This document shows positions 1 through 64,000 of a stretch of DNA of 64,000 nucleotides, piece after piece (positions within the stretch are counted from its first letter, which is position 1; every line of letters starts with the position of its first letter). Under the pieces are notes generated by a model. That model saw nothing but the letters and a program-made list of their open reading frames with translations. It did no database searches and had not been told where the DNA came from. The DNA is from Antedon mediterranea (Eukaryota; Animalia; Echinodermata), in the NCBI RefSeq assembly GCF_964355755.1, contig NC_092673.1, forward strand, positions 35,585,648 to 35,649,647. The letters run 5' to 3'. Both the position numbers and the translations under genes were made by a program.

Positions 1-1404
1 TCTGTCAATTTTTTGTCTTATAGTATATAGTACAAACAGTATAATCTGTATATATATTATATACAGTGTAGAATAGGTGAAATTACGGGACCCGCCATTT
101 ATTTCAATTTTTAACATGGAGACGGTATCAAAATGAAACACTAAGGTTGCAATTTTGGAAGGAAATTATCTCGGCAACAACATATTAATGTGTAGAAGAA
201 ATTTAAATACGTAAAATATTGGTGCACGCTCTTTTAAATGTAATGAATTATGACGCAAAAGATGAAAATACGACTTTTCTTACTTAACTGGACATATGAT
301 GACGTCACAACATCCGAATGGCAAAATTTTTACATGATTTTGTATCTACAATCCAATAGCTTCCAGAAAACGTTTTAATCGTGATTATCACATTTTATTC
401 TTACGAGCTATAACAGATTAAAATTTTCTGTAAAGATGAAATTAATGCCACATGTAATTTAAATTTTTAGGCATGATGACATCATAATAATTAAAATATT
501 TTTAACTCATGCGAAAGATAGTTGATTGACCTAGACAATATCAAAATCGGGGTGAAAATGGAAAATGGATAAGTGGAGATGCGCTCTATTAAATGTGATG
601 AGCTATGACGAAAGATACAAAAATCCTCAATTTTATATTCGCGTGGCCATACGATGACGTTAAAATGTCCGGTTAGCCATATTAATACATGATCCGATAT
701 CTACAACTCATCAACTTCCGGAATATGTCATTCACAAAAAGTTGACCGTGTAGTTTAGAAATTACGACTGTTTAAAAAAAGGCATAATTTTGACAAATTT
801 TTGTACTTTTTCATAAAAAACGTGTACAAATTGTCCAATTCGACGTGCTCGTATGACGTAACTTTAAGTCGAAAGTGTTTAAAAGTTGGTAAAATTACTA
901 TAAAAGGCTGGAAAAACATAAATCACTCGAAAAAAATATGTTTTTAATGCTACGTGCGCAACGCACACGTAAAAATGTGCGTACGCGTGGGAATTTTTTA
1001 CATGCTTAAAATGACATGAAACGCGTAGAAAGTTGATTAGAAATTAATTTTGCGCATTTTGAAATTTTAAATGCGCGTGCACGCGTAACTTTTTGTAAAA
1101 CATGCCATTTTTAGTGCACTAACAGTTTGCCCTTCATATGACTTAAATTTTCATAAAGGGTAAACAAAAAATTACTCTTGGTTTTTAAGCTATGATCAAT
1201 CATTAAAAATCATAAAATCGCGCGCAAGTCACGTTGCGCAACTCTGACGTCATTCAAAATAGGAGATGCACAACTTCACGTAAATGCCCACATGTTGTCA
1301 AAGTTATAAAATGTTATGTTTACACATTTTAGAGAAACGTGACTCACAAAAAAATGGGAAAGAAATAAGAAGAATACAGAAAAAAAAAAAAAAAATATTG
1401 ATCC

Positions 1405-1646
1405 ACTACAATCACAAGGAGTTATCCGCTACTAAGCGGATAACTAAAAAAAAAAAAAAGATGATGAAACAGGACAGTTACAAGGAGTTATCCGCTGAAT
1501 GCGGATAACTAAAAAAAGATGATGATTTCGTACAATCACAAGAGGTTATCCTGCAACTTCGTTGCGGATAACCAATGATGATGATGATGATGATGATTTC
1601 GTACAATCACAAGAGGTTATCCTGCAACTTCGTTGCGGATAACCAA
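1405..1646. repeat. Four stacked terminal fragments ending in GTTATCC...GCGGATAAC hairpins, probably ends of Helentron-like non-autonomous elements; the first caps a ~1.3-kb repeat-like stretch upstream
   Basis: TACAA(TCACAA)G..GTTATCC(T)GC-n-GCGGATAAC recurs at ~1407, 1480, 1531 and 1602, separated by A-runs and (GAT)n. Confidence 0.5.
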
Positions 1647-2828
1647 TAAAAGCTAAACTATAAAATATGAGCCAATATGATCATCATATTATATTTATAA
1701 CATTTATTATATGGTCAAACATGTATAAATGTATACATATCTACATTTCAATAGAAATATGTAACTAATAAATACATAATGGAATTTTGTACTGGAAATA
1801 AAACATTAATTATTTATCAACCTAAACACTGACTTGCTTCTATTCCCAAAATAATTAAGTACAACTACAGCAAACATTTATTTAATATGGTTAAAATACA
1901 CTTTACAACTTACCCTGTTTTTGTATTGGTTGACACTGAAGTTCTGAAAATAAAAAGATGGAATTCATATTATACAGAAGTTCTTTCTATTATAGCCCTT
2001 AATTAAATAAGACAAAATAATTGTTTGGCATTTTGGCATTTCTAAGTGTTAAATTAAAATATCAATACGGGCACTTTCAGAATCATGCTTATAGAAAGAA
2101 AAACTTCTTGGACACCAATATTATCATTATACTGTGGTAGGTTGGAATGTTGAAAAGTGATGGGTTGGTGTGCTTACATAAAATGGCAGAAACTAATATT
2201 ATATATGACTTTAAGCTATTATGCTATTTGCCATTTAATTTAAATTGTTATACAATATTTTTCAAAGTTGAATTTGTTGCTATACTCGATTGATTGGGAA
2301 CTTCTAACAAAACTATCATTCCATCCCAAATCAATTTTGTCTTCCTGCCTCATTTGAGAGAGACAGAGATATATCTTTGATATATTTGATAGATATATCT
2401 TTCTAAAACAAATTAATGCTTAACCAGCTTATAAATGATTATGACAAAATTAATATCAATTACTTACATCCTGATATGAAATCTACAGTATATATCAAAG
2501 ATTTCCTGAGGGAGTATTATGGAATACCTCATACAGTAGGTTTTCCTAAAAGGTATTAGTCTAAAGCCACCTTGTTTTTGTACCTAGCAATCTTGGTTTT
2601 CAACCTGGCCTAGCCTACTGTACATCAATAGACTTGCATTGCCTATAAATGTTTATTGTTATGCAAAGTGCCAACTCCCTAGTTACTGCGTTCTGTGAGA
2701 TAGTGAGTTAGAAAATCAGTCTTGCATGCCATTGCTATGCTATAAAATCGAAAATTTAACTCTGTGTTTGAACTCTTCATTTATCAATTACGCATTTATC
2801 ACCAGCCTAGGGTCTCACGAAACTTCAA

Positions 2829-3377
2829 AGCATCTAGCTTGAATATGAAACCAAATAACAAGCTAAAACTTATTGTGGTATTCAGTACTTAGTTACACAG
2901 CATCTAGCTTGAATATGAAACCAAATATAAGCTAAAACCTATAGTTGTATTCAGTACTTAGTTACACAGCATCTAGCTTGAATATGAAACCAAATATAAG
3001 CTAAAACCTATAGTTGTATTCAGTACTTAGTTACACAGCATCTAGCTTGAATATGAAACCAAATAATAAGCTAAAACCTATTGTGGTATGCAGTACTTAG
3101 TTACACAGCATCTAGCTTGAATATGAAACCAAATAACAAGCTAAAACCTATTGTGGTATGCAGTAATTACTGTAGTTACACAGCATCTAGCTTGAATATG
3201 AAACCAAATAATAAGCTAAAACCTATTGTGGTATCCAGTACTTATACAGCATCTAGCTTGAATATGAAACCAAATAATAAGCTAAAACATATTGTGGTAT
3301 TCAGTACTTAGTTACACAGCATCTAGCTTGAATATGAAACCAAATAATAAGGTAAAACCTATTGTTGTATTCAGTAC
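2829..3377. repeat. Minisatellite, ~69-70 bp unit x ~8
   Basis: AGCATCTAGCTTGAATATGAAACCAAAT recurs every ~69-70 bp with no unique spacers. Confidence 0.95.
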
Positions 3378-3488
3378 AAAACATATTTAGACTCAGACTC
3401 TGTTTACAACAGCGTAACCCTGGAAACCTTAACTGTAGGTGATATTGATAAAATTCGCTGCAAAAATAAAAATTTTCTAGCAGAAAAC

Positions 3489-3689
3489 CTAGAACAATAT
3501 AGTCAACGGAACTGCCTACTTTTGCATGGTATGCCTGAATCACCTAGAGAAGATACTGATTTAATTGCCTCTAAAATAACAGACAGTATTGAACTAAGCA
3601 ATCTTGATCGAACCCATCGCCTATGTAAAAGGAAATTAGACGCAACAAAATCAAACCCACGGCCGATTATCATCAAATTCACATCGTAA
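3489..3689 (+). pseudogene. Decayed LINE ORF1 fragment (L1TD1/Transposase_22-like RRM region)
   Basis: Manual translation LEQYSQRNCLLLHGMPE...LDRTHRL...PRPIIIKFTS* matches the EQYSRRxxL..G.PE / DRxHR / RPIIxKF pattern of CR1/L2-group ORF1. Confidence 0.75.
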
Positions 3690-3916
3690 CACTCCCGCTC
3701 TTTAAAAACAAAAAAATGCTTAAATAAATGTTTTTTTAATTGAATCCAACTAAAATATTAACCTATTGGAAACATATCTGTTGCACAATTAAATCTATTA
3801 TCTAAAGTGAAAGTACATTTATAATTAATGCTACATGGTAATATTGTCTATTGAAAAAAACTAAGCCATGAAATACACTATTTCTAGCCAAAAATAACCA
3901 AAACAGCAAAAAAACC

Positions 3917-4593
3917 AACATACTACAATACTTGCTGCGAGTACATAGTTACCAACCTGGAAGATCTGAACTGCATGATAGACTCCTCCACTTGCCATAG
4001 GGGCACCTAGAGCCCTGTCCCTGGTTCAACAACTTGCTGTGAGTACATAGTTACCAACCTGGAAGATCTGAACTGCATGATAGACTCCTCCACTTGGCAT
4101 AGGGGCACCTAGAGCCCCGTCATGACCCAGGGGCAAACTCCCGGTGCCTGGGGCTCATCAGACGAATCTGGTACGTTTAGGCGGTTTTTTAATGTTTACT
4201 TATGGAATGTTATCAGATTAAAAATATATTGTATTTTTAGAATATTTTTGTTGAGTATGTCACATATAGTGCAATAACAAATTATTGGATGAAAGTAAAT
4301 GGGTTTTTGGTTAAATTTAACTGTTTTGTCTTTTTATAAGTGAAAACAGTTTGTTTTTTTACGGAAGTGATTGGCCTATTCAAAGTCGGTCATTACTAAT
4401 TTCATTTTTCATTAGTGTTTTTGGAGGACAATACATATTTAATAGTTGAAAATATATAAATAGATTTTATCAAGGCTATATTTAGTTGGCATTAGTAACA
4501 TAAAGTTTAAACTATTATTGCCTAGGCCTACTGCGATATCATAAGTTGATATTAATTTAAGCTGATATTTTTGTAATTTAAATACATAGTATA
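3917..4593 (+). repeat. Segment duplicated at 35968-36382 plus 40469-40590; contains an internal ~100-bp tandem duplication
   Basis: CATACTACAATACTTGCTG...GACGAATCTGGTACGTTTAGGCGG and ...TATATTTAGTTGG...AATACATAGTATAA occur at both loci. Confidence 0.85.
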
Positions 4594-4932
4594 ACAAGCA
4601 CGAATGTGCAATACTCGGGGTACAGCGAAAGAAGCTGTAATGACGTCATAAGACAGGATGTAACGTCACATACACATCAATAACCGCGCTACCAAATACG
4701 GCTATACGGTACCATCTTCGAGACGTGATATGGCTGCATCCGGTTTGAAATTAAAAAATCCGGCTCTATAGCTTTGAGGACATGTCCCTGTAGTATATTC
4801 ATGCTAACTCCGAGCTCAATACTACAACGAATAAGGGAGGAGTAGTACTTTATAAATTGCACTTTTTGCTCAATAGTGTCCGGATGGAAGGAGAAGAGGA
4901 AAAGATGAGTCCTAGACTCAGGTACCCCGAGT
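4594..4932. mobile_element. ~340-bp Helentron-like non-autonomous element (HINE-like), copy 1
   Basis: Subterminal IR ACTCGGGGTAC / GTACCCCGAGT, terminal palindrome, A-run flanks, no TSD; six copies in the window. Confidence 0.65.
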
Positions 4933-5004
4933 AATAAAACGAGATATACTCTATATCATATTACGTATACAGTATATATTTCACCATAAAGTTAAAGAAA
5001 AATA

Positions 5005-5076
5005 GGTTTCGCCAGGGCTTGAACCGGGGACCTTCTGCGTGTTATGCAGACTTGATATCCACTACACTACGAAACC
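5005..5076 (-). pseudogene. tRNA-Val(AAC)-like sequence with mismatches (pseudogene or repeat-borne copy)
   Basis: Revcomp GGTTTCGTAGTGTAGTGG...TCTGC-ATAACAC-GCAGA-AGGTCCCCGGTTCAAGCCCTGGCGAAACC; anticodon AAC; followed by TTTTT. Confidence 0.75.
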
Positions 5077-5290
5077 TCTTACACTAAAAATGTGGGTTAC
5101 AGAAAGTTTTTTAATCCATTTAAATTACAAATAAATATGGTAATAAGCACAAAGCAAAATAAACATGTGTAAAAGTGATAATTACCGATTACACAAAATA
5201 AGTATTTAAAAAAATAATAAAAATAAGATATACTGTGTATAATTATCATATTGCGTATACAGTACTTTTCACCATAAAGTTTAAAAAAAA

Positions 5291-5362
5291 GGTTTCGCCC
5301 GGGCTCGAACCAGGTACCTTCTGCGTGTTAAGCAAATGTGATAACCACTACGCCAAGAGGCC
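5291..5362 (-). pseudogene. Degenerate tRNA-Val(AAC)-like copy, second of a tandem pair ~286 bp apart
   Basis: TAGTGGTTATCAC..TTAACAC..GGTTCGAGCCCGGGCGAAACC; acceptor stem 5' side is broken. Confidence 0.7.
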
Positions 5363-5436
5363 GCATATAACTACATAACGCTGTGGTGTGTGTCACACAT
5401 TGTGGCTTCTTAATTAAATAAATTAATTAACAAAAA

Positions 5437-5758
5437 AAGCACGAATGTGCGATACTCGGGGTACAGCAAATGAAGCTGTAATGACGTCATAAGACGGGAT
5501 GTGACGTCACATACACATCAATAACCTACTAACCTACCATCTTCGAGACGTCATATGCCTGCATCCGGTTTGAAATTTTAAAATCCGGCTCTATAGATTT
5601 GAGGACATGTCCCTGTAGTATATTCATGCCAAATCCCAGCTCAATACTACAACTAATAAGGGAGGAGTAGTACTTTCAAAATCGCACTTTTTACTCAATA
5701 GTGTCCAGATGGAGGAAGAGGAGAAAATGAGTAAGTCCTAGACTCGGGTACCCCGAGT
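5437..5758. mobile_element. HINE-like element, copy 2
   Basis: Same family as 4594-4932; ends GACTCGGGTACCCCGAGT followed by an A-run. Confidence 0.65.
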
Positions 5759-8589
5759 AAAAAATGTGTTTGAAATGAACCTTAGAATGGGGTTTTTTTG
5801 CAAAATTGATTTTATATAGAGATGAGTGCAAGAGTTATCAAATTGAACCAGAATATGGACGAAATATCAATACACAGTACAAACACATTTGGCATATATC
5901 ACTAAGAATTGTCCGAGAATAATAGACACTAATTGCCCCAATGAATGTAAGCAACACGCAAATGGAATTCTAGTCACCAGCCCGATGTCTTCTTTCCGAT
6001 CTCTGACTTCTTAAAATAGGCTAATGATTCAAAAGTGAGGTATGCCATGTGATGTGCTTTCATTTGTTCCAATTGCAGAGCTAACTGGAGTCAAATGGTG
6101 AATGTATAGATTAAAGGATATGATCAAATGATAATATACAGAGGCAAACGAATGTGTTTGAGCTTTTATTACTCTTTCTTTTGAACTGGATTGCATTTTC
6201 AGTAACGTAGTTTTATTGCTTTTCAAAATGGTCGAGTTAGGTTTAAAAGTAAAGAAAAGTTATAACGAAATAAAAACATACATATAATTTGAAAGATATA
6301 TACGAACAGTTGCTCTGTCTTTAAAGGTTCTTACAGTACCTTGAGCATTTTTCCAATTTGGTGTTTATTAATGTTTTATAACTTTGGCTATGGGTGCATT
6401 TGAGGTGAAGATGTGTTTACTTTTATTTTTATCGCTTTGTATATCCAAATCAATTGTCTTAAAGACATTAAAAATGAAATCAGCCTGGTTTATTGAGAAC
6501 TGTTTATTTAAAAGACTTCCATACACATTCTCTGAACCCAATTAAACTGAAAGAAAATATTTCCTTCCAAGTAATGGATTATTAAAAAAACAATCGTATT
6601 CAAGAGAGTGAAGAGGAACTCAAAACCAGCAAGATTCAACATTTTGAAAGCTTTGGAATCTAAAGGGGAATATCTCTGAATTCATTGATTGTCATTGGCT
6701 GTTTTGCTAAACAAAATTCTTGCAGAGCACTGAATTCAATTGCATAAGAATGACCCCTACTTATAACATAATCCCTTGATATAAACCCCTGCAGGGCCTA
6801 GCATTGATTGCATAAGAATGGCCCCCCCTGTTTTTAACAAAATCCCTCGCTATTAACCTCCGCAGGGCCTGGTATTCGATAGCGTCAAAATAACACAAAC
6901 AAATTCACTTATTCTTCACGCTTGAATCTCTAAATCAGGAATTTTTCATGAAAACAAAAATGTATACTATTGAGTATAAACAGATAAAGGATATAATACG
7001 GTCATTGTTTGCGTTACGCAGGAACGCATGAATGGGACCAACAAATCCTTTCAAACCGTTCTAATACTGGTATGTCTGTTAATTCACACAGCTCCAATAA
7101 CTACAATATCCAGGTGCCTAAAATGCTTAAAATAGTGCTTTTCAATAATAGTATATACACTGTAGTATTTACAGTACTCAAAAAGTATGTTAAAGTAATA
7201 TGGATTTACTTGTTAAATCTTACATATATATAGTACAACAACTGTAGAACTGCTATAAAGAGGGGCCCCAACAAAATTTCTTCTGAATAAGAGTTTGTCA
7301 TGTAGTGTTACTTAAACATTATTACCATAAAACACCAACATTTATTTCATAGGAAAGTATCCCCTTAATAGGGGTATATTGACCCCCCATTCAGTAAAGG
7401 AAATTATCCTGTTAATAGAGGTGTATTTCTCTTTCTTGATTTCACAGGAAAGTGTTCCCTTATTAGGGGTTTAACCGGAATAGAGATGTCCTTAATATTT
7501 AATATCAAGGGCCTTTGATAAGCACAGTATCTGAAACATTTGAATGAGCATAAAAACTAAAAATATTTTGTCTCTAAAATAAAATATTGGCATGGACAGG
7601 ATTATATTTTACTATAAATATCCTTTTTAATAATTAATTAAAATCAGAAATGTTAAAGTCATTAATGTGTACAGTACTAGGAAAAGAAACACATTTTAAA
7701 TGATTCAAGTTAAATGACATTCCAATCATCTGACAAAAGTAATTACTGATGTGACACATGTAATAAATATTTATACAGTATTACTTAATAACCTTTGGAA
7801 ATAAACTATCATACAATTCTGAATTCTTGAAATAATATAAATTTCTCATTTATTTGTAAAAACTCTAAATAAAAAAAATAAAATATGAAAAGAAAAAAAC
7901 ATTCCAGGAGATAAAAAAAATTGGGACAAGACGGTTGAGAGTTAAAAACCTGTTTGGCAAAAAAACATAAATCCCCTAGACTCAGCAATAGAACCGTTCT
8001 GTGTCCATGCCTATAGAAATCAAACCAAACCGATTATTGGCAGTTGTTTGGAGGTCAAACATTTGCTTTTTTTTTTGTCTTGTGTGGGTTCGTCCCACTT
8101 TTATTATAGTTCTATAGATATAAATAATATATGTATATATGGTCAAATATTTGCTAATTTATTCGCTTCCCATATAAGGGCATCAGACTGCATATATAGG
8201 ATATTATGAACGAGCTAAGTTCTGGCAACCAGCCAAGTTTGATTCATAGCGAATAATTGGAGCTGAAATAGACCGGATTGGCAGCCATAATGATATCAGG
8301 TATACTGTACTGGTGTAAAATCAAAAATGATTTATGAATAAATTAAAAATATTAATTTACTATAATATTTTATATTAATTTAAAGTAATGTAATTATGAA
8401 AATTTTTCAATAAAATCCGTAAATATTTTTTTTTTTGCATACTACTAGGCTTCATTTTTTTAGATAATTATAATTAATTCAACATTAAATATTATTCATG
8501 TAGTCATTAATGTTAATGTATGCATATAACTACGTACTATTAGTATTACAGCATAAAGACATAAAGGTTAAGACAGTGGAACCGTAATT

Positions 8590-8858
8590 ACGTAGCCATA
8601 ACATCGGCAAGGGTTCGAGGCTCACTCACTCCATGGTTCTGGTGGTAGAACGAGTCTTCTCGGATAAGGACTATAAACCGTAGGTCCAGTGTACACATCT
8701 AGCTCATGTGCACTTTAAAGAACCTAGTACATCTTTCGAGACGAGTAGGGGGTTACCCCGGTGTATTAGTACATCACAGCCACTGATCACCAACTGGGCC
8801 CTCTGGGAGACCAGTCTTTGACTGAAGAGGTTACCCAGTATAAATATAAATATAAAAA
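8590..8858 (+). mobile_element. tRNA-derived SINE with Deu/Nin-like central domain, 5'-truncated
   Basis: B-box GGTTCGAGGC at ~8612; GGATAAGGACTATAAACCGTAGGTCC...TAAAGAACC...TTTCGAGACGAGTAGGGG..CCCCGGTGT resembles the Deu core as I recall it; (TATAAA)n/A tail. Confidence 0.65.
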
Positions 8859-10539
8859 AAAGCATGTATTCATGACATTGGCAAAGATGCATAGACATTC
8901 GGAAGGGAAAGTTTCCAGGGTTTTAAAATTACTGAAGCGTAATAAAGTTGGTATCATGCTGTTACAAGACCAAGGGTTGGTGTCACTGCAGTACCAATCA
9001 CATTTATTATGTTATAAATATATACTGTATATACAAAATACAGATGTTTTCTCATAGGGAACTAAAATAGTTATTATAAGCTTTGACAAGTAGATTTATA
9101 CAATAGGTCAAAATTATTGTTACTTCCTAGTTTGGTGTTCAAAGTCAAACACTTCCTACTGTAGGCCTAAAATAGTAATACTAAAAAATGCAATAAAATT
9201 ACGTATAATATCAGTAAATTCATTTGTATTTACTATTAATACCAATGAACCCGGCATAGTTTCAACACGACAGCTTGAGCCAAGATTTTTTTTCTTCGTA
9301 CTGTACCATTTCTTGTTTATTACAGATTAAGCATAGGCCTATATTTTTTTTTTTATAGATCAACATGATTTTTTAATCCAGGTTTGAAATAGAATACAGT
9401 ACATACACATACAGTAGGCCTATGTATTCTAATAATTTGGTGTCAGTTTGTACTAATAACACTACTATGAAAAAGTACCTGGTACGGTAGGCACTTAAAT
9501 CATGGAGGTATAAAATACCTCCATGCTTAAATATTGCATTGATTTTGCCTCATTTGCATTCCTAAATGTATGACCGACTATTTTGAGACTGAGTGGCATA
9601 AACATAAGTTTTATAACCCAAAAATGGTAAACATTAAAACCATCTATGATTTTGCATTGAACCGGTCAAGTCTAGTCACTTAACTCATTTTTATGATGGT
9701 GGTGGTGATGACGTTCTATGATGTACCGGTTTTATTCCACGTACTGCAAATTTTTAATTTACAAAGTCTGTATTATACTCTGTATTATTTGTTTATTTTT
9801 AATGATCATATTAGTTGCCAAGTGGCAAAAAAAAAGTAGCTTACGATATGCCAGTCCTCTTCCAGTGGGCTTGAAGCCGAAAAGTAACCAGTATCGTGGA
9901 CTAACTGCACCTCTTTGAATATCCCATCACTCGGCAAAGCATCCATCTTTGCAGGCAAACTTAGGTGCAAAGCACACTAAAGTCAATAAGCCAACAAACA
10001 AGGCGAAAATAGTAAGAGCTATAAAGGCTATAAACCGTCCAAGGGTTGCGAAAATCCTAGAATGCCTACAAAACTACTAACGCTGTCCTAGCTAGCCTGG
10101 CTTCGATGACAAACATAGAAATGCATAGTGAATCGAAAGAATCCATAATCAACCGGCTACTTAGCATGACAACCAATCAAAATGCGTTTTGCCATCTAAG
10201 TAACTCAGGTCACAATTGACCAATCAGCGCACTGGTAGTGTAATCTACAGCGGCGGTGACGTGCGGAGTTGAATCAACTTTTTTTTTACAACGATATTAA
10301 AATATAAATTTATTATTTTCGATATCTAAGTCAAATGATAACCTATTAATAATTTCTCGATTTTAATTTCTGAAAATCATCATTATTAGTAATACAGATA
10401 TGACATATTCAATCGTAAAGTAATTGAAACAAGTGAATGTATCTATATGACTCAATCTAGCTTCTAACGATTCAAGCAATCTTTCATATTCCCTGTACTT
10501 TATATATTAATTATTTGGGCCAAGTAATTTAACTATTTA

Positions 10540-13500
10540 ACTGGCGAACTTCAACTGGCATTCCGGTAAACTTTTCGAAATTCCATTGAAATAGTTCCGG
10601 TAAACTTTTCGAAATTCCATTGCCATACTGGTGATCGGAATGTTGTTGTAAACACTTGGACTGTCTAAGAAACATTTCTTCTTTACAAATTCAATCCATT
10701 ATTAAATTTTACAACAGACTAAGAATCTTTTATCCATTATTTTCCTTACATCTGCATACTTTGCTTAATTTGTATAAGCCTCTTGATTGATTTTACATAA
10801 TAATTTTACAATAGCGTTTTCAGGAGTCTGTTCTCACATAATTGCATTGTCATAAGATGTTTAAACCACTTAAAACCATTTATTCACCTTTGTTTTATTG
10901 TTACCCCCCAATTCTTAACTTGTTTCTTTATATTTACGTTCTTGTACTTTTCTGTTTTTACGTAACATTACCAGGCATCTTTTATTACATACTATTGAAT
11001 AAACTGATCACATTATGTATCGTTAGATATTCTCATGGACCCTTTTGACAATATAGATGCATTCCCATTTAATCACATTATTGATAATGAGGAATTCTTG
11101 CATGTCATTCACTATTACTTTTGTGACGATAGAATTGACTTTGATAGATTTAATTCTTTAATTTTTAACCCTTTTGATATTAATTTTAAAGATGTTATTA
11201 ATGACAACGATGCCCAATTATTTTCCGAAAATATTGAATCTTGTGCCTATGAATATATCGATAGTCTTAACAACAAATATTCAACACAAGATTATTCATT
11301 TAGTATCTTTCACTTAAACGCACGCAGTCTTGTTAAACATTTTAACGATATCAATGTATGCGTAGGTGCTATTAACCATGAATTCTCAGCACTATGCTTC
11401 ACCGAAACTTTTTTTAATCATAATACGCCTTTTTCCTTTTATAATATTCCCAATTATAACCTCTTGCATGTTTCATGAGCTGATAGACCAGGAGGAGGCG
11501 TTGCCATTTACCTACACCAGAGATTTAAATATATTCTTCGCCCTGATTTATCATTTATCATTACTAATGGTTCGGAATCTCTTTTCATTGAAATCGATGC
11601 ATAACCCAAAAACATAATCCTTGGAGTAGTATATCGTTTGCCTGAATTATCCATTAACACATTTAATAAAGATATCTCTAATTTAATTGACACCATTAAT
11701 AATGAGAAAAAAACAGCATATATTTCAGGAGACTTTAATATTAACTTGTTAAATTCCAAAACACATAAAGGTACTTCTGATTTTGTTAATACTTTATTTC
11801 AATCAAATTATTATCCTCTTATTTCTAGGCCAACTAGAATTACGCGTAATTCTGCAACTTTAATCGACAATATTTTTTTGTAATAATCTATACGATAACA
11901 TTTCTTCCGGAATTCTATATTCGGACATCTCGGATCACTTTCCTGTTTTCTTGTTAGTACATAAATCAGAACCTCTCCAACACCTGAAACCTAAATCAAA
12001 AATATATATACATAAAAAAAGTCAATGATATTTCAATTTCTGCCTTAAGTAATGATTTGTCAAATGTTGACTGGACTAGTATTTATAACTCCAATAAACC
12101 CAATGAGGCATACGCTTTATTCAACGACATATTTAGTACATTATATAATAACAACATTAAAACCACTCGTTCCAGACGCAATATTCGGAAGGAAAAAAAA
12201 CCTTGGATAACTAAATGCTTAATTAAATCTATCGACAAAAAACACAAATTATATAAAACATTTCTTATATCTAAAAAGCAAAAGGACAAAGATAAATATG
12301 TTAAATATCGAAATGTACTTACCAAAATCCTTCGTACTGCCCAAAAGAATTACTTCAGTGACAAATTTGAATTCCATAAAAATAACATCCAAAAAACCTG
12401 GCAAACAATAAATGGAGTCCTTGGCAAGAAATCTCGTAAACCGTTTCCTTCTCACTTTATTAACAATGACATTGAATTAAATAATCCTCAACAAATTGCA
12501 ACTGAATTCAATAATTATTTTACTAGTATAGGGCCAAATTTAGTTAACAAAATACATGTGTCGGATAATGATACTTCTACCCTACTTCGTCCATGTGTGC
12601 ACTCTCTCTTTCTTAGTCCTGTAACCGAACATGAAGTTGTCAGTATAATACTTTCCCTCAAAGATAATAAATCTCCTGAGTTTGATGGGTTTTCCAATAA
12701 AATTATTAAACGTGTTTCTAATTTTATATGCAAACCCTTAACTCACATTTTTAATACTTCTTTTCAAACCGGTATTTTTCCTGATTCTTTTAAAATAGCT
12801 AAAGTCATCCCTATCTACAAGAAAGAAGATCCTCATCATTTCAATAACTACAGACCAATCTCCCTACTTCCTTGTTTCTCAAAATTAATTGAAAAAATAA
12901 TGCATAATCGAATTTCTTCCTTTTTAACTAAACATAACATTTTATTTAAAGGCCAATATGGTTTCAGGAAAAAGTATTCAACAGATCTTGCTTTATTAGA
13001 TATTTTTGACAAAATTACAATTGCCCTGAGTAAAAATGAGTTTTCTGTTGGCATTTTCCTTGATTTATCTAAGGCCTTCGATACTATTAACCACGATATT
13101 TTAATTCATAAACTTTCAAATTACGGTATCAGAGGCCTTCCTTTAAAACTAATTAAAAGCTACCTTTTCAATCGTGTTCAGTTTACTTCCTTAAATAATT
13201 TTAACTGTTCCTATTCCCGTTTAACCTGTGGTGTTCCCCAAGGATCGATTCTTGGACCACTCTTATTCCTGATTTTTGTTAACGATATACCAAACAGCTC
13301 TAAATTACTAAATTTTATCTTATTTGCTGACGACACAAATACTTTTTTCTCTCATCCTAAATTAAATACCTTGTTTAAAATTGTCAATGATGAGTTACTT
13401 AAAGTTTCAAATTGGCTCAAACACAATAAATTAACTCTTAATACATTCAAAACGAACTATATAATATTTTCTAAACGTAAAATTTCAAATTCTTTAAATG

Positions 13501-14642
13501 AACAAATATACATTGATAATAAAATGATCAAACGAGTTAATGAAACACAATTTTTAGGAGTAACCATAGATGCCTCTCTGACTTAGAAACTACATATAAA
13601 TAAAATCAGTAATCTAGTTTCTAGAAATGTTGGAATATTGAACAAATTAAAACATATCTTCCCTCAAAAAACCTTATTAACCCTTTATAATACTTTAGTT
13701 TTGCCTTACCTTTCTTATGCCAATTTATGTTGGGCAATAACTCTAGATAAATTTAATAAGTTATGCCCCTGGACAAGTCTAGAGAAAACTCAACTTGACC
13801 GCCTTTTTAAACTACAAAAACGTGCACTTCGGATTTGCGCGGGAGAATCATTTAGAGCCCATACAAAATTACTTTTTAAAAGATTTAACGTTTTAAACAT
13901 TTATGATTTAAATAAATTACAAGTTGCCTCATTTATGTACCGTTTATCTAACAATTTACTGCCTTCACATTTTAATGCTTTATTTACAAGAATTGACGAA
14001 CGCCATTCCTATAAAACCCGATCCTCTGTTAACAATTATATCCTTGATAATTTAAATGTTAAGGCTCGACGATTTTCTATGTATTATTTTGGTCCCAAAC
14101 TTTGGACTTCACTCTCAAATGAACTTAAACAGAAATCTTCCTTTTCTAGTTTTAAATCTAATTTCAAACACAACATGGTGTCAGAATATGCTACATAATT
14201 TTTCGCCGATCTTTTATCCTTATTTATTTTGTGGTGATACATGGCATTAAATCCTTCACCCTGGTATTCAATAATCTCCGCTACATTGTATCGTTATACT
14301 TGTTATTATAGCATATTTAATTATATTTCATATTGTACTCTAATTGTTATCATTATCCCTTTTATCATATATTATATAATTGCCTGGTTTATCTTAACTT
14401 CTATAATTTAAATTTTTTAAATTTCTTTATTTTATGTACTTTCACTATTATATATTCATATTTTAGTCTACTCTGTAGCAATGTTAGTATACTTATAGGC
14501 ATACGGGAGTCATGACTTAAAGTTCAGTGAACTTACTGTGACTTCCATCCACCCACATTTAATATATGTTATGTAAATGTAAATGATATATATATATATA
14601 TACAGTATATAAGTGAGTGGAAAAAATAAATAAACGAAACGA
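10540..14642 (+). mobile_element. CR1/L2-group LINE, 5'-truncated and inactivated
   Basis: Candidate TSD AACTATTTA at 10531-10539 and 14643-14651; AATAAA plus (GAAAC)n tail; EN+RT coding region. Confidence 0.85.
11035..14198 (+). pseudogene. LINE ORF2 (APE endonuclease + reverse transcriptase) broken by stops and a frameshift
   Basis: FHLNARSL, FTETF, GDFNIN, TLIDNIF, YRPISLL, GVPQGSILGP, FADDT; stops at 11476, 11602, 11881 and 13584; frameshift near 12000. Confidence 0.93.
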
Positions 14643-14760
14643 AACTATTTAGATGTTTATGCTATGTTTTTCGACCGAGTTATTATTAAATATAGACATA
14701 CAGTACTACAGTAATACAAAATATTGTAAAGGAATTTATATATATATATATATATATAAA

Positions 14761-14900
14761 TTGATGAAGGGCTAGTGTTGCCCGAAAGCTCTGCTAACTT
14801 TTCTGGCTGTTTACTTTATCGTTTTGATTTAGCTTTTCGCTTTTTATTTTTGTATCTCCATTGAGATCCAGCCACTGATACCCACAGCATTGTCATTTTT
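14761..14900 (+). mobile_element. Penelope-like terminal remnant with a minimal hammerhead-ribozyme core
   Basis: TTGATGA-A-GGGC-TAGTGTT-GCCC-GAAAGCTC beside a (TA)n run; C3 and the 5' strand of stem I are missing. Confidence 0.5.
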
Positions 14901-15868
14901 TTCAGTAATTTGCCTTCAGTAGATCCGGAAGGATGATTCCTTCAATTAAGAAGACTGAGCGTCATAATAAATCATTTCTTCCGTGTGCAATCAGGCAATT
15001 ACAACAAGCAATTTAAAAGATAACTTGAGACGTTTTATATTTTATTCTTTATATAGTATTTTAATATTTATACTGTTCATAATGTTTTATACATAGCATA
15101 TTTTCTTATATATTATCTTATCCATTGTATAGTATTGTATGTTTTTAACTGTTGTTATTTTTATTGTTTTTATTTTGCATGAATAAGTGAATTTTTAAAG
15201 TAAATAAGTGTAAACACATATCAATTTATATATTATAAACATCATGGGAAAAACAATCTATTATTTAATGGTCTATTTATTAAAGACACTTGCTATTAAA
15301 AGCATTATTGTTTATCATGAACTTGTGCAATATATGCATATGTACATGATTTGCAATTATTAGAAAAACATGACATGAATTCCTAAGACCCAGCATCAAC
15401 ACAGGAATGATTATTATTATTGACATTCATTAAGTGGTGTAGCAAAAATGTCACCAAACTTTGTCACTTTTCTCAGACTTCCGATCCATTATCAGCTACA
15501 TAATTTTTACATTTTTTTTTTGCATATAAAAATTTTTCCTGTGTTTTTTCATTATACTGTTAAAATCTTAAACGTATCCCATAGCAACGACCAGGCCGAA
15601 TAAGAACAATAGGCCTACCATTACTGGGGTATTTCCAAAATCTTCCACGATGCATTGAACCACATAATATTCATCTATTGTAAATTTCCATATGACCAGA
15701 CATATAAAAGCACACGCCTAGCATTCAATGGGTCGTAGTTTATGGTTGTAGTAAATATTGGCACCTTTTTGTTGGTGTACGTTTTTATTATTTGAATTTA
15801 ACTATAGAGGTACAGTAGTTTTATAGTAATAATTTTATTTAATAAGCGCTAGTAGTATATAAGGGAAT

Positions 15869-16115
15869 ACAGACCCGAATGAAAGGTCATACCCCCAGGG
15901 CAGGAGTATTCCAGACCCGAATAGAAGGTCATACCCCCGGGGTATATTTCATATTTCTATTGTTTAATTTCCAGGTATTGTAATAATAATTAGTGAAAGG
16001 TCACTCTTTGTACCAGACCGGAAAGGAATGTCATATCCCCAGGGTATATATTATTTTCTATTGTTTAATTTCCTGTTATTGTAATATTAATTAGCGAAAG
16101 GTCATTCTTTGTTAG
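15869..16115 (+). repeat. Subterminal repeats (CAGACCCGAA..AAGGTCATACCCCC; GAAAGGTCA), mirrored at ~30156-30402
   Basis: Three CAGACC(C/G)GAA units and a ~105-bp imperfect tandem duplication just inside the terminus. Confidence 0.85.
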
Positions 16116-16416
16116 AGAAGGGGGTTTGTTATTTTGGCGGGGTTTTCGTTTTGGCCTGGGTTAAAATATATTAGTGAAGGTAGTTCTTTGTTTGAGGATT
16201 GCTATTGTTATTTTTAGGCGGTTTGACCATTGCATAGGTCTCTTTTGTTTAGTATTTCCTAATTTCTTTTGTTCATTGTTCTTTTTGTTTGGTACAATAG
16301 TTTTGTTTTTTATATTTTAGAGCCGTTTCTCTTTAGACATTGTAAGAAGAGGGACTGCTTTTTGTGACCTTTCCAGTTGTTTCGTCTATTTTATCGTAGA
16401 GTTACAGTATTTCGCT

Positions 16417-16968
16417 ATGTCTGGAAGTATAGATTTTTCGTTAGGTAGCTGTGTAGATACAGTTATAATTATTAGCGATGATGAGGAGACTGTTGTTACA
16501 GGTAACGATATCGGTGATCGGTACATGCGGACCAATGAGGGTGTACCCGCCGGTGTTGATGAAGGAGATGAGAGGGGTAGCCGGGCTACAAGTTGTATAT
16601 TTACGTACGTAGATGAGGTGGAGAGAGAATTTTTATTGAAATTGGAATATTTAGCCAGAGAAGTGTTTGTTTCTCAAATGTTAAACATGTGTTGGATGTT
16701 AAGTAAAGCGGCTTGTTATGGTTGCGAATTTGATAGGCCTGGTCAAAAAGATCATGACTTCTGTTTAATGAAATCTCCAGAAGAACAGATTGATTATTTT
16801 TATCGGGAGGTTCTGGATAAAGAGTATGTTACAGACGATACCGTGTACAGCGAGATGAATAAGTACGAGGAATATTCATTACCACGGTATAGACATTTTG
16901 TTTACTTTCTCGTAAATACCTTGAGTAATTCAGAGAACCTGTATAAGTTATTGTGTGAGGATATCTAA
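16417..16968 (+). CDS. Hypothetical 183-aa protein with acidic N-terminus and CxxC-x9-H-x2-C putative Zn-binding motif
   Basis: Open ATG..TAA frame in AT-rich DNA; CYGCEFDRPGQKDHDFC; identical mirror copy. Confidence 0.75.
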   Translation: MSGSIDFSLGSCVDTVIIISDDEETVVTGNDIGDRYMRTNEGVPAGVDEGDERGSRATSCIFTYVDEVEREFLLKLEYLAREVFVSQMLNMCWMLSKAACYGCEFDRPGQKDHDFCLMKSPEEQIDYFYREVLDKEYVTDDTVYSEMNKYEEYSLPRYRHFVYFLVNTLSNSENLYKLLCEDI

Positions 16969-17171
16969 AACGTGTTTCGCACGTGCCACGGAAAAACGAT
17001 TGACCGGAAAACAAACAGTTAACAATGCTTTAAGCCGCACGCGTTGTAGGGAGACAATTGATAGGAAAAACAATTAACAACGCTTTAGGCTAATTACTTT
17101 TAAAAAGGTACTTCCGTACTCAACTGTATATATATCGGAGCTGATTCAAACGCAGTTTTAAAGTACCAACG

Positions 17172-18053
17172 ATGACTACCTCCTCGAAGTTATTGGATCC
17201 TAGAACATTTTTCAACGGTCAAACAAACGATTTGAGTAAAGCAGCGAAGCCGTCAACAAGTAAAAAATCATTTCACTCTGCCTCAGGAATTAGCGCCATG
17301 GATTATGCCGAAATGACCGGTGGTGAACCAAAGATTCCAATAACTTCAACGAATCGGATTTTTCTGTCTGAAAAACGCCATGTAGTGGCCCAGCGCTGGG
17401 GTGAAGTTGTTTATGTATGCCTTAGAGAATTTTATCAAACGGAAGAAAATGGTGCCTTCAAACCTGGACCTCTAGGTATTAATTTACCCGTTCTGCTGTG
17501 GCAAAAACTTTTTACCAATATTGATTTAATTCTTCAAGCCCTAGCCGACTTGCAAAGAGACATTAACTTGGTGGAAGCAGTAAGAATCCCACTTTCGGAC
17601 ATACTACATGTGGTAGTTAGTAGCTGGAAAGAAGAGCAGTTTGTATGTATTCGCCATTGTTACCAGGCCGAAGAAGGAGGCGAGTTTAAACCCGGCAAAA
17701 AAGGTATAAACCTTCCAAAGAGACAGTGGTACAAGTTAATTGAACAACACGGTGAAATTCAAAAGATGATTGAAGAGGTTGATAATGATAATGCGGTTAC
17801 CGTCGATGGTGGTGGTGACGAAAACGATAACGGAGGACGTTTATTCAATTCAGAGCAACAATTGCTATCCCCTGATGGGTTATCTGTGCAAAAGATAACA
17901 GGGGAAAATTTAGATTGTGATTACCTTCAACTTCTTGATAAAGGAACAGCCGATACATTGTTTAAAAAATGTGAGGAAGAGATTGACTATTTTACCGGTG
18001 ATCTTGCAAAGGTGAAAGTGTACGGAAAGTGGTTTAATATTCCTAGAAAACAG
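17172..18053 (+). CDS. Exon 1 of PC4-PC4-ALKBH2 fusion gene (two PC4/Sub1 domains plus AlkB lid)
   Basis: VCLREFY..FKPGPLGINL...W and VCIRHCY..FKPGKKGINL..QW resemble PC4 IDIREYW..MKPGRKGISL..QW; EEEIDYFTG..VKVYGKW..IPRKQ; donor CAG|GTTAGT; TATA-like run at ~17127. Confidence 0.92.
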
Positions 18054-18272
18054 GTTAGTTCCATTATGTTTTTATCCGTGGTTTTGTATTAATGACTTGT
18101 TAATTACTTGTAGGCCTATATCGTTTCCTTTGTTTTTCTTTATTTACCGCTGGGTAGCTATATGTGTAATTTACTCTTTTACTGTAAATGATTTTATTTG
18201 GGCGTGTTCATTTACATCTCGCCAAATAAGATTCTTAAATTACTATGTAATGTATGGTTTTCCCCTCTGTAG

Positions 18273-18415
18273 GTTTCGTTTGGCGATTCGGGCTTAACTT
18301 ACAAATATTCAGGCAATACAGTACCAGCTTTACCGTGGCCACCATTCCTGAAAGATCTCCGCGATCTTTTAAAAACGGTTACAGGACATTACTTCAATTT
18401 TGTCTTGGTCAATCG
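18273..18415 (+). CDS. ALKBH2: Exon 2 of PC4-PC4-ALKBH2 fusion
   Basis: Acceptor TTTTCCCCTCTGTAG; VSFGDSGLTYKYSGNTVPALPWPPFLKDLRDLLKTVTGHYFNFVLVNR; donor CG|GTAAAT; this frame is not in the ORF track. Confidence 0.92.
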
Positions 18416-18575
18416 GTAAATATTCTTGTTTATTATTTTGTTTGTTTTAATTCTATTATGCAAGTGTTATTTTACTTACATACATCCCCCCTCCCCCAAT
18501 GGATAATTGGGTGGTTTTTTTTAATCTCATGTTAAAATACTTTATTTTCTATTGTATTTTGTCGTTACTCTATAG

Positions 18576-18873
18576 ATATGCTACTGGCAGTGATTACATT
18601 GGCGAACACAAAGATGATGAAAAAGACATGAATCACTTTAGTCCAATCGCCTCTGTATCATTGGGGCAAACACGTATGTTTAGATTTCGACATGGTGATG
18701 CGCGAGGTAAGAGTCCCAAAAGAATAATTGAACCAGTAACTGTTGATCTTAAACACGGTACATTATTAATGATGAATTATCCCACTAATGAGTACTGGTA
18801 CCATTCACTGCCTAAAAATCAATCCATCAAGCTACCAAGAATAAATCTTACGTTTAGAGATATTAAAAGATGA
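18576..18873 (+). CDS. ALKBH2: Exon 3 of PC4-PC4-ALKBH2 fusion (2OG-Fe(II) catalytic core); spliced product 440 aa
   Basis: Acceptor CTCTATAG; YIGEHKDDE (HxD), PIASVSLG, WYHSLP, RINLTFR. Confidence 0.94.
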
Positions 18874-21800
18874 GAGAAATTTTACGCAAACATTAGGCCT
18901 AACAGTCTTTAATAGCGATTGCAGATTTCAAGAACATCAACTGTTCATGATCTGTTCTCATATAGTGTAGTAGTACCAGTTAAATTACTTTTGTGATGAT
19001 ATTTCTACAAATGGTTGTATTATTGTATTGAAGTTAATTCACTTAGATATAGGGCTAATTCCATTGATCGTTAATAATAATGTGATTGTTTGTCATTGTG
19101 TGGATAATTATTAACTTTACGAAACAAATAGCTGTATTATTGTATTGAAATTCACTTAGATCTATACCTAATTCCATTGATCGTTAATATTCATGTGATT
19201 GTTTCCCATTGTGTGGATAAAAATTAAATAATCTCTTAAAAGTAAATTGTATTGTATTTCTAATTGTTATAAATACATGTAACAGTTTCTTATGTTTTTA
19301 ACAAGTGTGCAAGTTTTTCTTTAAAGCGTTTTAACCGTTTAGTTAGTAATTTCAAGAGAAACAGGTACTTGAAACGGATAAATGATGTCGTAACGTAGGA
19401 AACGGACTGGTAGATTAAAAGAATCGTTATAGGCCTAATAACACTAATAATAACAAACATATATTTCGTACATGTATCGATAAGTTATCTAAATATGTGT
19501 GATTAATATTATTACAATAAAGACCATGTAGATCTACAGTAGTTTTACTGTAAGTGGTATTGTAAATAAATTTTGAATTCAATGGTGAGAAATAATAGAT
19601 GTCTGCGTATTATTTAATATTACTTTTATCATAATTGCAAACACAGGTCGATCATAATTTGAAGGCAGAAAGACGTTTTGGTTGCCAATTGTATTTTCTT
19701 TACACTTAACACATTTTAACAGAAAAACAGAAAAGCTAGACATTCAACCGGACCCCAAACATTGAAATTTGTTTACAAACAGGTTATTTCCATTAGTTAT
19801 TCTAAGGCCTACTTTTTTTTCTACATGTTTATCTTTCGACTATTTTTTAAAAACTTTTTTTATGAATCTTCCGCTGTTTCGTTAGCAATTTTACAGGCCT
19901 GTGTCTTCGCTCTGTAGCCTTTTAACGGTTCTTTGTAAATGTTCTCTTATTGATGGTTACCTATAGCTCTCTCACATCCCTTAATCTAGCACCATTTTAT
20001 GAAAGATTCCTCAGTAAGGGGTTTATTACTGACGCTAGGTATCATCGACAGGGAATATTAGACAAAACATGACGTCACTATTTTTAAAAGGTTTTCTCAT
20101 TCAAGAACAGCTGACGTCAATGAAGAATACGTTACAACACGATAACTATCGGACAGCAGCAACAAACATCAACCAATCACAAATCTGAGCTACTAGTTAA
20201 ATAATAAATAAACGAAACAAAGACAAAAGAAAAGGAAATACACCAAACAAATCATTTTCGTCTCGAAGTTATATTAACGTAAATTTTTCCTTCACAAAAT
20301 CACAGGAGACGCGTTTAACGTTTCCAATTGTAAAGCAGTTTCAAATTACGTCGCATCATACTGCTAGTACCTTACTGTAAAATATCTACCGATATATATA
20401 TTTTGCTAGTCACTCATCATTTTATTACATCACATTATTCAACTCATCAGGTGTAATATCTTTACACAAATACTTTATATCTTTACTTTTTTTCTTACCA
20501 GCTCATAACAAACACGAATATTACTCTAAAGGATTTATACTCAATGTACCATAACCCCCCCCCCCCCACCTTTTTTTTTAAAGTCTGCATAGCGGCACGA
20601 GAAAACAATTAATAATGGGGATAAAAAGTTTGTCTTACATTGTTATACAGTAACCTGTGTTTTTCTCGGTTTACACCAACTCATTGTTTATAATTATGTA
20701 TGTTAATGTCGATATAGTGTTTCTCTATTACAGTTTATTACCTGTTTATACTCGTAAAGTTTGCAGGCCTCCATGTAGTTGGTATATTTTGTAAAAATTG
20801 TAGTTATGTTTACTTTTTAAAAATCGTTTTATTTGCATTTTATCTCCTCCTGGTTAAAATGAGTGTGATGTTGCTTAAAAAGTTAACAAGTATAACCACT
20901 AAAACGGTTCATTACCTGTAGGAGATCATCAATATTGTAACATGCGGTAAACAATACAAATTAGTTTCACAAATCATTTAAACAATAACACTAACAAATT
21001 ACTGGAATTTAAGAAAATAAAGGTGTACAGATTTTATTTCGATAAAAAAAGTGTACAAAAATAACTTTACAAAAAATGTACAGAATAAATTAACAAAAAA
21101 AAAAAAATTAATTCTTATAAAGGTGTACAGTGTACATTGGCCAGACATTCTTAAAACGAGGTGTACAGCTTTTATTTAAAAAAAAAGTATACAGAAATAA
21201 TTTTACAAAAAGTGTATAGAATAAATTTACAAAAAAAGTTCACACATTAAACTCATGCTTATAAAAGTGTACATGTCGATGTGTACATGTGACGTGGCAT
21301 TACCATTAAGAAACAAATACAAACCAAACATTTAACAGCTAAAACAGCATAGCGATCGTTTTCGTACGAAAAACAATACCTCCAGCAGGTATATCAACTT
21401 TAGTATTTTAAGTATAGGGCCTACACTTTACAAACACACACACCCTCTTGAATTGTAGGTACAGGCCTTTTGCCGTTCGTAATTCAAACAGTTCGGAAAA
21501 TTGAAGTTAATATTCTGAGATTTATGTCTATGATTGCATTCTGCCTTCCCTCTCAGGAGCTTAGACTTGTCAACGGTCTAAAAGAGCTGTAATGCAGGAT
21601 GCGAAACATAAAAGTTTATTAATAAACAGTATATTATAACGATAAAGAAACGAATGTACGATACACCAATATAACAGTACAATAACTGATTAACTGAAGA
21701 CTTGAAGTCTACTGTATTCCTACAATCATTCAAGTAGACATTGTTTGCTGAGTGTATGATACTTTCTCCAAAGAGAATTCGAACGATGTGTTTGTTTTTT

Positions 21801-21955
21801 TTTTTCGGACGTGTTTCTACGGTTATCAGAACGGGTCAATAATAATAAAAAAAAAACAAAAAAAAAAACAAAAAACGAACAACCTACTAACTTCCAAACA
21901 ATCAATACCTAAATAAGCTGAACCTAACCCACTAATTAATAATCTCTTCCATACA

Positions 21956-22162
21956 TCAAAATCGGCCGAAAATGATCTGAACATTGAAAAGTGGACACGG
22001 TCGTCTGTTCTTCTTATCTGTTGCCACGGCTTGTGATATCCTCGTTGGTGATAAAGCCATGCGGTCTACACACTTATGATGACCACATCGCATAACATGT
22101 TCAGGGAACTTATTTTTCAACTCTCTGATACAATGTTTAAATACAAGTGGACTGGAAACCAT
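21956..22162 (-). other. 68-aa outward-facing ORF of uncertain reality (mirror 24107-24313 +)
   Basis: ATG lies next to the central repeats; CGHHKC...CPL is weakly RING-like. Confidence 0.25.
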
Positions 22163-22180
22163 TTAGGAATAGGGTTTTCT

Positions 22181-22812
22181 AATAATAAAAGTTGTGTAAA
22201 ACTTTAGTTATGGCCAAGGGGAATTGGTCAAGACTTGGAGTAAATGGTCAAAACCGGTGGCAAATGGTCAAGACCGAGAGAAAAATTAATGTACACCATT
22301 TTATAAGTTTATAGTCAATTATTGTGTTAACATTCATTTATGAATAAACCTGTATACGTATTCAATAATAAAAAAAAAGAATAACTTTCTTATGCTTAAT
22401 ATCATGAATAACATATCTTTAGTGGTTAAGGTAATATATTATTTCTCTGTATACTGACGTCACACATAATTATAGATAAAGAGAGACTGTCCATTAATAA
22501 AAGTTGTGTAAAACTTTAGTTATGGTCAAGGGGATTGGTCAAGACTTGAAGTAAATTATCGAGACTTGGAGTAATTGGTCGAGACCGGGGGAAAATGGTC
22601 AAGACAGGGAGAAAAATTAATGTACACAATTTTATAAGTTTATAGTCACTTATTGTGTTAAATTTCATTTATGATTAAACCTGTATACGTATTCAATAAT
22701 AAAAAATTAATATTCCTTCACTTAATATCATGAATAACATATCTTTAGTGGTTAAGGTATTATATTATTTCTCTGTATACTGACCTCACAAATATAGATA
22801 AAGAGAGACTGT
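22181..22812 (+). repeat. ~315-bp tandem duplication containing TGGTCAAGAC-type iterations at ~21-bp spacing (mirror ~23460-24088)
   Basis: TAATAAAAGTTGTGTAAAACTTTAGTTATGG...GAGAGACTGT occurs twice. Confidence 0.92.
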
Positions 22813-23130
22813 AACTAAATGTTTATCAATTATTAGGGTTACAGTGAGAGTTCTATGCAAACATTAAAAGGTCAATTAACGAGCCACCCAACTTAATTAA
22901 GTACCGGTACCTAACAAATGCGCTCAAACTCTATACAGGTTACAACTCTACAAAAGAGGACATTTTATTTTTAAACTAGGGTTAAACATGAAAAAGGTCA
23001 ATTACTTGAACTCTGAACATTGGAAAAAGGGTTGTGTCAATGGACACTTGAACTTTACCTCTATACAAGGACGAATGGACAGTGACAATTTACCATTATT
23101 TTAAACTCTGGTCACAAAAGCATGGGAGTT

Positions 23131-23157
23131 TCAATTTTCGACTTCGTCGAAATTTGA
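23131..23157. other. Apex hairpin of the palindrome
   Basis: TCAATTTTCGAC-TTC-GTCGAAATTTGA: 12-bp stem with 1 mismatch; c-GAA-g loop on the minus strand. Confidence 0.85.
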
Positions 23158-26100
23158 GAGCCCCCCCCCAATAAAACGGTTGACCAGAGTTTATGGTAAA
23201 TTGTCACTGTCCATTCGTACTTGTATAGATGTAAAGTTCAAGTGTCAATTGACACAACCCTTTTTAAGTAATTGACCTTTTTCATGTTTAACCCTAGTTT
23301 AAAAATAAAATGTCCTCTTTTGTAGAGTTGTAACCTGTATAGAGTTTGAGCGCATTTGTTAGGTACCGGTACTTAATTAAGTTGGGTGGCTCGTTAATTG
23401 ACCTTTTAATGTTTGCATAGAACTCTCACTGTAACCCTAATAATTGATAAACATTTAGTTACAGTCTCTCTTTATCTATATTTGTGAGGTCAGTATACAG
23501 AGAAATAATATAATACCTTAACCACTAAAGATATGTTATTCATGATATTAAGTGAAGGAATATTAATTTTTTATTATTGAATACGTATACAGGTTTAATC
23601 ATAAATGAAATTTAACACAATAAGTGACTATAAACTTATAAAATTGTGTACATTAATTTTTCTCCCTGTCTTGACCATTTTCCCCCGGTCTCGACCATTT
23701 ACTCCAAGTCTCGATAATTTACTTCAAGTCTTGACCAATCCCCTTGACCATAACTAAAGTTTTACACAACTTTTATTAATGGACAGTCTCTCTTTATCTA
23801 TATGTGTGACGTCAGTATACAGAGAAATAATATATTACCTTAACCACTAAAGATATGTTATTCATGATATTAAGCATAAGAAAGTTATTCTTTTTTTTTA
23901 TTATTGAATACGTATACAGGTTTATTCATAAATGAATGTTAACACAATAATTGACTATAAACTTATAAAATGGTGTACATTAATTTTTCTCTCGGTCTTG
24001 ACCATTTGCCACCGGTTTTGACCATTTACTCCAAGTCTTGACCAATTCCCCTTGGCCATAACTAAAGTTTTACACAACTTTTATTATTAGAAAACCCTAT
24101 TCCTAAATGGTTTCCAGTCCACTTGTATTTAAACATTGTATCAGAGAGTTGAAAAATAAGTTCCCTGAACATGTTATGCGATGTGGTCATCATAAGTGTG
24201 TAGACCGCATGGCTTTATCACCAACGAGGATATCACAAGCCGTGGCAACAGATAAGAAGAACAGACGACCGTGTCCACTTTTCAATGTTCAGATCATTTT
24301 CGGCCGATTTTGATGTATGGAAGAGATTATTAATTAGTGGGTTAGGTTCAGCTTATTTAGGTATTGATTGTTTGGAAGTTAGTAGGTTGTTCGTTTTTTG
24401 TTTTTTTTTTTGTTTTTTTTTTATTATTATTGACCCGTTCTGATAACCGTAGAAACACGTCCGAAAAAAAAAAACAAACACATCGTTCGAATTCTCTTTG
24501 GAGAAAGTATCATACACTCAGCAAACAATGTCTACTTGAATGATTGTAGGAATACAGTAGACTTCAAGTCTTCAGTTAATCAGTTATTGTACTGTTATAT
24601 TGGTGTATCGTACATTCGTTTCTTTATCGTTATAATATACTGTTTATTAATAAACTTTTATGTTTCGCATCCTGCATTACAGCTCTTTTAGACCGTTGAC
24701 AAGTCTAAGCTCCTGAGAGGGAAGGCAGAATGCAATCATAGACATAAATCTCAGAATATTAACTTCAATTTTCCGAACTGTTTGAATTACGAACGGCAAA
24801 AGGCCTGTACCTACAATTCAAGAGGGTGTGTGTGTTTGTAAAGTGTAGGCCCTATACTTAAAATACTAAAGTTGATATACCTGCTGGAGGTATTGTTTTT
24901 CGTACGAAAACGATCGCTATGCTGTTTTAGCTGTTAAATGTTTGGTTTGTATTTGTTTCTTAATGGTAATGCCACGTCACATGTACACATCGACATGTAC
25001 ACTTTTATAAGCATGAGTTTAATGTGTGAACTTTTTTTGTAAATTTATTCTATACACTTTTTGTAAAATTATTTCTGTATACTTTTTTTTTAAATAAAAG
25101 CTGTACACCTCGTTTTAAGAATGTCTGGCCAATGTACACTGTACACCTTTATAAGAATTAATTTTTTTTTTTTTGTTAATTTATTCTGTACATTTTTTGT
25201 AAAGTTATTTTTGTACACTTTTTTTATCGAAATAAAATCTGTACACCTTTATTTTCTTAAATTCCAGTAATTTGTTAGTGTTATTGTTTAAATGATTTGT
25301 GAAACTAATTTGTATTGTTTACCGCATGTTACAATATTGATGATCTCCTACAGGTAATGAACCGTTTTAGTGGTTATACTTGTTAACTTTTTAAGCAACA
25401 TCACACTCATTTTAACCAGGAGGAGATAAAATGCAAATAAAACGATTTTTAAAAAGTAAACATAACTACAATTTTTACAAAATATACCAACTACATGGAG
25501 GCCTGCAAACTTTACGAGTATAAACAGGTAATAAACTGTAATAGAGAAACACTATATCGACATTAACATACATAATTATAAACAATGAGTTGGTGTAAAC
25601 CGAGAAAAACACAGGTTACTGTATAACAATGTAAGACAAACTTTTTATCCCCATTATTAATTGTTTTCTCGTGCCGCTATGCAGACTTTAAAAAAAAAGG
25701 TGGGGGGGGGGGGGGGTTATGGTACATTGAGTATAAATCCTTTAGAGTAATATTCGTGTTTGTTATGAGCTGGTAAGAAAAAAAGTAAAGATATAAAGTA
25801 TTTGTGTAAAGATATTACACCTGATGAGTTGAATAATGTGATGTAATAAAATGATGAGTGACTAGCAAAATATATATATCGGTAGATATTTTACAGTAAG
25901 GTACTAGCAGTATGATGCGACGTAATTTGAAACTGCTTTACAATTGGAAACGTTAAACGCGTCTCCTGTGATTTTGTGAAGGAAAAATTTACGTTAATAT
26001 AACTTCGAGACGAAAATGATTTGTTTGGTGTATTTCCTTTTCTTTTGTCTTTGTTTCGTTTATTTATTATTTAACTAGTAGCTCAGATTTGTGATTGGTT

Positions 26101-27397
26101 GATGTTTGTTGCTGCTGTCCGATAGTTATCGTGTTGTAACGTATTCTTCATTGACGTCAGCTGTTCTTGAATGAGAAAACCTTTTAAAAATAGTGACGTC
26201 ATGTTTTGTCTAATATTCCCTGTCGATGATACCTAGCGTCAGTAATAAACCCCTTACTGAGGAATCTTTCATAAAATGGTGCTAGATTAAGGGATGTGAG
26301 AGAGCTATAGGTAACCATCAATAAGAGAACATTTACAAAGAACCGTTAAAAGGCTACAGAGCGAAGACACAGGCCTGTAAAATTGCTAACGAAACAGCGG
26401 AAGATTCATAAAAAAAGTTTTTAAAAAATAGTCGAAAGATAAACATGTAGAAAAAAAAGTAGGCCTTAGAATAACTAATGGAAATAACCTGTTTGTAAAC
26501 AAATTTCAATGTTTGGGGTCCGGTTGAATGTCTAGCTTTTCTGTTTTTCTGTTAAAATGTGTTAAGTGTAAAGAAAATACAATTGGCAACCAAAACGTCT
26601 TTCTGCCTTCAAATTATGATCGACCTGTGTTTGCAATTATGATAAAAGTAATATTAAATAATACGCAGACATCTATTATTTCTCACCATTGAATTCAAAA
26701 TTTATTTACAATACCACTTACAGTAAAACTACTGTAGATCTACATGGTCTTTATTGTAATAATATTAATCACACATATTTAGATAACTTATCGATACATG
26801 TACGAAATATATGTTTGTTATTATTAGTGTTATTAGGCCTATAACGATTCTTTTAATCTACCAGTCCGTTTCCTACGTTACGACATCATTTATCCGTTTC
26901 AAGTACCTGTTTCTCTTGAAATTACTAACTAAACGGTTAAAACGCTTTAAAGAAAAACTTGCACACTTGTTAAAAACATAAGAAACTGTTACATGTATTT
27001 ATAACAATTAGAAATACAATACAATTTACTTTTAAGAGATTATTTAATTTTTATCCACACAATGGGAAACAATCACATGAATATTAACGATCAATGGAAT
27101 TAGGTATAGATCTAAGTGAATTTCAATACAATAATACAGCTATTTGTTTCGTAAAGTTAATAATTATCCACACAATGACAAACAATCACATTATTATTAA
27201 CGATCAATGGAATTAGCCCTATATCTAAGTGAATTAACTTCAATACAATAATACAACCATTTGTAGAAATATCATCACAAAAGTAATTTAACTGGTACTA
27301 CTACACTATATGAGAACAGATCATGAACAGTTGATGTTCTTGAAATCTGCAATCGCTATTAAAGACTGTTAGGCCTAATGTTTGCGTAAAATTTCTC

Positions 27398-27695
27398 TCA
27401 TCTTTTAATATCTCTAAACGTAAGATTTATTCTTGGTAGCTTGATGGATTGATTTTTAGGCAGTGAATGGTACCAGTACTCATTAGTGGGATAATTCATC
27501 ATTAATAATGTACCGTGTTTAAGATCAACAGTTACTGGTTCAATTATTCTTTTGGGACTCTTACCTCGCGCATCACCATGTCGAAATCTAAACATACGTG
27601 TTTGCCCCAATGATACAGAGGCGATTGGACTAAAGTGATTCATGTCTTTTTCATCATCTTTGTGTTCGCCAATGTAATCACTGCCAGTAGCATAT
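27398..27695 (-). CDS. ALKBH2: Exon 3 of mirror PC4-PC4-ALKBH2
   Basis: Mirror of 18576-18873; identical translation. Confidence 0.94.
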
Positions 27696-27855
27696 CTATA
27701 GAGTAACGACAAAATACAATAGAAAATAAAGTATTTTAACATGAGATTAAAAAAAACCACCCAATTATCCATTGGGGGAGGGGGGATGTATGTAAGTAAA
27801 ATAACACTTGCATAATAGAATTAAAACAAACAAAATAATAAACAAGAATATTTAC

Positions 27856-27998
27856 CGATTGACCAAGACAAAATTGAAGTAATGTCCTGTAACCGTTTTT
27901 AAAAGATCGCGGAGATCTTTCAGGAATGGTGGCCACGGTAAAGCTGGTACTGTATTGCCTGAATATTTGTAAGTTAAGCCCGAATCGCCAAACGAAAC
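27856..27998 (-). CDS. ALKBH2: Exon 2 of mirror PC4-PC4-ALKBH2
   Basis: Mirror of 18273-18415. Confidence 0.92.
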
Positions 27999-28217
27999 CT
28001 ACAGAGGGGAAAACCATACATTACATAGTAATTTAAGAATCTTATTTGGCGAGATGTAAATGAACACGCCCAAATAAAATCATTTACAGTAAAAGAGTAA
28101 ATTACACATATAGCTACCCAGCGGTAAATAAAGAAAAACAAAGGAAACGATATAGGCCTACAAGTAATTAACAAGTCATTAATACAAAACCACGGATAAA
28201 AACATAATGGAACTAAC

Positions 28218-29099
28218 CTGTTTTCTAGGAATATTAAACCACTTTCCGTACACTTTCACCTTTGCAAGATCACCGGTAAAATAGTCAATCTCTTCCTCAC
28301 ATTTTTTAAACAATGTATCGGCTGTTCCTTTATCAAGAAGTTGAAGGTAATCACAATCTAAATTTTCCCCTGTTATCTTTTGCACAGATAACCCATCAGG
28401 GGATAGCAATTGTTGCTCTGAATTGAATAAACGTCCTCCGTTATCGTTTTCGTCACCACCACCATCGACGGTAACCGCATTATCATTATCAACCTCTTCA
28501 ATCATCTTTTGAATTTCACCGTGTTGTTCAATTAACTTGTACCACTGTCTCTTTGGAAGGTTTATACCTTTTTTGCCGGGTTTAAACTCGCCTCCTTCTT
28601 CGGCCTGGTAACAATGGCGAATACATACAAACTGCTCTTCTTTCCAGCTACTAACTACCACATGTAGTATGTCCGAAAGTGGGATTCTTACTGCTTCCAC
28701 CAAGTTAATGTCTCTTTGCAAGTCGGCTAGGGCTTGAAGAATTAAATCAATATTGGTAAAAAGTTTTTGCCACAGCAGAACGGGTAAATTAATACCTAGA
28801 GGTCCAGGTTTGAAGGCACCATTTTCTTCCGTTTGATAAAATTCTCTAAGGCATACATAAACAACTTCACCCCAGCGCTGGGCCACTACATGGCGTTTTT
28901 CAGACAGAAAAATCCGATTCGTTGAAGTTATTGGAATCTTTGGTTCACCACCGGTCATTTCGGCATAATCCATGGCGCTAATTCCTGAGGCAGAGTGAAA
29001 TGATTTTTTACTTGTTGACGGCTTCGCTGCTTTACTCAAATCGTTTGTTTGACCGTTGAAAAATGTTCTAGGATCCAATAACTTCGAGGAGGTAGTCAT
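28218..29099 (-). CDS. Exon 1 of mirror PC4-PC4-ALKBH2
   Basis: Mirror of 17172-18053; identical translation. Confidence 0.92.
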
Positions 29100-29302
29100 C
29101 GTTGGTACTTTAAAACTGCGTTTGAATCAGCTCCGATATATATACAGTTGAGTACGGAAGTACCTTTTTAAAAGTAATTAGCCTAAAGCGTTGTTAATTG
29201 TTTTTCCTATCAATTGTCTCCCTACAACGCGTGCGGCTTAAAGCATTGTTAACTGTTTGTTTTCCGGTCAATCGTTTTTCCGTGGCACGTGCGAAACACG
29301 TT

Positions 29303-29854
29303 TTAGATATCCTCACACAATAACTTATACAGGTTCTCTGAATTACTCAAGGTATTTACGAGAAAGTAAACAAAATGTCTATACCGTGGTAATGAATATT
29401 CCTCGTACTTATTCATCTCGCTGTACACGGTATCGTCTGTAACATACTCTTTATCCAGAACCTCCCGATAAAAATAATCAATCTGTTCTTCTGGAGATTT
29501 CATTAAACAGAAGTCATGATCTTTTTGACCAGGCCTATCAAATTCGCAACCATAACAAGCCGCTTTACTTAACATCCAACACATGTTTAACATTTGAGAA
29601 ACAAACACTTCTCTGGCTAAATATTCCAATTTCAATAAAAATTCTCTCTCCACCTCATCTACGTACGTAAATATACAACTTGTAGCCCGGCTACCCCTCT
29701 CATCTCCTTCATCAACACCGGCGGGTACACCCTCATTGGTCCGCATGTACCGATCACCGATATCGTTACCTGTAACAACAGTCTCCTCATCATCGCTAAT
29801 AATTATAACTGTATCTACACAGCTACCTAACGAAAAATCTATACTTCCAGACAT
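29303..29854 (-). CDS. Mirror copy of the 183-aa Cys/His protein
   Basis: Identical translation to 16417-16968. Confidence 0.75.
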   Translation of the reverse strand: MSGSIDFSLGSCVDTVIIISDDEETVVTGNDIGDRYMRTNEGVPAGVDEGDERGSRATSCIFTYVDEVEREFLLKLEYLAREVFVSQMLNMCWMLSKAACYGCEFDRPGQKDHDFCLMKSPEEQIDYFYREVLDKEYVTDDTVYSEMNKYEEYSLPRYRHFVYFLVNTLSNSENLYKLLCEDI

Positions 29855-30697
29855 AGCGAAATACTGTAACTCTACGATAAAATAGACGAAACAACTGGAA
29901 AGGTCACAAAAAGCAGTCCCTCTTCTTACAATGTCTAAAGAGAAACGGCTCTAAAATATAAAAAACAAAACTATTGTACCAAACAAAAAGAACAATGAAC
30001 AAAAGAAATTAGGAAATACTAAACAAAAGAGACCTATGCAATGGTCAAACCGCCTAAAAATAACAATAGCAATCCTCAAACAAAGAACTACCTTCACTAA
30101 TATATTTTAACCCAGGCCAAAACGAAAACCCCGCCAAAATAACAAACCCCCTTCTCTAACAAAGAATGACCTTTCGCTAATTAATATTACAATAACAGGA
30201 AATTAAACAATAGAAAATAATATATACCCTGGGGATATGACATTCCTTTCCGGTCTGGTACAAAGAGTGACCTTTCACTAATTATTATTACAATACCTGG
30301 AAATTAAACAATAGAAATATGAAATATACCCCGGGGGTATGACCTTCTATTCGGGTCTGGAATACTCCTGCCCTGGGGGTATGACCTTTCATTCGGGTCT
30401 GTATTCCCTTATATACTACTAGCGCTTTTCTAACAAAATCAACGCGCACACAATAAAAAAATTCTACGTATAGAATTACACACAAAATAAATATACTATA
30501 GCATGAGTGTATCTTGTACGAGATCTTGTACCTCCCTGATTTAACGTATATGTATGTAACGATTCTCTCTGTAAGCACGAAATATATAGTAATTAATACA
30601 TTTTTTCAAGAGAATACATCCCGTAGTGATTTCCAGCCAATTTTCTTACCAATATGGCATGTATAATACGGGTTTTTTCTCAGACGGAATGTTAATA

Positions 30698-31039
30698 ACA
30701 AGCACGAATGTGCAATAACTCGGGGTACAGCGAAAGAAGCTGTAATGACGTCATAAGACCGGATGTAACGTCACATACACATCAATAACCGCGCTTCCAA
30801 ATACGGCTATACGGTACCATCTTCGAGACGTGATATGGCTGCATCCGGTTTGAAATTAAAAAATCCGGCTCTATAGCTTTGAGGACATGTCCCTGTAGTA
30901 TATTCATGCTAAATCCGAGCTCAATACTACAACGAATAAGGGAGGAGTAGTACTTTATAAATCGCACTTTTTGCTCAATAGTGTCCGGATGGAAGAAGAA
31001 GAGGAAAAGATGAGAGTCCTAGACTCAGGTACCCCGAGT
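30698..31039. mobile_element. HINE-like element, copy 3
   Basis: Near-identical to 4594-4932, with the same downstream flank. Confidence 0.65.
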
Positions 31040-31095
31040 AATAAAACGAGATATACTCTATATCATATTACGTATACAGTATATTTCACCATAAA

Positions 31096-31600
31096 GTTAT
31101 CCTTTGTTTGTAAATCACTTATTGGAACGGTTGATTGTAGTAGTGTTCGTCAATCTTTAGTTGTTAATGGCCGTCACCTTGATACACTTAAGTTCATTCA
31201 TCACTATGCTCGAACCAATTGTCTTCATCATTCCGCTATTAATATATTCCCTAGGTTGTGGGAAGAATTACCGGAAATGATTAAAAATTCTTTAATTTTA
31301 GACAGTTTTCAAATATTTTTAAATTCACTTAAATCACATGTTTTATATTGACTTTGTTGAATCGACTATTATGTATTTTATCCGTTTATTTTATATTGAC
31401 ACTGTTGATTCGTCTATTTGTTTTTTAAATATTTTTATATAGTTTATTTTATATCATTGTTGTTACTTTGGGAGTACGGAACCTGAACTCTTGTTATAGT
31501 GATTAGGTTCACTTTTAGGTTCCTGCCTACTCCCTTAGTTTCTGTGTTTTGTTTGTTTGTAACTGGTTTTTGGCAATAAATAATAATAATAATAATAATA
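31096..31600 (+). mobile_element. 3' fragment of the CR1-type LINE found at 41952-48666
   Basis: Encodes SFVCKSLIGTVD...KSHVLY* identically, then 3'UTR and (TAA)n tail; empty site GTTA|AAGAAAAATAGG at ~4991 and ~33543. Confidence 0.93.
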
Positions 31601-31610
31601 AAGAAAAATA

Positions 31611-31681
31611 GGTTTCGCCAGGGCTCGAACCGGTTCCTTCTGCGTGTTAAGCAGACTTGACAACCACTACACTACGAAACC
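31611..31681 (-). pseudogene. tRNA-Val(AAC)-like copy
   Basis: Paralog of 5005-5076; anticodon arm TCTGC-TTAACAC-GCAGA. Confidence 0.7.
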
Positions 31682-31902
31682 TACTTACACTAAAAATGTG
31701 GGTTACAGAAAGTTTTTTAATCCATTTAAATTACAAATAAATATGGTAATAAGCACAAAGCAAAATAAACATGTGTAAAAGTGATAATTACCGATTACGC
31801 AAAATAAGTATTTTAAAAAATAATAAAAATAAGATATAGGCCTACTGTGTATAATTATCATATTGCGTATACAGTACTTTTCACTATAAAGTTTTAAAAA
31901 AA

Positions 31903-31974
31903 GCCTTCACCCGGGCTCGAACCAGGTACCTTCTGCGTGTTAAGCAAACGTGATAACCACTACGCCAAGAAGCC
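31903..31974 (-). pseudogene. Degenerate tRNA-Val(AAC)-like copy
   Basis: Paralog of 5291-5362. Confidence 0.65.
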
Positions 31975-31979
31975 GAATA

Positions 31980-33408
31980 TCTATATTATAAGTGAGAGAG
32001 TTTGTCTGTTTGTCTGTCTGTTTGTTTGTTTGTTTGTCTGTTTGTTCGTTATACAAATTTTTGTTACTGCACGTAATCTTACATATGGGGTATCAAAATG
32101 ACCGCAATTGTACCGGGAATGTTCTAAGCTATATTTCAACATCATCCGCAACCTAGGATCCATGTTAGGGACCAAAATGTGGTCAAAACCCCCACTTTCG
32201 ATGTTTGTTCGTTATACAAATTTCTGTTTCTGCACGTAACCATACGTATGGGGTATCAAAATGATGGCAATTGTACCCGGAAGGTTTTAAACTACATTTA
32301 AAAAAATTCCCCCGAATTCTGGGGTTTTTGTGGGAGGGGTGGGGGGGGGGGGTGGTGTGGTGGTTTGTGATGTCATTTTTTGCTAGGGCTCGGGGTTGTA
32401 GGCTATCGAATTGTAAAATTATACTACAAAAGTTTTACAGTATTTGAATTATCCTCAGCAAGGCGTATATAGATTTACATATTTTATTCATTAACCAATA
32501 TGACACCTATTCATTTACACATTTAGCAAAGTACTTTAAGCATATCTAGCTATGTATCGGTATCTTGGATTTTCTCATTACAGACATCCATTCCTGTGTG
32601 AACATACAAACGTTGTTTACTGTTACTGTGTTCAACTACATCACGATGCCTCCAAGAAAAAAACGTCCATTGTGGGAGAATGGGGTTGGGAGTTGTGGTT
32701 CAGGGGATAGTGGGGTTTTGCGTAGACCAGAATTGTGTTTGGAAAATATTAAAGTATTTAATTATTCCTGGGAAGCGGCTGGGAGTTTGGGGTGGGGATG
32801 CAGGCCTATCACCATTACCGAAACTGTATTTGGAATGTTTTAAACTACATTTGAAAACTGCCACTGAGGGATTATGGGTTGGGAGTGATAATAACATAAT
32901 TTGTACTGGAACCGTCTTCAACACATCACCCAGTGTATCTGGGGTGTGTTTGTAGGGGGAGGTAGAAGAGCGAAAATACTGGCGTAATGAAGTAGCCTAT
33001 TTGCTTGAAATTGTACTAGGAAAAGTTACTATATTTGAACTGTCTAGGGGAGGAGTTAAGGTTTGTTGATTGTGGCTGGGGTGGTGAGAGGAGAAAGAAG
33101 GCTGGGGGCCCGCAGTATCTAAATTAGACATTTTAATTATCAGCCAATATGACACCTATTCATTTACACAATTTCCAACGTACTTCAACCATTATTAGAC
33201 CCATCATAGCTATGTATACTCCTCTCATTTTGAAGCTTACGTTGAATTGAATTTGTCCACCACTGGGAAGAATTTGTTTTTAAAAAAGAGTATGGGGTGG
33301 TATTGAAGAAGGGTGGAGGTTGGTGAGTATAGACAGATACTGGCGTCGGGTGTTGAGAAGGCTTTAAACTAATTTTGAAACCCGCCCTGGGGCGGGTATA
33401 ATTGCTAG
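31980..33408 (+). mobile_element. Non-autonomous Helitron
   Basis: 5' TC, (GTTT/GTCT)n, 3' hairpin ACCCGCCC-TG-GGGCGGGT then CTAG; inserted between A and T with no TSD; empty site at ~5367. Confidence 0.9.
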
Positions 33409-33556
33409 TAACTACATAACGCTGTGGTGTGTGTCACACATTGTGGCTTTTTAATTAAACAAATTAATTAACAAACAAGCACGAATGTGCAATACTCGGG
33501 GTACAGCGAAAGAAGCTGTATACAGACGTATACAGTTAGAAAGTTAAAGAAAAATA

Positions 33557-33627
33557 GGTTTCGCCAGGGCTCGAACCGGGACCTTCTGCGTGTTAAGCAG
33601 ACTTGACAACCACTACACTACGAAACC
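33557..33627 (-). pseudogene. tRNA-Val(AAC)-like copy
   Basis: Paralog of 5005-5076, 1 nt shorter. Confidence 0.7.
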
Positions 33628-33839
33628 TCTTACATTAAAAATGTGGGTTACAGAAAGTTTTTTAATCCATTTAAATTACAAATAAATGGTAATAAGCACA
33701 AAGCAAAATAAACATGTGTAAAAGTGATAATTACCGATTACACAAAATAAGTATTTTAAAAAATAATAAAAATAAGATATACTCTGTATAATTATCATAT
33801 TGCGTATACAGTACTTTTCACCATAAAGTTAAAAAAAAA

Positions 33840-33911
33840 GGTTTCGTCCGGGCTCGAACCAGGTACCTTCTGCGTGTTAAGTAAACGTGATAACCACTAC
33901 GCCAAGAATCC
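33840..33911 (-). pseudogene. Degenerate tRNA-Val(AAC)-like copy
   Basis: Paralog of 5291-5362. Confidence 0.65.
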
Positions 33912-34139
33912 GCATATAACCATATAACTACATAACGCTGTGGTGTGTGTCACACATTGTGGCTTCTTAATTAAACAAATTAATTAACAACAAATTAAAA
34001 ATCCGGCTCTATAGCTTTGAGGACATGTCCCTGTAGTATGTTCATGCCAAATCCCAGCTCAATACTATAACGAATAAGGGAGGAGTAGTACTTTAAAAAT
34101 CGCGCTTTTTACTCAATAGTGTCCAGATGGAGGAAGAGG

Positions 34140-35268
34140 AGTCCCCTTTTACACTATCACTGTAACAGCGGTGTAACCCCGCAGTTGTTAGTACACCGGG
34201 TCGTTAAACGCCGGTGTTGTGGTTTTTATTGACTGGTGTAAATGGGAAAATCCAACCACCCCGGTGTGGTCTTCCCGGGGTGAAACGAAGCTGAATGTTT
34301 TCCGGTGTACCTTCTCCGGTGTAGTCGAATCTACACCGGGGACAAGAAGTGTAAACGGTTTTTGTGGTTCAACACCGAGCTGTTAAAGGTCATTGACGTG
34401 AAAATGTAACATTTTGTCACAGAAATACAATATATTATGCGAACAAAATAGGTTTTTTGCTTAAAATACACCCTTTTTGCTTAAAATAATAATTTTACGA
34501 TATATTGTGCTGTTCGTTATTTTATTATTTATTTATTTATATTTAAAGGCAAAAACAAATTTGTGATTTTTTTTTCTGCTGAAAATATTGAAATTTTTCG
34601 TGTGCATTCTACCTTACCAGAAAGCCTAAAATAATGTAATATTTGTGTAACTCTACCCTGGCCGATTCTATATGTAGGCCTAATTATTGAAAAAGAGAAA
34701 AATATATATAATACTGACGTCTTTAGGAACTGAAAAAGTAGGCCTACCATATAATAATTTTCCTTCATTGATACATTGTTATGCTAATTAACAAATACAT
34801 TTTTATTTTAAATACTTACCGTACCTACCCTATTTTCACGCCAACCTAACAATTTAAGGCCTATTTGTACGTACAGTCTACAAGGCGGAAATGCAGTCAT
34901 TTTAAAAATAAAAATAATTGTTAGGCCCTAATTTTTAAATAATAAATGATAATCTTAATAGCCACAAAGAAAATATAACACTGGACGTGACATTCAAAAT
35001 TAAATAAATTGTGTGTAAATTCGGATTATTATGTTTTTATATGAGATTTGTCGATATGTTCCAGTATTTTAACATTTAAACCATTAGTCAGTTAAGTTCC
35101 ACGTGTGCGCTTGCAATAGTGATTTGATTGACAGCACCGGGGTGATCGATGTAGTGTAAATGGGCGCAACTCGAGTTCATCTCGCAGTTTTTTTGGCTAG
35201 TGTAAATGGAAATTGCCTCCGAGTTCAACTCGTGTTCCTCTCTCAGTCGATAGTGTAAAAATGGTACT
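34140..35268. mobile_element. MITE, possibly PIF/Harbinger-like
   Basis: Imperfect TIR AGTCCCCTTTTACACTATC / GATAGTGTAAAAATGGTACT; repeated GTGTAAA and CACCGG subterminal motifs; absent from other HINE copies. Confidence 0.65.
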
Positions 35269-35290
35269 AGACTCGGGTACCCCGAGTAAA

Positions 35291-35962
35291 AAGCATGAAT
35301 GTGCGATACTCGGGGTACAGCAAATGAAGCTGTAATGACGTCTTAAGACGGGATGTGACGTCACATACACATCAATAACCTACCAAATACGGCTATATGG
35401 TACCATCTTCGAGACGTCATATGGCTGCATCCGGTTTGAAATTTCAAAATCCGGCTCTATAGATTTGAGGACATGTCCCTGTAGTATATTCATGCCAAAT
35501 CCCAGCTCAATACTACAACTAATAAGGGAGGAGTAGTACTTTAAAAATCGCACTTTTTACTCAATAGTGTCCAGATGGAGGAAGAGGAGGAGAAAATGAG
35601 TAAGTCCTAGACTCGGGTACCCCGAGTAAAAAGCACGAATGTGCGATACTCGGGGTACAGCAAATGAAGCTGTACTGACGTCATAAGACGGGATGTGACG
35701 TCACATACACATCAATAACCTACCAAATACGGCTATATGGTACCATCTTCGAGACGTCATATGGCTGCATCCGGTTTGAAATTTAAAAATCCGGCTCTAT
35801 AGATTTGAGGACATGTCCCGGTAGTATATTCCTTCCAAATCCCAGCTCAATACTACAACGAATAAGGGAGAAGTAGTACTTTAAAAATCGCACTTTTTAC
35901 TCAATACTGTCCAGATGGAGGAAGAGGAGAAAATGAATAAGTTTGACTCGGGTACCCCGAGT
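35291..35962. mobile_element. Two head-to-tail HINE-like copies (35291-35627 and 35631-35962)
   Basis: Same family as 4594-4932, joined by A-runs. Confidence 0.7.
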
Positions 35963-36603
35963 AAAAACAACATACTACAATACTTGCTGTGAGTACATAG
36001 TTACCAACCTGGAAGATCTGAACTGCACGATAGACTCTTCCACTTGGCATAGGGGTACCTAGAGCCCCGTCATGGCTCAGGGACAAACTCGGCGCCTGGG
36101 GCTCGTCAGACGAATCTGGTACGTTTAGGCGGTTTTAGAATGTTTAATTATGGAATGTTCATCAGATTAAAAAAAATATATTGTATTTTTAGAATATTTT
36201 TGTTGAATATGCCATTTTAATGTCACATACAGTACTAGTTCACTTTGAACAAAAATTGTACATGAAGAAAACGAAAAATAGTAAATTGACTTGAAGTCAA
36301 TCGATTTTTGGTTGAATTTAACCGTTTTGTCTTTTTATAATAAAATATGAATATATATAGATTTTCTCAAGGTTATATTTAGCAGGGGCGGACCCAGGGG
36401 TGTTGCCCTAGTGGCCCGAGCAACACCCTTATTTCATACTAAATGTTGTTTCTGCCACAAAATTAAAATTGAGTCCCATTTCATCGTATACAATATCCAT
36501 ATTTATACGTTATAGAAGTCCAGTCTGGAAGAGAATATTTGTAAATAGGCAGAATGCACAGCAGTCCCCATTAGGCCTACTATACCGCGCACAGATACAG
36601 TAA

Positions 36604-37292
36604 CGCCCGTATTCTTAAACCGGACTTTAGTCGTAGTTCGAGCTAAAACTAAAAAAATGACGTCATTTTAATTCATAAACCGAACTTCAACTAAATCGCC
36701 GACTAATTCAGGCCAACCTCGACTAAATCGAGACGGATTTTGATCGATTTTTTTAGTCCTGGAGGGGGCAGACTAAATGGTCGACTAAATGGTTTTTAAA
36801 CGATGTTTATGAAAAACGAAACAGTCATTGAGTTGTTATATTGGCCAGATATTGAAGAATGAAATATCTATTTTATATTAGCTTAATTAAATATACATTG
36901 GTATATGTTATAATAATGAAAATCATCTTTATTTACAACTGTATACAAATTACATAATTTTCTTCGCGCAAGTCCGACTTCAACTACGTCACGCCATAGC
37001 GACAATGGCAGATGCGGAAATTCACCACGCGATGGAATGTTTAGTGGGCCTAGCGCTTTCTTGTCACGCTATGAAGTGCGTGGTTCGTCGCCATCATACT
37101 TTGTTGGGGGCCTAGAAAATATAAAAGTTACCGTACCGCCATGGTTCCTAAATATATTTTGAAGATTTTGTTTGTTGTTAATCGAAAGTACTTCACTGTT
37201 AAATTAATACTGATCTTGTTCTAATAATTAACGATTAAAATTATTTTTCATGTATAGTCCTGATGCGTAAAAAGTGTTGTAAGAAAATGGAA
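36604..37292 (-). mobile_element. Truncated inverted copy of the MITE at 38088-39014
   Basis: ~690-bp inverted match to 38324-39014; preceded by TAA. Confidence 0.8.
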
Positions 37293-38037
37293 GCAGGGAG
37301 ATGTATCTCTCCTGATGAGGTACAAAAGGAGGCCAACACACACTGTGTTTGGGAAAAACCTGTCATATGGGTCGTGGAACTGTTCATTTATTTAATTATG
37401 TTCAATTATTGCGTATTTTCCATAATTTAAGGCCAAATCATAATTTTTCGTATAGTTTTGTTTTTCCGTTCTTTCTGAAAATTTCCTATAATTACTTTCT
37501 TTGTTTTATATTTATTATTTATTGTACAGTTTATAGTGGATAAATGAAAATGAATTTTGAAAATTGTGGTTTTAATTAACTGCTGACTCATTTAGCATTT
37601 AATTCGAAATAGTCATAAAGTAAGTTACAGAGTTGCGAGGCATTTTATTATTTTTTTTATGTTAGCTTAATTGGTAAAATTGGTAAAAGAAGTAATGCTG
37701 CCGGCAACGAATTTAACGACCTTCACAACCAAAATATTTCTTTGTAACAAAATTTATTTTAAATGGAACACTACAAAAAGAATCCTCCGCTTCATCACTG
37801 CATGAATACCTAATAACCAGACAAGAACGTATCTTTGTTGTCATATCACGCAATCCATTTTACAACAATGTAGTATATAAATAATAACATTTTGATTGAA
37901 TAGTAAGGAATTAGCTACAGTGTTGACTTTGAATAAACCATTGGTAATTTAGTGAAAATCCAATATGAACTTGTGTTATAATACAAACAAAATTATTCAA
38001 AGAAACGCTCTACTACACATGAGAAATGAGATATATA

Positions 38038-40241
38038 CTCTAGTAGCTAGATCAACTTTCGTATGCACTTTGAGGTCCAGAGAATTTCGCCCGTATTCTT
38101 AAACCGGACTTTAGTCGTAGTTCGAAGTTCGACTTGGAAAAGTCGTAGTTCGAGCTATTACTTCAAATTCGATTCAAAAACGAAGTAGTCGAAGTTTGCA
38201 GTTCGACTTAATGAAGTCGAGCTTTTAGTCGAGTTGCACACGTCTGGGTAACAAAGGCTATACATTGGCCAATGACAAGAGAGTATTTGAGGAGCAGACG
38301 AAATTTTGCGCATTGATATCACTTTCCATTTCTTACAACACTTTTTACGCATCAGGACTATATACATGAAAAATAATTTTAATCGTTAATTATTAGAACA
38401 ATATCAGTATTAATTTAACAGTGAAGTATATTTGATTAACAACAAATAAAATCTTCAAAATATATTTAGGAACCATGGCGGTACGGTAACTTTTATATTT
38501 TCTAGGTCCCCAACAAAGTATGATCGCCACGAACCACGCACTTCATAGCGTGACAAGAAAGCGCTAGGCCCCCTAAACATTCCATCGCGTGGTGAATTGC
38601 CGCATCTCCCATTGTCGCTATGGCGTGACGTAGCTCAAGTCGGACTTGCGCGAAGAAAATAATGTAATTTGTATACAGTTGTAAATAAAGATGATTTTCA
38701 TTATTATAATTTATAGCAATGTATATTTAATTAAGCTAATATAAATATAGATATTTCATTCTTCAATATCTGGCCAATATAACAACTCAATGACTGTTAC
38801 GTTTTTTATAAACATCGTTTAAAAAACATTTAGTCGACCATTTAGTCTGCCCCCTCCAGGACTAAAAAAATCGATCAAAATCCGTCTCGATTTAGTCGAG
38901 GTTGGCCTGAATTAGTCGGTGATTTAGTTGAAGTTCGGTTTATGAATTAAAATGACGTCATTTTTTTAGTTTTAGCTCGAACTACGACTAAAGTCCGGTT
39001 TAAGAATACAGGCGTTTGACTTCAGAAATTGGTTTAGGATGGTCAAACAATCATTATTGGCTTGGTTACACATTTTGAAAATGTGGCGAAAGGTCAAAAG
39101 GTCAGGGTTAAAGGTTATCAAACTAAACACCAATAAGTCCTTAAATCTCGACAACCACTGGTCACAGCGAGGTAATTTTGGTCTCAAATTGATCAGAAGG
39201 TATACATTTATATTCAGTCTAATGGGACATTTTAGTAAAAAATGACCGGAAATGCCATTTCTGACCTTTGACCCACACCCCAGTGCATGTATGTATCTCC
39301 GTAACTACTGATTGTAGACACTTGAATTTGGTGTTAAATTGTTTGAAATAAACATTTTTGTTATTTGTTGCACATTTTTAAAAATGTTACAAAAGGTCAA
39401 AGGGTCAGGGTCAAGGGTAATATGAACAAATATAAATAGATACTTGTATCTCGGCAACCACTCGTCGCAGCAAGTCAATTTTAGTCTCAAAATGTTCAGA
39501 AGGCATGCTTTCATATTCAATCTAATGGGACATTTTAGTCAAATTTAGTCAGAAATGCCATTTCTGACCTTTGACCCACATATCATGGTATCTTCATATC
39601 TCTTACAGAGATATGAAGATGTCCTGGTATGTGGGTTAAAGGTCAGAAATGGCATTTCTAATCATTTTTTACTAAAATGCCCCATTAAACGGAATATAAA
39701 TGCATGCCTTCTGAACATTTTGCGACCAAAATTGACTTGCTGCGACCAGTGGTTGCCAAGATACAAGTACCTTTATTTATTTGTTCATATAACTCTTGAC
39801 CCTGACCCTTTGACCTTTTGTAACATTTTTCAAAATGTGTAACAAATAACAAAATACATATTTCGAACAATTTAAAACCAAATTCAAGTGTCTACGACCA
39901 GTAGTTACGGAGATAAATACATGCCCTGGGTTGTGGGTCAAAGGTCAGAAATGTCATTTCCGGTCATTTTTAACTAAAATGTCCCATTAGACTGAATATA
40001 AATGTATACCTTCTGATCAATTTGAGACCAAAATTACTTCGCTGTGACCAGTGGTTGTTGAGATTTAAGGACATATTGGTGTTTGGTCTTATGACCTTTC
40101 ACCCTGACCTTTTGACCTTTCGCCACATTTTCAAAATGTGTAACCAAGCCAAAAATGATTGTTTGACCACCCTAAACCAATTTCTGAAGTCAAATTCTCT
40201 GGACCTCAAAGTGCATACGAAAGTTGATCTAGCTACTAGAG
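38038..40241. mobile_element. Foldback MITE with TA TSD (Tc1/mariner-like), palindromic to its apex
   Basis: TA|CTCTAGTAGCTAGATC...GATCTAGCTACTAGAG|TA; ~600-bp arms; apex ATCTTCATATCTC-TTACA-GAGATATGAAGAT at ~39590-39620. Confidence 0.85.
38088..39014 (+). mobile_element. Harbinger-like MITE with 3-bp TSD (TTT)
   Basis: ~38-bp TIR CGCC(C/T)GTATTCTTAAACCGGACTTTAGTCGTAGTTCGA; the opposite foldback arm shows the empty site. Confidence 0.8.
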
Positions 40242-42194
40242 TAATATTGTTGGTCGCGATGTTTATAGACTACAATCCTCTGTTTGCTAGCGCACTATAG
40301 AGTGAGTGACATTTCCGGCGAACTAGAGGTGCACTTTATCATAAATTTTACGTGCGAGAGTACCATTTGCGGCCATCTAGGGGTGTCGTTTAACAATTTG
40401 CTTGCTCAAATACTACAGCCCTGGAGTCTTTGGGCAACCCTCCTAAAATAGTCATGCAACCGCCTCTGTTTAGTTGGATATTACTATTAGTAATGTTCAA
40501 AATTATTGCCTACTGCGATTTCATATGTTAATATTAATTTAAGCTGAACATTTTTGGCAATATTATTGTAATTTAAATACATAGTATAAAAACAGTATTT
40601 ACTTACAGTGCAATTAATCTACAGAATATTAGAAACTTTCAGTAAAAAGAATATCATTATTGCAATACTTTGTAGGTTTTCCTAAAACAAATCTATCTAT
40701 CTATTGAACTCTATAAGCCACTTTCTCACAAGCCAGGCAATCTACAGTATAAACGCTACTCTAAACAGTGGTACAGGTACTGTACATTTCTATTGATGTT
40801 TATTGTTATATAAAGTGAAAGAATTTCTGATATCATACAACTTCAAAAATCATTCTTGCATGGCTGCCTTCTGTATATACAGAAATTTAAGCTGTGTTTA
40901 TTCATTTTCCAATGAACAAAGGGAAATTAAAGCAGACAGAATGTATTGTTGTGTGACAGCTCTATGCATCACCTTTATTATTAAATTAGGATTTTGTGTA
41001 ATACACCAAGTATAGTGTTTATAAATACAAAAAACAAGTGCTGGAGTAGAACTTGGCAATTCCTACAGCCTGATTAAAAAAAAACAATATTTATGATTAT
41101 TAATGATTTCCTGGCAACACAAAGAGGAATGAATTTGAATAATCGATTATAAAATGCGCGATAATATTTATTTCATATTTAATATTTATTATATATTTTT
41201 GTTTTATTATTTCATATGAAATGATGGAAATGAAATTTGGAGTATGTGTGTTGTCTCAAATAAGAATTAATATTAGAAAAACAAACTATAAACGAACAAA
41301 TAACATATCCATGAATTTTAACAAATGTCTTGATCAGAAGAAACCATGTCAGGTTGTGAGATTTATTATGACCTCCTATGACATCAGTTCAAGGTATGCT
41401 GAATTTTCTCCCAGTGCCGAAATCTTGTTTAAATTTTCAAATATTATCTACCAGCAGGTATGAACTTTAATTATAATTATATTATTATTATCTTTCTTTA
41501 TTAGATGAAAAATAAATATTTCAAAAATTATTTGTGAACTCTATTTTGATGGGGTTTTTAAAACTGAGTATATTTCTAGTACAGTATACCGTGCTCTCTT
41601 TTCTTGGCTGTGTCAAGTAATAATTTAATTAATACCGATTTAGGAAGCAAGATTTGTGAGAATTGACAGAATTTTGTTTTTAAAATATAGGGAGAAAAGC
41701 TGGTTGTGAGAAACACAATACTGATGATCTGTGTGTCTGTGTGTGCAGAGAAGGAAAATTGGAAGCAGTAAAGCCTACTAGAGAATGTTAATTGGCTTAA
41801 AGTTGTAAAGTGAGCCCTCTATTGACAAAGATAAAGGAATCACCTATGGTGAGAAGAGCCAAAGAATATATATCACAAGAATGAGTATTCTGCGATTTTT
41901 GCATGAGAAATTTGTAACAGAGAGTGATGCCGCCCTCATAAGGGCGGATGTATATTATTATTATTATTTATTGCCAAAAACCAGTTACAAACAAACAAAA
42001 CACAGAAACTAAGGGAGTAGGCAGGAACCTAAAAGTGAACCTAATCACTATAACAAGAGTTCAGGTTCCGTACTCCCAAAGTAACAACAATGATATAAAA
42101 TAAACTATATAAAAATATTAAAAAACAAATAGACGAATCAACAGTGTCAATATAAAATAAACGGATAAAATACATAATAGTCGATTCAACAAAG

Positions 42195-43996
42195 TCAATA
42201 TAAAACATGTGATTTAAGTGAATTTAAAAATATTTGAAAACTGTCTAAAATTAAAGAATTTTTAATCATTTCCGGTAATTCTTCCCACAACCTAGGGAAT
42301 ATATTAATAGCGGAATGATGAAGACAATTGGTTCGAGCATAGTGATGAATGAACTTAAGTGTATCAAGGTGACGGCCATTAACAACTAAAGATTGACGAA
42401 CACTACTACAATCAACCGTTCCAATAAGTGATTTACAAACAAAGGATAACAGAAGATAATTTCTTCGATTAGATAGTGTAGGCCAATTTAGCTTAGTGAG
42501 ACGTTCCTCGTATTCCATTTCACCTCTTGTTTGTTTAAGGACAAGCCTAGTAGCCCTTCGCTGGACTGCCTCGATACGTTCTGTAAGTTTTTTGGTTCGA
42601 GGCAACCACGCTGGGACACCATATTCAAGGATGGGGACAATGAGAGCTTTATAGAGTGAGAAAATAGCTGAAGGGGATGATCCTCCTGCAATACTAGTAA
42701 TAAAACCCAACATTCGATTTGAACGAGAAATAATTAAGTTTACATGGTCATCCCAAGTAAGTTCACTATTAATCGTGACCCCCAGATGACAATGACTAGA
42801 TACGGATTTAATAGGCAAGTCATTTATACGATAAACAGGTCTATACTCTTTCCTTGATCTTGTAATGTGGAGAACCTTGGTTTTATTTAAGTTAAGCTCC
42901 ATTTCATTTAGATCACACCAAGAGGAAAGCCTGATCAGATCGCACTGAAGAACAACTTCATCGTCTACAGTAAATATATTTCTATAAATTATCGTGTCAT
43001 CGGCAAACAATGCACATGGAGAAATAATAGATGAGGGAAAGTCATTTATAAATAAGTTAAAAATAAGGGGTCCAAGTACGCTGCCCTGTGGTATGCCAGA
43101 GGTAACTGGGGATGATGGGCTAATGGATCCTTGATACAAGACTCTTTGGGAACGTCCCAATAGAAATGACTTGATCCATTTCCAGACATTGCCTCTGATA
43201 TTAAAGTGGCTAGCCAGCTTATTTAAAATAATATGGTGAGGCAGTTTATCAAACGCTTTGGCATAGTCGAGAAAGATAACATCAATTCTGGGGGCTTTAG
43301 TTTTATCTAGCGAAGATGCCCAGGAATGAGTTAGGTTGGTAAGTTGGGTAACACAGGAACGTGAGGGGAAAAAACCGTGCTGGACATCAGTAATTGGACA
43401 ATTATAAGCAACGTGATCAGATATACTTGAAAACAATATTTTTTCAAGCAGTTTCGAACAAATAGGGGTAAGGGATATTGGTCTGTAATTACAAATTGCA
43501 TTTTTATCACCAGATTTAAATATAGGAGTGATATGGGACATTTTCCACTTAGCGGGGATTTCCCCCATACGCAGGGACAAGTTAAACAAATTAAATAATG
43601 GTGGAGCAATAAATTCGGAAGCAGATTTCAATATGTATGGATGCACGGAATCAGGACCTGGAGATTTATTAGATGAAAGTCCATTAATCACCTTCTCAAC
43701 ATTGTAGACGTTAAAGTTAAGTTGAGAAAGTTCAGGGATTGGGACATTACAAACCGGAGGTTCACAGCTGGGAATTATGGGTGAGTTAAAAACAGAAACA
43801 AAAAAATCATTAAATGAACTAGCAATTACAGGGTGTGACGAAACATTCACACCATTAATATTAAAAGATAACGGTGCTGGTGATCTTCTACGTTCTCTAA
43901 CAAAACGCCAGAAAGCTTTACGAGTAGAGTCACTTGTAAATAATTTGTTGACATATGAATAATACGACTTATTGCATAGACGCTTAACCTTATTAC
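42195..43996 (-). pseudogene. RT half of the interrupted LINE ORF2
   Basis: KSPGPD, YRPISLT, LDYAKAFD, GIPQGSVLGP, FADDT, VQRRATR. Confidence 0.93.
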
Positions 43997-44397
43997 ATTT
44001 CAACATAACTGGATCCATACGACTAGCTAAACTATTCTCTGAAAATATTGATGATCTCCAATTTCAATATACAGAGAAATCATCATCCAGGCAACATGCT
44101 CAAGAATGTCAAACAAACAGAAATCAAAATACACGCCCCTGGAAACGAAATAGACATGGTTATTATAATCAACAAGCAAGGAATGACAGTTACCAACACT
44201 TTAGTTATGGCTCAAAAGAGTCAAACTATATTATGTATGAACCATGCTGGAAATGTGGACTAAACAACCATCAAGCTTACGAATGCTACTTTCAAGAACA
44301 GTTAACATGTAAATCATGTGGTCAATATGGTCATAAAGCAAGATATTGTGGTAATGTACATAATTATGATCATTATTATTACGAACGAAATAATTGA
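43997..44397 (+). pseudogene. C-terminal part of LINE ORF1 with two CCHC zinc knuckles
   Basis: CWKCGLNNHQAYEC and CKSCGQYGHKARYC. Confidence 0.85.
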
Positions 44398-47300
44398 CCA
44401 AAGAGTCTAAGAAGTACATTAAAGTCACAGTCCGAAAAAGAGACTAGCAATACTACTGAATGTTCCCAGGCCATAGATGATGTATTAATTAATGATAACC
44501 ACTCATATGTAATAAATAATAGGAATAATACAATAACAGATATAAACCAAATAGTTAAAAAAGATCCTCATATATTTGAGGAACTTAATCAAAAGGGTTT
44601 TATATTTGCACATTTAAATATACGTAGCCTAGACTTACATTTTGATGAATTGCAACGTATTCTAAATAACAACAATTTCAATGTTTTTGGCTTAAGCGAA
44701 ACATTTCTCGATAATACATTTATTGATGAAGATTTTCATGTTGACAACTATATATTACACAGACTAGATAGACGTAAAACTAAAAAAGGTGGAGGTGTAG
44801 CACTCTATATAAACCTAAAAACTAACCACAAAATTAGGAATGATCTAATGTGTAATGAACTCGAACTCCTATCTATTGAAATAGTACGTGATAAATGTAA
44901 AAATCTAATTGTTCTATTGTGGTATAGACCTCCAAACACTACAGCAGTTCTTTTTGAATATTTACAAAATATATTTCAAAAGATTGAACTGGAACACAAA
45001 GATATTATGATGATGGGAGATTTAAACTGTGACGTTATGTCTGACAATCCACATTGCTACACAAAGAAACTAATTGAATTAAGTGAAAATTTTAATCTAA
45101 AACAGATCATTGAAGAACCAACACGTATAGAAAAACATTCCTCTACATTAATAGATGTTATGTATTTCTCAAATGTTTCTAAAATATTAAAGTCTGGAGT
45201 TATCCACGTCGGCTTAAGTGACCACTCAATGCCATTCGCTATAATAGGGAAAGGGGCGAAAAATAATAAAGATTCCAAAAAAACAAATAAAATTATTAAA
45301 CAGGATCATAATTATAAAATGACACGAAACTTTAAAAAATTTAATGAAGACAGTTTTTTAAACGATTTATTAATGGTAAATTGGAATGGTATTACAGCCA
45401 GTGGCGACGTAAGTCAGAGTGCCAAACTTCTCGAAACTACACTAACCAACATTTTAGATAAACATGCTCCTTGGAAAAAACACAGGGTACGTAAAAAAAC
45501 AGCTCCTTGGCTCTCTGATGATGTAATTGAAAATATGAGAGAAAGAGATAAACTCAAAAGAGAATGTAAACATTCTAAAAATGAATCACTCTGGAAAAGG
45601 TACAGAAAGTATAGAAATATGTGCAATAAATTAATACGTAAAAGTAAAGCTAATTTTATTCAAGAAAGTATAAAAGAAAATAAAAACGATGTAAAAAAAA
45701 CATGGGATACCATAAGATATATTATATCGTCAAAAAAGAAAACTCAAACTATTCAAACAATTTGCAATGATAATGGCGATGTCCTCTATAAAGCCAAGGA
45801 CATCGCAAATGAAATTAATACATTTTTCTCAAATATAGGTTCAAATCTTGCATCACAAATACATGAGCCGATAAATGATATAAATTATGATGAAATCGAT
45901 GCTTTCACCGAAAATAATTTTGAATTCGAACACATCACATGTGAATTTGTATATAAATACTTAAATAATCTTTCAAAAAACAAAGCCACTGGTCATGATA
46001 ACTTACCACCGGGCATTCTAAAACTGTCTGCCCCGATTATATCCCCAACAATTACAAGAATTATAAATCACTCCTTCACAACATGTAAATTCCCAAATAC
46101 GTGGAAAATAGCAAAGGTCACGCCAATTTTTAAGAATGGTGAAAAAACTAACCCTAATAATTATCGTCCCATTTCCGTCCTACCTATACTTTCAAAAATA
46201 ATTGAACGAGTCGTTTTTAATCAACTTTATGCTTTTTTGAATAATAATAATCTGTTATGTATAAATCAATCAGGTTTTCGACCATCATACTCAACATCTA
46301 CTGCACTTACAAAAGTGACGGAAGACTGGTATAGTGCAATAGACGAGGGTAAGCTGGTCGGAATCTGTTTACTAGATTTTAAAAAGGCCTTTGATACGGT
46401 AAACCATAACATACTATTAAGCAAATTGAGACTTTATGGTTTAAGTAAATATGTTTTAAAATGGTTCGAGAGCTATCTGTCTGAGCGAAAGCAATTCACA
46501 AATGTAAATAATACATTGTCTGACTATACACACATCCAATGTGGAGTGCCTCAGGGGTCAATCGTGGGCCCACTTGCTTTCCTCTTATATATAAATGACC
46601 TATCGAAAGTTGCAAACAAATGTAAAATAAGTATGTATGCTGACGATACTATAATTTATTGTTCTTCAAAAAATGAAAATGAAATATACCAAAGTATAAA
46701 TGAAGAACTTATACAAATCGACGATTGGCTAAAAAATAATAAATTGAGTCTAAATGTCTCTAAATCCGAGTTCATGTTGATCGGATCGACAAACCGATTG
46801 GCAACCACCAAAGAAAAAAATAGATCAGTTAATATAGATAACGATGTTGTACCACGCGTTCTATATTGCAAACATCTCGGTATCATAATAGACGAACATT
46901 TATCATGGAAAAATCAGATTGAATACATTCGAGGTAAAGCTCTAAATGGATTGGGTATGCTTAGACGATGTAGCTATTATTTTCCACAAAACATATTAAA
47001 ACATATTGCAAACTCTATTGTAATACCTTACTTGAGCTATTGTAACATAATTTGGGGAAATAGTAGTCAAACTCTAATGAAAAGAGTTCAAACTATCCAA
47101 AACAGAACAGCTCGAATCGTGTGTGGTCTAACATGGGACACACCTAGTAGTGAGGCACTAAGGCAAATTAATTGGTCACCTTTATTTTATCAAGATAGAT
47201 ATGAATGTTGTATGGTTATATATAAGGTTTTGACAGATAATGCCCCACCTTACCTAAATAATGTATTTACATTCAATGATATAAATTATAATCTAAGGAA

Positions 47301-47454
47301 CAGTGATACACATCTATTCATCCCAAAGCCAAAAACAGATTTTAAAAAACGAAGTCTGTCTTATCGTGGAGCAATTATATGGAATAGTCTCAATATTGAT
47401 ACCCTTCCAAAATCAGTTAAGTTGTTTAAAACGTATCTGAAAAATGCATTGTAA
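44398..47454 (+). CDS. LINE ORF2, APE endonuclease + reverse transcriptase; frame open from the ORF1 stop
   Basis: AHLNIRSL, LSETFL, WYRPP, GDLN, LSDH, YRPISVL, GVPQGS, YADDT; no internal stop. Confidence 0.93.
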   Translation, partial: PKSLRSTLKSQSEKETSNTTECSQAIDDVLINDNHSYVINNRNNTITDINQIVKKDPHIFEELNQKGFIFAHLNIRSLDLHFDELQRILNNNNFNVFGLSETFLDNTFIDEDFHVDNYILHRLDRRKTKKGGGVALYINLKTNHKIRNDLMCNELELLSIEIVRDKCKNLIVLLWYRPPNTTAVLFEYLQNIFQKIELEHKDIMMMGDLNCDVMSDNPHCYTKKLIELSENFNLKQIIEEPTRIEKHSSTLIDVMYFSNVSKILKSGVIHVGLSDHSMPFAIIGKGAKNNKDSKKTNKIIKQDHNYKMTRNFKKFNEDSFLNDLLMVNWNGITASGDVSQSAKLLETTLTNILDKHAPWKKHRVRKKTAPWLSDDVIENMRERDKLKRECKHSKNESLWKRYRKYRNMCNKLIRKSKANFIQESIKENKNDVKKTWDTIRYIISSKKKTQTIQTICNDNGDVLYKAKDIANEINTFFSNIGSNLASQIHEPINDINYDEIDAFTENNFEFEHITCEFVYKYLNNLSKNKATGHDNLPPGILKLSAPIISPTITRIINHSFTTCKFPNTWKIAKVTPIFKNGEKTNPNNYRPISVLPILSKIIERVVFNQLYAFLNNNNLLCINQSGFRPSYSTSTALTKVTEDWYSAIDEGKLVGICLLDFKKAFDTVNHNILLSKLRLYGLSKYVLKWFESYLSERKQFTNVNNTLSDYTHIQCGVPQGSIVGPLAFLLYINDLSKVANKCKISMYADDTIIYCSSKNENEIYQSINEELIQIDDWLKNNKLSLNVSKSEFMLIGSTNRLATTKEKNRSVNIDNDVVPRVLYCKHLGIIIDEHLSWKNQIEYIRGKALNGLGMLRRCSYYFPQNILKHIANSIVIPYLSYCNIIWGNSSQTLMKRVQTIQNRTARIVCGLTWDTPSSEALRQINWSPLFYQDRYECCMVIYKVLTDNAPPYLNNVFTFNDINYNLRNSDTHLFIPKPKTDFKKRSLSYRGAIIWNSLNIDTLPKSVKLFKTYLKNAL

Positions 47455-47867
47455 AACATAATGGTATGGTAATCTACGATCTACATCCAACTTTTAAAAT
47501 GGCTAAATACTATGTAAAATGTGTGTTTTATCACTATTATTTTAACGTCAATGAAATCCAAAAGATTTATTATGTATTACAGTTGAATCCCCATGAATTA
47601 TACACTTTGATAAGGGTTTCCGTTTACACGGGAAGTACCGGTATGGTGTACCCTAAATAGAGGTGTCAGATGAAGGGGATTCTGCTGTAATTTTGTTTCT
47701 TTTCAATATCAATTTTTTTCGTTTCTGTTGTATTTATATGGTGTTGATTTTTTTTTTTGTTTTGTAATACAGTATCACGAACTTGTGTAAAAACAATCAA
47801 TATTGATTGAACGAGTTGTACTGCACATCAGTCTCGTGTCTAAATAAAGTTTATATATATATATATA

Positions 47868-48666
47868 TATTACGAATAGACTTATAGTCATCCCATGCAG
47901 ATACAGAACCAATACGTTTGGCTTTTCTAAACAGTCTATGCTTTATATTGATAAATTGCTTGATGTCATTGGTAACCCATGGGGAATGTTTCCGCTGCTT
48001 GCGTGATTTCAACGGAACTGAGTCACGGACAATAGCTGTAAAAATATCCAGAAATCCATCCCATGAGTTGTCAACTGAGTTTTCATCCATGAAGACATTC
48101 CATGGGGCAAGGTGGACAAGTTTTTTTAGATGGTCAATATCAGTTTTGTGGTAAGCAAGAAAATTACGTACCAACAATTTAGAATACGGTTTGGAAAGTA
48201 ATACGTTAAAGGAAACTGCATGGTGATCACTGATCACTGGGTTATCAATGACATCAAGTGAAATTAAACGGTCTGGCCTATTTGAAAAAACAAGATCAAT
48301 TATTGTACCAGATGATGGGACCAAATGATTAGGCCTAGTGATTTCCTCAACAAGCTGAGTACAATTTAAAGCATTCATAGTGTCAAGAAAAATGGTAGGT
48401 ATCGTATGTTTAAGATTCCAATTTAAATTAAAATCCCCAACAATATAAATATCAACATACTTTGGTAAGTGAGGTAATAAAGGCAGAAGAAAATTGTTAC
48501 TAAAGTCATTCCAGAAGGACACTGGAGAGTTCGGTGGGCAGTAACAAACAGCGAAAAGCATCTTATAATTGTCAATCGAAATAGAAAAACATATAACTTC
48601 ATGAGGACCAGAGTCCAGCAAATGACAATGAATTGGATTCAGTTCGTTCTTTATTGCTGCAAATAC
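47868..48666 (-). pseudogene. Endonuclease half of the interrupted LINE ORF2
   Basis: Joins the RT half in frame (..KSIRN|KVKRL..) when the insert and one TSD are removed. Confidence 0.9.
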
Positions 48667-49406
48667 ATACTAAATAAGACTTGATTTAATAGATATTATA
48701 CATGTCACATTAAATAGAATTATGATAATATATTTTGCAATTGTAAACTATTTTATAAAACATATTTAATAACAAACTAGTGTATATTCACTTCTACAGA
48801 CAATTATTTACTACCATGCTAAATTAGTTCACAAAAAAGGCCTAACACAGCAACACCAAAAATCAACGAAGCGTTACTCAGCACAGCCTATTCTTTACCA
48901 TTGCCGCGTACTAATCTACGACTGGTAAATTAAGTATTGTTTTTATGATATAAATTAGTATAAAATACATTATTATATTATGTTATTAATAGGATACAAT
49001 GTTAAATTTCATTAACATTTATTTGTTTTACCAGAAACAAGTTAAATATAGAAATATTATTAAACTATCCTTCGTGAAAACGTGTCAACACCAACACGCC
49101 CGGTAGCGCTATCGTAGCGCCCGGTTGCTGAAGCGAACTGTTTATTCTGCAGTTTTTACTTCATAAATTGAAACGAACAATTAAATATCCAAACAGCATT
49201 TAACATGATGTTGGCATGTAGTGGATAACATTTTTTATCATGAATATACTACCGGTGGATCCAGGTTTAGATTAGTGTAACCGTAACAAAAAGTTGTATA
49301 CATCCTCACTTATGGCGTCGCCCTACCACATAGACAATATTACTGTTACAAGGAAAATCGCGGATTACTCATTCTTGTGATATATATTCTTTGGTTGTAG
49401 TTATTC

Positions 49407-50728
49407 CAAAGAACTTATAACGCAAGAATCTCCTGTTCTTCAATTTGCATTCAAAACACAGTATCGGAAGTACAGGGTTAAAAGGTCAAACTGGGCGACG
49501 CCATTTCACAGCATGGAGCAGCGCCCCCTCCAAACTAGGAAGTCAATTACTCTACCCCCTAGAGAGTATTAGCAGAACCCCTCTATGATTTTGACTTTCT
49601 AATTTGATGCGGGCGCCCTACTCCTCAGTCAATCAGAGCCATATATATAAAGAGTTACGACATTGGATTATAGTCACGTGATATGCAGATCAATTTGTGT
49701 CAAACTTGTCTCCGTTAATGCATGTAAAGTATAGGAGCAAGAAATTACTTTAAACTTTTTCTTATATTAAAAAAAATGTAATTGCACATTTTACGGTGGA
49801 ATATCGACGTGCACAGCGTACAGAACCACTTGCGCCAAAGAATATTGCGCGCGCGTACGCTAGTACATTATAACGTTCGATTGATTGATTTTGGAACAAA
49901 ACATCCCATAACTACGTCCCATTAATAACAATTATGTAATATTTTCAATTCATAATGCATGCTTTGATGACTAAATAAAATAATAAAGTGTCGTGGATAT
50001 ATTTGTTAATATATTGAATAGGTATGAACAATATTAAAATAATAAAGACAAATTATTACAAATGAAATGATGAACGAGTCTCTGAAAGCTTGTGTCAAAA
50101 ACACACAGAGAGCCATATACTGTATAAAAAGAGGGGTGAATTTGTGTGTTTTTTGTATTGGTTCATGCTTTGATGTATCCTGACTTGCATGTAGGCCCTA
50201 GCATTTATTCTTTTGTTATTATAGACACAATATATATATGTTACCAAATTAATACCATTAATAACATTATTTACTAAAATAAAAACGGAATCTAAGCGTT
50301 ATTTCATTGACAACAAAATCTAAAAATAATGCATGGAACTACAGGAAAACGCTATACAAAAGAGACGCGCGCGCCCTCAGCGTGCGAATTCTTTGACACA
50401 AAAATGGCTTCTAATTTTCAATGTCGTAACTCTTTATATATATGGCTCTGCAGTCAATTACTCTATCCCCCCTAGAGCATTTGCAGATCCCCTCTATGAT
50501 TTTGACTTTCTAAATTGATGCGGGCGCCCTACTCCTCAGTCAATTACTCTATCCCCCTCTAGAGCATTAGCAGATCCCCTCTATGATTTTGACTTTCTAA
50601 TTTGATGCGGGCGCCCTACTCCATGGCTCACAATGGCTCCACCCATAGCTTTATTCTATCCCACAATGCCTTTCGAAATTGTTACGCGCTTCGGACGAAC
50701 AGGAGATTCTTGTGTTATAAGTTCTTTG
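49407..50728. mobile_element. MITE with 7-bp TSD (P-superfamily-like)
   Basis: TIR CAAAGAACTTATAAC(G/A)CAAGAATCTCCTGTTC; GTTATTC on both sides; internal ~85-bp repeat x3. Confidence 0.8.
49634..50450. mobile_element. hAT-like MITE with 8-bp TSD
   Basis: Perfect 32-bp TIR CAGAGCCATATATATAAAGAGTTACGACATTG; CAGTCAAT on both sides. Confidence 0.88.
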
Positions 50729-51398
50729 GTTATTCTAGTTTATAGAATAGTTGTAAAGTGAGCCCTCTATTGATGAGTATGAGGAAGCATTTTATAGAGA
50801 GTTGATGGTTTAAAATTGTAGAGTGAGCCCTCTGTTGACAAAGATGAGACATAACTTTTGGAGAATGTTGATTGGCTGATAGTTGCTGGTTGATTCAGAC
50901 AACATTATGACTATTGAGACCAGTCATTCAACTAAAATAAGGAGTAAATTACTGTACTTTTAGACAAATAATGTTCTTGAGATTTAGCCAACTGATTATC
51001 TTTTTTTGAGATGTGCTTCTTTTTAATACATTTACTTAGGTTAAGGGTGGGGTGAATGATTCTTTTGAAATAATTAAGCACACAGACTCATTTTGAGATG
51101 AACTTAAAATGTTTTCAAGAATAAGCCCACTGAGATTCTCATTGATGATTTCATATCATTTATTGACTAACCTGACTGATCTAATTCTGATGGATGTTTC
51201 ATCATTGTTGGCGTTCAGTGGTAGTGTCAACCTGGCATTGTCATTTACATTCCAAATCTCCCATTGGTTTGGATTCTTTTGTTGTTTCCCCATAAGACCT
51301 ATGTCAGCTCCATTGCTAGAAATATTTCCCTGTAAAAATAACATTCTATAAAACAACAAAGTCATCAAATGACATTTGAATAAATTATGTATATTATA

Positions 51399-51895
51399 TT
51401 TTACCAGTACCTCTATCATCAGATGTATATGGCTTTTGAATACACCATGTCTCAATATATTTTATTTTACCTGTACCTCTATCATCAGATGGCTTTTGAA
51501 TACACCATGTCTCAATATAAATTATTTTACCAGTACCTCTATCATCAGATGTATATGGCTTTTGAATACAACATGTCTCAATATATCTTTATTTTACCAG
51601 TACCTCTATCATCAGATGTATATGGCTTTTGAATACACCATGTCTCAATATATTTTTATTTTACCTGTACCTCTATCATCAGATGTGGCTTTTGAATAAT
51701 ACACCATGTCTCAATATATCTTATTTTACCTGTACCTCTATCATCAGATGTATATGGCTTTTGAATACATCATGTCTCAATACATCTTTATTTTACCAGT
51801 ACCTCTATCATCAGATAGCTTTTGAATACATCATGTTTCAATATATCTTATTTTACTGTACCTCTATCATCAGATATATATGGCTTTTGAATACA
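51399..51895. repeat. Minisatellite, ~60-66 bp unit x ~8
   Basis: TACCTCTATCATCAGATG..GGCTTTTGAATAC repeated head to tail. Confidence 0.93.
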
Positions 51896-53779
51896 TTTAC
51901 ATGTTATTGTTACCTGCTAATGTAAATACCAAATAATTAAATTAAAAAAAAATCATGAATGTTAGTCCACATCCTAAACAGTCCACATCCTAAACAGTCT
52001 ACATACTACTTCATATACTAGCTAGGCATTGGTTTGCGACCGATTTGAATACACAGTGGATCGAATTACTCCGCTTGCAAACAAAAGTGGAAGTTTTGCA
52101 TCACCAGTCTAGCTAGGCCTAGGCTTAAAAAAGGTGCTAAACAGTATTCATTCAATGATACTAATGCATATCTTTACAATAATGAATTTGTTCAATGTTT
52201 ATTTTCCAAGATGCTTTACTTTAAATTATTCCCTTAGGCCTAGGCTATATAGGCTATTATATGGTATTTTAAACAACAAACCGCACGTTTTCTTACGTCC
52301 ACGTGTCGTCGTGTACTCTCGCTGATAGCTTAAACGGACTAAATGTCGGTACCAATGTGGTAGTACATGTAAACCTCTAAAGAGTATGGCGCGTCAAATT
52401 GCCTTTTGAAAATATCAAAAGTACAAAATACATAGCCCTCCAATCCCATTAGCTAAAAAGTCTTTGTAAAAGTATTTTACCATGAATAATTCCTGATTAA
52501 GATAATTTGAATTTTGAATATTAACACAAATCATTTTTTTTATCGAGAAGCATTCCTCTAGTTTCTGTTTTTGAGGAGTACAGCACCCAATCCTGACAGA
52601 AACTAAGATTGTTTTGCGTGTTAAGGTTGAGCAAGATCTTCTTGAGATATCTTGTAAATGCATAAATAAACAGAGGAGAATAAAACATATCGTGGTGGAG
52701 AAGTATACACATAGCTTTAATAGCCGCTTCCAATATGTTTGTATTCTCTGTCTGTCTGTCTGTCCATTTACAAGATATCTAGCATTGAATAAGTAAGAAA
52801 TGCAATTAGCCTACATTTCCAAATTGAGTTGGTTTTCACTGGTTATGTATCATCAGCCTCATATAAAGTTCAGGTTGGAAACTTTCCTTTTGACAGCCAG
52901 ATGAAATTAGAAACGTTTCATGCTACTGTACTCTATTTTTTAAAAGACTATAATTATTAATTATAACCCCTGGCGCCTCTGTTTCACAAATTCTGGATTC
53001 AGTCCTGATTAAAACCCCCCTCTCCCACAACACGCCCACACAAACAATGTTTAATAAAATAAAGTCAAAATTATCTATTATAAATAATTTTTTTATTTAA
53101 AAAATAATTAATCATAATCATTAAAATACATTATGTATTTTATTGATCTCAGGTTAATCTGATAATATACGTAGTAGTAACACTGATTCTCTATTCACAA
53201 TTCCTACCAATACATAATTACCTAATAACTCAAAAACCACCATTCCCATGCCAATGCCCTCTTCCCTTCTCCCCACCCCATCCAACCTACACACAACTGA
53301 AAACAAATATCCAGGAAAATATCTAAAGTCTTACAATGATATAATATAAAATTCTGATTATTATTCAAAATCTTTTTGCATTATTTTTGTAATAACACAC
53401 AATAGCAGTAAATTAAGTCTTACAATTACAATCAAATATATGAATGTTAGACACTTTTATTGCATTTATTTGTCTAATTTTCTAGAATAGAAAAATTGAT
53501 TTTCTTTACAATTAATACAGTTAATACTTAGTACTGAGCACTAACAAAGTAAACTGAAATATCTCAATAAAAATCAAAAAAGTAAAAAAAATACTGTAAA
53601 AAAAAGTAGATTATCGATATTACTGGCATATAATCTGCATATTCAAGTTAAAAATAGAATTTGAATTAGGAAAGTTCAAATATCTTGACATACAAGAACG
53701 AAGTACACACAATCTGATACTAGACCTGAAAGACAACTTGAAAATATGTGTTTTATCCTTAACTAAACATATTTATTTA

Positions 53780-53940
53780 CTAGCAATTATACCCGCTCCA
53801 GGGCAGGTTTCAAATTTAGTTTTAAAACATTCTTGGTACAAATCTGATTAATTTGATACCTCATAACCCCTGGACCCCAGTATCTCCCTGTACTCGAGTC
53901 ACCAACCTCCTCCCCTCTTCAATCACATCACACACTCGGG
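53780..53940 (-). mobile_element. Diverged 3' fragment of the Helitron family at 31980-33408
   Basis: CTAGCAATTATACCCGC..GGGCAGGTTTCAAA matches the reverse complement of that element's 3' end. Confidence 0.75.
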
Positions 53941-54077
53941 TGATTTTTAAAAAATAAAATAGATTGCAGCTTGCAATAGTGTTTAATTGTAATTTAATTT
54001 AACTTTATTTCTAGGCCTAGTACTTTACATCTGAGTAATGTTTTTGCCTTCAGTGTTGCACCTTTATGCTCTTTGAA

Positions 54078-54377
54078 GAATAACAATTCCCTCATTATAT
54101 AGTTCAACAACTTGTTGAATGTTTGTAATAACAATTACCTCATTATATAGTTCAACAACTTGTTGAATGTTTGTAATAACAATTACCTCATTATATAGTT
54201 CAACAACTTGTTGAATGTTTGTAATAACAATTACCTCATTATATAGTTCAACAACTTGTTGAATGTTTGTAATAGCAATTACCTCATTGTATAGTTCAAC
54301 AACTTGTTGAATGTTTGTAATAGCAATTCCCTCATTATATAGTTCAACAACTTGTTGAATGTTTGTAATAGCAATTA
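54078..54377. repeat. Minisatellite, 48 bp x ~6
   Basis: CCTCATTATATAGTTCAACAACTTGTTGAATGTTTGTAATA repeated; each unit holds the palindrome TTCAACAA-C-TTGTTGAA. Confidence 0.95.
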
Positions 54378-55368
54378 ATACATCAATTGGAATGTAAAAC
54401 TTATAGTACTGTGCAATAGAATTAATATCAAACACTGTATAATACTTACAAATAATAAATTAAATTCAAATATAAAACTGTAATAGTACATCTTATAAAT
54501 TAACAATTTGAAATATAAAACTGTACAATTAGTTTGATAGATATTAAAGCAACACTAGTTTGACAAAAAAAGTGTGATGTGCCCAAATATGGTAGTGATA
54601 TATGCCATATATGGGCACATCACATTTTGTCACATAAAGTTTGATGGTGCAGACAGAACTTCATGGAAAATTATAAAAATAAATGAACAGCACCATCTTC
54701 TGTTCTGGTGTGAATGTAGCTTTATTTATAAAGATAAAAATTAGAAACAATTAAATATTGTTTACCTGTCATTTATTTGTATACTTAGATAAACCATGAA
54801 GGTATAATAAACATAATTCACAAGAAAAGGAAAGAACTATTTTAAAAACTAAACGGTTGTACAGTTTTCAGTGAATAAAAATTGAGAGAATAGTTGAAGA
54901 ATTATGATCACGATGAAAAGCCCCTCATAGCAACATTCAAATCCTGTGAAACTAACAATTTTAAACAAAATTTGGCGTAATATGTCTTACAATTAAATTC
55001 AAGATGACTCATCAAATTATAAAAATACTGGCATATCAAAATAGACTGTATCAAAATCTTAATTCTGACATATTACAAATGATATGCTATGTGTGCAATA
55101 TATTAGGTTGCATTAGCAATTGTCTTAAGATACTAATATACTAAATCCAAGGTAATATTGAATTTTAAACATAATATATTGTTTACAAATATTAAATAAA
55201 CAATTTTATATATAATATGACATGTATTAAAATACAATATTCACCATGATTTAATTTACATTTATATTATCAAAGATTATGATAACAAACAAGTGCCTGT
55301 AGTACATGTATCATGCAGTTGTAATGAATGTCAAATTAAGCGGCACTTTAATAACTACTGTATAGCAG

Positions 55369-57518
55369 TTAATAGGAAAATCTACCATTTATACTCTGGA
55401 AGTGTTTCCTCATATCCTGCACTATATCATTAGGTAATTTACACCCACGCATATCAAGTGTTTTCAGTTTAGGAGAAATAGCCAGTAATGTGCCAAGTGA
55501 AGAACCTGTGATGTCACGGAGAGTATTCTTATTGATATCAAGATTATCTAATTCCAACACTAGGTTTCTATTGACACATTCCCTCACCATAGCATCTATG
55601 ATAACACCTGACAGATGGCAGAAGTACATGTTAAGTGTTTTCAGTTTAGGTGAAATAGCCAGTAATGTGCCAAATGAAGAACCTGTGATGTCACTGAGAG
55701 TATTCTTATTGATATCAAGATTATCTAATTCCAACACTAGGTTCCTATTGACACATTCCCTCACCATAGCATCTATGATAACACCTGACAGACTGCACCA
55801 GCCTATGTTAAGTGTTTTCAGTTTAGGACAAATAGCCAGTAATGTGCCAAGTGAAGAACCTGTGATGTCACTGAGAGTATTCTTATTGATATCAAGATTA
55901 TCTAATTCCAACACTAGGTTTCTATTGACACATTCCCTCACCATAGCATCTATGATAACACCTGACAGACTGCACCAGCCTATGTTAAGTGTTTTCAGTT
56001 TAGGACAAATAACCAGTAATGTGCCAAGTGAAGAACCTGTGATGTCACTGAGAGTATTCATATTGATATCAAGATTATCTAATTCCAACACTAGGTTTCT
56101 ATTGACACATTCCCACACCATAGCATCTATGATAACACCTGACAGATGGCAGAAGTACATGTTAAGTGTTTTCAGTTTAGGTGAAATAGCCAGTAAAGTG
56201 CCAAATGAAGAACCTGTGATGTCACTGAGAGTATTCCAACCAATATTAAGATTATCTAATTCCAACACTAGGTTTCTATTGACACATTCCCACACCATAG
56301 CATCTATGATAACACCTGACAGACTGCAGAAGTACATGTTAAGTGTTTTCAGTTTAGGTGAAATAGCCAGTAATGTGCCAAGTGAAGAACCTGTGATGTC
56401 ACTGAGAGTATTCCTACTGATATCAAGATTATCTAATTCCAACACTAGGTTTCTATTGACACATTCTCTCACCATAGCATCTATGATAACACCTGACAGA
56501 TAGCAGTTGCTTATGTTAAGTGTTTTCAGTTTAGGCGAAATAGCCAGTAATGTGCCAAGTGAAGAACCTGTGATGTCACTGAGAGTATTCTCATGGATAT
56601 CAAGGTTCTCTAATTCCAACACTAGGTTTCTATTGACACATTCCCTCACCATAGCATCTATGATAACACCCGACAGCCTGCAGTTGTACATGTTAAGTGT
56701 TTTCAGTTTAGGCGAAATAGCTAGTAATGTGCCAAGTGAAGAACCTGTGATGTCACTGAGATTATTCCCAATGATATTAAGATTATCTAATTCCAACACT
56801 AGGTTCCTATTGACACATTCCCTCACCATAGCATCTATGATAACACCCGACAGCCTGCAGTTGTACATGTTAAGTGTTTTCAGTTTAGGCAAAATAGCCA
56901 GTAATGTGCCAAGTGAAGAACCTGTGATGTCACTGAGAATATTCCCTCTCATATTAAGATTATCTAATTCCAACACTAGTCCTTTCTTTGATAGTGCATC
57001 AACAGCATCATTCATAGTTTCACCTGTTAAATTACCTAGTTTAAGCATTTTGAGTCGTCGTGCATTAATCAACAAATGAATTAAAAATGATGTAGAAAAA
57101 TGTGTACCAATTGGATATAGCTCGCTTTGATAAGCTTCTATATTGTATTTAAAGGTATATTTACTACATTCAGTAGACAGACCTTTCACCACATCATCAT
57201 TATATGATTGACTGATTTTAGAAAAAACATACTCTTCATCTTTTACAGCAATCAAAACATGAGCTAGCATTCTACCAATGTCTTCTGATGATTCCTGTTG
57301 AATCCATTCCCACCTCTTACGGTGTTTCCATTTTCTTTCTTCCTTATTCATACTACTTATCATCTTTATGATACCCTGATCTGTTTTTAAGCTCTTACCA
57401 CGTCTCATGAAAAATCGTCTTACAGAGTTACATATCTCATCTATAGCATGTTCATCTGTCATTGTATCTTGACTTGGTAGCTGTTGATGTGAAGTTGAGG
57501 GCTCACTGTTATCAATAC
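55369..57518 (-). CDS. Last coding exon of an NLR-like gene: ~9 tandem 59-aa RI-like double LRR units
   Basis: Acceptor TTTTACAG|G at 57518, in frame with the 697-aa ORF; LxxLxIxxNxL alternates with LxxLxMxxCxL; 177-bp DNA repeats. Confidence 0.92.
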
Positions 57519-57888
57519 CTGTAAAAGGAATTCATTTTATATTAATAAGACACGGTGGAACCAGACAATGGGTGTGCAGCAATTTGATATATATTTACCA
57601 GATTCATGTCAACTTTTACAATATTAAAAGTTTCTTTATTGCTTAAGATATACACAGTATACATTAATATTTGACAATTTAGAAATAATGTAAAAGAAAC
57701 AAAAACTTAAAAAAAAAAAGTTTAAAAAATATAAACACACACTCCTTAAAGTGTATTTTTAGATGTATAGAATTTATAATTATATTCTGTAATTAAATGT
57801 TATTTTATTAATAAAATCATTTTATTTTCTATTATTTCTAAACAATAAATAATAACAATAAATGTTACATTTACTATTTTTTAATTAC

Positions 57889-57990
57889 CTTTAATTAGAT
57901 CCATTTCTTTTGGTGATTTCTCAGAATCTGTTTTAACAGAACATTTTTTCTCTACAAACATTTTTCTTACATAGTCTATTAATGTTGTCT
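57889..57990 (-). CDS. Linker exon (phase 1-1, 102 nt)
   Basis: AG..GT bounded; KTTLIDYVRKMFVEKKCSVKTDSEKSPKEMDLIK is open. Confidence 0.7.
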
Positions 57991-58114
57991 CTATTCAAAG
58001 AAATCAAATATCAACTCATGTATTATATAAAAAGTATATTTAAAAAATATAATAATTTTTTGTTTACATGTTTTTCATTTAAAATTAAAATACATGATTT
58101 ATTGTCAGTCTTAC

Positions 58115-58159
58115 TCTTTTTTCTTGGTTTCTTTGCTTCAACTTGATCTTCTGACTCAT
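58115..58159 (-). CDS. Linker exon (45 nt), basic NLS-like
   Basis: TTTTATTAG|..|GTAAG; DESEDQVEAKKPRKK. Confidence 0.72.
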
Positions 58160-58668
58160 CTAATAAAACAAGAGAAAATACTACAAATTAACTTTAATTC
58201 TTTAAATGTCCCTTTTATTCCCATTTTCTCATAGGTTTCAGTAAATGGTGTTTCCAGTGTTTTTCAAGCTCAGGTTTAGATTGACTAATTGTTGGTGAAT
58301 ATATTGCTGCTTCTGGTAATTTTCCAGTTTACAGACGTTTAATTTAAAAAGACTCCCAGAACAATTCATTTTCACACACCTCATGGTATATTTATTTGAA
58401 CTTACACCTTTAAATCGGTGGCACTCAATTAATGACAATTGGTGTCTTATTAAAAATATAAATAAGACACCAATATATTATTAGATAGGTATAGGTACTG
58501 TATTAAAAAAAATATGTTAGATAATATAACTGAACATTGTGTTTTTAAGACTTAAAATTATATCATTCACAATCTGATCTAAACTACATTGTGACATAAC
58601 AAATTTCTTCATAAATTTTTCTTTAAACTTTTTAATTCTTTTCTGAACTGACAGTACAGCATACCAAC

Positions 58669-58710
58669 CTTTTGTTGATTTCTTTGTTTTCTTTAATTTA
58701 ACAGACTTAT
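58669..58710 (-). CDS. Candidate linker exon (42 nt)
   Basis: TGTTTAG|..|GTTGGT; DKSVKLKKTKKSTK. Confidence 0.55.
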
Positions 58711-60662
58711 CTAAACACAACATGAAAAAGAAGTTACTATTGTAAATAATATTATACAAAATGAATGTTTATCAGTGTGGTGAAATATAACCTTTCATCA
58801 TTCACCTCTGGGCATTATTTATACCATTACATAAATATAAAACATTCATTATTTGTTTTATATCTAAATAGATTCCTGTCATTTGAATCAGATTGAATCA
58901 AATGTAGGCCTAGGCTAGTAGCCCAGGCCTACATTTGATTGAAACAGTAACATTTGGTTTTTAATAATATAATAAATATTATCTTTATTTGGATTTTATA
59001 AACACACTTACTGTAGTGTTAATTATGTCAACAAACGACCTGATCTGTTTTATGTTTCGTTTGGTCGTGCTAATGTTTGTAAAAATGGTTTTATTTCTCG
59101 TTTGTCTTCCATGAGTTTGTTGCTGTGTACATTGCTATGTTTCCCGTTAACTTATGGGTAGTGGGGGTAAAAATCTATATATATATATTTATATTTTATT
59201 TTTTCATATAACATCACCTGTAAGTGGGAACATTGTTCCTGTTGGAATGTTTTGAATAAATAAAATAAATAAATAAATAAAGGAAAATAAATAAAGGAAA
59301 ATAAAAAACAATCCTAGGCCTAGCAAGACTAGGCTAAGCGCCTAGGCCTAGCCTAATACTAACAGGCCTAGAAAGGCAGCGATACCATTACAAAACTTTG
59401 ACAGGCAACTGGAACTCAATTTTTTCAATGATTCTACGTCTTGTAGAGATGTTCCCATTAATTAATCAAAAATCCTACACACTATCTAAAGCTAATTAAA
59501 AGGCTTTTTTTGGTCTAAATTAGTACATATATCTCTCCAAATATGTACTTTTATCGCGAATAACATAACATTCAATCTTCGTGGCAGAAATACAAAATAG
59601 GAGGTGCTGTTGTATTTCTATTATAAAAAAAAATATTTTTCAAATGAGAAAAGATTTTTTTGTTCGTACACGAAATAAATTACCATTGAACAACCATTCA
59701 ATAGTGCGTACTATTGTCATGTGACCGACAATCGTACAATCAAATGACACAAATTTATTTAGGTGTTATGTTATAACAAATTGAATATTATATATTACAC
59801 ATCTATTTAAACATGGATCTGATATAAAATTTGTTGTTGTAGATAAACTGTCTTTGCAGTTGATTTCTCAATAGTGGAGTTCATTTTTTCTTTTCTCTCT
59901 TTTCAGTTTAATATCGTTATCAACGGTATGTAATCACACAAACAATTTTTAATGAGTGTTTCAGTTGTCGAAAAAATCACAACTTTAAAGATTTTTTAAA
60001 TTACATGGTGTACTATAGTATCATAAACTTAAAATTGCCAAAATTGTAAAGGCAGAACTAAACAGCCACTGACCAACCTCCTCCCCCGGGGGCTGACCTA
60101 AGAAATTAATTTTTTTAATAATAGAGCTGTTAGGTCCTCAGAAATGGGACTTATTATTTGAAATAAGTCTCCCATCATGCTTGGGGCTAAGTTAAGACAA
60201 TTTTGAGCTGTTAAGTCCCCTGAAATTGGACTAATAGACGTACTTTAAAATATGCAACAAAATATGTAAGTCTCCAGGTACAGATCTACCATGAGCTTAG
60301 AAATTTTAAAAAAATAGAGCTGCTTAGTGGACCGTTTCGCCTTTTTGGTGGGGGTGTGGACTACTACATCATGCAATTGTTTATGTCTAGATGTAAGCTA
60401 AAATAATTGCAGTCTTTTCTTTGTAATATGACCAGAGCTACTGAAAGGGTCTATTAATAATTATAAAATAGTTTATGGAATAATTAATAAAAATTAAAAA
60501 AATAAGTATATTTACTTGTAAAAGTATAGAACAATTTTAAATTTAATTGCAAAGTATTTTTTAAATTGAATTCAAATTATTAAAATGCTATAAATGAAAA
60601 TTGACTATTTACTAAATAAAGGTTTATAGCTAACAAAATATACTTTGTTAGAACTTGCATAC

Positions 60663-60722
60663 CTAGTATAGATGATGATTGTTGTTGTGGCTCAACATTC
60701 TCTGTTTGCGTACCTCTACATT
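60663..60722 (-). CDS. Candidate linker exon (60 nt)
   Basis: CACAG|..|GTATGC; ECRGTQTENVEPQQQSSSIL. Confidence 0.6.
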   Translation of the reverse strand, partial: NVEVRKQRMLSHNNNHHLY

Positions 60723-61252
60723 CTGTGGTTTTATATTAAACAATATAATTGTTGGTTAAAATAAACAATATATATATAATATTTCCTCATCTTTATCATT
60801 TCAAATTAATTAATTGAATTTCAGTATATCACCGTGCGGTTTAGAATTTATTCTGTGCCTGTGACGTTACTGTGCAGTCTTTCCCTTTGGTTGTTATTCT
60901 GAATAAAAACATTTTGCCTTCCATACCTACAGTATACGACCATAAGATGTGATATATAAAGTATAATATAATTTCTTACATGTGGTCAACAGCAACATAC
61001 ACCTTTGTTAAATTTTAAGATTTATTATCAACATATTTATAAAAAGTAATTATGAATTATTATTAAACTGTGATGTACATTTGACTATAACATTATTTAA
61101 GTTATAAATATTCAGAGAAATAAAAATACTGTAACAAATCCCTGGTAAATACAAATGGTAGATGGGGTGGGGGGGGGGGGGGTTATTATTTATTAGGTAG
61201 AGAACGGATTATCTCTTTTGTAGCTGTTTAATTCATTTGAAGATATACATAC

Positions 61253-61507
61253 CACTACCACTTCTGTAACGGAGTACCAATTGAAGGGTTGACTGATTCT
61301 GAATGTTGTAGTCGGACAGTGCTTGCCAATCTTTAAGCTGGTTTCCAGCAAAGATAATTTGTTGCTGCTCTGGAGGAATTCTCACTTTATCTTGGATCTT
61401 AGCTTTCACATTCTCAATGATGTCTGATGGTTCAACATCAAGTGTAACTTCCTCTCCAGTGAGTGTTTTCACAAAAATCTCCATGCCGCCTCTCAGCACA
61501 AAAGGCT
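61253..61507 (-). CDS. Exon encoding a diverged ubiquitin domain
   Basis: ATCAG|..|GTATGT, 255 nt; 55/76 residues identical to ubiquitin by manual alignment. Confidence 0.9.
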
Positions 61508-62202
61508 CTGATAATAGACAAAAACAAGACTTCAAAATGTGCCTAATATTCATATCAAGGCCATATTTGGCTAAGATCAGATTTTAATATCATGACATAA
61601 TGACAATAACAATGCAAATCTCTTAATAATTTTTTAATACAATACTTTCTGATAAAAATGAAAAACAATTGTAGATTTTTTATACATAAAAAGAATAGGC
61701 ATACATTGGTTCAGGTTCATGATTGTTTATTATTTACACTCAGCTATGTGCTTTTTATGTTTTGTTCAGACACACATGAAATGGCAGCTGTGGGGTGAAG
61801 GATGGTTGTCATATTCTTTTATACACAGATGTCTAGAATCTGCTTATTTTATATTCCATTCCATTATCATACTTCTTGTATTTGTATATGTTTTTTGATC
61901 TTGAAATAAAAATGTCATGCAGTGAAATTTTCTTATACATGACATGTCCTATAAACTCACATGCTTAAATGGTATACTGTAAAAAGTATTTAATTATTTA
62001 AAAAAAATCACACTCAACAGTGGGAAACCTGCCTCTTACCTAAGGATATTGTCATAGTAATTATAGTAGTATTATGTCTAGAGAAGATTTTGAACTATAC
62101 TAAATGATAGACCATTATAAATAATGTACTCGTAAAATAGGAAGTAACAGTTTTCATAATAAAAAAGTGTTGAATCCCACCAGAACAGAACATGGAATTT
62201 AC

Positions 62203-62265
62203 CTGTACCAGTAGAGCTTTTTTGTAATGCTGATTTTGGCTCTCCTTCATCAGTACCGCCAGCAT
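62203..62265 (-). CDS. Linker exon (63 nt)
   Basis: TTTACAG|..|GTAAAT; AGGTDEGEPKSALQKSSTGT. Confidence 0.75.
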
Positions 62266-62759
62266 CTGTAAATATCAATATACACTTAATGGACTTGATG
62301 ATGTTGTTGCTTACATACAACAAATACAATTTTAGTTAATTCATTTAGTTTAAAGTATAACTTGCAATAATAGTGTTCCATAGCATATCTACAGTTAGGG
62401 CGTTTGTTGTATGAGAGGATGCATCTGGTGGGTAAATATCTGTGATAATACTGCATATGGCTCAGTGGTCTAACGATATGATGGTCACTGGTTCTTACCC
62501 TATCCAGAGAACTTTTTTCATACAACTAAAAAATATGGAACTTTTCCACAGTATACACAGTATTATTTTTAAAAACCTGTTGAATTTGTAAAATGTGGAA
62601 CACTGTACAGTAGATATTTTGGTTTGATTAACTACCGTAGTAATGAATAAAATATTGATTGCATAATAACATAATAAATTATTATCCTAATTAAAAACTT
62701 TCATGAAAAGATATAGTTTTAAAGTCCTATTGAAGAAAACAAACATAACATATGCATAC

Positions 62760-63287
62760 ATTTTGTTAGAACTTCTTCAGGTTCTCCAAGCTTCAAGATA
62801 CCTAATTTCTCGATAAATAGTTGCATATTTCCTTCACTGATGATCTGTCTGTTTTCAAGATCATTAATCAGATCCCATTTATCTTCATAAGATGTTGGTG
62901 CCTCATTAACAAGATCACTGATGGATTCCACATTTTTTGTGGTCAGCTTATTTCCAAATTCTACCAACATGCATCTGTGACGACTATATTTTGAAACGGA
63001 AATCTCCTCGACATTTGGGAATGTTACAACTTCCTCTTGAATTTTTCTTACTAATTCAAATTCTCCTGTTACATTGATGGTGTCAAAAAACAATGTGAGA
63101 TCTTTGCTTGTCAGATGATTAGATTCAATTAAGAATTCCAGCAGGTCTATCGTGCTAGATGCCTTGTCTAGCATATGAGGAAGCAGAAGGGGTTTGTACA
63201 AGGTTTTCAGCAAACTGATTGAATCCCTCTTGTCATACCAGCGAGAAAATTCTGCTTTAATGTAGGTAAAAATAAAATCTCGTACTC
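62760..63287 (-). CDS. Exon encoding tandem death effector domain (DED)-like folds
   Basis: TCTAG|..|GTATGC, 528 nt; DLLEFLIESNHLTSKDLTLF and RCMLVEFGNKLT...DLINDLENRQIISEGNMQLFIEKL follow the DED helix pattern. Confidence 0.78.
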
Positions 63288-63669
63288 CTAGATTGAAAAG
63301 AGAAGTTGAACTAAAAATGGTTTTAACATATTTGTTTTCAGAAAAAGCAACAACTATGAAAGACGCATACTACTGTACTACGTAACACATATTTGGCTCC
63401 TATGGTGAAAATCATGCTCTCATCTGACATTGTCTATTTGACATTGTCTATAACTATTTAAAGTACCTTGCTTTGATGTGATGTGAACTAATAATAATGA
63501 TGGTCTGAAAATCAATCTAATATTGTATAATTAATTCTAATATTATTACAAAATGTGGCCTGGTAAACTTTGCATGATCATTTTCATCACAGATTACATA
63601 AACCAAAATAATATTGAGTGTTGTCTGTTGTGGTGTAAATTATGAATTTATTTCCTTTAAACTCGTCAC

Positions 63670-63801
63670 CCTCGTTTGAAACAGATACTTTTTCATGTTC
63701 CATTTCTTTTGTTTGTTTCTTCTGATATTCTGTTTCTAGTACAGCAAACTTTTTTAAGTCATTAAGCATCTGTTTTAACAGTTGATGATAGTTTGGTACA
63801 A
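63670..63801 (-). CDS. Upstream exon (132 nt, helical); gene start lies beyond the window
   Basis: TTTTTAAAG|..|GTGACG; VPNYHQLLKQMLNDLKKFAVLETEYQKKQ. Confidence 0.55.
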
Positions 63802-64000
63802 CTTTAAAAACAAATTCAAAAGAACAAATAGAAATATTATAATCACTGAAATTTTAAATATTTAGTTGCAAAGTACTGTATGCATACTTTATTTTCCCTA
63901 AATCTTTTATTTGATAACTTTTTTAAATGTGTTTTTTATTTAAGCTTTTTATGATTATATACTCTATCAAGAATGTGCTTCTTTAACGTATATAAAAATA

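Follow-up and report, generated by a model that had tools for sequence, protein, structure and literature searches.

Plant RNA-virus replicases carry AlkB domains, so that a parasite coupling an AlkB dealkylase to its replication proteins has a precedent, in a case where the domain acts on RNA and belongs to another AlkB clade. Two PC4-fold units packed in one chain are likewise known, from Pur-alpha (repeats I–II), Whirly, and MRP1/2. Maverick/Polinton elements are marked by a 6-bp target-site duplication, a terminal tandem repeat of 1–3 bp, and terminal inverted repeats (TIRs), as laid out in passages of PMC4196379 and PMC10748475, and TIR lengths of 100–1,500 bp are cited. Those of nematodes carry captured host genes, among them proteases and kinases (Widen et al, 2023, as cited in a passage of PMC11131425). 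Adintoviruses encode a protein termed MOSUB, which adjoins an ITR on a map in the supplement of PMC8502044, where it is named once.

Here, a window of 64,000 nucleotides from Antedon mediterranea (contig NC_092673.1, positions 35,585,648 to 35,649,647 of the forward strand) was analyzed, in which one gene encodes two PC4 repeats followed by a complete ALKBH2 domain. The element that carries this gene has the 6-bp duplication, the short tandem terminal repeat, and the inverted arms of Mavericks/Polintons, but lacks their core genes in this copy, and its arms are 7.25 kb long and meet at the center. Like MOSUB in adintoviruses, the fusion gene lies near a terminus, and the tandem PC4 fold is alike; however, the matched MOSUB proteins have only ∼200 aa, too short to include an AlkB domain, whereas the fusion has 440 aa. 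Unlike in Pur-alpha, Whirly, and MRP1/2, the repeats are true PC4 in sequence and are joined to an enzyme. That enzyme, in contrast to the cargo of nematode Mavericks, is a repair enzyme fused to an apparent element protein, and in contrast to the plant RNA viruses, the carrier is a DNA element and the domain derives from what seems to be a young, intron-bearing host ALKBH2.

Each of the parts, and the kind of event that joined them, is known already, but the PC4-PC4-ALKBH2 architecture appears to be undescribed, as the first-pass annotation of the window had supposed. No PC4-AlkB fusion and no Maverick-borne ALKBH2 was found in the literature covered, mostly the main texts of open-access papers. 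Among the best 150 of 7952 matches, only P0001 (from Antedon itself) contained both domain types, and none of the 12 PC4-profile matches among 2902 candidates (lengths 82–475) was a fusion from outside Antedon; others could have been concealed by the use of cluster representatives and by the limits on length. Viral contigs yielded no locus, and metagenome contigs contained one AlkB-only locus at 34%.

Results and Discussion

Structure and product of the fusion gene

Three exons (Table 1) join in frame, 1323 nt yielding 440 aa and a stop codon. Both introns are of the GT...AG type, the second beginning with GT at 18416 and ending with AG at 18575. The product (P0009) is, letter for letter, identical to the RefSeq proteins XP_071948573.1 and XP_071948574.1 of A. 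mediterranea. Two stretches in exon 1 matched the Pfam family PC4 (PF02229; E 7e-24, 83.5 bits versus a gathering score of 25), and exon 3 matched 2OG-FeII_Oxy_2 (E 5e-20). The best solved relative of the AlkB part was human ALKBH2 (E 6.5e-72; ALKBH3, 4e-23). When aligned to the human enzyme, for which the catalytic residue numbering given in a section of PMC9370705 was used, the fusion showed the whole catalytic set (H353-K-D355, H418, and R430-x-N432-x-T434-F-R436), that is, it has all iron and 2-oxoglutarate ligands in common with human and other metazoan ALKBH2 (PDB 3rzg and others). The first-pass annotation had called three in-frame exons, a tandem PC4, and a complete AlkB domain with its HKD, H, and RxNxTFR residues; this structure is confirmed at the DNA level, the splice joints resting on sequence and gene models.

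Table 1. Positions of the element and of the fusion gene within the window.
Feature	Position	Strand	Remark
Target-site duplication, left copy, AGCGCT, 6 bp	15845..15850		Empty allele in run X5 has one copy
Palindromic non-autonomous Maverick-type element, 14,570 bp	15851..30420		Ends AGTAGT...ACTACT
Terminal region: AGT tandem end and internal repeats	15851..16112	+	100-bp direct pair, 15911-16011 / 16013-16112
183-aa ORF with CxxC...H...C cluster	16417..16968	+	Possible zinc site; mirror at 29303-29854, minus strand
Candidate TATA box, TATATATA run	17127..17134	+	∼40 nt 5′ of the fusion ATG; putative, from sequence
Exon 1: variable N-terminus, PC4 repeat 1 (∼aa 59-128), PC4 repeat 2 (∼aa 135-204), acidic linker, start of ALKBH2 domain	17172..18053	+	
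Likely fusion seam: DENDNG motif, then residues like the host ALKBH2 N-terminal tail	17820..17845	+	From sequence comparison
Intron 1, 219 nt, phase 0	18054..18272	+	Q294/V295; acceptor apparently common with host ALKBH2 gene
Exon 2: ALKBH2 nucleotide-recognition lid	18273..18415	+	
Intron 2, 160 nt, phase 2	18416..18575	+	In R342; site is a breakpoint in other ALKBH2 models too
Exon 3: H353-x-D355, H418, R430/R436 catalytic set, stop	18576..18873	+	
Palindrome center: imperfect nested hairpin	23080..23215		Likely turn-around point
Second fusion-gene copy, right arm	27398..29099	-	Identical over 1702/1702 nt
Target-site duplication, right copy, 6 bp	30421..30426		

Of 15 sequencing runs, none was listed as RNA containing the gene, which speaks neither for nor against expression. 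Four sequencing runs were examined for the splice joints. That of intron 1 was present in two of them (X5 and X9, with a single contig apiece); the X9 contig runs upstream into a 268-aa form of ALKBH2 (see below), and the short side of the X5 contig comprises only 20 letters. Run X5 also covers the introns and silent flank and therefore holds DNA. The joint of intron 2 was seen in none of the contigs of the four runs, which, being contigs, cannot show absence. When the whole 440-aa protein was folded from its single sequence, a pLDDT of only 32.6 was obtained. Copies P0003, P0011, and P0015 of the family have ∼35–40 extra N-terminal residues, which resemble Anneissia PC4 proteins; the stretch 17000-17171 of the window has no match to them, and the copy in the window starts at 17172.

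A palindromic Maverick-type element bears the gene in both arms

The fusion gene is present in two identical copies in the window because it sits in the arms of a 14.57-kb palindrome. These arms (∼7.25 kb each) are 99.6% identical over 7255 columns. Three features of Mavericks/Polintons were tested. The target-site duplication (5–8 bp, usually 6) is 6 bp on both sides, with one copy at the empty site; the short terminal tandem repeat (1–3 bp) is AGT, twice at both ends; and terminal inverted repeats are present, the arms being much longer than usual. Neither pPolB nor a retroviral-like integrase was found, only three ORFs of at least 100 aa being present per arm, all of them accounted for, and no gene for a capsid, packaging ATPase, or protease was found among the ORFs of the element. 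A Pfam scan of 20 of the 37 short inner ORFs returned nothing above the cut-off. As no polymerase, integrase, or capsid ORF is present, the element is a non-autonomous derivative. The 183-aa Cys/His ORF (see Table 1) matched no Pfam family above the cut-off and no homolog among 24 candidates, its atlas matches (<0.9) being taken as noise; it was covered in three of the four sequencing runs.

One contig of X5, which stems from another sample of the same organism, passes from the left flank (up to 15850) to the right flank with 29 of the 30 listed letters matching, and thus represents the empty site. In X3, flank and element are joined in one contig, and in X3 and X7, a single contig apiece reaches the element end from a different flank. 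The insertion is therefore real and polymorphic, and probably recent. Together, the termini, the 6-bp duplication, and the empty allele bear out the earlier claim that the gene is element-borne. An assembly artifact as the source of the palindrome was rejected because the flanks differ beyond the duplication and because an empty allele exists; fold-back copying of one element end would be the simplest origin and is the likely one.

A multicopy family separate from the host ALKBH2

The fusion family comprises 17 sequences (19 RefSeq accessions) on seven chromosome-scale contigs. Eight of the 17 are complete, with both PC4 motifs and all catalytic motifs; in the other nine, one PC4 repeat or some of the catalytic residues are missing, although some of these may represent partial models. 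Identical or near-identical pairs were found on the same chromosome (P0009 twice, P0016 twice, P0011/P0017, P0012/P0015, and P0002/P0010), which suggests that the fusion gene usually lies in long inverted arms.

A. mediterranea has, in addition, a separate host ALKBH2 (326/338 aa) without PC4. The alternative named beforehand, namely that the fusion is merely the ordinary single-copy ALKBH2 of the lineage, was rejected on account of the multicopy family and this separate gene. A further ALKBH2 pair of 268 aa (P0006/P0021, corresponding to XP_071944660.1 and XP_071944657.1), the members of which differ by 1 aa and are encoded on one chromosome, also has no PC4. Its first residues resemble the N-terminus of the element-type PC4 proteins of Anneissia (p 0.0005, in a test chosen after the match had been seen); from its sequence, the pair is possibly a second element-borne form.

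Origin of the tandem PC4 part

The fold of the PC4 pair was predicted with an 18-row alignment, the predictor used being one that knows PC4 dimers. The model (pLDDT 91.5, pTM 0.84) shows an intramolecular pair, and the solved structure that matched it best along its full length (model residues 2–148) was Pur-alpha (Z 11.3, rmsd 4.2, 131 aligned, 8% identity), a single-chain PC4-fold dimer. The two repeats are thus predicted to fold together as one pseudo-dimer, in line with the single-chain dimer originally proposed. The best viral match of the pair was the predicted model of MOSUB from a Branchiostoma (lancelet) adintovirus (E 9e-7, TM 0.78, 22% identity), and the tandem fold matched two adintovirus MOSUB models. 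An atlas search returned PC4 clusters at 0.85–0.88, one of them 57% viral, which is a lead only.

In the crinoid Anneissia japonica, single and double PC4 proteins belonging to this family stand alone, and four of the five found are on contigs shorter than 2 kb. An N-terminal motif of these proteins recurs in the longer models from Antedon (p 0.0005), and DENDNG occurs in both the fusion and the unfused Anneissia proteins (p 0.02), past which the fusion turns host-ALKBH2-like (p 0.003); the shuffle tests behind these three values were designed after the alignments had been seen. Because of the MOSUB fold match and the unfused Anneissia relatives, the tandem PC4 is likely the element's own single-stranded DNA-binding protein of the MOSUB type. 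The first-pass notion that PC4 replaces the host N-terminus, therefore, holds only in part: most of the ALKBH2 N-terminus is indeed gone, but the PC4 pair is probably an element protein that gained an enzyme.

The repeats are 30–33% identical to human PC4. The aromatic positions and the arginine of the IRE-type motif are kept in both, whereas repeat 1 has Pro-Leu in place of the Arg-Lys of human PC4, and repeat 2 is without Lys/Arg before its first strand; Anneissia P0117 retains basic residues at both places. As aromatic and basic residues make up the ssDNA-binding surface of PC4, DNA binding by the PC4 pair of the fusion may be weakened. Tandem PC4 also occurs elsewhere: the protein P0190 (200 aa, unnamed; eight cluster members) has two canonical repeats as well.

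Origin of the ALKBH2 part

The AlkB domain of the element is 78% identical to the host domain of the 338-aa protein, 79% to that of the 268-aa form, and 71% to that of Anneissia. In a tree of 10 rows, the crinoid ALKBH2 proteins formed a clade (100/99) in which Anneissia branched outside the Antedon genes (89/88) and the element AlkB was joined by the 268-aa form (78/83); an earlier tree of 24 rows had left the forks of Anneissia, the Antedon host gene, and the 268-aa form open. The alternative clade uniting the 338-aa Antedon protein with Anneissia was not rejected (p-AU 0.129), which makes an older duplication possible. Capture within the Antedon line is, thus, favored by the sequences but not proven.

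The 326- and 338-aa isoforms of the host differ by a 12-aa block that ends exactly at the acceptor of the element's intron 1. Furthermore, among 145 ALKBH2-like matches, six start at residues 341–342 and two end at 341, which is the site of intron 2. Both introns, therefore, look inherited, which argues for capture as DNA. Consistent with the DNA-level capture of a host gene postulated at first pass, the ALKBH2 part, which nests among crinoid genes, was likely taken from the host as genomic DNA, the sharing of introns being deduced from protein models.

Enzyme properties and substrate preference

CpG o/e is 0.93 in the arm of the element and 0.87 and 0.88 in two LINEs of the window. DNA methyltransferases make 3-methylcytosine; removal of 5mC is not known for ALKBH2. 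The anti-methylation role that had been suggested for the fusion thus gained no support from the CpG ratios.

ALKBH2 prefers dsDNA according to passages of PMC9370705 and PMC3413135, and is about equally active on ssDNA and dsDNA according to one of PMC2965238. The latter also provides the roles of the F1 hairpin residues. In the fusion, this hairpin (V281, V283, Y284, and G285) is hydrophobic and without the acidic residues of ALKBH3; of the wedge of human ALKBH2, V99, V101, and G103 are kept and F102 is replaced by Tyr, and R198, G204, and K205 are kept as well. The differences from human and other metazoan ALKBH2 comprise the N-terminus, mostly replaced by the two PC4 repeats, the multicopy and mobile nature of the gene, and the RKK241-243 loop, which reads NQS in the element. 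The host genes of crinoids do not have RKK either (SQS in Antedon; MRA); its loss is a crinoid trait and no mark of the element copy.

As the wedge is kept and the RKK change is shared with the host, the enzyme shows no visible adjustment to ssDNA; if there is targeting, it would be due to the PC4 unit. Retention of the dsDNA wedge also means that a role on ssDNA only is not implied. The ssDNA-specific repair claimed at first pass is, thus, not sustained, both by what is published on ALKBH2 and by the residues of the element copy.

Proposed role of the fusion and alternative explanations

We consider it somewhat better than even (roughly 0.55) that a MOSUB-type PC4 protein of the element was fused to a likely captured ALKBH2 and that through the fusion, alkylated bases are repaired on the element's own DNA as it replicates, both the activity and the binding being what we infer from the protein. 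While a helper Maverick copied the element, the PC4 unit would attach to the strand being displaced or to the junction of the panhandle; these are the places at which 1-methyladenine and 3-methylcytosine would form most easily (both arise more readily in ssDNA, as stated in a passage of PMC3413135). The tethered dioxygenase would remove these lesions either while the DNA is single-stranded or soon after re-annealing of the long arms, the latter being conceivable because the wedge for duplex work is kept. The PC4 unit would also stand in for the host enzyme's PCNA link at the host fork (an association described for mammalian ALKBH2 in the same source), which protein-primed replication would leave unused. 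For Polintons, the current model, as given in PMC4196379, includes a single-stranded intermediate. Against the proposed role stand the basic residues lost from each PC4 repeat, the faster divergence of the PC4 part, the nine incomplete models, and the fact that a protein made in trans could act anywhere in the genome.

If the fusion works in this way, alkylation of exposed strands would be a real cost for Mavericks, the single-stranded replication intermediate, so far a model, would gain indirect support, and the AlkB domains of RNA viruses would have a counterpart in a DNA element. As the fusion appears young and both parents are at hand (unfused PC4 in Anneissia, host ALKBH2 in Antedon), its birth would be datable and assayable. 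The range is so far narrow, the named proteins being from one species, which limits generality. Only tentatively, and with odds against it, do we put forward a wider scenario, in which Antedon Mavericks turned a single-stranded DNA-binding protein into a targeted repair enzyme, the first such dealkylase of a DNA mobile element, which would guard displaced strands in protein-primed copying; snap-back palindromes would have spread it, and the 268-aa pair would be a second product of the same capture.

The alternative that survives best, although it is unlikely, regards the enzyme as passenger cargo: ALKBH2 fell in frame behind a PC4 gene, and the copies are uniform through recent spread and recombination instead of selection. 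Copying within arms is evident from the same-chromosome pairs, which are identical or 1 aa apart, and nine of the 17 models are incomplete. However, the ∼22% divergence from the host domain has spared conserved columns. When the latter were defined as those conserved in 33 outgroup proteins, with the state common to the two host genes as reference, the element AlkB was changed at 1 of 58 conserved versus 8 of 52 variable columns (p 0.012), and the one change keeps the outgroup residue. Between two subfamilies, 4 of 199 AlkB residues but 22 of 140 PC4 residues differ (p 4e-6), as does about half of the N-terminus; across the subfamily comparisons, the values were 3–6/199 and 20–24/140, and again about half, the PC4 part diverging faster than AlkB. 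Of 303 variants, the 40 listed (a biased subset) place 8 changes in the 160 nt of intron 2 and 4, of which 3 are silent, in the 606 nt that encode AlkB; the 3′ flank was, like intron 2, more variable than the AlkB exons. These column and variant counts, which differ from a dN/dS test, favor selection over mere homogenization of AlkB, although part of the purifying signal may predate the capture, and recombination among copies could keep AlkB uniform.

An improbable explanation is a benefit at the level of the host, whose genome the extra ALKBH2 would repair in general (removing, for instance, 3-methylcytosine produced by DNA methyltransferases), steered by PC4 to transcription bubbles or forks. 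The dsDNA features of the host enzyme are kept in the fusion, and with the 268-aa pair, the gene has expanded more than once; on the other hand, the insertion is polymorphic, and the family is dispersed and paired as mobile copies are, and is not one domesticated locus.

It is quite improbable that AlkB alone is selected and that the PC4 pair, as a leader in the course of decay or simply a scaffold, no longer targets DNA. The basic residues lost from each repeat would fit such decay, as would the 268-aa form, which manages without PC4, perhaps has an element-type N-terminus (by the post hoc test above), and groups with the fusion at only 78/83. Against this stand the aromatic positions and the IRE-type arginine kept in both repeats, the confidently predicted fold, and the much stronger conservation of the repeats, with 20 of 140 residues changed versus 24 of 47 in the N-terminus (p 1.5e-6).

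Least credible is counter-defense, that is, removal of a host methyl mark (6mA, or 3-methylcytosine left by silencing) from element DNA or RNA, for which an argument can be made from other AlkB family members that erase such marks (in a section of PMC7054317), but the active site follows ALKBH2 and not ALKBH1 or FTO, and the CpG ratio of the arm is close to those of the two LINEs.

Other features of the window

LINE-type endonuclease/reverse-transcriptase ORFs are located at 11008-14198 (+), 42195-44063 (-), 44398-47454 (+), and 47851-48669 (-). Nested inverted repeats of 230–390 nt, foldback-like and without a long ORF, occupy 36602-40243. Five tRNA-Val(AAC)-like copies occur in a dispersed repeat, probably SINE-like, at 5003-5362, 31609-31974, and 33555-33628. 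Toward the right end of the window, all on the minus strand, an LRR array of 177-nt units (55369-57531), a ubiquitin ORF (61233-61583), and a weak death-effector-domain ORF (62719-63369) may belong to a cluster of innate-immune (NLR-like) genes.
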